Assembly (NCBI GenBank): GCA_964035545.1
Contig: OZ037768.1
Span: forward strand, 7,348,741-7,412,740
From: Bugula neritina
Lineage: Eukaryota > Animalia > Bryozoa
Length of the DNA stretch: 64,000 nt
Reading direction: 5' to 3'
Shown here: positions 1-64,000 of the stretch, one piece after another
Numbering within the stretch: position 1 is the stretch's first letter
Layout of the letters: every line of letters starts with the position of its first letter
The notes under the pieces: model-generated
Database searches by the model: none
The model's input: the letters and a program-made list of their open reading frames with translations, nothing else
What the model was told of the DNA's origin: nothing
Translations under genes and position numbers: made by a program

Positions 1-1716
1 AATGTTTTTGCCCTTTTACTTCAACTCTTCAATATATCTCCTATCCATGTTACAAGTCTATAAACATTGATACCTACTTGCTTCAAGCTGGGGGAGCTTT
101 AGCTCTTACAGTTATGAGTAATGTTGTCATGGAAACATGAGTTTAGTTTAAAAACATACAATTTAAAAGTCATGCAGGCGTAATATAGCTTATCACATTA
201 TTATATATAGTAACAATGCCATTCTTAAAATAGGCGGATCAGAGCTGAAATCACAACTTCCTCGGTTTGCTGAATTGCTTTTGTAATAATTTTGTATATT
301 ATTGACAGAAAAATCGAAGACTGTTACAGAACCTTACAACCATTTTAAAAAATATTCAACTTATTTGCCAACAGGCTTTTAAAAGTTAATTATCTGATTT
401 AAGCAGTTGATGGGTTGTAACTGATAACTTAGTCAGAAACGTAACAGGTTATGGTGAACTGCGAAAAATGACTTGTTTTTAAATAACAAGGACTTATAAT
501 ATTGGTATGATAATACTTTTCAAAAATATAAGTCAACCAACACTACTATAATAGAGTTATTGCAAAGCATGCATGGAAAAATAGTAAAAAATATTATAAT
601 GTGTATGGAAAACATGTTAATAATAGTGCTGCATAGGGCTGCATTACAATGCAATATAAATCATTTCTTTATTATGTAGTTGAACAGACTATACTAGCCA
701 TGAAGCAATGCTAATTTGTAATTCTAATACATAATTACTGTAGTTTAAATAATCTACTATTGTGCAGATAACTGCCTTTAGTATTAAATAAAATTAGTAG
801 ACAAGCAATTTTTGTTGGCCTGCATAAACAAAGAGAATTAGACTGATACTCCTATGCTTGTATCCTACAACATACACCCACGGCTTGGGATTAGACCCAG
901 ACAACATAATATAAATATGTTAGGCTTGGTATACAGAACCTAGCAGACAATGGCACAAAAGTGCACCAAGTATTAAAAATGGAAATCTATAGAAGCAGCA
1001 CTGAGTTGGAGGGCGACTGAGTACAGAGATTGCATAGCTGTGATTTTTCTAGCTTGCAAGTCTAAATGACCACTATCTCAGTGTTGCTTCCAGCAATTTC
1101 CACCAACAACTGAATTATTGGAAGAGACAAATAATTAAATCTAATTGGGGGTAGACCATAATATTATAATATAAAATTATAAATATATAATATAATAAGT
1201 ATTATCGACCATAATAAAATGATTATAATTAAATTTTCTGATCCAGACCAACGTTTTAAAGTTAGAAGGCTCAAACCCATATCTTTCAGCTTTAGTTACA
1301 GTTATAGTTACTTGGGTTAGATTGGTTTATGAGCATATAAAATATGTTTTGCTATACATTACATGACCCTAAGAGCAAATTACTGCTACAATAAATACAA
1401 CTAATAAAATATTGTGTAAATCATCTTATAAACATTCAGTAAGTTTAATTGCAAAGCCGGCATCTAGATTATTGGCATAATTCATGGAATAATACAGTCT
1501 ACATATATATGTATAAATTTATAATTGTTTGATATTTAGCCTTAAAGAAGCAATTTATCAGGATTAATCTGATTTACTGCCATATAATTGAAATTTCTTG
1601 TAATTACTTCAAAATTAGGCAAAATAAAATGCTAATTTACATTCTTTCTTTTTTGGAATAAAATCAGACTAAGCTTTTATATTAATTTACGGAAAGATAT
1701 ATAAAAATCAAGTAAC

Positions 1717-1933
1717 GAGAGCAGCTGTGGTGTAGGTGTTAAAGCGTTTGCCTAGTAAACATGAAGCCATGGGTTCTAACCCAACAAAGGCTATTGGTGA
1801 TGTTAGGAAGAGCATCCAGTCATAATTGCTCTTGCGCTTCATCTGTATAAATCCTTAGCCCTATTTAGCAAAAAACCTTTCCATCATAAATTATTTTCTC
1901 ACAGGGATGGCGATTATAAACTAGCATGAGTTT
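1717..1933 (+). mobile_element. tRNA-derived SINE, copy 1
   Basis: A-box-like TGGTGTAGGTG and B-box-like GGTTCTAACCC. The core TGATGTTAGGAAGAGCATC.AGT.ATAATTGCTC is shared with the copy at 2675. Flanked by a 19-bp near-direct repeat TATATAAAA(A/G)TCAAG(T/A)AAC (1698-1716 / 1934-1952), consistent with a TSD. Confidence 0.7.
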
Positions 1934-2674
1934 TATATAAAAGTCAAGAAACACTAGTATTAGCTGCTAAAACTGCTGCTCTATATTACTGATAATTGTT
2001 GATAAAAAGTAAAGTTTATCAAATCATTGATGGTTAATACACCTCGGATACTAACAACTGCACTCTGCAGATTTCATGCATTTCAAGTGTGAGCTGACAA
2101 GTGAGAAAATACAGCCACGATTATAAAGTATAAATAATTATTTGTTAGTACTGCCTTTATGACGTTCTTTCACTTAACACTTTCTAGTGCCAGCAGAAAA
2201 GTCAATACTTACTAATCTAATCAACAGAAAGTTTGGTGATACATTATTGTATTATGTAATGCAGAAAATGTACAACAATAATATGGGGCTAAAATATTTA
2301 TCTTATACAATGCATTCATGGCATATTTTTGACAATAAGCAAAAACAAGGTTTCAAAATTGCGATGAGCTTATATTGCTTCAACTGGTAGCCATTATAGG
2401 ATCAGGTTTGTATCTTTTTAAATTGGAGCAGCTAGTCTAATCTAAGGTCGAGTTCTTCAATGAAATTCTATAGGCTAGACCCTACAATCTTTGTTATGCC
2501 TAAAAGTACAATAATATAATTGGTATGTGATTCAACAATCCTGAAAAGATGCCGCATATGTATGAGGCTTGCAACAATTTCTGTAACAAGTTTAGTTAAT
2601 ATAAAAATTAGTCTACTGAATATTTTAAGGTATTAAAATATTAGTTTTACTAAACTTATTACATACCTGTATCT

Positions 2675-2886
2675 GGCAGCCATGGTGTAGTGGTTAGAAC
2701 GCTGGCTGAGTGAATACAAAGTCAGTAGTTCAAGCTCAAACACCAGCTTGATGTTAGGAAGAGCATCTAGTTATAATTGCTCCTGTCCACAATTAAAAAA
2801 GGTCCTAAGGGCTAAGCCTACTTTAAAAACTCTTTTTATTAGGTGTTATCACAGAGATGTTGACAATGAACTAGTTGTTTTTATAT
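2675..2886 (+). mobile_element. tRNA-derived SINE, copy 2
   Basis: GGCAGCCATGGTGTAGTGGTTAG (tRNA 5' end/A box) and AGTTCAAGCTC (B box). Same central core as the 1717 copy and a similar 3' part (TCACAG.GATG...AACTAG...TTTTATAT). Confidence 0.65.
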
Positions 2887-4871
2887 CTGGTATGGCTGAT
2901 AGCAATACAATAATACTTTCTGTGAACTACGTATACTCAGATATGCTTAAAAGTTTCTATTCCTGTGAAAACCTCTCAAGAGTTTTAAGCCATATATAGA
3001 CTGCATCTTTTACCAAGCTGGCAACACGGTTTAGAGAATCTCTGCTTCCAACACTAGAGCAATTTTGATCATAGATGTTCTTGCTAACATAACCAACAGC
3101 CCTGCCATTACTAAATATAAATAGGAGAAAAATGAAACAGTTAAAATTATAGCCTAAAAAAATATATATTGCAGTCTGTTGCCACTGCTATTCTAGAATC
3201 TAAATAGTGATTAGCATATTGTGTATGATGAATGGGAGAAATTATTAGCTCAGGTTGTTGTATTGTAAACATGACCGAAACAAAGCGTAATGATTCTACT
3301 AAGTTTTAATGAAAAGTTATCTACATGAAAAGATCCATGATGTATGTGCTAGTAACTGATTATTGTATACCACAGTTGCTTTATTATCTTTCTCTTGATA
3401 TGTTTATTAATCTATTTTAGTTGAAATGGCCTCACCTATTGGCCACAAAATTTTTAAAACAGCCCAACAGTATTTCGATAATAGACAATTTTTTTCAGGG
3501 TGATACTATAATAATGAAAATTAATAATAAAGTAAAATCTATCTATGGCTATGCAAGTTTTGACATTTAACAGTTGTTTGATCTATTTTAATTTGAAATA
3601 ATGTCATATATCAATAAACGAAAACTTAATATGAAACAGTTATTTGCACAGCAAATGATTTGTTAAGGAAAAGATGACTTTTAATTATGTGAAAAGTGAA
3701 GCATCGAAGTAAGAGATTGGAAAACTAAATAGGCTACTATAAAATAAAATGTGAAATACTGCGTATATAGAGTTATCCTACCCAATTCGGATAAGTTTAC
3801 TACTGAAAGATTATCTATCTCAACTATAGTAGGAAGATAAATCAGAACGGACAAATCAAAATACTATTATTATGAGCTCATTTCAAGTTCAAATTATTGG
3901 CTTTAGTAAAAGCTATAGAATATAGGGTTGTGCTACTCATAAGTAAAAAACTTATGCTAATAATTTTAGTTTTACGCTGGTTTTTTCGATGATTGGCTAT
4001 TAGAATAAGCATTCATTATTATTATTATAGCTGTAAGCATAATTAGTATTGCTATAAGTATAAATATTAGCACTCATTATACATTTAATGTTATTATGAT
4101 TACCTTTCATTCTCACTAGGCGAATCGGAATTGATTGTTCACAAAGTGAAAAGCTTTTGACGTTTTGTTTGAGCTACATTACGCTTTACAATTACCATTA
4201 GTATTACTATTAGTATTACTATTACCTTTAGTTTTACATACCTTCACCATTTGTCATACTTGTCATACAGCTTGAATTTGTGCTGCATTCGTCTTCAAAT
4301 TGACTTTGATAGTGATACTGATAGTCATGCACTTACAGTTACAGGGATAATATTAATAATTATAATAATGATACTGATAGTGATAGTCATAGTGATACTG
4401 ATAGTGTCAGTGATAGTCAGTGTCAATTATTCTTAAATTAATAGTTGAACTTGATAGCTGGTAGTGATACTGATACTCATAATGATACTGTTAGTCTAAG
4501 TCAGTGTCATGGTGATATTCATTGACGTTGGATTTGATACTCGCCACTCGGTCTCATCGTCATGGAGTAGGACTATATTAATTATTAATATATATCTATG
4601 AATATTAATTTAATATTCATAGATGATAATATTACTATTACTATTGGTCGATATTCAATTTCATGATAATTATTTATATTTAATTTCAGTTTGATAGTCA
4701 TACTCAATCTCATACTGATATTTATACTAATACTTATACTATAGTCAATGACAATATCATTATGATTATCATTATGATTATTATGAAAGTCATTACGATA
4801 TCAGAAGTTTAGTGTTACTCATACTCATAGTGATAGTCATTACTCACTAGTGATTAGTCATTACTGGTTAC

Positions 4872-5324
4872 GGGTAACGGTTATTTCGTACACAAGTCGT
4901 TTTGTACACAGGTTGTTTTGTACACAAAATGAATAATAAATTAATCTACTGGATAACCACTTGAAGGATGCTAGTTTACTTATTTATTGCATCCCAGCAA
5001 GCATCTTTCACACTTCCCATGACTGTGTCACCTATTGATCAATGTTTTGTATTAATCTGTAATGATTATCTATTATGATAAATGTGTTGATATATATTTT
5101 TATATGATTATTCATTTATTGAACACGCTACTATTTTATTTTTTTTTTGGTTTTATTTTGACCAATGTTTTTATATTAAATTAATCTATTAGCCATTAGT
5201 GTATTTATGTACTAATATATGATGCATACACCAAGTAATAAATATAAAAAAATATGTATTTTAGTTTATTTATATCGGTGTGTAAGAAACGACCTATCAG
5301 GTGTGTACTAAATGACCTGCACCC
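4872..5324. mobile_element. MITE (non-autonomous DNA transposon), family A copy 1
   Basis: Imperfect TIRs GGGTAACGGTTATTTCGTACAC ... GTGTACTAAATGACCTGCACCC, subterminal GTACACA repeats, and CTGGTTAC duplicated at 4864-4871 and 5325-5332. A homologous copy lies in the opposite orientation at 56058-56586. Confidence 0.75.
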
Positions 5325-7926
5325 CTGGTTACGAATACAATAAATGAATAACTATCATAATGTAACAATAAATAAAAGAATTGGTTTTACATAAAATTAA
5401 TTATTTATTGAGACAATTTAATAAAATTGAATCAACAAGTTTAAATGTATCATCATTATAATTATTTTTTATTTTTTTTTTACTTATAACTTAGAGGGTT
5501 TATTGTAATGTAGATAATCATAATTACTTTAATGCTAAGACTAAGTATAATAGCTGTGGCATAGTGATATTAATAGCTATTATTATTATATTTAATAGTA
5601 ACATCTAAACATAAGTTCAAATTTGTAAATGTATAGCACTAATTTAAGAAAAACACATTAGTTATTTAAACACAAACTGCTGACTTGAATTACATATTTA
5701 TTTATAATTGTATAAATTGATTATTACAAGTAAATATGAATTTATCAAATTGTGTATCATTTTAGAATAATCTAATGATTATTATGGCATGCTATAGTAT
5801 TAATGATATAAAGATACACTGAGGCTCATGTTTCCAGTAGCCTCTACTGCACACTGTATATTTATCAGCTACCAATAATACAATATAGCTTATATTTGCC
5901 ATTTGTAGAGTGTTCTATGCAGTGAGTGTTGTATGCACAATAATTTAGATTAGCTACTTCAAATAGATTACGTCTATTTATACACATTATGGCATTGGTT
6001 ACCAACTTATGCTGGAGCTCATATACACACTGGTTTATTATTTCAGTCGACTAGCAGGAGGTGAAGGGAACATCTTAGACCTATCTGTGTTTTATGGCTA
6101 GTGGTAAGTGATAAAGAGCTAAATTTGTATTCCAGTGACTGGTTTACAACCCTAATTAATATCTTTACATAAACTAGAATAGTTGCTAAATGGTGGGGAA
6201 ATAGATTATGTAGCTTTCATTTACATTTAACACCTATCTACTATCTACAAAGTTAAGTTTACTAATACATATACTACTGCCGCCATAAAGTACATTTCTG
6301 TTGGTCGAGTTGAGAATTGATTTGCTATAGTGGAGCCCCCAAAAGAAGCATTAATATTGCCTAGTTATCCACACATGACATGTTCAGTTAGAAATGACAC
6401 TCTGATTCAGGTGCTTTCTGAATGAACTACATTGCAGTTTAGTAAGCAAATTGAATGGATTATAAATAATATTTCATTGCTTATTAGCTAATCAATCGAC
6501 TTATTACAATAATTCAATTGTTCTGTGCTCTATGATCGTATAATTAGCTGAAAAACAAATACTTAGCCTTGAAAGGTTGCTACTGAATGTCAACATCATA
6601 AACGATAGCAGATGGCCGGACAGAACTTGTTGGATATGTATCTTTTACTTGATATAATAAGTCGTTCAGATAAGCTGGTCATATCTCTGAAATAAAATAT
6701 TTGCCATCAGCTAGATAATTGCTATGTGTTGGAAGGCTTATGAAATGTTTATTCATAACGGTCTCAGTTCTTTTACTAGTTTATTTCACATTTTCACTTC
6801 ATGATTAAAAAATTGAAGCAAGTTAGTTTTATATTTATGACCTTGTTTTGTTGGGACAAACTTAGCAGCTGCTGTACTTAATATACAGGATATAATATGA
6901 TGGAGTGTTTATGCTGTGTGCTGATGTAGCTGCTGCCATTATATTAACTTGCTTCTATGGCCTTTGACTTTTAGGCTAAAGGTTTTGGATTTTATGGTGT
7001 GATTTTAAAAGGTATTGTAAACCATTTTCACATTTTGTTTCGTGTACCTGTTCACCTGCTTGGTGGAAGTTTATAAAACTAGACTTTTCTTGTTGTGAAA
7101 ATCGTTTGGGTGGTAAAATAAAGATAAATTACATGAGTTATTAAACAAACATATTACTTCAACGTGTAATGATCATAAATTTGTTGTATGAAATTATTAT
7201 CAAGTTAATGATGAAGTAGTGTATACGGAATCTTCCAAACTTGCTAATTGGTAACCATATTTAAGTTACAACAAGAGTTAATGTTGACCTCTTGAATTGA
7301 GCATTTCAAAACATAGTATTGGGAAAGACATGGTCTTCTGTGGCAGGTAGACCGCTGCTGAACCTGTACCTCCCCTCCAGCAGTTGTTCTGCACCACTAA
7401 GTTATCATCTAACTTCATACATGTATAACATTGTGTATGTGACATAAATAACTGCAGATCTAGTTGGTGTCTTTGTGCTGACCTATACCAGAAATTCCCC
7501 AGAGTCAGCGCTCAAGCATTATTATACTATTTCCAAAGGACATAGGGAATTTGTCTAGTTGTATGCAATGAACTAAGAGTTATAGTTCAATGGTTGTATG
7601 GCTCTACTCTTGTAGCAGATTGCATAATCAAGGTGTGCCCCACTTGATAATTGATATTCTTCTTGCTCATATTTCTTAGAATACAGCTTTTGTGATAGTC
7701 TAAGGCTATTATCTCTAAACAGTACGTGAAATGGTTTACAATACGATGTGTACATAGTGTAATGGAATTTTGAGAAGTTCGGATCATGTTCACTGGTTAC
7801 AAGAGGGGAATGTAGAGTGTTATGCAAGCTGCTATAGCTTATTATAGCTGCTGTGAATGAGGTAGCTGAGAAGCCGACCCTGCAGTGACCTGAATAATGT
7901 TGCCAGCACATTGTTGACTTACTCAC

Positions 7927-8027
7927 CCCTGGCAGAGGGCTCAAGTCCCTGGCAGAGGCTCGAGTTCCTGCAGAGGGCACAAGTCCCTGGCAGAGGGCTC
8001 AAGTCCCTGCAGAGGGCACAGGTCCTG
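7927..8027. repeat. GC-rich minisatellite, ~5 copies of a ~20-bp unit (CCCTGGCAGAGGGCTCAAGT)
   Basis: Tandem units with small indels, read directly from the sequence. Confidence 0.85.
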
Positions 8028-9347
8028 TTGCAACTGGTTATTGCAAGAATTTCAACTTCTTATCAATTCAAGTATAATAATTGTATCAACCCATCCACTC
8101 TGGTAGATGAGAAGAAATTTTTATAGCTATTTATAATTTTATTCTACAAACTATGCCACTACACATCATCTCGAGTGTGTGTGAAGAGTGTAACACCAAG
8201 TAGGTGGGTTGTATGCTCCTTATCTAGGTGCATTCTTCAGTCACTTCAGTCTGTGGTGATACCATCATGTTATTCGCCTCCACATCGCTACTCGTACAAG
8301 TTGAAGCATTTTGCTCTGCTCCAACTGCACTGTTATTTTGTTGTAATTTGAGGGGAAATGTTTGCTTTTCAACATAGAAGAAGCTCTGCTCCGCCAGCTG
8401 TGTACAGAGGTAATGGCTTGCATCAGTTAACTGTTGAATATATTTGTTGCACACATCATTATAATATATCAATTGGTATATAATAATAATAATATACCAA
8501 TTAACCTATACTGTTAGTTAGGAACTTGTATTGTATAAAAATTGTGAATTTTAATTTGCTGCTGTCTGATTGAAAGGTTGTTAAACCTCTATTATAAACT
8601 GTGAAATTTCAACGTTTCCTTTCCCTTTCCAACAATGACAAAGTATCAACAAATGACTGTTATTTATGTTCTCTTCAGAACAGTTCTTAGTATTGTGTGA
8701 AGACTGGTTAATAATTGGGTGTGATAGTTGATTTATTGAACAAACATGATAGGATATACTAATACTTTAGTTTTCTCTTCTCAAGTACTGCTTTTAGCCT
8801 TTGATTGTGCCTTTTTCATCTGTAAGAGAACAGAGATAAGAAGTTTTGATATTTGTTGCATTTACTAAACTTTTTTTATCAGACAGATAAGGGGATTAAG
8901 TTTCCCAACTTTTCCGTCCAATAGAGTCTTACAAACAACAAAATACATTGTTATATGTAATATTTGTGCTAGTGGATGGTTAGCTCTCTAATAGCTGTGA
9001 CCTTTATTTGCTATTAGATGAAGAATGGTATTGTAATCTTCAAGCAACATGGAAGTTCCTTTTTTATTCTTATTCAAAACATCTCCAGCTTTTTTTTACA
9101 CAAAAGCAGTATGTGTGCATCGCCTCATGTGGTGACTATCGCTTTTATGCTACAAGTTTTTGTGTTTCTCTATTTTGTGCAGTGGGATACTATTATACTC
9201 AACTACAACTCTTTGCATACCAGACATCTCTTATAGTCTAGATATGATCAACCTAATGCCATTAACAAGACCCACTTCCTTTCTACCATTTCTATATTCT
9301 ATATATGATTCATAGCATAGTACCTGTTTAGCATTGCGTGGTCTTTC

Positions 9348-9615
9348 TACTTACTCTACTATAGTACTATATAACTCTACTCTACTATACTATACTGTAT
9401 ACTATACACTACTATGCTGTACTGTACTATACTATACTATACAGTATACACTGTACTTGTACTATACACTACTATATACTATACTATATTATATTATACT
9501 ATACTGTACTATACTATACAGTATACACTGTACTTATACTACACACTACTATATACTATACTATACTATACTATACTATACTATACATTGTACTTATACT
9601 AAACGCTACTATATA
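9348..9615. repeat. (ACTAT/CTATA)n-type degenerate microsatellite, left half of the Polinton target site
   Basis: Runs of ACTAT interspersed with CACTAC/CTGTAC variants. The same repeat continues right of the element (25355-25470), including the shared CTAAACGCTACTATATA unit. Confidence 0.9.
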
Positions 9616-9797
9616 AGTAGTATAATAAGCGCCTCTACGGCTATGGAAGTAAGCATCTCGTATCGGCCAATTTGTCAACATAGCGTAGACTCTATGGCTA
9701 TGGAAATTAGCATCTCGTTAACTATGTGAGCATTGTAAGCCTTAAAGTTGACAGGTGGTAGCTATTAAATTTAGCTTACAGTGAATACACCTTTTAA
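9616..9797 (+). repeat. Left terminal inverted repeat (182 bp)
   Basis: Reverse complement of 25147-25354 except for 2 substitutions and a 26-bp indel. Contains two ~29-bp internal direct repeats (9633-9661, 9690-9718). Confidence 0.95.
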
Positions 9798-9995
9798 GCA
9801 ATTACTGGAAGGTGGATCAATGATTAGTTTAGCTGTATATCCTTGTCACTAACTTTATAAGTAACAAAATTTACTCACTGGGCTGAGAGTTATACAGTTT
9901 GCGAGTCAAAATTTGTGTGTTTTTTGGTATAAAACATCACCATTCTGAAATTTACATCATTCATCGTTATATGTTTTGAGCGCAAAGGTTAATCA

Positions 9996-10511
9996 ATGAT
10001 GACAGAAGTAGAAAATTCTCCCTTGCAAAATAAAGATCCTATATTTAATGAACAAGATGCAAATGTGGCTGAAGACGAGTTAGATGTGGCGAGAAAAGTT
10101 GTACATAATCGGAATACACTCATTAATAAAGTTTCGACCAGGAGAGATAATGCAAAGAATGACTGGAGCTTTTCAGAACTAAAAAAGAAACCTATCGCTA
10201 TTATCCTGGTAGCACTATTTTTATCAATGAATGTAATCAACATAGTTATGAGCGGTAATGGTAGCTTTTCTGGAAAGATGTTTTCAACTAATTATACTTT
10301 AGACAGAATGTTCAATAACTGCACAAAACACTTCGAAATGACTGACAATTTAAAACTAGCTGTTTGCAACACTAAAGTTCACGGGGATTTTATAACTATA
10401 CAATATTTTTTCTTGAATGGTAATATGTCTCAGAGTGATGCGTCTTCACCATCTAAGCTGTTAACAGTTTTGACTAAACACATTTTAGAAAATAATTATT
10501 ACGGAATGTAA
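9996..10511 (+). CDS. Polinton accessory ORF, 171 aa, predicted single-pass (type II) membrane protein of unknown function
   Basis: KKK followed by the hydrophobic stretch PIAIILVALFLSMNVINIVM; four N-x-S/T sequons downstream; TATAAAA at ~9928 and AATAAA at 10541. Confidence 0.7.
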   Translation: MMTEVENSPLQNKDPIFNEQDANVAEDELDVARKVVHNRNTLINKVSTRRDNAKNDWSFSELKKKPIAIILVALFLSMNVINIVMSGNGSFSGKMFSTNYTLDRMFNNCTKHFEMTDNLKLAVCNTKVHGDFITIQYFFLNGNMSQSDASSPSKLLTVLTKHILENNYYGM

Positions 10512-10728
10512 TGTTTTTCTGTATACAACTCATAGTTTATAATAAAATGTTAAATGGAAACAAAAAACATGTCTTATGGTCCAACTCTATTTGCAACTCC
10601 ATTTTTAAACTTATAACTTGACACAATTTTTCTGAAACTCAAAAAGCAGAAAAAAGATAATTAACCTTATGCTAATGATGTCTGAAACTTTGACAAAGTA
10701 AAAATTAATATTAGCAAAAATTAGGAGG

Positions 10729-11110
10729 TGACACAGCGGTTTCCAATTTAATCAATGGGAAGTAAAACATAATAAAATCTTGTATAACCTACGTAAACTG
10801 ATATAATATCGCCCAGTAATTAAACCCTAGATGGGTGGATTGTATTTAAAATTTAACAACTCAATTCCTCATTATAATTAAAAATCGGAAAATTTTTCAG
10901 CTAAGATGGATGACACGGCAATTTCTAATTTACGGATGGGAAGTGTCCTAGTTGAAGTTTAAATACATATGCAACTGATAAAACACGTATCACCTACGTA
11001 AACTGATATAATATTGCTTACGTGAGTAAACCTTAAACCGGCAGATTACAATTAAAATGTTACCACCCAACTCCCTATAATAAAAAAAGGAAAACTTTTA
11101 GTTAAGATAA
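10729..11110. repeat. Degenerate tandem duplication (~2 copies, 180-205 bp) upstream of the spliced gene, rich in TACGT motifs
   Basis: GTAT.ACCTACGTAAACTGATATAATAT at ~10782 and ~10987; TGACAC.GC..TTTC.AATTTA...ATGGGAAGT at ~10730 and ~10911. Confidence 0.75.
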
Positions 11111-11146
11111 ATTTCATTTACGTAGGAATAAATTACAAAATCTCAG

Positions 11147-11185
11147 TATATAAAAGCCTCGAAAAACTTCTATGTTTCATCGCAT
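11147..11185 (+). promoter_or_regulatory. TATA box (TATATAAAAG) with Inr-like TCAT ~30 bp downstream
   Basis: Canonical TATA 61 bp upstream of ATG 11208, which has good Kozak context (CACCATGG). Confidence 0.65.
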
Positions 11186-11207
11186 CTCAAACCATACAGC
11201 AAACACC

Positions 11208-12520
11208 ATGGGAGATTTAGTAAAGAAGTTAGAAGCTGAACTACTACAACTCAGAAGAAAAGTGGGAGAAACGAGTACTAGTTCCAGTACAGTTGAACCA
11301 CTCAAAGCCTTAAAGCCTTCTAAAAGAAAAAAGTAAGTAATAATATATTTCTTTTGGATATCTCACCACTAACCTGTTAGAATATTATTAACATGAGAAT
11401 GATTTTAGTTTACTATAGTGTTAGCTTTCTATAACTATGCTAACCACTAACCTGTTAGAATATTATTAACACGAGAATGATTTTAGTTTACTATAGTGTT
11501 AGCTTTCTATAATTATGCTAACCTTTTTTATCAGCTAAAAGTAGCATCTTATTCATTACAATAATATTATTTTAGTGAATCTAAGTCTGGTGAATCAAAG
11601 CGTAAGAAACCTGCATCAATTCCAAAGGTGGATGAGTCGACTAGCGAGCCGTCTGTATCTACCAGCGTGAGGTTAGTAGAATATCGTAAATCATCAATCA
11701 TCTGTAAGACTCACAATTAATTATATTCACTTGACAAACTATAAACAAATAAACAGACGTTTGTCGTGTAATAAATTATATTACGTAGAATAAGTTACAT
11801 ATTATAAAACATAGTAATAGATCCCTCTTTTTTAGCGCTACTACCACTCCTTCCTCTATGACATCGTCTATTCCATCCGCTAGTTCCTCTACTGGTACAA
11901 CTGTTACTACAAGTGATGATGCTGCCACTGCTGCTACCGCTGTCGATCAGAGCAAAACACCTGCAAATGAAGAAGGTTGCTATCTAGTCCCTCTTAATTA
12001 TGATCAATCACAATTATCCTACTACACTGACAATGACAAGATAATACCTACATTTAATCATTCGCGTAAATTCTTTTTTAAATCCGATGAATTTATAGGT
12101 GAATTAAAAATATACGAGTCGAAAATTCCCAACAGTGGGCCATGTTTATATGTGAAAAAATCTAAAAATCTAGAACTTTTTAAAACAAAGCTAGCTAAAA
12201 TTTTTGAAAAAAAAGTTAAGTTTTACGGTAAAAGTGAAAATGCATCATTGCTCGGATGTTATGTTGACGTGGTCAGAAACATGGAAGACGAAATTTGCGT
12301 AAATGCTGTAGTCAATGGACAACCTGTGTTATTAAATGTACAACAACTGTATGGAAAAGTGGGAAAATTAACATGCGTGTTGAGAAGCGGTGTGATAAAA
12401 AAAGTAAACGAGGACTTATTTTGGTCACTAAATGTGACCGAAATCAAACTAGACGACATATCACCGGATGAATATAATTATTTTAAACGATCGGAGCCGA
12501 TCATAAAATTTTTAGGCTGA
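11208..12520 (+). CDS. 3-exon Polinton gene (11208-11332, 11576-11671, 11836-12520; 301 aa), putative OB-fold ssDNA-binding protein
   Basis: GTAAGT..TTTTAG and GTTAGT..TTTTTTTAG introns, both phase 2, join in frame to ORF 11858-12520. N-terminal coiled coil, K-rich NLS-like segments and an S/T linker. The C-terminal beta pattern GKLTCVLRSGVIKKVNEDLFWSLNVTEIKL resembles T7 gp2.5/NCLDV-type SSBs. Function is inferred. Confidence 0.75.
11365..11523. repeat. 78-bp near-perfect tandem duplication within intron 1 of the spliced Polinton gene
   Basis: ACCACTAACCTGTTAGAATATTATTAACA...ATGCTA starts at 11365 and again at 11443. Confidence 0.9.
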
Positions 12521-12624
12521 CGGACTGACACTGACTCTCTAATATAAATATGTTGTATTTTTTGGTGATGGGGAAATATTTTATGTTGGTGAATGGAATA
12601 CTTTTATGCGTATTATTGTTTAAA

Positions 12625-13777
12625 ATATTGTTACAATATATCTCAATATATAATCAGTGAAAAGAAATTCAATACTATCTCTGCCACTATTAAACACAAA
12701 ATGTATAAAAGCGAGTTGTTAATACACAACATCTATATATTACAATCTATCTCAATATATACTCAATGAAAAGAAATTCAATACTAGCACTGCTACTATT
12801 GAATGTATAAAAGCGAGTTGTTAATATACAACATCTATATATTACAATCTATCTCAATATATACTCAGTGAAAAGAAATTCAATACTAGCACCGCTACTA
12901 TTGAATGTATAAAAGCGAGTTAATATACAACATCTATATATTACAATCTATCTCAATATATACTCAATGAAAAGAAATTCAATACTATCTCTGCCACTAT
13001 TAAACCTAAAATGTATAAAAACGAGTTGTTAATATACAATATCTATATACTTCAATCTATCTCAATATATACTCGATGAAAAGAAATTCAATACTATCTC
13101 TGCCACTATTAAACCCAAAATGTATAAAAGCGAGTTGTTAATATACAATATCTATATACTTCAATCTATTTCAATATATACTCGATGAAAAGAAATTCAA
13201 TACTATCTCTGCCACTATTAAACACAAAATGTATAAAAGCGAGTTGTTAATATACAATATCTATATACTTCAATCTATCTCAATATATACTCGATGAAAA
13301 GAAATTCAATACTATCTCTGCCACTATTAAACACAAAATGTATAAAAGCGAGTTGTTAATATACAATATCTATATACTTCAATCTATTTCAATCTATTTC
13401 AATATATCTTAATATATACTCGATGAAAAGAAATTCAATACTATCTCTGCCACTATTAAACACAAAATGTATAAAAGCGAGTTGTTAATATACAATATCT
13501 ATATACTTCAATCTATTTCAATATATACTCGATGAAAAGAAACTCAATACTATCTCTGCCACTATTAAACACAAAATGTATAAAAGCGAGTTGTTAATAT
13601 ACAATATCTATATACTTCAATCTATCTCAATATATACTCGATGCAAAGAAATTCAATACTATCTCTGCCACTATTAAACACAAAATGTATAAAAGCGAGT
13701 TGTTAATATACAATATCTATATACTTCAATCTATTTCAATCTATTTCAATATATCTTAATATATACTCGATGAAAAA
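12625..13777. repeat. Internal tandem array, ~10.3 units of ~109 bp (range 99-129)
   Basis: The anchor AAGAAATTCAATAC recurs at 12662, 12771, 12873, 12972, 13081, 13190, 13299, 13428, 13537 and 13646. Each unit contains TGTATAAAA(G/A)CGAG. Confidence 0.95.
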
Positions 13778-13985
13778 GTTTAAAACACTGTTCTTATGGC
13801 TCTGATGAAGAGTGTAGTAAACCTGACAATTCTATCTGATAATGCCACTATATGTCAAGTATATACATTTATGAGTGTATCTATTTACATATTATTAAAC
13901 AATATCTCTATTTGAAGTAATTTTCTTTGATCCTTGCATCTCTATCAAGGTGGTTAAAAGAATAATTTATACTTCAATGTTTTAG

Positions 13986-16900
13986 AGAAATTCAAGTGCC
14001 ACATATGTGGAAAAAGTTATAACCACAGGCAAAGTTTGAGCAGGCACCAAAGTATCCACAAAAAAAGATGTGATCAATGTAAACGGTTGTATGCACCGTG
14101 GAAAACAAATCACCGATGTCATAACACGGTAATTTATCTACTGAGTGATACGATACGATATGAATATGATCATACTACATATACTATCACAACAAATTCA
14201 AAGCTAACTAATCAATGGTAATCTTGGTAAATTTTAGAATACAAACTCAAACGGAGCAGAGAGAAGGTCAAACAAAAAGCCTCAAACCACATTCAGTGAT
14301 GATATTGAACGCTATCAGTACAAAGGCATTTACGAAGAGGAAACAAATGCTCTATTGAGAAAAAACTGGTCAGCTATAAGAACGTACAACAGAAAAGGGA
14401 AATATTGTAGTGTCTACAATCGATTGATAAAAGACAATGACATTATTTCAACTTTAAACAATAAAGAAGTGAAATTAATATTTCATGAACAAACATTGAA
14501 ATTCAAATGCAATGCTTCAATTGGTTTTATCCTTTTGAATCAAAATGAGGAAAAGTTGAGATACTTTCATGCTAGCATGGGTGTTGATAAACTTTTTGCC
14601 TCGCCAAAGCTAATAGAGAATTTACAAGATTTCAATCAACTTGTGAAAGAAATGACAGAAAAAGATTTCATAGAGAAAGCAACTCAAAACAGGCCAAACA
14701 CTTCGTGGAGTGTTCACAAAATAACAAATATTACATTGTATGTATTTCCTATACCAGATCACAATATCGGATGCCCTATATCTCCATCTGAGAGAACAAA
14801 ACAAAACAAAGCAATTATAACAGCTAGCACTGATACAACTGGAAGACTGTATGAAGACAACTTATGTCTATTTAGAGCTCTAGCTTACTCAAAGGGACAG
14901 CAGAGTACTTTAACACAGTCTACGAAACATTATTATGAAATGTACTTGAATGGTATGAACAAACTGAATCAAGATTTTACAGGAGTGCCTTTATCAGACC
15001 TCAGATTTGCCGAGCGAAAACTGAACTGTTCTATTAATGTGTACACCTTGGAATACAATACAGGGAAAGAAGCTAATGCAAAGCTTATGTACAGAGCCAC
15101 TACCAATTACAAACACAAACTAAACTTACATCTAGAGGAATCACATTTCAGTTGGATAAAAAACATCTCTCTTTACACAAAGTCATACAAATGTACATTT
15201 TGTAACAAGCTAATGAAATCAGTCAGAGCGTTGAATAGTCATAACACAGTATGTACAGCTGGTGAAACAAACCTTGTGTATCCCTACGGGGTGTATACTC
15301 CGTCTCGATCTATTTTCGAAAAGCTTGAAGATGTTCACATCACAGTTGATGAAAATAGACGACATTATCCGTACTTTGCTGTGTTTGATTGCGAAACGAT
15401 GATGTCTTCGATTGGTTTACCTGCAAACACAAATACAATACACTATGAAAACAAACACAAGTTGGCTTGTATAAGTTTATGCTCAAACGTATCTGGCTAT
15501 ACACAACCAGTGAATTTCATGAATTCTGGAAATGAATACGAGCTGGTTGTGAAAATGATGGATTTCCTTACAAAGCTGTCTGAAGTATGCTACCAGAGAT
15601 TGCTTGTTAGATACAATGATGTGTTTAAACAACTACGTGAAAAAGCTGACGAGTGTATCAAGAAAGAAATTGAAGCTAGTTGTAATAACAAAGCAGTGAA
15701 CAATGTCAAAAAAAAGTTTGAATCACTAGAAAGTCAACTCCACTGTTATTTGAAAGACTTGATGGTCTTGTCTTTCAACGGCGCTGTCTATGACATCCCA
15801 TTGATTCGACAACATATGCTACGGTATCTATTAGAACAAAACCAAAAAGTTTTGTTTACAGCTAAAAAAGGAAACAAATACATGTGTATTCAAACGGAAA
15901 AATTAAGATTTCTAGACGTGCTCAATTTCCTTGCTCCAGGGTTTTCGTACTCTGATTATCTAAAAGCTATGGGAGTTGAAGGGGAAAAATTCTTCTGGCC
16001 TTATGACATATTCACATCTATGGAAGTGCTAGACAGAACAGAGTTCCCCGCTCATGAAGAGTTTTACAGTAAACTGAAAGGTAAAAACATATCCGTTCAG
16101 GAGTATGAAAAATGCAAAGAAATATGGGTGCAGAAAGGAATGAAAACATTAAAAGACTTACTAGAGTACTACAATAACGAAGATGTCAGACACTTTATAC
16201 CAGCATTAGAAAAGCAAAATGAATTTTACAAATCATGCAATCTTGATTTCAAGTCAGCTATATCTATACCAGGACTAGCGATTCAATATTTATTTCAATT
16301 AAAAGACCCAGAAGCGCCAATCTTTCTGTTTGGTGATAAGTTTAAAGACATTCACCAACTTATCAAATCAAACATTAGAGGTGGTTTATCAATTGTGTTC
16401 TCAAGGTATCAAGAAGCTGGCGCAACAAAGATTAAACCTGAATACTTTGGTGATCAAGCCAAAACTACACAAACATGTGTAGGGTATGATGCGACAAGTT
16501 TATATTTGAGTTGCCTAGTGAAAGATATGCCCACAGGAGCCTTTGTAAGAAGGCGGAGAGAAAATAGCTTTAGAATAGAAAAAAGCTACTATTCGGGTGA
16601 AAAAGCTACAGTATGGCTAAAATACATGTCAAAGCTGCTCGGAGTCAAAATTCAACACAAGTTTAATAGCACCGAACGTCGAATAGGTGGACGAAACATA
16701 CCAGTCGATGGATACGCTCTGGCGAGTGATGGTAGTGAACTAGTGTTCAACTACTCAGGATGCTGGTTTCACGGACATCTATGCGACTATTGTCCAAATG
16801 GAAAGTTTAATAACAAAGAAAAAGATTTACAAAATCAAATAGACACATACAATACGCTGAAATATTTCCAAGATTTGGGTTACAGAGTCTACCATACTTG

Positions 16901-18388
16901 GGAGTGTGAATTTGATAATTTGAAAAAGGAAAACAGTGATGTCAGTGAGTTCTGCTCAAATCTGGACTTCATTGTTGATTCAAGATACGTAATATCAGAA
17001 AGCAAAATACTAGAAGAAATCAAAAATGGTTCAATGTTTGGAATGGCTGAAGTTGATATAGAAACACCTGAAGACTTGAAAACAATATTTGCTGAATATC
17101 AACCTATACAAAAAAATGTACTGATATCAAGGGATGACATAGGCCCACACATGAAACAATTTGCAGAACGAAATGGTTTACTAAAAAAGCCATCACGTAC
17201 TTTAATCAGTAGCTATTTCGGGAACAAAATCCTTTTGTCCACCCCGCTACTGCAATGGTACCTACAACACGGCTTAGTGGTTACAAAAGTATATCAAGTA
17301 ATTCAATACAAGCCATCAAAATGCTTCAAGCTGTTTGGTGAAAAGGTAATGGAGGCTAGGAGAGCTGGTGACCTCGATTCCTCAAAGAAGATTATATCGG
17401 ATTCATGCAAACTAATAGGTATTTAGTAAATATTGACATGTTTAAACATAGCACTTATTCAATGGTTATTAATATGCAAATCACTTAAGCATCTAGCAAG
17501 AGCGATAACTTTTGCATTGAATAATTACTCAATATATTTCAAAATAATCCACTTCGCTATATTTCAGGAAACTCTGCGTATGGCCGAACACTAGTCAACC
17601 TGGAGAGTCACACTGATATCATATATTGTGATGCTGAAGAGACAAACATCTCAAGACTGGTAAACAATCCTAGATTTAACAGCTTACAAGAAATTGATTC
17701 TCAACTAGTTGAAATTGAATCACGAAAAGCTAAGATTAGACTCAATGTACCAGTACAAATTGGCTTTCAAGTATTAGAGTATGCAAAGCTAGCCATGTTG
17801 AAATTCTATTACGATTTCTTGTTAAAGTTTCTATCTCTAGACAGTTTTGCTTTGATTCAAATGGACACTGACTCAATGTATTTAGCTCTAAGTGAAAAAA
17901 CTTTGTACCTAGCGGTCAAAAGTGATATGAGAAATGAATTTGAACAAGAACACACTAGTTGGATGTGTAGAGAATATTGCGATGAACACAAGTCACAATA
18001 TTTTCAATGTATGTTTAACGGGCAAACCTGGAATCCATTAGACTGTTGTAAAGCTAGTGCCAAGTTCCACAAAAGATCTTTGGGGTTGTTTCACTGCGAA
18101 AATGTCTCCCGAGGTGTTGTAGCGCTTTGCTCCAAATGTTACTATTGTTTCGGAGAAGAACCTAAATACAGTTCAAAAGGTGTCAGTAAATTGCACAACA
18201 ACTATACCGAAAAAGATTACTTCGATGTATTGATAAATCAGAAAATTGCTTACGGTACGAACAAGGGTTTTCGAGTAAAAGGTGAAGAAATATTCACGTA
18301 CGTTCAAAATCGAAAAGCTTTAAATTATTTTTACGGAAAGAGAATTGTGTCACAAGATCACGTGACAACCAAACCTACTTTACTGTAA
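13986..18388 (+). CDS. Protein-primed family B DNA polymerase (pPolB), spliced: exons 13986-14128, 14238-17418, 17568-18388 (~1380 aa) plus an unresolved short first exon
   Basis: ExoI FDCET, ExoII FNGAVYD, ExoIII YYNNED; motif A YDATSLY; motif B KLIG|NSAYG rebuilt across GT-AG intron 17419-17567; motif C MDTDS. An N-terminal C2H2 exon joins in frame via intron 14129-14237. Candidate first exon ATG 13852-13858 is uncertain. Confidence 0.92.
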
Positions 18389-18469
18389 AAAAACTGTGTT
18401 CAGTTAGCGCGTTCAGTTAATTGGTATTTCACTGTCCGGTTGATAGGTCGCATCAATCAATATTCTACG

Positions 18470-18868
18470 ATGGAAAATTTATACCTATTACAGAAAAACG
18501 CTTATAATTATATATGGTACAAGCTTTCGAAAATGAGTAGACAACATTACGTTAACTGTTGTATAACGCAAACCGTTTTGGACATGTACAATAAACATCA
18601 AAATTGGAGTGAGGAAGAAATAAATGAATTGGTCGAACTAGCCGAGGATATGTACGAGACTAACGGTTACGTTCAGTTTTGTAAAGTGGCAAAAGATTTG
18701 ACTGATCCAAATATCTCAGCTATTCGCTTAGAAACAATATTTTTCTTGTGCGTGCAAATTTGCAAAATGTATATCGAGGCTGGAGAACACTTCGCAGTGA
18801 AATATTTTATTCAACAGATCCAATGGAACTTGGGAATAGCTCTCGAGAAACAAAACAATGTACAATAG
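18470..18868 (+). CDS. Bcl-2-fold (vBcl-2-like) protein, 132 aa
   Basis: BH4-like YIWYKLSK (human BCL2 YIHYKLSQ). BH1-region FCKVAKDLTDPNISAIRLETIFFLCVQIC aligns without gaps to BCL2 [29 protein letters not shown]. No BH2 or TM tail. Reference sequences recalled from memory. Confidence 0.7.
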   Translation: MENLYLLQKNAYNYIWYKLSKMSRQHYVNCCITQTVLDMYNKHQNWSEEEINELVELAEDMYETNGYVQFCKVAKDLTDPNISAIRLETIFFLCVQICKMYIEAGEHFAVKYFIQQIQWNLGIALEKQNNVQ

Positions 18869-18894
18869 TTTATTTTGTATATAATTGTGTATAT

Positions 18895-18964
18895 TTGCCT
18901 AAACTTGCCTAAACATGCCTAAACATGCCTGAACTTGCCTAAACATGCCTGAACTTGCCTAAAT
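18895..18964. repeat. 10-bp tandem repeat (W)TGCCTRAAC x7
   Basis: TTGCCTAAAC TTGCCTAAAC ATGCCTAAAC ATGCCTGAAC TTGCCTAAAC ATGCCTGAAC TTGCCTAAAT. Confidence 0.92.
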
Positions 18965-19055
18965 CTATTTATACTTTTTTATGCCTATTAATATTTTTGT
19001 ACATTACTTGATACAATTATTTGGGAATAAACTCTCGGAATATACAGTTAACATC

Positions 19056-19706
19056 ATGAGCTTACCTTTCTACCATACATTTTCAGCGATTGTAGCTGGT
19101 CCTTCAAGGGCTGGTAAAACTCAGTGGGTAAGGAAATTGATTACCAACAGTCATACAATGATATCACCTCCACCTGAAAAAATAATATATTGTTATAGTG
19201 AGTGGCAGCCACTGTTTAGTTCATACAACAACGTTGAGTTTCATCAAGGTGTTATCGATATACAAGAATTAAACAAAAATATAAAAAACTTGATAATATT
19301 TGATGATTTAATGAGTGAAATAGATCAGAATATTGAAAACATATTTACTAAGCACAGTCACCATCGCAACATAAGCGTAATATTTATAACACAGAATCTG
19401 TTTCAAGACAACTCTCACATGAGAACAATGTCTCGAAGCGCTTCTTATGTTGTTGTATTTAAAAACTCTAGAGACGTGAACCAGATATCCTATTTGGCAA
19501 GACAAATGTTTCCTAAAAACCAGAGTAATTTTGTTGTTGAAGCGTTTCGAGACGCCACTTCTGTCCCCTTTGGGTACTTGGTTATAGACTACAGGCAAGA
19601 GACAGAAGACTATTTGCGCATTAGAACAGGTGTATTTCCGGGTGAGAAAACCTATATCTATTTGTCAAACAGAAACGCTACTTCATTACAAAGAAATGCA
19701 GCTTGA
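19056..19706 (+). CDS. Genome-packaging ATPase (A32/FtsK-HerA type)
   Basis: Walker A AGPSRAGKT, Walker B LIIFDDLM, HSHHRNISVIFITQNLF. Likely start is MSLPF at 19056 (ORF is open from 18981). Confidence 0.93.
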   Translation: MSLPFYHTFSAIVAGPSRAGKTQWVRKLITNSHTMISPPPEKIIYCYSEWQPLFSSYNNVEFHQGVIDIQELNKNIKNLIIFDDLMSEIDQNIENIFTKHSHHRNISVIFITQNLFQDNSHMRTMSRSASYVVVFKNSRDVNQISYLARQMFPKNQSNFVVEAFRDATSVPFGYLVIDYRQETEDYLRIRTGVFPGEKTYIYLSNRNATSLQRNAA

Positions 19707-19720
19707 AGCTAACATAAATC

Positions 19721-20071
19721 ATGACCGCTAGAATTAAAAAACACGCCAAGACTCTAAGTTATTTAGCTGAATGTGACAAACACAACTGTAAAGCAATCAT
19801 CAACGCAGCGGGTAGTGAACTGTTGAACTGTTTCTCAGATATTTGCTACAACGTATTAAAAGGCAAGGTGTCATTGTCACCTACTGAAGAAAACAACTTA
19901 CGTAAATACAAAAATATTTTAAGAAAGATTGCTGATAAAAAGAGTACACTGAAAACTAAAAAAACACTGGTACAGAAAGGAGGGTTTCTCTCGGCTCTTT
20001 TAGGACCACTAATAGGAAGTGTTCTAGCACCACTAGCGAAAGGAATATTCAGCGGTTTTAGAAAAAGATGA
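19721..20071 (+). CDS. Small basic Polinton core protein with adenain-type QKGG|F site and C-terminal amphipathic peptide
   Basis: 116 aa, K-rich, ends VQKGGFLSALLGPLIGSVLAPLAKGIFSGFRKR. Its position after the ATPase is typical of Polinton virion modules. Confidence 0.8.
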   Translation: MTARIKKHAKTLSYLAECDKHNCKAIINAAGSELLNCFSDICYNVLKGKVSLSPTEENNLRKYKNILRKIADKKSTLKTKKTLVQKGGFLSALLGPLIGSVLAPLAKGIFSGFRKR

Positions 20072-20793
20072 ATTCGCAAAGCGCTAGAAAATTCTTATTA
20101 GTGGATGCCGCGGATCTAAAACACAACTCATTTGTAAATGCTGATGTCAGCAAAAATAATGATTATCAACAAGTCGAGAGAAACAAACCTTTGATTACTA
20201 AAGAACTATTTGCCGTAGATAAGCTAATGAGTGAAATCTTAAATGACAACACGCTATCAGAAAATGAGAAAGTAACTGCTTATAACAACGCGTTGACTAA
20301 TTATCAAGAGTTAAAAACTACTACTTATAAGAAAATATCTAGCACAAGGTTGCCTACTTTATCAAAGAATAGTGAACCACAACTAAAAGAAACAGAAAGT
20401 CTTACATCTTATAACCCACTACTAGCTATCCCTCAAAGATTTAAAACAAAGGCGAGTCAACTTTGGGATATACTGAAAAAAGATGGTAAAGTTTCTGTAA
20501 ATGATGCGGGGCAGGTAACTATTAACGGCAACCAACTACGCGGAAGCAATTTATCTGATCTATTAAATCTTGCGGTTAATAGTCAACTGAAAGGTAAAAC
20601 ATTGGAAGGGTGGAAAGAATTTAGACAAGTATTAATTGATTACAATGTACCCAAACTACTCATTAATCAAAACGTTATCGAAGAGAAATCTAAAAGTAGA
20701 AGAGAGTCTAGTAAATTGTCATCAGGCGAGTGGGATCCATACGATGGCAAGGCGAAAACGAAAAAAGCAAAATCCAGACTCCAGCTATACTGA
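20068..20793 (+). CDS. Conserved Polinton hypothetical protein, 241 aa
   Basis: Long intact ORF with an ATGA overlap on the previous gene. Motifs NDAGQVTING..GSNLSDLL and GWKEF..L...NVP resemble a recurrent Polinton ORF (from memory). Confidence 0.75.
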   Translation: MNSQSARKFLLVDAADLKHNSFVNADVSKNNDYQQVERNKPLITKELFAVDKLMSEILNDNTLSENEKVTAYNNALTNYQELKTTTYKKISSTRLPTLSKNSEPQLKETESLTSYNPLLAIPQRFKTKASQLWDILKKDGKVSVNDAGQVTINGNQLRGSNLSDLLNLAVNSQLKGKTLEGWKEFRQVLIDYNVPKLLINQNVIEEKSKSRRESSKLSSGEWDPYDGKAKTKKAKSRLQLY

Positions 20794-21871
20794 TAAACTA
20801 ATTCGAGACACCTATTTCAATATTTCTAAACCAGCCGGATTTGGTAGTAAAGCAAAGTTATACAAATCATTAAAAGGCAAAGTAAGCAAGGGTGCAATTG
20901 ATAGATGGCTTGAAAAAACAGACAGCTATAACCTACATAAACCTTTGCGAAAAAACTTTCCCAGACGAAAGTATATTGTATCAGGTATTAATGCCATGTG
21001 GCAAATTGATTTAACAGATCTCCAACAGTTTTCATCCGAAAATAATGGATTCAAGTATATACTATTAAGCATTGACACATTCAGTCGTAAAGCCTACGGT
21101 GTACCACTCAAAACTAAATCTGGTTTAGAAGTGAGTAGAGCTATGAGGGAGATTATAGAAAACGAAAACAACAACACTCCACCAGAAATGATTTTATCAG
21201 ATAGAGGCAAAGAATTCTTTAACCCTCAATTTAAAGCATTAATGAAAGAATATAACATAAACCACTTTTCATCCAACAATCAAGAAATTAAAGCATCCAT
21301 GGTTGAAAGACTGCAAAGAACACTAAAGGCTAAATTGTTTAAATATTTTACTCATCAAAACAGTCACAGATATCTTGACATTCTCAATGATCTAATATCA
21401 TCATACAATAACTCGAAACACTCGGCTCATAACTCAACACCTAATGATGTGACAGTTAACAATCAAGAAGAAATTTGGCATAGACTATACACAGATAGTC
21501 AGAGTGGTCAAACTAACAAACTAAAATACAATGTTGGAGATCTCGTTAGAATATCGAAATATAGTACAGTATTTAAAAAAGGATACCTTCCTTCTTGGAG
21601 CGAAGAAATCTTTACCATAGCGAAAATCCACACTACTAATCCTCCAGTGTATTCTCTCGCGGATGACAGCGGTGATCAGCTAGAAGGAACATGGTATGAA
21701 CCGGAATTACAGAAAGTAAACACCAAGAGCAACACCTATAAAATAGAGTCAATTGTTGGTCAGCGTACTGTGAATGGTAAAAAACAATTTCTTGTAAGGT
21801 GGGCTGGATATCCGCCAAGTTTTGACTTGTATGTTGATAAAAGAGATGTAATTTTTAACTATAAGAATTAG
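20744..21871 (+). CDS. RVE (retroviral-like DDE) integrase with C-terminal chromodomain
   Basis: WQIDLTD, ILSDRGKEF and MVERLQRT supply the D-D-E triad; KKGYLPSWSEEIF; chromodomain YKIESIVGQRTVNGKKQFLVRWAGY. Likely start is MARRKRKK at 20744. Confidence 0.95.
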   Translation: MARRKRKKQNPDSSYTDKLIRDTYFNISKPAGFGSKAKLYKSLKGKVSKGAIDRWLEKTDSYNLHKPLRKNFPRRKYIVSGINAMWQIDLTDLQQFSSENNGFKYILLSIDTFSRKAYGVPLKTKSGLEVSRAMREIIENENNNTPPEMILSDRGKEFFNPQFKALMKEYNINHFSSNNQEIKASMVERLQRTLKAKLFKYFTHQNSHRYLDILNDLISSYNNSKHSAHNSTPNDVTVNNQEEIWHRLYTDSQSGQTNKLKYNVGDLVRISKYSTVFKKGYLPSWSEEIFTIAKIHTTNPPVYSLADDSGDQLEGTWYEPELQKVNTKSNTYKIESIVGQRTVNGKKQFLVRWAGYPPSFDLYVDKRDVIFNYKN

Positions 21872-21904
21872 ATAATAAACTTATATGTTGTCACTCTTAC
21901 AAAG

Positions 21905-22675
21905 ATGCGCGTTGTTTTACCTAGTAATGCTTCGTTGAAGCATTTTCCAAAAAATAGTCTTTCAGTATACACAGTTCAATTGCCTCAAAGTTTAGATTTT
22001 ACGGATGGCTCTTACGAAATCGGATTGAGTGATATACAATTTTATAAATCATGGTTCAATGTGAAACAGTGCAGCATAACCTTAAAAGTAAATGAAGCTG
22101 AAGAAACAGTGCATCTAGATGACGGTTACTACAAATCAGATAAAAAGCTAATACAATCTATCAATCAAGCAATAAATGACCAGTGTTTAAATCTGAAAGT
22201 AAAATTTAATTTCTATTACAACGATGTCAATAAGAATTTTTATGTCATTGCTGAAAATGTTAGCGGTTGCTCTATAGACATCACATACTCACCATCTCTT
22301 GAGAAAATACTTAATGTACAGGAAGAAAAAATGGAGATAAAATCAATGACCGATGGCACAATTTTGGTCAAGTACAATACTCCAATAAGATTACATACAA
22401 TATTTAACCTGATGGTGTATACAGATGTAGCAGAATCTAGTATTGTTGGAGATACTCAGGCTCAACTACTAAGAGTTGTAGGAGTCGAGGATGGTCATTG
22501 GAGGTTGCAGTCCACTAACTTTAACAATGTACAGTACTGCAAAATAAATAAAACGCATGTTTCGAGTGTATCAATTTATATATACACGGATTACGGTGAA
22601 AGAGTACCATTCACGCATGGACGTACAGTGGTAACGGTAGATATTCGAAAAGTTAAACCTATAAACCTAATATGA
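21905..22675 (+). CDS. Minor capsid protein / penton (single jelly roll, PX)
   Basis: N-terminal LPSNAS..FP.N....YTVQLP..L....YEIGL and C-terminal VYTDVAE.SIVGD....LLR, typical of Polinton penton. Confidence 0.88.
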   Translation: MRVVLPSNASLKHFPKNSLSVYTVQLPQSLDFTDGSYEIGLSDIQFYKSWFNVKQCSITLKVNEAEETVHLDDGYYKSDKKLIQSINQAINDQCLNLKVKFNFYYNDVNKNFYVIAENVSGCSIDITYSPSLEKILNVQEEKMEIKSMTDGTILVKYNTPIRLHTIFNLMVYTDVAESSIVGDTQAQLLRVVGVEDGHWRLQSTNFNNVQYCKINKTHVSSVSIYIYTDYGERVPFTHGRTVVTVDIRKVKPINLI

Positions 22676-23103
22676 GAATAATTCCATTCGATTGTGATGC
22701 CGCATCAAATAGCTATAGACAGTTATATGAACAATCAGGAAATGGAATGATTCCAATATTTTCAGGAGAAAAATATCAAACAGGATACGGTTTAGGGAGC
22801 ATATTTGGTAACATACTCAAAGCAGCATTGCCTGTTGTAAAACAAGGTGTAAAAAGTTTAGGAAAGACAGCAATAAATACTGGTCTAAACATTGCCAGAG
22901 ATAGTTTATCCGGTAAACCATTCAGAGAGTCAATTAAAGATAACGTCAACAGCGCGGCTGGAGAGGTTATTACTAAAGGTATTACATACGTCACCAACAG
23001 AAATCGAAATAAAAAAAGGAAGCGTCAGACTAACAGAGTTACTTCTTCCAAGTCTTCAAAGGTGAAAAGACGTAGGGTTACTAAACGCGATATCTTTTCA
23101 TAG
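22672..23103 (+). CDS. Core/membrane-lytic precursor protein (QxGxG adenain sites, amphipathic helix, R/K-rich tail)
   Basis: QSGNG and QTGYG|LGSIFGNILKAALPVVKQGVKSLGK; basic C-terminus RNRNKKRKRQ..KRRRVTKRDIFS. Confidence 0.8.
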   Translation: MRIIPFDCDAASNSYRQLYEQSGNGMIPIFSGEKYQTGYGLGSIFGNILKAALPVVKQGVKSLGKTAINTGLNIARDSLSGKPFRESIKDNVNSAAGEVITKGITYVTNRNRNKKRKRQTNRVTSSKSSKVKRRRVTKRDIFS

Positions 23104-23114
23104 AATACTATACT

Positions 23115-24425
23115 ATGAGTTTCATAATGGAACATAGCTGCCTCGCTGGCAAACCCGAATTAGATTTATTTTCTACACTACCTACTCAAGCATCAATCGA
23201 AGAAGGATATCACGTAGAACATATGCCCACAACCTCATTGAATGATGAGGGACCTATAAAGTTCTCAATCTCTGGTGATTCGAACAACTACCTTGACCTC
23301 AGTTCAAGCTATCTATTATTAGAGGTGAAAATAACAAAAGCTGACGGTACGGATCTCGATGCTCAAGGTGATGCGGCTCCTATAAACCTTTTGGGTCACA
23401 CATTATTTCAACAAGTAGAAATTATGCTAAATGATGTAGTTATTTCCAACGCTTCTAATCTCTACCACTACAGAGCTCTTATAGAAACTTTACTAAGTTA
23501 CTCCGATGAAGCTAAAAAGTCACAACTATCAATGTCACTCTACTCAAAGGATACACCCGGAAAAATGGATCACATTGGTGGTGATAATGAAGGCTTGGAA
23601 GCTAGAAGGCGAATTACGGGGCAGAGTAAAACTGTGCAATTAATTGTTAGACCGCACGCTGACATATTCTTTCAAAGGCGATTCATTTTAAACGGAGTAG
23701 ACATGAAATTAAAATTTGTGAGGAATCACAACAGCTTAGTGCTAATGGCTGGTGAAAACTCTACTTGCAAACTAAAAATCCTAAACGCATCTTTTTTCCT
23801 TCGAAAAGTTAAAATCAATAGCGGAATACAATTAAAGCACATTGAAAATTTAGACAAGAAACTATTACCAGCCGTTTATCCTATCAGAAGAGTTGATATG
23901 AAGTCATTCAATATCGCATTGGGTTCACTGTCTTGGAACGAAGAAAATTTATTTCACGGTATTCTGCCTAAGAGGATAGTTATAGGTATTGTAAACGCTG
24001 GTGCATTCGAAGGCGCGTACAATTTGAATCCTTTCAACTTTCAGCACAAACATTTAAAATATACAAACCTAGTCGTTGACGGGAAACAAGTACCTCAGAA
24101 GGCATTGGTTTCAGACTACACAAATCATAATACTCTAAGAAACTATTTTACGCTCTTGGAATCAACGGGAAAGGTGTTCAACAATGGCGGAATAGATATA
24201 GATAGAGAGGAATACGAGAAAGGTTACAGTCTAATGGCCTTTGATTTAACTCCTGACCTAGATTTGAGCACTTGCTTTCATTTGATGAAGCGAGGAACAA
24301 TAAGATTAGAGCTAAAGTTTTCTCAGGCTCTTGACACACCCGTTAATGTGATTGTCTACTCCGAATTTGACTCTGGTATAAAAATTGATAAGAATAGAGC
24401 GGTACTTACAAATTTCTACGCGTGA
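23115..24425 (+). CDS. Major capsid protein (double jelly roll, PY)
   Basis: 436 aa; ELDLF..PTQ.SI, YRALIETLLSY, PKRIVIG, NPFNFQH, FDLTPD, G.IRLELKF...L. Confidence 0.93.
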   Translation: MSFIMEHSCLAGKPELDLFSTLPTQASIEEGYHVEHMPTTSLNDEGPIKFSISGDSNNYLDLSSSYLLLEVKITKADGTDLDAQGDAAPINLLGHTLFQQVEIMLNDVVISNASNLYHYRALIETLLSYSDEAKKSQLSMSLYSKDTPGKMDHIGGDNEGLEARRRITGQSKTVQLIVRPHADIFFQRRFILNGVDMKLKFVRNHNSLVLMAGENSTCKLKILNASFFLRKVKINSGIQLKHIENLDKKLLPAVYPIRRVDMKSFNIALGSLSWNEENLFHGILPKRIVIGIVNAGAFEGAYNLNPFNFQHKHLKYTNLVVDGKQVPQKALVSDYTNHNTLRNYFTLLESTGKVFNNGGIDIDREEYEKGYSLMAFDLTPDLDLSTCFHLMKRGTIRLELKFSQALDTPVNVIVYSEFDSGIKIDKNRAVLTNFYA

Positions 24426-24964
24426 TGAATTCTAAAGAAATATATTCCATTCTTGAGAACGATGAGTGGGTGAAAAAGATGAACTTCATCGGTGTATTTC
24501 CAATCGATAGAATACCTAGTAGTAGTTTGACGGATTATCCTTGCTGTGGAGTTGTAAACACTAAACCTCACAATCATCCGGGAGAGCACTGGGTGATGTT
24601 TCTAAAGACAGAAAATAACACAGGAGTTTATTTCGACTCTTTTGGAAGTGGTCTTTACAACATGCCAGAGGTTGCGGCTATATTTGATTCAGTAGACTCT
24701 TGGCAATTTAGTAGCACTCAGCTACAATCTGTATTTTCTACAGTTTGCGGACAATACTGTATTTTTGTGTTAACGCATTTAGCCAGAGGTTTCTCACTAG
24801 AACACATTATATCTTTAATAAATGATTGTTGTGATACATACGCGAATGATGCTTTTATATTTAATTACATTAATCAAAAATATAGTAATTTTTTAAATAA
24901 AGAACTAGAAATTGTAGACTTACCTTTTATTTTTGAACAAGCTTCTTATCCTGTTAAAATTTAA
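24425..24964 (+). CDS. Adenain-like (Ulp1/C5-type) cysteine maturation protease
   Basis: GEHWV (His), YFDSFG (Asp), QLQSVFSTVCGQYC (Gln/Cys). The ATG overlaps the MCP stop (TGATG); AATAAA at ~25000. Confidence 0.93.
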   Translation: MNSKEIYSILENDEWVKKMNFIGVFPIDRIPSSSLTDYPCCGVVNTKPHNHPGEHWVMFLKTENNTGVYFDSFGSGLYNMPEVAAIFDSVDSWQFSSTQLQSVFSTVCGQYCIFVLTHLARGFSLEHIISLINDCCDTYANDAFIFNYINQKYSNFLNKELEIVDLPFIFEQASYPVKI

Positions 24965-25146
24965 AGCTGTAATATTCTATTATGACATTTTTTCAAGAAA
25001 ATAAACTCATGGTGAAAAGAAATCTCTTTCTGGTTATTGAATATTATACGGAGTGTAGAATTTACCAAAGTGACAACAGTGATATAACGAGGGTAACTAA
25101 TCATAGATCAATGTTTTAGTACGTGAGATTCTGACTACGTAGTTAG

Positions 25147-25354
25147 TTAAAAGGTGTATTCACCGTAAGCTAAATTTAATAGCTACCACCTGTCAACTTT
25201 AAGGCTTACAATGCTAATTCATCAATAACAAATACAATGCTCACATAGTTAACGAGATGCTAATTTCCATAGCCATAGAGTCTACACTATGTTGACAAAT
25301 TGGCCGATACGAGATGCTTACTTCCATAGCCGTAGAGGCGCTTATTATACTACT
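25147..25354 (-). repeat. Right terminal inverted repeat (208 bp)
   Basis: Reverse complement of the left TIR, with an extra 26 bp bounded by TACAATGCT direct repeats. Confidence 0.95.
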
Positions 25355-25470
25355 TATATACTATACTAAACGCTACTATATACTATACTATACACTACTA
25401 TATACTATACTATACACTACTATATACTATACTATACTATACTATACTATACTATACTATACACTGTACA
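25355..25470. repeat. (ACTAT)n-type microsatellite, right half of the target site
   Basis: Continuation of the 9348-9615 repeat, starting with the TATATA TSD. Confidence 0.9.
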
Positions 25471-25608
25471 CTCCTCCACTCTATACAGTGTTGAAAGCTA
25501 ACTGACACTTCCTCTTTTGGCTATATCCACAAAAAGTTTATTTTGTTCACTTGAGTGTAATAGTTATATTACCAACTTTACTGATACAACTTTCATCTAC
25601 TTGCACAG

Positions 25609-28600
25609 CCTCAGTGTCTGTGGAGGGGATACCTCCTCCCGACTATATAGCCACACCTGACGAGGACCCTACTCTACAAGTACCTCCAGTCATACACTAT
25701 GATGACTGGAGAGGAAGCACTGGTCATATAAAAAAGCAGCAGGGTAAAATGTTGTGCCGCATTCTTGCTTCTAATGTGTGTCCTGCGCAGCAACACTGCT
25801 TTCTGCATACCTCTTTCTGCACAAAAACCCTCAAATAATTATTTTCTCCACAGAATAACGCTAAGGCTTCTAGAAACTGTCTTAGTTTACTGACTCTGAT
25901 TTATGATTTGGAACTCTGGTGAAATATTTTCAATGTTGTGATAAAAACCTGCTTTTCTACAGCTCTTGCTTCTGTGCAGTTATTTCTCAGTTCTTTGAGT
26001 TTGTCACTTACTAACTCTGTTTAATATCTGTGATTTCCTCACAGCATACATGCTGAATTTCCTGTAGGTAGCTTATATAAAATATGTTATTGTGTTGGCA
26101 GTCTTTACTGAAATCTCTCTATCTTGTTTAGTATGAAATTGGAAGATATAAATATATTATTATATTATTATGGTTGTGTCTAACATTTCTGGCTCTTTGT
26201 GTAACAATTTTTGTAAAACTAATTGAGATTCAGTAATGCCGTTGATTAATGTTGGATGTAAGGCTACACGCGAAGGTGTCTGTAAAGGCATAGCCCACTT
26301 TCTGACTTACTTGCTGTGAAGCTCTGTGATATCTGTTGGCTTCCCAGTATAATTATTATTAACTTTCATCACTAGGCAACATAATCACAACTTCAATGGG
26401 TTAAAGGTGTGGGCGGTAAATGCTACTGCACTGAGTAATAGTAGAATATTTCAACTAATAGATTCTGTTCTATTGCTGTTTGTTGTTTAGTTATTCCTAT
26501 AAGGCTACTTGATGGTTTCAAATATGTGTTACTTATAGAGAGGTTTCCACCCCCTCCCCCACAACTCTTGGAAGATGACGATACATTCCCAGAACCGCCC
26601 CCAGACTACGAGCAGAGTGCTCAAGAAGAGCAGGAAAATCCTGGTCTAATACCTCCACATAAAATACCAAACCCAGTCTTGGAGTCTAGAGATAGAGTAC
26701 AGCTCAACAAAGACATCATATTCAATGCTAAACAGTGAGTTTGTACCAAATAAATTCTATTTACTTTAGAAATTTGTAATGTAACGCAAGAAGAACGCAA
26801 CTTTCCTAAACTTTAATGGTTTTGTTTTTTAATCACTTGTTAGGTTTTGATGTTTTGTTATACAGCTGGTGCCACAATATAGTCTCCAAGTAACAAAACA
26901 GTTTAGGGCATTTGGTAAGCAGGTAATAAGTAGTGGACCGTAATAATTCCCAAAGCTAATATTTCTTTTAGAAATGCTCACAAATAATTGGCAAAGCTGA
27001 GTAAAAAATCAAGTAACGGACCAATAAAATAGTTCAATCAATAATCTGAGTTGATTCAGTGAATTTGAATTGACTTTCCAGCACTTGATCATATTATGTA
27101 TTGTGTGTATTCAAATATTACATGCATTAATCGAACTTCAATTTGGTGGATAAATGCATTCATTTAGGGACTTGAATAAAAAAGCTGCATCCTCATATCT
27201 AACTGTTTTGAAATTTAACATTTAACTGTATATAATGAATGTCATTGAACTGCAATAGCCATTGAATCTCTGCAACAAATTTATCTGGCTATTGTTATAC
27301 CACTTGAGTGCTAAGAACTAAACTAGCACAAGATGATAGCTGATGGTTATCACCTTCAACTTTAATTTTATTTTGCGCTACCTACTATACAGAATACCAA
27401 AAGTTTGACTGTTTAACAGGCATTAATTTCGGCATCTGTGGTATTCCCAATCCTAGCTCACTATTACTGCCTATATGCATGAAAATATGTATATTATTAT
27501 TTGAAAAATAATTAGATTATTTCTGTAGCTCTCTATCAAGATATAGCAGTTGGTTATCCTTGATAAGTTTGCTGAAAGAAGTACTGAGTAATTGCTATTA
27601 TAATACCAGGAAGCTAATTGTGACTTTCCTTCAGCCAAATTAATTTTTTTGACTGAAAATAGTGAAGGTACATATACACTCTTTAAGACATGATGTTTCA
27701 TGTGACTGAATAGCTGTAACTCATAGTTACTGGAAGTATGTTGTGTTTAAACAATAGTCATGCACCATGCATCAATTACTAGTATTATAATAGCTAGTTC
27801 CTTGTTGCTATCAACTAGGATCTCAGAAATTTCTAGTCTACTTTAGACATGGTAGCAATACTCAACACACTTTTTCAAAGTGTTTAAAATTTACAAACAG
27901 CGTCAGGGTTGTTAGTGCCAAGTAAAGTTGCACTCGCAATAAAAAATTGAGTGGAACGGTGAAAAGAAAAGTTTATTTGCTGTGATTGTTTGAACCCATC
28001 ATTCCACACCTGCATTTGGAATGATCACTTCAAATATTTTACAGCAATATAAATGTACTAGACAAAAAGCCTGAACTTCAAAAAGAATTACTTAGAAGGA
28101 AGCTAGAAAAACAGAAAAAAGAAGATGCTGAACGTCAAATAAGTAAGAGAAGCAGCTTTGAACAAAAGTTAGATGCTCGAAAAGAAAAGTTAGATAATGT
28201 GAGTATGAAAAGGGAGCACTTTGAGGTGTGCAAAATATTATTTTCTTTTTAGCTACCTTTGTTTTGTCTTTGGAAACTGAATGCACAGTGATTTTAATGA
28301 AAATAATGGATATAAATTTCTCTGTGATGAAGGGTAGACAACTCTACATCAATATTATAGACGTGCTTAGTGGTCCACCTCTTTAAAGATGAATTGAAAT
28401 TTCTTTGAATCTCAATAATTATTTGATATTTTAGAATTTAGGTTAAAAAAATTGAATTAAGGTTGTATTAGATTTAAATAAATAAAAGAAACTAAAAACA
28501 ACAATGATATTCATGAAAATACTACTTACAAGCATACTAAAATATTTTCCATAAAATAATGACTTTATTAATGCTCTTTGTCAATAGCTGATGATAATTC

Positions 28601-28763
28601 TGCCAACTTTTCTATGTTCATATTTTAAACTTGAAAAATGTTGCACAAAGTTTATTTTCATCTGTAGAATGAGAGAGCCGAGAAAATATTGGAGGAAAAG
28701 GAAGAAAATCAATCTGAACTTGCACGAGTTCACAATAAAATTAAAGCTAAACATAATCATTAG
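25609..28763 (+). CDS. FAM107: FAM107/DUF1151 family protein, 5'-incomplete; exons 25609-25743, 26539-26734, 28045-28198, 28668-28763
   Basis: LIPPHKIPNPVLESRDRVQLNKDIIFN and KPELQKELLRRK...RSSFEQKL match the FAM107 signature. Intron phases 1, 2, 0 are consistent and all introns are GT-AG. No Met in these exons, so the start lies upstream. Confidence 0.8.
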
Positions 28764-29869
28764 CGTCATTTAGTTACCTGCATGCATATTAGTTAGGAAA
28801 CTACCATCTAATAACACTCAACTATACAATATTATATAGTTTTGTTACAATGATATGTAGATAATATAATTCTTCCTTATAGTTACTGCATATACCAGCA
28901 TGAATATTATTACACTCACTAACACACAGCATTCCATACAAAAGAGATTAGATAATTTTAAAATATCATAACTCGCTACTGTTATGTTATCTAACACTGT
29001 ATGCTATAACAATTATATCTATTTTTGCTAATTCAATGTTTACTAACACAGTGCAATTGCACTCACTGAAATTATGCATGTGTCCTGACACTTTTGCCAC
29101 TTTGAAAATTCGATGACACCGTGTACAAGTATAACTTTGATATCTAATGTTAACCTATTTCTGAATCCTTTTGGACAAATTATAAATATAGTTTTTTAAA
29201 TAATGTCTTCACATTTCAGAATTTTTTTATAGAGTTATGCTAAGCAATGTTGTATTGATGGTTGCCTTTTTACTCATTCATTCATTAGCCTAGCTTTGTT
29301 GACTTTTTAATATTAAAATCGAATTGTTGTGAAACTAACTGTGAATTATGTTCAACTAAAATTTCTTTTTAAAGCACCCTAAAGCAAGCAACTTTATTAC
29401 CACATTAGAAAAAAAGCAAATAAAATTGCAACTTTCTTATTTATTTGTACTAAATCTTGTTCGATAGCTGTGAAATATATATTCAATTGTTACTTGAACA
29501 ATACATGAAGTTAAAATCAATTAATTTCTCAATTGAACAAAAATGGGATGTGATATGAATATCAACTAGAGCAATTGGTAAATTTACTTTGAAATAAAAA
29601 ACAGACCCTTGGTTGTTATCTAGCATATAAATCATAATCAAACTAAAATATGATATTTGGTGAATAAAAACGGAAGATTTGACACATGTTCAACTTGCCA
29701 AATTAAATATACATTTTATACTGATGGGAATAAATGCTTGTGAGGTCACATATTATTAAGAGTCAACTATTAAAAGGTGCTGAATTGCAACTTCATTTAA
29801 AATTAAATACATCACTAACAGAAATCTACTGAAAATATTGATTTGTGTGCGGGATTAAGAACTTTGGTA

Positions 29870-32800
29870 CTACGAAGAAGGTCTCGTTTTCTCTATAGAT
29901 GTTACAAGAATTTTAGCTGCCTTGGCAATGTCATATGCAGAATGGATAATATTTTGAGCTTTTAGTTTAAAGTCGGTTTGACCAGCAGAGTCTGTATATG
30001 GTGATTTGGCCTCTTGGCAGAGTTGCATTGCTCCTGACTTGAGTTTTGAGAGAGCTATCTGTATACTACTGTCATCCATTCCCTAAAATTACAAGCAGTG
30101 CTTGACATAAGTACACCCACATGATTGCGCTTAATGCTAATGAAGTACAAGTGCTCAAGTAGATGCAGTAAGTTTAAAAAAACAAAAACATAATTTTTGG
30201 AAGATGTAAAGAAGTTTCCCAAAAAAACTTGAGGAATTTTAGCTTTACATCAACAATGTGGCAAAACCCAAATATGTGAATACAAAATAAACCTACAGAT
30301 ATCACAGTGTGCTCTAAAACTGCTCTTATAACAAGAGATATATACATGTTGTGCCCTAGTTTGTGTTTTTTTTAAAGGAATAAAATTAACAAAAGATAGT
30401 GAAATTCATTAGAATATATTCACAGGTGCGCTAAAATGTATTAAATCTTGAAAACTTTACTTGTTCATTTGATATAATTAACTTCAAAGCTCAAGGCAAG
30501 TATTTATTTCAATATGCTCAAATCAACTAAAATTGATGAATAATTCTATTAGCAAAGTACCATCAATGAATATTATAGTAGGCTACATATCATTCATTCA
30601 AAGTACTCTGAATCGATATTTAATTATTAAAAATATATTAAAAGTTAAATTTCTTATTTCAAATTCAATAAAATAAATTTATGAATAAGTGATTTGCAGG
30701 AGTTTGACTAGAAAACTTGCAGTAAAACAATCAACAATTTTCAGTCAAATAAAAAAGGTGAGAAAATTTAAGATTTGAGAAGTGATACAAATGAAATTTT
30801 TTTTGAAAGTTTTGAGTGGGTAAGACTTACCACAGGGAAAAGATCGATCATTGTATCTACAGCTCTCATAACCTTATCTGAACATGTGACATAACTACAA
30901 AAATGCATTGATAAAAATTAAAATAACATTACATTCACCAGATCTTGTTATATATCTGCATCCAATTATTAATTTTTGAAAAACCAGCTCAGCTAAAATC
31001 AATTAAAAATAAGTTGTACATTAATTACTTTATAAATATATATTCCAAAGGACCATAACATATATAAGATATCAGAAAATACACTTTGAAGCAGAAAATC
31101 AAGGGAGTTACCTTTCATGTTTGTTTTCTCTGGCACATATCAGCAATTCATGGATCTTCTTAGTGATATTTTCCGTATAAGGCTTGATGGATTCAGGTGA
31201 CGGGAAATTCTTACCTCCTTCATCTGAAGGTACTCTCTCAGTCCTACAAGAAACATTACAAAAATATTGCAAGACATCGCAACATAAATACAAGTTAATA
31301 AACTGAAATAAAGTTAAGCAAAATAGAACTTTTATCACCAGTATATATTTCAGCATAAATCAATGAATCACTCACTCTTCATTGTCGTAGAGACTGTCAT
31401 TATCAGTACTGGCTGTACGTTCCATACCTTCTACAGACTTGCGTTGCTGAAATAAATCACATTGCAATTATCTGTTTGTGTGCGTGCTCATGTGTGTGCG
31501 TGCGTATGTGTGTACAAAATTTGAAAAATTGAAATTCACATAAAAAAAATAAAATGAAGCAATTTGTCATAAATTGAAGTGCTGCACAATTGCAGAGAAA
31601 AGACAACTGCTACTTATATCTTGCTGTATATTGCACATCAGTATAGCAGACGAGTCATAGTAAATCTGAGTTCTCATTGCAGCCAATCGTTACTAGTTAA
31701 AAGTAAATACGAGAAAGTCAATGCTGGATAACTAAAGAATTAAACTGCCAGCTTGCTCTAAAAATGTACCTGGTTGAGAGGTTTGGATGCCAGCCTACTG
31801 AGACTCCCAGACTGCGTTGTTTGGAGATTGCTATTAGTATTAATTTCTACAGGAGCTGTTGCCTATAATTACATAAACACCAAATATAACTCTTATATGA
31901 AAACATCAACCATAACTAACTACTTTCCATCAACCAACATAGTATAAAGTCCACCATGCTTGTCTTGGAAGGTTTCCCGTGACTCAGTATGAAATTTAGT
32001 ACATTTTTGTTTTTGATTTTGCTAATGACTCAAAAGACTATTGCAAACGTTTCAATCAGCAACATTTGGCCAGTTGCAATGAGTGAATTACATGAAGATT
32101 GTATTGTCGTGTACCAGTCGTAGCTTAGAAGTTTCGACCATAGAATGCGGTCTGTTTCTAGGCGATGACGAGGATCTGAGAGAGCTGTGCTGCCGGGCAG
32201 CGAGCCCATTAGTCAGCGGTGATGTGGTTCTACATGGGATGGCTGACTTTGCGGGCAGGGACTGTGAGCTCACACTTGATCTATCATCAGAGCCCGCCTT
32301 GCTCGAGGTCTTCAGCAACGTGTTCTCAGCCATTAATCTCTTCATCTACAATCACACTCACAGCTATAGAAAAACACATTTAGTATTTCAACAACTTAAC
32401 ATTATGACTTTTGATTAACATCACAACTACCCTAAACTCAAACTCTTGGAAAAATTAACATATAGGGAATCATTAACTAAAATGATTAATCAGTGCAAGT
32501 TAATAATTCTCCATATTATTATAACTAAAATGAAGTCACTGCTTATATTTTGGCAATACTCTCTATTTTATTCCTTTAGAGCTTACCGATGCCTGCAAGT
32601 TATTGACTTCGCGCTGCAGCTGCTGGTTAATAGTTGTCAATTCTGATATTTTGGTTTGAGACGCGGAGAGAGCCATCCTCAGTTCCACCTCATCTGCAAG
32701 TTGATCTGAGTCATTTCTAACAGGAGACTTAGCAGAGCCAACATGTTCTCCGCTCTACAGCAATACAGTACAACGACTTGAATTTTTACCAAAGTACAAC

Positions 32801-35800
32801 TTAACAGTGCGCTTGTGAGCCTATACAGCATATGGCAAGGCTATGTGCCCTAACTGTAGTGCTAGAACAAGTTAGCTCACTGACCTGCCCAGGTTGTTCG
32901 GCAGCAACAGCAGCGGCAGCTTCTTTAATGCTAGCCCTGTCACCTACACTGCTATAGTCCTCATCTGACGCAACAATGTCGTATGCAGGTTCATCGTCTG
33001 AGAAACTGGAAGTCTTGACGTGCCGGAGAGAGTCTTTTAACTCATTGATGGGTTTACCTGCTGAAACAGTACATTGAGATGACATGATGTTACCAGCAGC
33101 ATAAAATAGCATCTTTATTGAGGAACTAACGTAGATACTCGTACAAACCTGTACAAACTAAGGTAGATACTCGTATAAAAGCTATTCATATGACATACAA
33201 CATTACACAGCTTTATAATACAGCTACATGGTAGGGCTAGTCAACTAGGAAAATGTTTAAATATGATAAATAAATTAACCTATACCAGTTTACTATGCGA
33301 GTGAGGAGACGCTGAGTGGAAATAAACTCACCAGGTTCTGGCAGCCCAGGACTGAGTGCTCCTTGCTGCCGTCTCTTAGCGTCGCTAAGCAAGTCAATAA
33401 TAAGAGTGGCAAACTCCCTCGCATTAAACCTGGCGAGTTTCTGTCGGCCTTGATTGCGAGTCGACGAGAAGTCAGAGCTGACTGGCAGAAACGGCACCGT
33501 CTGGCGGTCGCTGACGTTTGTATTGGGGTTTTTAGTCGACATCCAAACTAAGGGGAATACAATTTTGATATTAACAAGCCTGCTGACATGAATAAGCAGT
33601 CAAAACTGGAACTCATAGAGTGTGAGGGTTTAAATTGTACAACAGTAAAGTTTGCTTCAACAAAATAGAAAAGAAACATCATAATTTGGTTTAAGAGGTT
33701 TTGTTAAAACTAAAATTAGACAAAATATTTTAACACTTATATTTTTGCCAACTTCAAAGCCATTTTCAGAATGTAAAACTAAATTCTGGTTAACATAGCG
33801 ATGAATATAAACAATTTATCAACATCGCTAAATAAACTAAATTTTGAATTTAATGCTACTTTGTCATGTTTTTTCCTGATTTCAGAGTTAGATAATTTTT
33901 TTCTAATAATTGTGTTTCAGAAAATGCAATATTTAAAAAAGCATCGCTTATCTACTAGAAAAATTGTGTCAGCATAAAATGCGCTTACTTGCGTCATTCT
34001 CTCTCCTATCTACTTCATCAAACACGTCCATTGCCAACTCTTCAAATAGATTATGTGGCAGCTGAAATAAACATAAGCAAGTCGAGTTTACAGCAAAAAC
34101 ACAGTTCCACATTTAGAAGCACTTGAAATTTGAACAAACTATATAAAACACGTTTATTACTTATAGCAAAATAAATACACACCGCTTGCAGCTTTTGACG
34201 AGCAGCTTTAGCCAGCTCCGTGACATCAACGCTGTCAGCCATTTCCGGTATGATGAAGTGCTGACCACTCCTGTGGTCTGGTTTACGTGAGCACAAGTAG
34301 TAGGCGAGTGTATCAGTCAACTCAAACTGACACTCCACAAGCCGATGTGCTATGTCAACATGCTGTGACCTGCAAACAGATAAGTATCGTAATGACCAAA
34401 CTAGGTCAATACACACACTGAAGGAAAACCACAAACCTCTGTATTACACTCACTGCGCTTATGGAGTTATAAATGGCAAAAACTAAGTTTCTGACACGAA
34501 TAAGAACAACTTGCCCAGCGTAGTCGGCAGGCGTCTTGCCAAGACTATCGGCAGCACCAGGGTCAGCACCATATACAACTAAGAGCTCCACTTGCAAGCT
34601 CTGTCCAGACTGAGCTGCTACGTGCAATGCCCGGTTACCTCTTTCCTATATCACCAAAAGTCATAAAATACGCAATGGTTTTGTTTGAAATGGGATTCAC
34701 ATCCCAATAAAAGGTTGACAAAGTCAATCAAATTTGAAGATTTAAATTACCCAACAACAGGCTGAGTAAGCAGGTTCAAATGAGACTGCTAAACTATACA
34801 ACATACTAACAACACATTGACATCTCATTTCACTGCTGCCTACCACAGCTGCGTAGAGATTGGCTAGAGCAGTAGACAGTGTAACAAAGGTAATAATGTC
34901 TTACAGGATGCAGGTAGTTGGGGTCAGCACCGAGCGACAGGAGTCGTAGACTCGTCTCCAGGTTGTTAGTCCTCACACTTGAATGGAGTTGCTAGAGAAA
35001 TAATACATCCTGTATGTGGTACTCATTATACTATACACTCTCAGGCACTCAACCAATACATAGTAGCATACATTGCTCTAACATCATCGCTAAACTTGTT
35101 TAGTTCAAAATAGTTTTCAGTAACTTTATAACAGGTATACTAGGTAGAAAGGATACGTATGATCATGTAGGAAGGTCAGAAAAAGGTCATATAAACAGAG
35201 AATAAGCAATGCTATAGAAATTGCATACATTTACATTTCCTTATAAAGACTACCTTGCTAAGATCGGTCACAGTGCCTATATCCTCATCTTTGTATTTCT
35301 TTGTAAAAGCCAAAAACTGATACTTGGCCCGAATAAAGTCCGCTTTTGTAGGGCTAAAAATAACAGACATAAGAGTCCAAGGTCCAAAAATAAAATACAA
35401 TGTATGGCATTGCCAGTTTCTTACTAAAAAATATAGTATTACTAATAAAACTTGATTCACTTTCACTTGATTCATTTTAATGTACATCATTTGCAACACA
35501 TCCTGTACTGCAACTAATGTACCAGTCATAGTTGAGAACATTACCTTCTTTTCTAAAAACCAAATGACATAAAATACAGCGCTAGAAGGATGGTGGGATG
35601 AAACATACTGTAATTGGTCTCTTGGTGATGGTTTGCGCCGGCACTGTTTGTTCAATGTGGGATCAACCAATGAGTATTCCCATATACTATTAGCTCCGCT
35701 GCTAACTAGCTGGTGTACACACTACAACAGGCATACATTATAGTCTGTAAAATACTCTAACTTGTTGAACAAATCCAGTGCTATCAAAACATGCCTAATA

Positions 35801-37975
35801 CTCCAGTTGTATTCACTACTTCCCTCAAACAACACCATTTTAGCATTAGATAATGTGGCCTAGGCTAACTAAAATCAATACTGCACTGGCGATCTAATTA
35901 AAATAGGCTATTTCCAACCTGCGTGAGACAAACTCGAGTAAACCACACCATTTCACTATCTTCAACTACTGTATGTGAGCTTATAAATTGCAAACTTATT
36001 CAGATGTTGATAATTTAATTTAATTCAGAGTGATAATTTAATAGATGAAAGCTTTATTTTGGTTGTCTGTTTAGTACAAGTACTCTAACTAGTCTATAAC
36101 AGAAAATGTACAAGAATATTTAACGACCATCATGTACTAAGGCAGGTGTATTATTTCTTTTCAAGTAAGTATAAGTTCAAGTGGGGGCTGCATATGAACT
36201 ATAAGAGGTGCCTAAACACAGAAACCAAATTTAAAAGAATGATGAAAAACTTGAGCTCAGTGAAATATAGCATTTTTGTGCATGAGCGCATGTACGCTGT
36301 GGTAAATTTAGAAAGAGATTAGGTTGAGCTCCCACTAGAAGCTTTATAAAGATTTGAGACACTGACAGGACGAGACTGAAAAAGAATATTTTACAACCCC
36401 AGAAACACTAGAAATAGAAGAGTTTCTAAAGAAAATGTATTTCAGCACAGAAAGCTTTGGTGCCAGAGTGTATTTAATATTGAAAAGGCTTACTGATAAG
36501 AGAGATGGTGCCCATGAGCCTTTCTTTAGCGATTTCACTTGAGAAATGTGTCTGCCCAGACTTCTGTGGATACTGCAGCACTCGTCACATATGAGCACAC
36601 CTCTGTTGACTGAGGCCCACTTGGGATCTGCAAATGATACAATATTTAACACGGAATATTATGCTGTAAAACAGGTATATGGTTTAGTCTTGGTAGCAAC
36701 AGGCCAACATAAAGTTGATTTATAAATAGTGGAGGATATTTGAGTAAATATTGCACTAGCAATTCAGACTTAAGTGGTCTGAAAACTAGCATTGCAGGTA
36801 TATATTTTACAACATGTATCATGGGAACTATTAATAATGCCAGGTTAATGTTACGTTATGGTTTATACACCAATCACAGTGCTATTAGAAGAACATGTTA
36901 TCAAATCCTTGTACCAACTAGCGACCATGCCGTCTGAAACATTTGGGGCAATACATTCATTCTTATGAAAATAGGTATGTGAAACCCACTAATTATAAAT
37001 ATTCTGCAACAATACTTGATGGTGTATTTTTAATGTTCTGATGCTGCAGAGCAAATTTAGATAAATAATTAAATTTGTTGATTACAGAAAACTTCAAAAA
37101 AATCTCAGCCTGAATGCTAAAGTCTGTTTTGCAAACATATAAAATGTTGATGTTTAATAGCCATCATTGTAAAAAACTACAGTTTTAGTGATCAACACTA
37201 GTGTGAAATCTCTATGAACTAAAATCTTTCGCAGCTAGTTTATAGGTGGATCAAACACAGGTCAAGTGATTCAACTACTGTAAGAAGAAATGGAGCTTTT
37301 ACTTTTTGGTAATTTCAACTGAGTTAGCTTAGCTTAGCCAAAGCGTAATTTAAAAAAAAAACTGTGATATTTCATTATAAAACAGACCATTCAAGCTTAT
37401 TGATTTTAATAGGATTTAGTATACTTCATTTTTAACTTTGCCATAAACTACCAAGTACCTATTATAAAAACTTAATGACTTATGAAAAATTTACAAAAAA
37501 TACCAACAACACATACTTATAGCACACAGCAAATTTCAAAGCAACTTGCAATATTAAATCATAAAGGCAGCTAGAATTGTGAAATGAATAGGCTGTCAAT
37601 ATACGTGTAACACCATTATACAGCCTACTACAGTAACAATACCACAGCTTATCAGGTAGAAGCAAATTTGGCAAATTGAACAGCAGAAAAATGATAACCG
37701 ATTCTGAATAAATGTAAAGGCAATTCAAAACAGGCACCTTATTTATTCCAAACCCCACTAGACCTATTAATGGCCAAAAGCTCGATTGCAATTAAATTCA
37801 TTAGTAATGTAACTAATTATTTATTAATAACTTAATTTTAGCTTTACTAAAGGGAGAAAAACTGATACTAGGTAAACAAAATTTTTAGTCTAAATGCAAA
37901 TAAGTACAATTGCTTACCTGGTGCAGAACAGTCAGCACACAACTCAGAAGCTGCACGAACCGGCCCTCGAGACAT
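29870..37975 (-). CDS. GIT: ARF GTPase-activating protein GIT (GIT1/2 ortholog), multi-exon
   Basis: ATG 37975 [46 protein letters not shown] (ArfGAP Zn finger); ankyrin repeats (HVAAQSGQSLQVELLVVYGADP); SHD repeats (RNQGRQKLARFNAREFATLIIDLLSDAKRRQ); C-terminal paxillin-binding AYDIAKAAK. Confidence 0.95.
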
Positions 37976-40332
37976 GTCAACAACCATCAGACTAATGACA
38001 ATTGGACCAATCACTTGCTGCTAAGTAGAATCCAAACAAAGCAAAGTTATAGTTGTTGTTAGCAGCTGCTTTGTTTCTTCTCACAACTAGTAGGCAGCTC
38101 GACTTAAAATTTGCACCAATGCTTGCTTGAGCTAAGACTTCAATTAACATTTAGAACTAAAACCATTCTATTGCCATTGAAATTATTTTGTTTCGAAAGA
38201 TTGCTCAGTTTGCAAAATATGCTAACACATTTTTTGTTGAAAATGTGTTTAGCTCTAAATTCTAAAGTTGATGTAATAATTATAGTAAATGCAATAGTTA
38301 TTGTATTTTAGTGAATTACCAAAGGATAACTATTGCAATGATTTTCTATTGAAAAGCAAAACCAACTTCTTAACAATAGCATTAACCCAGTGATTAAGTT
38401 TAACTGTAATTTGTTTCAACATTTTAACAAATTGAATATAATCAATCACATACTCATACTCATAGTCATAGTAATTAATTTTTAACGAAGCTAATATAGT
38501 AATAAAAATAATACGGTCGCGATTGTAACAGTAAGATGAATAAATATTCATACCATTAACATACTCATAAAAAAAACTAAAAGTCAAAACGAAAATCAAA
38601 ATGATACAGTTGTCGACTTGTCGTTGACCTGTTGAGTAGGCGTAGCAGTTAAACCAGTAAAGACTAAAGAGTAAGTGAATCATGCAACTGTAAATGTAAC
38701 AATGATGACTATGACTATCACTATGAGTAATGATTATAATCATAATGATATTGATAAATGACAATAATTAATCATGATGATAATCATAATAATGAATTAC
38801 ATTGAACTGATTGAAGACTGAAATTCAATTTGAAAACTAGTCTTAACTCTTATGACTATTGACTATTGAGGTACCTAAAACTAAAAGTAAAACCATACCT
38901 ACTACCTAGTATAAGACCATATGGCTAGACCATATGGATATAGCTATAGAATGATTAATATTTAATGGTATCCGTGTTACTGATTAATAGTAATTACAAG
39001 TCTAATAGTAATAGTAATACTAATAGTAATAGTAATAGCATTACTTATAATTATACTAACTGCTGTAGGATTTTCTATTTATTAGTTGATATTGATGTCA
39101 CTTCCTATTTGAACGGTTTTCTTTTCACAATGACCTCTTACTTCGATTAACCGTTGTACCAATATTATAACAGCCTACCCGATGTCGATGAACTCACTGA
39201 TGGTAATAATTTGTAGAAACCTGCATAGGTTTTTTTTACTCATTCATCGAACTAAAGTAAAAGTGGTTTAATTTATCCACTTATTGTTTGTATTAGTAAG
39301 TTCAAAGTGTCAGTATTCCAGTATTAGTCTTTTTTGTGAGTATCACTATAAAAGAGCTAAATTTTACTCTTGACAATTATTTATATTATTATTATATTTA
39401 TTATGATTATCAGCTAATTAATATTATGATTAATCATAATCATTATGATTATCATTATGATTATGGCAATCGCCCGCAATGTGAGTGATTATGGTGATCT
39501 CATAATGAAAATGACAATAGCAAATTCAAAGGTGATGCATTTAGTTTTACTCTTTAGTCTTTAGTTTTACAATAATTATAATTGATAAATTATAAATTAA
39601 TAATTATAATACTTAATTTTATATTTTAATTTAGTTTTACTAAATTACCATTAGTATAAGTATCACTACTAAATATAAAATTTACTTACTTATAGTTATA
39701 CTATTACTTATCTTAGATACTAATACTTATATTACAGTTTTGCTGTTAGTACAAGTATTAGTGTCTAAGATTTTAACATGACTTAATTTTTCTTTTAGTT
39801 TTTCTCTTAGTCTAACTTTAAGTCTTACTCTTACAATATGAATAACTATAACTATAATTTAAGGATATTCTTATGCTGAGCCTAAGACTGGTCAGCAATA
39901 AGTATCAGTGTATATATATGTGGACATTTGGCAACAAAGTTCAATGCTAAAAGTGAAATACTAATACTAATAGTTTCACAATGAGTATGAAAATCACGGT
40001 GCCACTTTCACATTGTGCGACAACCTATATTTATGATTAAGATTATTTGTCTACTATAAGTATATAATCCTATTATATTTTTTCTTTTGAAAGATAGTTA
40101 AATATTAAAATTCTATAAAATATTTTATGGCAATTCAAATTGAATTGCGGTTACTGAAAAAAAGTCATATCTATACTGAATTACACCAACACAATTATAT
40201 TAATTTATTACTATCTACTATTTCAAAATTTATATAATATGTTTTGTACAAAAACTTTGAGGTTTCAATGTTTTAAAACCTTACTTGTTGCTATAGTTGT
40301 ACTTGTATATATGTCTATTTTTGTAAACAGTA

Positions 40333-43300
40333 ATGGCCTCATCAGTTCACCTTCAGCTTCAAGAGTTGTTGGAAAGCTCTCTAAATTTACCAATGTGTCA
40401 TTTCATTAATACTGAAGTCAAGTATAAAAACGAGAATAAGGATCAACACGATAAGGTATAATTAGATGTGCACTCATCAGTATCTATCCTTCCTATAGTT
40501 GTCTGTCATAACACGTAAACAGGAATGTAATGAACGTATTTTCAAAAATAAATAGTCTTTAGTGTATATTTATAAGCATTTTGTCGATAAGGATACCAGC
40601 TACTGTTTTATTACTATTATATTATCTTGATTGGGATTATTTAATTTGATTAGTTGCCAAAATAATTTAAAATCTAGATGAGAGTAAAACATATTATAAT
40701 TACTTATTTACTATGTGTTGTGGATTCAAAAGTTTAATACATACATTTATACTACAAGTAAGAGTATAATAGATTAAAGTATGGCAAGTCTATAGTTAGT
40801 ATTGCCAATTTATGTATTTTAAAAATTAATGTAGGCCTGTTAGTCTGCAAAACCAATAATTATCAAAATATTTTAGGCAGTTCTATGCGTTACTGAATAT
40901 GAATGTAAAGAATATTTTGGTTGGTCTTTAAGCATAGTGAGAGATCAGTTGCTTCATTCTACTGAGCATTCTCCTAGTGTAAGTATCAAGTACATTAACT
41001 GTGTGTCTAATAGCATGCAGTCTTATCATGCAGTATACCTGTTAGCCTACATCTACAATTGGCTCAATTTAAAAACCTGGTATGTTTATGTAACGTATGG
41101 AAAAAAATTAGAATTTCCTAGTGAATTACTTTCAAGCTAGTCTATCCCTTTGACAGAAAATAGTTATGGTGGCTTATTTTATGTTCCAAAAAATACAAGC
41201 AAACAATGTTTGTTATATAAAATATAAACTTGGTATTTAAAAGCAGAAGTCTTAAATTTGAAGTTTTCAGTATCTTTCAGGCCAAATTTTCTATGATCTA
41301 TCTCAAAAAAACGTTTATAATAAACAAAGATAGAAGCATAGTATGGAACTACTGGCCATAACATGTATTTTGCAGTCTTAGGAACATTCTGTGTGAAATT
41401 TATCGTTTTTCTTGCAGAGTGATGGCGTAGACTTTGACAAGTTTCTTTCTCGAGCTAATATAGTTTCCAGCAGCCGGTTCCTACTTTCTATAAAGGCTGA
41501 AGTTCTCTCTGTTAAATCCATACCTTTGAAAAGAGTACCTGGTAACTATGAATTTTATTTATTTGGGGATGAAATAATAATGGTTTTTATGACCTACTGA
41601 AAAGCATAATGGTATAAATAATTTTGATAAGTAATATTAATAGCTCAATTTCTGGCTGGCAACAATGTTCATCTACTACATAACGTGATGGAGTTTATTT
41701 TAACATTAAAGTTTATATTTCATTTCTTTTTAGATACATTCCGGCAAGAAATCAATTCCTTGATTTTGCCATACCTGTTAGTTGAAGTTAACATTAGAAC
41801 TACTGTCGGGCGGTATATAACCTTATATGGTGACAGCTTGAAGCATTGCCCTTTTATAATTGGAGTGGTATACTGCATGTCTAATGTTGAAGTTACTTTA
41901 ACCAAACCCCATATTGCTTGGATAGGCCGTCTCTGTCAGTCACATGTAGTGGATATTCAAAATCATATTCCTGGGTTAGTAGAGCTTCTGCAGCTTTTGT
42001 TGACTAATGTTTTGTTTTAATGCATGAAATTAATTTACTGTATTCATTTATTGTATATATAGCCAATTGAATTTAATGGTTATAGTCAATTTTATCACCT
42101 GAGTTCAGTAGTTGCTCTATTTGAAATTGTGATTTTTCCCTCCAATATTATCAGTTATTCACTCTTAGAGATGTTCATTTGCGTCAACTAATTTATGTTA
42201 TTATTTTCATGTGATTCATATTTTCAAGCTAGCGAGGTTTTTTGTTACAATAGTATTTACTCAATTTAATACAAGTTCTACCGTTTCTTTTTAGAATCAG
42301 TAACATCTCTGAACCAGCTGGTAGAAAGTCTGTGTTGATGTGGAATATATTACACACAGCCAACTCATCTGAAGTATTTCTCATTAAGGCGAGAATTCTT
42401 AAATTAATAAAATTAGAATTTTTCATTGATATGAAAAAAGATTCTATTGAGGATGAATCTCAAGACCGGAAACTTTCCTCTAAACTAGTGTGAGTTATGA
42501 AATAATGTGTATATAATACCATGTGTACTCTTTAGCTTGATGATATAGCATTGTACTACACAAGAAGCAAAAGTTGCATAATAAGAGATAAAAAAGCAAA
42601 ATAAGATAATATGCAACTTAATCTTTATACGTAACACTTGATATCCTTGTATTTCGTACAGTATTCCCTATAGCTTGTTCATGGGATGGTTTATCAGTTT
42701 ACAGTAATTTCTGGCTGGTTTTTAGATACATTAAAAAATTAATTAATCTCTTCTACTCTGCTATGCTTTTTGACAAAAATATTACAGCGTCAGCCTAACA
42801 TAGTATATTTCTAAAAATAATGTATGTCTATCTTAGTAAAGTTCTCTAAATTTTAAATTGTGTTTTAGGATGTCAATGGACGATTCTAGTTGTGGGTTTC
42901 TGGGTATCTGCTACGATCATGTCGTAGCCTATGTTCTTGGTTTGAGTAAACAAGCCTGGGCCGAGATCAAAATATATGTCAAGAAAACCGGACCAATTTC
43001 ATCAACTATGGTAAAGTGACGGCCATTTTACCATATTATCTTAATAGTTTAGTGATTTCTCTTTCAATATAGACTTGTGTATATTTTATTGTAAAACAAC
43101 TAAAAGATCCTTGCTGCTCTTTTATCTATTTTATATAGAAACACTAATTTACTAGATTATCGAATATATCAATGTAATATCAAGCATCCATCTCTAATGT
43201 GTTTCCAGTATTCTATTTTTTACATTTATACATGAAAGTAGGCATGCATTACTATATGACACAAATAGCGTTGAACTTAATTTTGCTAATATATATGCTT

Positions 43301-44165
43301 ATGGACATATTTTTATGAACATGAAATTATTTTGTATATTTATAGATGCCTTCAGATGAAGAAAATGTTATGGAATCATTACTGAGACGCTGCTTCAAAC
43401 GAAAGAGTTTGCAGAATAGTAGAGAAATGCTGATATCAGTTCTTAAAGAGTCGAATCAACATGCTCTGTCTGCTGCAGGTTAGCCACAGTTATATACTTA
43501 TACTCTGTTACGCTATAACTGTGACACAATAATGATTGGCAGAGCCAGGTCCAAGTCACATTGACTTGAAATTATTTGCTAGATGCATGCTACTAACTAC
43601 CAATTTCTATTGCATTGTTTTACATAAAATTAATGCATTGTATATATTCACTTAATCAAGAACATGCAAGTCAATTTAAATTTATACTAATTGACTTCAA
43701 AATATTTTTATCCGATCCATGACTTGGCTTCACTTGATAGACTTAACTTGACTTGCTGTGACTTGGACCCTGCTCTAATGATTAGTGCTACATCAGTTTT
43801 AATTCGTTGGTTATAAGATCTACATTCAATGCACAATTCAAAATGGACTTCTCTGAGAAAGGCTCTCCAATCACTTTAGCTTAAGTTCTAGGATTAATTT
43901 GCAACAAAGTACAACAATATAAAAGCGTTGGTTGTGTGCCCCTCCCTATTGTTTAAAGCAGATTTAGACTTGTAGTTTTTTGAGAACCACTTTTTACAGT
44001 TATTGGAAATCACAAAATTTGAGTTTCAGTGACTGATGATGTTATCAACTTGTAGAAAAGACAGTACCATTCAGAGCTTGTGTTGATCAACATCAAGGTA
44101 CCTGGGCTACATTTAAAACGAAAGTTCATAAATCGGCTACAGTAAAGATCATCACTACTCAGTAG
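40333..44165 (+). CDS. Short CTC1-like OB-fold protein, 8 exons (40333-40455, 40877-40978, 41418-41541, 41734-41974, 42295-42489, 42869-43010, 43346-43478, 44056-44165), 389 aa
   Basis: Eight GT-AG-bounded exons with mutually consistent phases give a 1170-nt ORF. MDDSSCGFLGICYDHVVAYVLGLSKQAWAEIKIYVKKTGPI resembles the human CTC1 C-terminal [41 protein letters not shown] (recalled). The last exon is less certain. Confidence 0.65.
43540..43777. mobile_element. hAT-like MITE (238 bp) in an intron
   Basis: TIRs CAGAGCCAGGTCCAAGTCACA / TGTGACTTGGACCCTGCTCTA; 8-bp TSD ATGATTGG/ATGATTAG; subterminal GACTTG repeats. Confidence 0.75.
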
Positions 44166-44765
44166 GTATTTGGAAGAAATGTTAACAATCTGAATGTTGC
44201 ATTGTTTAAATTTTTAAAAATCTCTATTTTACTAACATTCTAGTTTTCCCTAATTGACTGAGCAGATTTTGTGTGTACTTTGCTCTTGAAGGGCTGTTTT
44301 TAGGCTGCAAATTGGCTTTTAGGTGGGCTAAATATCTACTTCCAGTTACAAATATGGAATTTTTAATTCTTTAAACTTAGCTCACAAATTATTTCCCCAA
44401 TATTCAATACATTTAGCAAATGCCAGTGACTAATACACAATTTTCAGTCTTATCTAACCTTGAAATTAACTAACCAATATATTTTGTTAACAGCTCTAAT
44501 GATTCAAAACCATTCTAGTTTGTTAATCATTCAGTAATCAACAGCTTTTCTCTTCTATGCCATAAACAGATGAAAATAGATTTACATCATCTCATTTTAA
44601 ATGATAACAAAGAAGTCCTATAGGTATGTCATGATATTTAGGCACATTTTTTATTGTCTGTCCTATGACAAGTGAATATTGATTTCAAAAGGTGTTAGGC
44701 AATAGATGCCCTCTAAATTATGTCTTCCATTTGTTCTATTTAGGTATTGATCATCCACTGCCAAA

Positions 44766-45517
44766 ATGGCCAATGAACTTCATTCCCATTTCATTACTTT
44801 TTGTAACTTTGGAGTTGGAACTGGTGCTGGAAAAACTACAATGAGTGACAAGAATTTAAAGAAGCTGTTCAAGGACTGCCATCTATATGGGAAGTCATTG
44901 ACGGTTACAGATACAGATATTGCTTTCAGCAAAGTGAAAACCTTAGGGAAAAAGTGTGTTATTTATAAAAAATCATAGAGGGCATATTATTATACTGAAT
45001 TTCCAACACTCCATAATTTGTACTCCATTTAAGGCTAAGTAGATTTTACAATAACTATTGTAGAGAAATAACGTTTGATGAGTTTGATAGATTGTTGCAT
45101 GAGGTTTCTCCAAAGTTTGCAAAGGATCACAAGCTAAGAGACAACGAGGATGCTTTTAACATGATGTTACAAGTCATAGCTTCTGGTGGACCTTCATTAG
45201 CTGGCACAACTGTGAGTGTAGACACAAGATATTTCTAACCTGATGCTCTAGGCCTGAGTCATTCAGATATTAAGTTATTATTTGGATTCTTTATTTGTGT
45301 TGCTTACTTTGATAGCTTGCATTTCTTGCAGGGAGTTAGTAAAACTGGGGGAGTAGAAAGAATGACTGATCATACACATTACACAGGAAGCCACAAGGAG
45401 AGGTTTGATGATACTGGAAAGGGCAAAGGGTTAGAAGGCAGGACGTCTTCACAACCTGATCATGGCTATGTCGGCAACTATAAAGGGGCAGGCACCTATG
45501 ATAAGACACACAACTAG
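44766..45517 (+). CDS. TPPP: Tubulin polymerization-promoting protein (p25-alpha family); exons 44766-44953, 45064-45211, 45332-45517
   Basis: MSDKNLKKLFKDC, TDTDIAFSKVK, RMTDHTHYTGSHKERFDDTGKGKGLEGR, GYVGNYKGAGTYDK. Confidence 0.95.
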
Positions 45518-45944
45518 TAGCAACACATACTTTTACATGAGTGAAACTTGGAAAACATTGACAAGAAGATATTGTGATTTTTGCAATTTATATTTCTAAA
45601 CTATCAACAACAAAATAAACAGCTCTATCACCAATGTTTTAAAGAACATTAAACTTGGTATACGAGCATTGAAAATAAATATTTTGTATAAATATAATAG
45701 ATAAATAGCTTTAAGTTGATTACATTAATTGATTTGAATCGAAGACCACCAGTAAAGTAAAATTAAACAAAATAACTAATTTGCAGATCAAAAAACCTCA
45801 TGACTAGAATATAATGGGCATCATCTACTCTTTAAGCCTTTATATATTTTTAATGCACTCAAAAAATAATCAAATAATTTAATATAAAACTTAATATCAC
45901 CAAATTATTAGCACATCTTTCAGTTGGCCATCAACCATCAATCG

Positions 45945-55246
<9,302 letters not shown>

Positions 55247-56057
55247 GATCTTATGAAGTGTAGGACCAAGAACCAGCGAATAATCAGAATTTAGTTTGGC
55301 GTCTCTGTTCAGAACTACTACTGAACCCCAAACAAGTTTGTTTTTCTCTTGTAGAATTTCTTGCTAGAATGTACCTGACAGCAAAAAAAAACAAACAACA
55401 TCAATAGCAAATACTTGAATGTAAATTCTATCGACAATAATCATCATCTCTACAAATTTATCAATCACAATTTAAAATACTAAGCAAGAGATAAAAAGCT
55501 TTAAACAAAATACAAATTAATAGAACGTTTACATTAAAAAATATCCAGTTGAGCAAAAATTTAAGAATATTTATAATTTCAGCTAAATAAACACAAAATT
55601 TTTTACTCAAATGCTATATTAATGAAAAGGTAAATTTTACACTCTAAAAAATAACTCAAAAATGGTTCACTGACTTCTATCAAAACTAAAAGTGAATGAC
55701 AAGTAATGAGTATGATATTAGTAATAAAACTAACAAAAAACAGTCAACCAATGCATCATTTTTTTATTTTAATGTTCTGGAGTTTCTGTTTAGTTAGTAA
55801 GTTACAATGATAGAATTTACTGTAAATTATGTTTACTTTACTATAAATAACATGATATAAGAAAAAATTTGTGAAATCAATAGTTATTTACTTATAATGA
55901 TAATAATTACTAATGAGTATAACTCTACAAATACTACTAAGTCTAATAACAATAAATTTACAAATATCCGTATCATAATCATAGTAATAACTACAATTAT
56001 TACTCTTACTCTTATCGTGTGTCTATTATAAAACTAAAAACCTACATCGCCATGACC

Positions 56058-56586
56058 GGGTGCAGGTCATTTCGTACACAAATCATTCCGTACCCACATT
56101 TTCAAGTCGTTTCGTACACATCTGATAGGTTGTTTTGTTCGCATCAATATAAATGAACAAAAAGAAAAACACATATTTTTATATTTATTTATTATTTGAT
56201 GTATGAGTCATACAGTAGCTGAAGGCCTACTGTTTACAAGTAACTTGCACATTTCATTCCATCACACACTTATTGATATTTATTAATGTGATATGTAGGT
56301 GTTAGAGGGGAACTGTTCTTTTGGTTTAGATATTGTCATCAGTAGGTGGCAGCACATAGTTAATTAGTATATATATTTTTTGTTTCAAAAACGTACTGAG
56401 AGAGGGAGAGAGCTGGGATGCAATGATTTAGTAAAAAAACTAGTAAGTAAACTAGTATCATTCAACTTCAAGTGGTTATCTAGTGGATTAATTCATTATT
56501 AATTTTGTGTATGAAATGGACAGCAGTTTGTGTACGAAACGATCATTTTGTATACGAAACGGCTTGTGTAAAAAAGACAATAACTC
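56058..56586. mobile_element. MITE family A copy 2 (opposite orientation to 4872-5324)
   Basis: Starts GGGTGCAGGTCATTTCGTACAC. Internal blocks (AAGTGGTTATC.AGT.GATT, GCTGGGATGCAAT) are reverse complements of copy 1. GCCATGAC(C/T) is duplicated on both flanks (8-9-bp TSD). Confidence 0.75.
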
Positions 56587-57554
56587 GCCATGACTATGCC
56601 CATGACATGTTGATGCCCATTGACTATCTTAGTCCCATTTCTAACACTAGCAACAACAGTAAAGATAACACTTAATGTACTGACAGCTGTGAGTTAAACT
56701 TAAACTTGGAGCGTAAAATTAAGTTATTAACTAAACTCCGTCTAAGTCTTACTCCTAAAAATACAATGTTAATAATTGATCTATTTGATTATATTCTCTT
56801 TCTGATTCTCATTCCGCATTCGTTAGTCTTGCTAAGCGGTAAGCCTAAAGATATTGGCAATGTTATTACTTATACTTATAGTTAATGTTAGTTATTATTA
56901 ATACTATAAGTATAATTATTAGTATTTGGCATAATAATAATTCACTAATTGCCTTTAGATTTAGCATTAGCCATTAGGCCTACTTTTATTTAATTTTCTC
57001 AAAGTTATTTCAAAAACAAATGATTATCACAATCATTGTCATTATCACTTGTCCTTGATTTAATTTTATGATCATGATCATCATTATCAACATGAGTATC
57101 ATTATGATTATGAGTCTTATCAACATAATTTTGATTATTATGGTCATTTTCATTTTGACTTTTAAATTTAATACATAATTACAAAATTACTCAGAAAATC
57201 AACGTTGATAAAGTTTGATATTGCAAAATAATATAATAGTACATACTAATATAATATCATGATCTTAAATCTGTAAACGTTTCATCTTTCTGGTTAACCA
57301 GGACCAGAAGTCATCTGACGCGGTTTATCAATTTAAATGGTAGTGCAACAGCAATGGTAACAGTATAATTTTCTAACCATTGATCAGTCATAGACAGAGC
57401 GATTCCAGCTGGAGGATTTTCAGCAGACTCTCCCTGTTTGTTGATTAGCTAAAATCCATATTAATTGCGTATCTAAAATGTCTTTGGGTTGTATAGATAG
57501 TAGCGATTCAAGAGCAACTCATTTCTAATATTAATTTAGTGAGTGTCACTCATT

Positions 57555-58610
57555 AAACTTAATAATATAATTGATAGTTGCAAAAAGACACACTTAGTAT
57601 TACAATACTATAACTCAACTATAAGTATAACAATAAGTATAACAGTAAATTTAATGATTAACTATGAAGTTTTTCTGAACCACTGGCCCTTGTCTAATTC
57701 AAATTGTTCTACTAGTACTTTTAAAAGTTTCAAACTTTTAGTTTTGCAAGTCAGATTAAATTACTATTATATTTAAAAATTAAAATTGCATTTGCTGTAA
57801 TTCAAATTTAATTGAAAATTATTTGGCACCCCCAGTTTGATCTTAGCTTTTGATCCTTTGATCCGAATGAAATTCAAATTCGAATTGTAGCAAAAATAAG
57901 AACTAAAAAATCTTTCAATCAAAAACATATTAAAATTTAATGGTCTTTACATTTATACTTTAGTTTAAATTACAAACATCACATACTGATACTCATAGTT
58001 CATAGGAAAACCTGTCGTTTAGAAATTAGTAATACTAATAGTTGCCTGTATAATAAAAGCTTGAAAACTTGAAGCTAATAATTATATCACTCAGTCACTG
58101 AGTGATATAATTATTAGCTTTTATCATACAGGCAACTATTAGTATTACTAATTTCTAAACGACAGGTTTTCCTATGGACTATGAGTATCAGTATGTGATG
58201 TTTGTAATTTAAACTAAAGTATAAATGTAAAGACCATTAAATTTTAATATGTTTTTGATTGAAAGATTTTTTAGTTCTTATTTTTGCTACAATTCGAATT
58301 TGAATTTCATTCGGATCAAAGGATCAAAAGCTAAGATCAAACTGGGGGTGCCAAATAATTTTCAATTAAATTTGAATTACAGCAAATGCAATTTTAACTT
58401 TTAAATATAATAGTAATTTAATCTGACTTGTAAAAGTTTGAAACTTTTAAAAGTAGAACAATTTGAATTAGCCAAGGGCCAGTGGTTCAGAAAAACTTCA
58501 TAGGTAATCATTAAATTTACTGTTATACTTATTGTTATACTTATAGTTGAGTTATAGTATTGTAATACTAATTGTGTCTTTTTGCAACTATCAATTATAT
58601 TATTAAGTTT
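57555..58610. repeat. ~1.06-kb palindrome (arms 57555-58095 and 58097-58610, 1-nt centre)
   Basis: Centre reads ATATCACTCAGT-C-ACTGAGTGATAT. The arms match in reverse complement apart from a few substitutions and three short indels (~27 bp net). Confidence 0.93.
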
Positions 58611-59061
58611 TAGCTCTCATTTTATTAGTGAGGGTTTGGAATCATAATGGCATATCTATAAAAATTAGGTTATGATCACATAAGTACATTATCTAATGAT
58701 GTAATTCTATAAAATTGTGAATGTGATCATACACCTACAGTCACACGTTATAGCAGAGTTTGAGTTACACATTGACATTCATTATGATTATCATTTTGGC
58801 CTATAAGTGTAATGCTGAAATTAACGATGGCAACACTGATAGATAGTTTTTTTCAAATATGCAAATAATATTTAATTTAATATGAATTATAAAACAAAAA
58901 TATATTAATTATTAAATAAGCAGCTTGTATTTTTATATCACTTTTGAGGTTTTATAAGAATTTTTGTTAATGAGATCGATGTAAAAATGCTTGAGTTATT
59001 CATTGATGTGCTATTGTTTTAAAAATCTAATTCATTGGCTTTTTTCAAATTTGTTGCAGGT

Positions 59062-61450
59062 ATGGATTCTGGAAAATATCTAGAACCTCTTGTTAGGCGT
59101 GCTATTCAAGAAAAGTTCCCAGAAAGCCTCCATACGATTTTTGAGATTTTTAAGCGTGCATTTACACATGGATCGACTATGTCATTAAATTCTAATGCCA
59201 TACCTGGTATAGGAGAAAATCTGAACGATGCAATTAGGCAGTTGATTATTGACAATATATTCACTATAAAAGGAGCCGTAAGTGAATGTCGATTGTATAT
59301 CTATATTATTTTTTATCAAATTATTAAATATCCTGTTTTACAGCTTGAAGTTCTGTTCATATTGAAGAATTTCCGTGAACAACACAGCCATTATATATTT
59401 AAAAAAAACCAGTGAATTTTAAACTCAAGAAAGTAGAGACCTCCTTAAACCACAAAACTCTGATTGGTTTAGCAGTATAGAAATAGCATATCTCTTAGCT
59501 AACAGGCACACTTCTTTACAAAACTCTCTATAAATATAACTCATCAATACCATGCAAGCTGTTTCTCTATTTCTAATAGATACAGAACATTTTCCAGCAA
59601 GAGAACTTTGCTATTTCAATGTGCTCTTCATCATGATTCTGTTTTCTAATGACCAATTTTATCACCTTTATTTTGTACAAAATATCCCAATGGCCTTTAG
59701 TCTTATTGAATATGCATTATCATATCAAAAACTTTATCTTTTTCTGTTGTCCTTTACCAGCCAAGTGTGCTGGTTTTGAAGTTGCCTTCTCTGTGTAACA
59801 TTTTGGTGATATTATTGAAATGCCTCCCTATTTTTAAAGTTGTGTGCCCACTTTGTGTTTGCTGAATGTATATATCATTGCTGGAATATTCGCAACTTTT
59901 GATATGTTGTATTATTTTTATAAAAACATTGTTTTTAACCAATTTTAAAATATATTTCCTAGGTAATGGATTCGATAACAGAGCTGGATGTGATACAAAA
60001 ACTTGCTGAGCTTTTCGAGACTCAAAAGAAGTTAGACTGTCTAGAACTAATATTTCCTGCCGATAACCCACACGTCCACAGTCTCTTCTGCAAGCTTGTC
60101 TCATTTTCTCTTTCAGTTAAATGTACTCTCTGCCTAAGGAAATGTGCTAAATATTTAAAAGTAAGTTTTTTTTTAATTTCAGCTATTGTGATAGTATATT
60201 GTAGAATACGCATTTATATGAGATAGTTATTTTATTTTGTTATTTATCAATGATAAAATATACGTTACATATTATTATAACCCAGTAACATTATAATTTA
60301 ATTTTCATCCCTTGTTGCATCCTACCATAATTCTAAAATAATTGGATTTGTCTAGAATGTCCACCTATTTTTATTTCTTATGCTTACTCAGTTTTAAATG
60401 TAAATCACGAGTTGTTACATGCTGTTTTCATTGCTTTAGTCCCTAGACATGTCTCACCAACTCAAGGTGGCTGTGGTTAAAACTCTGCGTACGGATTTCT
60501 GTCGCAACTCCTCAATCAACATACAGGATATTCTCCAGCTACCAGTGTACGCCAAAGATCTGGCCGTGATCTTCATTAACACAACATTTGCTTTCGCTGG
60601 TCCATCCGACGGTAATTGTCAAACGATTATTTTTGCATTAATTCAAAACATATCATACACATATATGTAATATACTATATATAATTTGTTAGAGTTTAAA
60701 ACAAATTATAAAATAAAATTTTTAAGTCGATCTTTCTAGTAAGTGTCTTGGTTTTCATACCTCATTGTTTTGTTTAGAAGCTGCAGAAGTTCGAATCTTA
60801 TCTGAGTGGCTGTCAAAAGACGCTGATTTGCTGACGATGGTGAAGCCGTTTCTCTCTAGCATCATATGCTGGTACATCAGACTGGTGTGCAGGGCTGGAC
60901 ACGATGAACAGCACATTTGGAAAATCCACTTAGCAATTCTAGAAGTCACCCAGCAGCGCGCCAATTCAGCTTCACATAGAGGAGTCAAGAAACACGCTTT
61001 CCTGACGTAAGCATTCTGTTACTGCTGATGGTTTTTATCTATTTCGTTTGTAAATAGTATTTGTTTTTGTTGACAATTGTGTTGTAAAATTTATCATTTT
61101 ACGGAAGATGTGTAAAAATATTCTGCGATTGTAATCTTTTTATAGATTCATCCTGCATTGTTTACTGTGATGACGCGTTTGATGTTTTATCCATCCTCAT
61201 GTTTTGTCAAGTTTTTAATCTTATTTTTAGTTTGCTGAGCTAAAATTATCTTCTTATCACACTTTACAGATTTCCTACTATTTACAAGTATTATGCTATA
61301 ACTATAGTGATATCAAATTGGGTGTTGTTAGGGGAGAAAATGCCAAATCGTGGGTTTTATGTTTATCTGGAACTTCCACTGTGGCTACAGATATGGTGTT
61401 GCAGCTACTTCATGTGTTTATTAGTACAGGAGCTCTGAATATCACTAAAG
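59062..61450 (+). CDS. INTS15: Integrator subunit 15 / C7orf26-like (DUF4507), multi-exon; terminal exon unresolved (candidate 62670-62788)
   Basis: MDSITELDVIQKLAELFETQ, LFCKLVSFSLSV..LRKCAKYL, KIHLAILEV and DMVLQLLHVFISTGAL parallel human C7orf26 (LNSLQELQLLE, LLGKLVSMAVAV..LECAASWL, KLHLSVLQV, DRLAQALQVAMASGAL; recalled). Confidence 0.75.
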
Positions 61451-64000
61451 GTTTGTTTACTCTTCAGTTTTCTAATGCCAAGAGGTGTAGTAAATATAAT
61501 GTATAAGAGCTGTACTAAAGGAATGTTATGTGTTTAGTTATTTTGAAGGTGAGACCAGGGTTTGTCAAACTGTTTGCTTATTCATTATTCTTTGTCAGAG
61601 TTTCTTGAGTTATTCAAATGAAGATATGCTTTTAGTACAATTCTTTTTTTCGAAAGTGAATTTTTCAAATAATCTTTTTTGATATTCAGTTATCGTTTTA
61701 CCTGCAATTGACATTAGATATCATGCTTGTAAATGCAAGAACTAGAAGTATCTAATGTGTTGAATAGAAAAAAGAAAAACTGGAAATTTACTTTTTTGCT
61801 TTAAAATTTGATATCTGTAAATATAAAATGATTAAATAATACTAAATTTTATGTCATCTCTTTAAATACAAACTGCAATATAAAAGTAAAATGCATTTTA
61901 GTTAGTTATATAATTTTAAGTTAACAGATTGTAAATATTTTGAGAAGTCAAGTTGCAAAGTTTCACTTTGCATGTACTAGTGATTCTGCCAGTGTCTGTA
62001 TTAAAGTCTGAAATTTTAAACATTTATATAACTGAACAATGGTTTTACATTATGTTATATTAAATATCCGGCTACTGTCATGGCTACAATTGATTTCTCG
62101 TTTTTCATTCTTATATTGCACAAAGTTCTGGTTGCCGCAGAGGTTACTGTTATGGAAGATGTCATTTGAATCAATGACATCTGAGACAATGGGTTTAAAT
62201 TAATTCATAAGTTTATTGGACAATAATTTGTGGTATTCATATGATCCATGTCGCCAAACCTTATTCCACGGGCCCATCACAAACAAGTACAACTGTTTTT
62301 TGCTCTCTGCTAATATAATAATCATTTTTAAATTTACATAATGAATGATAATCAGCCACATGCTCTGTCCAAACCTACCCTCGTACTCAAACTGCACCCA
62401 GAAGTAAACTGCTACACTGAAAATCTGTACAGTTTATTAATATATTGAATATTTTTGTGAGCTGGCATGAAAATATCTTAATTTCGAACCAACCTTTTAT
62501 GACTGCTGATTTCTAAATGTTTGATTATCATTTAATCATGGATTTTCACACCCTTTATACTATTTTCATGCAATTTTAAAATGTAGAAGTATTTCCGATA
62601 ATAAGTAAAGTGCAATTGGGATTTGTCAATATGACTTGCTATAAAATGGCTTTCCATGTATTCTCTTAGATTCCTACAAGCATACAGATTTTAAAGATAT
62701 TCTGTCAGATCTATGTAATTACATTTTAAGGAAACCCGTTTTCTTTTTAAATACTGACTTTCTCATGAACATCATTAGGTCAACTTAAACTATATAAACC
62801 ATAATAGCAACATGCCACTCAATTTTCAAGTGTTTCCGTTATCTACCTACTAAATTATTACACTTGTGTTATATCACTCTAACTTTAAATCATTATTAAG
62901 CAATTTTGTTTTTATAACAATTATTTGGAGCATAATCTAATTACTTTAAAGAAAAAAATCCACCCAGAAATTAAACTTCTACTTCCAGCTTTCTTTGCTG
63001 CATAGTATGCTTTCGAGTGTAGTTTCTGGATTAATTAATGGAAATGTAAATATTTTAAGATCAAGGATAAATTAGAATAGGAAATTATGTTTTAACAACC
63101 ACTCCCATATTAGCCGCACCTAATTGTATGCAACCATGCAGCCAACCGTGTACAGCACAGTTGGTGGTTGTGGAGAAGGGAGTTGTCTTGCTCTACACTC
63201 TCTGAGCAGTTGAAACAGAGACTTTCTGTTGAATATTCTGTGCAAATTTTGCATTCAAATGTGAGTCATGAGAAACATGTGTACTATAAGTGGTCATATC
63301 ATTAGAGTATATAATATAAAAGTTTCCTGTCCTCTCTACTTCTCTCTGACCAATAATATATAGGAAATTTCCTTTATCTGCAGAAAAAGAAAATAAGCTA
63401 CAAGTTAATGTTTATGTAAAGTTTGAAAGAGTTATTGTTAGACTATTGTTTTTATTGATCATTAATTTTTTTTGCAGTTTTTATGTTTAATATACTGCTT
63501 ATACAATGTTGACTGTAATGTAAACAAACTCCAAATATTAGTAGCAGTGAAGTTAATAAAATATGGTTTGAATATAGGCATTCAGTTTGACCATTTGCTG
63601 GCAACATAATAAACCTTGTAGTAAATTAATATAAACACCATCCCTGGTATTGCTGTTTCTAAACTTGCGTAATCTTATTAATACCAGTTGAATAATAATG
63701 CAGAAAACAAAATTATGTCTTTTTTTCTAGAAAAATTGAGTCCTAATAACATTATAATTAGCTTAACGTAAAGTACCCTCTCCTCAGGTGACATGAAATT
63801 CAAGTTTAAGTTATAGTATTAAAATTTATATCATGTTATCATATGATAAGAAATGTCCTAAGTTAATTTATTTTATTTCATACTTTTTCAGAGAGTAATT
63901 ACTAATTATATCATATACAGAGTAACTTCCCTTTCAATATAGATTATTTTGTTGGAATATAGTATCAATAATTTTAATTTGTAAACATTTTTGGACTTGG

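What the first reader, a model, noticed from the sequence alone, without database searches (positions are those of the whole stretch)
9616..25354. Intact endogenous Polinton-virus with an adenovirus-like division of labour: spliced early block (SSB, pPolB, vBcl-2) and compact late virion block
Seen: perfect ends, TSD, near-identical TIRs, no frameshift or premature stop once introns are removed, and all genes co-oriented. The left half (9996-18868) has separately promoted, partly intron-containing genes. The right half (19056-24964) is intronless and overlapping. Established: adenoviruses have E2A DBP, E2B pTP/pol, E1B-19K (vBcl-2) and a late unit processed by adenain. Inference: this is a recently integrated, possibly reactivatable virus with an analogous early/late programme, richer than the standard Polinton core.
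Basis: partly seen in the sequence, partly recalled or inferred. Interest (0 to 1): 0.85.

Follow-up and report, generated by a model that had tools for sequence, protein, structure and literature searches.

The report
Intact Polinton element in a bryozoan genome
This is a well-preserved copy of a known kind of virus-like jumping element (a Polinton, also called Maverick) in a bryozoan genome; it is ordinary in gene content, its polymerase gene is unusually split by introns, and the proposed SSB and Bcl-2 genes are not supported.

Summary
Window 9616-25354 is a 15,739-bp Polinton/Maverick element. Its ends read (AGT)2...(ACT)2. The terminal inverted repeats match at 179 of 181 bases plus one 26-nt indel. 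TATATA lies on both sides, and every long ORF is on the + strand. The host is Bugula neritina or a very close relative.

Gene order after the polymerase (ATPase, two small ORFs, integrase, penton-position ORF, small basic ORF, major capsid, protease) matches the published vertebrate Maverick core. I found no breaks in these genes.

The polymerase gene has at least two GT-AG introns. One splits motif B; the exons on either side align with adjacent residues of an uninterrupted relative. Of 150 relatives, 7 end at that same point. The right block is 99% coding and the left 68%.

The labels "SSB" and "vBcl-2" have no support: no Pfam, PHROGs or PDB match. An early/late programme is untested.

Verdict: a new member of a known kind, of moderate interest because published animal Maverick core genes are intronless.

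The parts
9610..9615 (.). Left copy of the putative 6-bp target-site duplication (TATATA).
   Evidence: It lies in a microsatellite. TATATA occurs 4 and 5 times in the 300-nt flanks.
9616..9796 (+). Left terminal inverted repeat (181 nt). It starts AGTAGT and holds two 23-nt subterminal direct repeats.
   Evidence: The (AGT)2 end motif is as described for vertebrate Mavericks.
9996..10511 (+). Accessory ORF-A, 171 aa, with one strong hydrophobic segment (a membrane-protein candidate). Function unknown.
   Evidence: Kyte-Doolittle maximum 2.57. TATAAAA at 9928. The N-terminal part resembles the N-terminus of Bugula neritina model P0008 (E 2e-6). No Pfam or PHROGs family.
11172..11336 (+). 54-aa ORF rich in basic residues. 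It is either a separate small gene or a possible upstream exon of the next gene (tentative).
   Evidence: TATATAAAA at 11147. No similarity to relatives.
11858..12520 (+). It is a conserved protein of unknown function with a core of about 170 aa.
   Evidence: 6 homologues at 45-97% identity, two of them Bugula neritina proteins. No Pfam, PHROGs or PDB hit. TATAAAA at 11803.
12514..13906 (+). Tandem array of about 10 units of 109 bp (some 129 bp or doubled), each unit carrying a TATAAAA. It lies between acc220 and the polymerase gene.
   Evidence: A sibling protein (P0010) reads into a like sequence.
13988..18388 (+). [quoted passage not shown] Its exons are 13988-14129 (C2H2 zinc finger), 14238-17418 and 17568-18388. 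Its introns are 14130-14237 and 17419-17567. The initiator exon is not resolved.
18470..18868 (+). A lineage-specific ORF of unknown function.
   Evidence: No Pfam, PHROGs or PDB hit. No C-terminal hydrophobic anchor.
18875..18963 (+). About seven tandem 10-bp repeats preceded by a TATATAA (18878), ending just upstream of the ATPase ORF. A candidate promoter or leader of the compact block (inference).
18981..19706 (+). Packaging ATPase (FtsK/A32/IVa2-like) with Walker A and B motifs. A second in-frame ATG lies at 19056.
   Evidence: Pfam Adeno_IVa2 22.0 bits against cut-off 21. Sequence. No PDB hit.
19721..20071 (+). ORF116: small, basic (net +16), with a hydrophobic C-terminal part. It sits in the position of 'PM' of vertebrate Mavericks.
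   Evidence: The match to PM is positional only.
20068..20793 (+). ORF241, in the position of 'PZ' of vertebrate Mavericks. Function unknown.
   Evidence: The match to PZ is positional only.
20744..21871 (+). Retrovirus-like integrase with a C-terminal chromodomain (the ORF opens at 20636; the start is taken at the ATG at 20744, the second of two in-frame ATGs).
   Evidence: Pfam rve 53.8 bits and Chromo 25.7 bits, both above cut-off. PDB chromodomains and retroviral integrases.
21905..22675 (+). 256-aa ORF in the position of the minor capsid (penton, PX) protein. A single ORF with 0 interruptions.
   Evidence: Position is one gene away from the capsid gene, as described in the literature. No family or PDB hit.
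22672..23103 (+). ORF143: very basic (net +19) with a Lys/Arg-rich tail. It sits in the position of 'PW'. A core or membrane-active virion protein candidate (inference).
   Evidence: Position. pX-like accessory virion proteins are described.
23115..24425 (+). Major capsid protein (PY family), 436 aa. A single ORF with 0 interruptions.
   Evidence: 971 homologues at E <= 0.001. The 10 best are 433-437 aa at 99-100% coverage. Named ones are 'F54H12.2-like' from bryozoan, scallop and crinoid genomes. Only a weak Capsid_N match of 14.6 bits. No PDB hit by profile.
24425..24964 (+). Adenain-like cysteine protease, 179 aa (the ORF opens at 24422).
   Evidence: Pfam Peptidase_C5 15.2 bits, below the cut-off of 21.3. 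The best PDB hit is adenoviral proteinase, E 0.21, in register. Candidate catalytic His, Asp and Gln...Cys are visible; assigning them as the active-site residues of this protease clan is recalled.
25148..25354 (-). Right terminal inverted repeat (207 nt, including a 26-nt extra segment). It ends ACTACT.
25355..25360 (.). Right copy of the putative target-site duplication (TATATA).

Best explanation
Window 9616-25354 is a structurally intact, integrated Polinton/Maverick element (adintovirus-like) in the genome of Bugula neritina or a very close relative.

Shown here:
- terminal inverted repeats with the (AGT)2/(ACT)2 end motif, and a 6-bp flanking repeat;
- a full-length protein-primed B-family polymerase gene with an N-terminal zinc-finger exon and two spliceosomal-type introns;
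- an rve integrase with a chromodomain;
- an IVa2/FtsK-like ATPase;
- a capsid-family protein;
- an adenain-like protease;
- gene order as in the published Maverick core.

Inferred from established knowledge of Polintons:
- the polymerase copies the element by protein priming at the inverted-repeat ends;
- the integrase inserts it and makes the 6-bp duplication;
- the capsid, penton, ATPase and protease genes could form and mature particles.

Inferred from motifs only:
- the left part (ORF-A, acc220, polymerase) uses separate TATA-type promoters and host splicing;
- the 6-kb right block is read from one or a few long transcripts starting near 18878.

The three accessory ORFs (ORF-A, acc220, ORF142) are lineage-specific genes of unknown function. 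They are not demonstrable SSB or Bcl-2 homologues.
For: Ends, TIRs and TSD. The end motif and gene order match the passages read.

Polymerase:
- 8026 relatives at E <= 0.001, the best at 49-50% identity.
- Pfam DNA_pol_B_2 scores above cut-off in 3 of 6 relatives scanned, and zf-C2H2 in 4 of 6.
- The window's zinc-finger exon scores 26.5 bits against a cut-off of 25.2.
- The last exon aligns without gaps to residues 1067-1338 (the end) of P0012, and the main exon's match stops at residue 1066.
- GT...AG borders are visible.
- Of 150 relatives, 7 end within 12 residues after the same motif-B glycine and 56 run through it.

Other core genes:
- Integrase: rve 53.8 bits and Chromo 25.7 bits.
- ATPase: Adeno_IVa2 22 bits against a cut-off of 21.
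- Capsid: 971 homologues, with full-length collinear coverage.
- Protease: two independent weak matches to adenain, in register.

Host and siblings:
- Bugula neritina proteins appear among the hits.
- P0004 matches 21 of 21 and 52 of 56 aligned positions.
- A metazoan GIT gene lies on the same contig.
- Siblings of two accessory ORFs exist at 97% identity.

Compactness: coding fraction 0.990 against 0.676.

TATA-like motifs lie 24-103 nt upstream of four first ATGs (ORF-A, the 54-aa ORF, acc220 and the ATPase) and in every unit of the array that ends about 300 nt before the first recognised polymerase exon.
Against: - The window's own polymerase exons do not reach any Pfam polymerase family at E <= 1 or any PDB sequence. 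The assignment rests on relatives and on motifs, whose names are recalled.
- The capsid protein has no significant Pfam or PDB match, even as a 21-sequence profile.
- The penton-position ORF has none either. Both names rest on family size, position and the literature.
- The protease matches are below threshold.
- The TSD lies in low-complexity DNA.
- The polymerase start codon is not found.
- No expression data exist here.
- No nucleotide-level sibling comparison was made.
- The nearest capsid homologue in the protein collection is only 77% identical.
- None of 10 window proteins is in the collection.
Confidence: 0.88

Rival explanations
1. The element runs an adenovirus-like temporal programme. 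An early spliced block encodes a single-stranded-DNA-binding protein (11858-12520), the polymerase and a Bcl-2-like anti-apoptotic protein (18440-18868). A late block is made from one processed transcript.
For: - The structural split is real: introns and long spacers on the left, 99% coding on the right.
- TATA-like motifs precede the left genes and the right block.
- The adintovirus paper states that Bcl2 and IAP homologues occur in some adintoviruses, so such a gene would have precedent.
- acc220 has basic, nuclear-localisation-like stretches upstream.
Against: - Neither ORF has any Pfam, PHROGs or PDB match, singly or as a profile.
- ORF142 has only 4 hits, all at least 87% identical over the aligned part. 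It lacks a C-terminal hydrophobic anchor and has no + strand TATA-like motif upstream of its ATG.
- The integrase sits inside the 'late' block.
- Published Maverick modules split after PZ, not after the polymerase.
- No timing data exist.
- The fold could not be tested.
Confidence: 0.07
2. The left-hand ORFs are a cargo or accessory region of the kind already described at the ends of Mavericks. The intron/compactness contrast reflects the origin and age of the genes, not a temporal programme. The polymerase introns are a lineage peculiarity.
For: - Passages in the nematode Maverick preprint describe a 2-5 kb region next to a TIR holding intron-bearing cargo genes, beside intronless core genes.
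- Vertebrate Mavericks have accessory regions flanking the core.
- ORF-A and acc220 have homologues only in bryozoan-type sources.
Against: - GC and GC3 of the accessory ORFs do not differ from the core genes: GC3 is 0.29-0.39 against 0.27-0.36.
- No host-gene paralogue was identified.
- The introns that are verified are in the core polymerase gene, not in the cargo.
- This reading is compatible with the best explanation rather than exclusive of it.
Confidence: 0.45
3. The copy is an inactive genomic fossil that merely looks intact. The interruptions in the polymerase gene are insertions rather than introns.
For: - The two TIR arms differ by 2 mismatches and a 26-nt indel.
- The polymerase start is unresolved.
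- A rearranged derivative exists in Bugula neritina.
- In vertebrates 96% of loci are degraded.
Against: - Both interruptions have GT...AG borders and keep the frame.
- The flanking exons align with adjacent residues of an uninterrupted relative.
- The same position ends 7 of 150 relatives.
- About 11 kb of ORFs show 0 stops or frameshifts.
Confidence: 0.08

Closest known systems
Intact Mavericks of vertebrates (Barreat and Katzourakis 2021, PMC8097293; passages and section 7 read)
   Same: - The order polymerase, ATPase, PM, PZ, then integrase, minor capsid, PW, major capsid, protease.
- The (AGT)2//(ACT)2 end motif.
- TIRs and a 6-bp TSD.
- Size within their range of 12.7-24.6 kb.
- Accessory region(s) at the flank.
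   Different: - All genes lie on one strand; they report this for Xenopus tropicalis only.
- The polymerase carries at least two introns, whereas their intact elements are intronless.
- An extra ORF (ORF142) lies between the polymerase and the ATPase.
- Homology of PM, PZ and PW is positional here and was not tested.
Adintoviruses / Adintoviridae (Starrett et al. 2021, PMC8502044, passages and section 8 read; bioRxiv 10.1101/2024.03.25.586562, passages). A passage in PMC12166617 says the family was renamed Eupolintoviridae.
   Same: - Animal-associated.
- A PolB with a long N-terminal extension.
- An rve integrase with a C-terminal chromodomain.
- An adenain-like protease and a packaging ATPase.
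- Hexon- and penton-type genes.
- Small basic virion-accessory ORFs.
- Accessory genes upstream of PolB.
- Zinc-finger genes are noted in some members.
   Different: - This copy is integrated, with host flanks.
- The OTU-like domain that defines their PolB was not detectable by Pfam here.
- No LxCxE 'Oncoid' motif: 0 of 15 ORF pieces.
- No detectable Bcl2 or IAP homologue.
Nematode Mavericks with cargo genes (Widen et al., bioRxiv 10.1101/2022.07.12.499685, passages read)
   Same: Intron-free virion and integrase genes, together with a TIR-proximal region of lineage-specific, possibly intron-bearing genes.
   Different: - There all core genes, the polymerase included, are called intronless.
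- Their cargo (proteases, kinases) has no counterpart here.
Adenovirus (E2B polymerase, IVa2, adenain, hexon and penton). What is said of its transcription is recalled, not from a call.
   Same: - Weak but named matches to Adeno_IVa2 and to adenain.
- A protein-primed polymerase family.
- Inverted terminal repeats.
   Different: - An integrase and a TSD are present.
- No match to the adenovirus DNA-binding protein or to E1B-19K/Bcl-2.
- The genome is half the size.
- No evidence of a tripartite-leader type of late unit (not examined before the coat genes, by rule).

Membership tests
Polinton/Maverick (polintovirus, adintovirus-like) | [quoted passage not shown] | tested here: met
   - 8026 relatives at E <= 0.001.
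- DNA_pol_B_2 scores above cut-off in 3 of 6 relatives.
- The gene is collinear with a 1338-aa relative to its last residue.
- The window protein itself has no Pfam polymerase hit.
Polinton/Maverick (polintovirus, adintovirus-like) | Retrovirus-like (rve) integrase; in adintoviruses with a C-terminal chromodomain | tested here: met
   rve 53.8 bits (cut-off 32.6) and Chromo 25.7 bits (cut-off 25.1). PDB hits.
Polinton/Maverick (polintovirus, adintovirus-like) | Terminal inverted repeats with a conserved end motif | tested here: met
   179 of 181 positions match, plus a 26-nt indel. The ends read AGTAGT...ACTACT, the commonest motif.
Polinton/Maverick (polintovirus, adintovirus-like) | 6-bp target-site duplication | tested here: inconclusive
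   TATATA is on both sides, but it lies in a microsatellite where TATATA occurs 4-5 times per 300 nt.
Polinton/Maverick (polintovirus, adintovirus-like) | Double jelly-roll major capsid protein and single jelly-roll penton | tested here: inconclusive
   - The 436-aa protein belongs to a large animal-genome family of 971 hits.
- Its only family match is Capsid_N at 14.6 bits, below cut-off.
- There is no PDB hit by profile.
- The penton is assigned by position only.
- The fold test was impossible.
Polinton/Maverick (polintovirus, adintovirus-like) | FtsK/A32/IVa2-type packaging ATPase | tested here: met
   Adeno_IVa2 22.0 bits against a cut-off of 21, so borderline. Walker A and B motifs are readable.
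Polinton/Maverick (polintovirus, adintovirus-like) | Adenain-like (Ulp1/C5) cysteine protease | tested here: inconclusive
   Peptidase_C5 15.2 bits, below the cut-off of 21.3. Adenain 1avp is the best PDB hit at E 0.21. Candidate catalytic residues are present; that motif is recalled.
Adintovirus PolB class | N-terminal OTU-like domain in PolB | tested here: inconclusive
   There is no Pfam OTU hit in the window protein or in 6 relatives. The paper detected the domain by structure-based methods, which were not available here.
   0 Pfam families at E <= 0.1. The single-sequence PDB search gave 1 unrelated hit at E 0.97, and the profile gave 0. PHROGs gave 0.
   The highest 19-residue hydropathy is 1.43, at residues 82-100 of 132. 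The C-terminus is polar.
   0 Pfam families for the window ORF, and no family shared by more than 2 of 7 members. The PDB single and profile searches returned only chance-level hits, E 1.2 and 1.7.
No binding data exist.
Adenovirus-type early/late transcription programme | Temporal separation of replication and virion transcripts | not testable with these tools
   No expression data. Only the distributions of TATA-like and AATAAA motifs are available.

The most novel reading that the evidence does not exclude
A bryozoan lineage of animal Polintons carries conserved spliceosomal introns inside its core replication gene. One of them splits polymerase motif B and is shared with relatives as distant as about 32-60% identity. 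Upstream of the gene lies a tandem array of about ten TATA-box units. The virion and integrase genes stay intron-free.

If so, replication-gene expression in this lineage depends on host nuclear splicing and may be regulated apart from particle genes. The published descriptions of intact animal Mavericks that I read call all core genes intronless.
Probability: 0.35. Interest if true: 0.55.

Novelty: new member of a known kind. Interest (0 to 1): 0.35.

Why it matters
Intact Polintons are the best candidates for still-living members of the virus group thought to be ancestral to adenoviruses and many other eukaryotic DNA viruses. Bryozoans are not mentioned with Polintons in the library I could search.

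The ordinary part is one more intact copy with the standard core. It adds a host phylum and little else.

The useful part is the polymerase gene. Verified introns whose position is shared with relatives show that a core gene of such an element can be host-spliced. This bears on how these elements are expressed in the nucleus. It also bears on how annotation pipelines that assume intronless genes may miscall intact copies as broken.

The report also removes two attractive but unsupported gene names, SSB and vBcl-2.

Tried and rejected
Searches that gave nothing:
- PDB sequence searches found nothing for the polymerase main ORF.
- For ORF142 and acc220, single-sequence and profile PDB searches returned at most one chance-level hit, E 0.97-1.7.
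- The capsid profile of 21 sequences found nothing in PDB. The ATPase and the penton-position ORF returned only unrelated chance-level hits, E 0.6-1.9.
- Pfam on the 21 capsid-family members gave only 1 of 21 with a weak Capsid_N match.
- PHROGs on 10 ORFs gave 1 of 10 with a weak, unnamed hit.
- Pfam on the 7 acc220 members showed no family in more than 2 of 7.
- The exact look-up of 10 window proteins found 0 of 10 in the collection.
- A self-BLAST of the element against the rest of the window gave 0 HSPs.
- tRNA and Rfam scans of the window found 0 and 0.

Ideas tested and dropped:
- A three-exon model for acc220 (11172-11332, 11576-11671, 11836-12520) fits GT-AG borders and phase. Its two upstream pieces show no similarity to the Bugula neritina relative P0007, and a TATAAAA at 11803 suggests the ORF may stand alone. 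I keep the model as tentative only.
- TACGTA looked clustered upstream of acc220 but is not enriched overall: 10 found, 9.98 expected.
- AATAAA is not enriched overall: 179 found, 181 expected. One copy follows the integrase stop and one follows the protease stop, but seven lie inside the last four genes, so no transcript map can be drawn.
- I could not resolve the polymerase initiator exon.
- I rejected contamination or a free virus, because microsatellite flanks and a host GIT gene lie on the same contig.

Literature limits:
- Searches for F54H12.2 (0 papers), Bugula with Polinton (0) and bryozoa with Maverick (1 irrelevant paper) gave nothing usable.
- Two papers were not held. What I say of Kapitonov and Jurka 2006 is therefore second-hand.
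- Supplements were closed. Supplementary Figs S1 and S2 of PMC8502044, which list the Bcl2 and IAP homologues, and the supplementary files of PMC8097293 and PMC4028283 may bear on whether ORF142-like or acc220-like genes are already catalogued.

Full report
**What is there.** Inverted repeats bound a 15,739-bp segment, 9616-25354. Aligned from the stated ends, the arms match over 113 nt with 1 mismatch, then the right arm has 26 extra nt, then 68 nt match with 1 mismatch. The element begins AGTAGT and ends ACTACT. In a passage I read, this is the commonest end motif of vertebrate Mavericks.

TATATA lies on both sides. The insertion sits in a (TACTA)n and 22-nt-period microsatellite, where TATATA occurs 4 and 5 times in the 300-nt flanks. 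The 6-bp duplication therefore fits but proves little. No other copy or fragment lies in the window (0 HSPs).

**Host.** The few hits to two accessory ORFs include Bugula neritina proteins. One of them, a 74-aa model (P0004), matches 21 of 21 positions of ORF142 and 52 of 56 aligned positions of the capsid protein. B. neritina, or something very close to it, therefore carries a near-identical, rearranged derivative. A metazoan GIT gene (ArfGap 56.7 bits, GIT_SHD 38.7 bits; 2 of 10 flank ORFs had hits) lies on the minus strand at about 33-37 kb. I do not take the contig for human. Because the host is an animal, I treated the element as a provirus-like element of animals and kept to the bars that apply to one.

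**Core genes.**
- All 13 ORFs of at least 100 aa inside the element are on the + strand.
- The integrase has rve (53.8 bits) and Chromo (25.7 bits) domains, both above cut-off. It also hits chromodomains and retroviral integrases in PDB.
- The ATPase reaches Adeno_IVa2 at 22.0 bits against a cut-off of 21.
- The protease has two weak matches to adenain, in register: Pfam 15.2 bits, below cut-off, and PDB 1avp at E 0.21.
- The 436-aa protein has 971 homologues at E <= 0.001. The 10 best are 433-437 aa at 99-100% coverage. The named ones are 'F54H12.2-like' proteins of a bryozoan (Watersipora), a scallop and a crinoid.
- That 436-aa protein has no significant Pfam or PDB match, even as a 21-sequence profile. 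This agrees with the literature, where this family (PY) was tied to capsid proteins only by profile-profile methods.
- The 256-aa ORF one gene upstream sits where the penton (PX) is usually found. It has no match of its own.
- The order ATPase, ORF116, ORF241, integrase, 256-aa ORF, ORF143, capsid, protease is the order atp, pm, pz, int, minor capsid, pw, major capsid, protease of vertebrate Mavericks. For pm, pz and pw this correspondence is positional only.
- I count 0 stops and 0 frameshifts in these genes. The two capsid-position genes have 0 interruptions.

**Polymerase.** The 1023-codon ORF has 8026 relatives at E <= 0.001, the best at 49-50% identity and typically 1300-1400 aa long. Of 6 relatives scanned, 3 reach Pfam DNA_pol_B_2 and 4 reach zf-C2H2 at their N-terminus. 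The window's own pieces reach no polymerase family and no PDB sequence.

The ORF stops inside motif B. The DNA there reads G|GT...AG|GA. The next piece (17570-18385), searched on its own, aligns without a gap to residues 1067-1338, the very end of the uninterrupted relative P0012. The main ORF's match ends at residue 1066, so the exons on either side of the 149-nt interruption align with adjacent residues of the relative.

Among the 150 listed relatives, 56 carry motif B unbroken, 7 end within 12 residues after its glycine, and 87 do neither because they are fragments or diverge from the motif. An end at that one place in 7 proteins is what ORF callers produce at a shared intron.

Upstream, the frame is open to 14238, just after an AG. 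A separate 47-codon piece (13988-14129, followed by GT) is a C2H2 zinc finger (26.5 bits, cut-off 25.2), as in the relatives. The homology of the main exon starts about 55 residues after the fingers of P0017. I could not find the initiator exon. I searched the model exon by exon and left the joined step out, as the operators ordered.

**Accessory ORFs.**
- acc220 (11858-12520) is a real, conserved gene. It has 6 homologues at 45-97% identity, with 33 invariant columns in a core of about 170 aa. It matches nothing named.
- ORF142 has only 4 hits, all at least 87% identical over the aligned part, and no named match. It has no C-terminal anchor and no + strand TATA-like motif upstream of its ATG.
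- ORF-A has one strong hydrophobic segment. Its N-terminus resembles that of a B. neritina model.

I put it at under 10%.

**Layout and signals.** The coding fraction is 0.676 for 9996-18868 and 0.990 for 18981-24964. TATAWAW on the + strand lies at these places:
- 9928, which is 68 nt before ORF-A;
- 11147, before the 54-aa ORF;
- 11803, which is 55 nt before acc220;
- once in each of 10 units of the 109-bp array;
- 18878, which is 103 nt before the ATPase ORF and is followed by seven 10-bp repeats.

None lies on the + strand from 13766 to 18476. The motif is common in this window (271 found against 199 +/- 17 expected), so this is suggestive only. AATAAA gives no clear transcript map. By rule, I did not look for splice sites in or before the coat genes.

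**Comparison with what is known.** The element meets the tested defining features of Polintons/Mavericks and resembles adintoviruses in its chromodomain integrase, long N-terminal PolB extension and small basic virion ORFs. Accessory regions at the flanks are already described, and they are intron-bearing in nematodes.

The feature that differs from the descriptions I read is introns in a core gene. Intact vertebrate Mavericks are reported as intronless, 'in agreement with' the original description, and nematode core genes are called intronless. Introns of another kind (introners) are reported in related proviruses of dinoflagellates. I found no paper linking Bugula or bryozoans with Polintons; these searches cover only the held library.

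**Age and activity.**
- Two mismatches in 181 nt and one indel between the arms, 0 breaks in about 11 kb of ORFs, and siblings at 97% identity all fit a young or selected copy.
- It is my rough inference, not a computation, that neutral decay matching the arm divergence would probably have broken some ORF by now.
- The nearest capsid homologue in the collection is only 77% identical, and none of 10 window proteins is in it. Sibling sampling is therefore thin.

**Verdict.** This is a new member of a known kind. Its one uncommon trait worth following is the spliced polymerase gene, whose intron position is shared with relatives.

Noticed in passing
window 12514-13906: A tandem array of about 10 units of 109 bp lies between acc220 and the polymerase gene. 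Each unit carries a TATAAAA on the + strand. A sibling protein (P0010) reads into a similar sequence, so the array is not private to this copy.
   Followed up: partly
window 18875-18963: Seven tandem 10-bp repeats follow a TATATAA and end 18 nt before the ATPase ORF. They could be a promoter or leader of the compact block.
   Followed up: no
window 9639-9661 and 9696-9718 (mirrored in the right arm): Two 23-nt direct repeats, 21 of 23 identical and 57 nt apart, lie inside each terminal inverted repeat (read). They are candidate binding sites for the element's own proteins.
   Followed up: no
window 13766-18476: The polymerase gene region has no TATAWAW on the + strand over 4.7 kb. Exons and introns 14238-18388 hold only one AATAAA. 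The window average is about 2 and 1.4 per kb per strand respectively.
   Followed up: no
window about 16700-16800 (polymerase main exon): A Cys/His-rich stretch lies between polymerase motifs A and B. In the relative P0013 the matching stretch gives a weak Pfam Vsr endonuclease hit of 20.5 bits, below the cut-off of 27. This may be an inserted nuclease-like module.
   Followed up: no
window about 14850-14900 (polymerase N-terminal part): A conserved Cys-containing motif is shared with P0011 and P0012. It lies where adintovirus PolB is said to have an OTU-like domain. Pfam OTU was not hit.
   Followed up: partly
protein P0004 (Bugula neritina model): This 74-aa gene model joins the end of an ORF142 homologue to an internal part of a capsid homologue. 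It is either a deletion derivative of a sibling copy or a gene-model artefact.
   Followed up: partly
protein P0008 (Bugula neritina model): This gene model joins an ORF-A-like N-terminus, with its membrane segment, to an acc220-like core. It hints at alternative splicing between the two accessory genes, or at an annotation merge.
   Followed up: no
window 9365-9586 and 25349-25465: The host insertion site is a (TACTA)n microsatellite with a 22-nt and 77-nt higher-order period. A 21-nt string is shared by the two flanks.
   Followed up: partly
window 33237-36649, minus strand: Exons of a host GIT-type gene (ArfGap and GIT Spa2-homology domains) lie about 8 kb to the right of the element.
   Followed up: no
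window 10775-11017 and 11362-11517: A 38-nt pair 205 nt apart, each copy with a TACGTA core, lies upstream of the TATA at 11147. A 78-nt tandem duplication lies just downstream of the 54-aa ORF. TACGTA is not enriched overall.
   Followed up: partly
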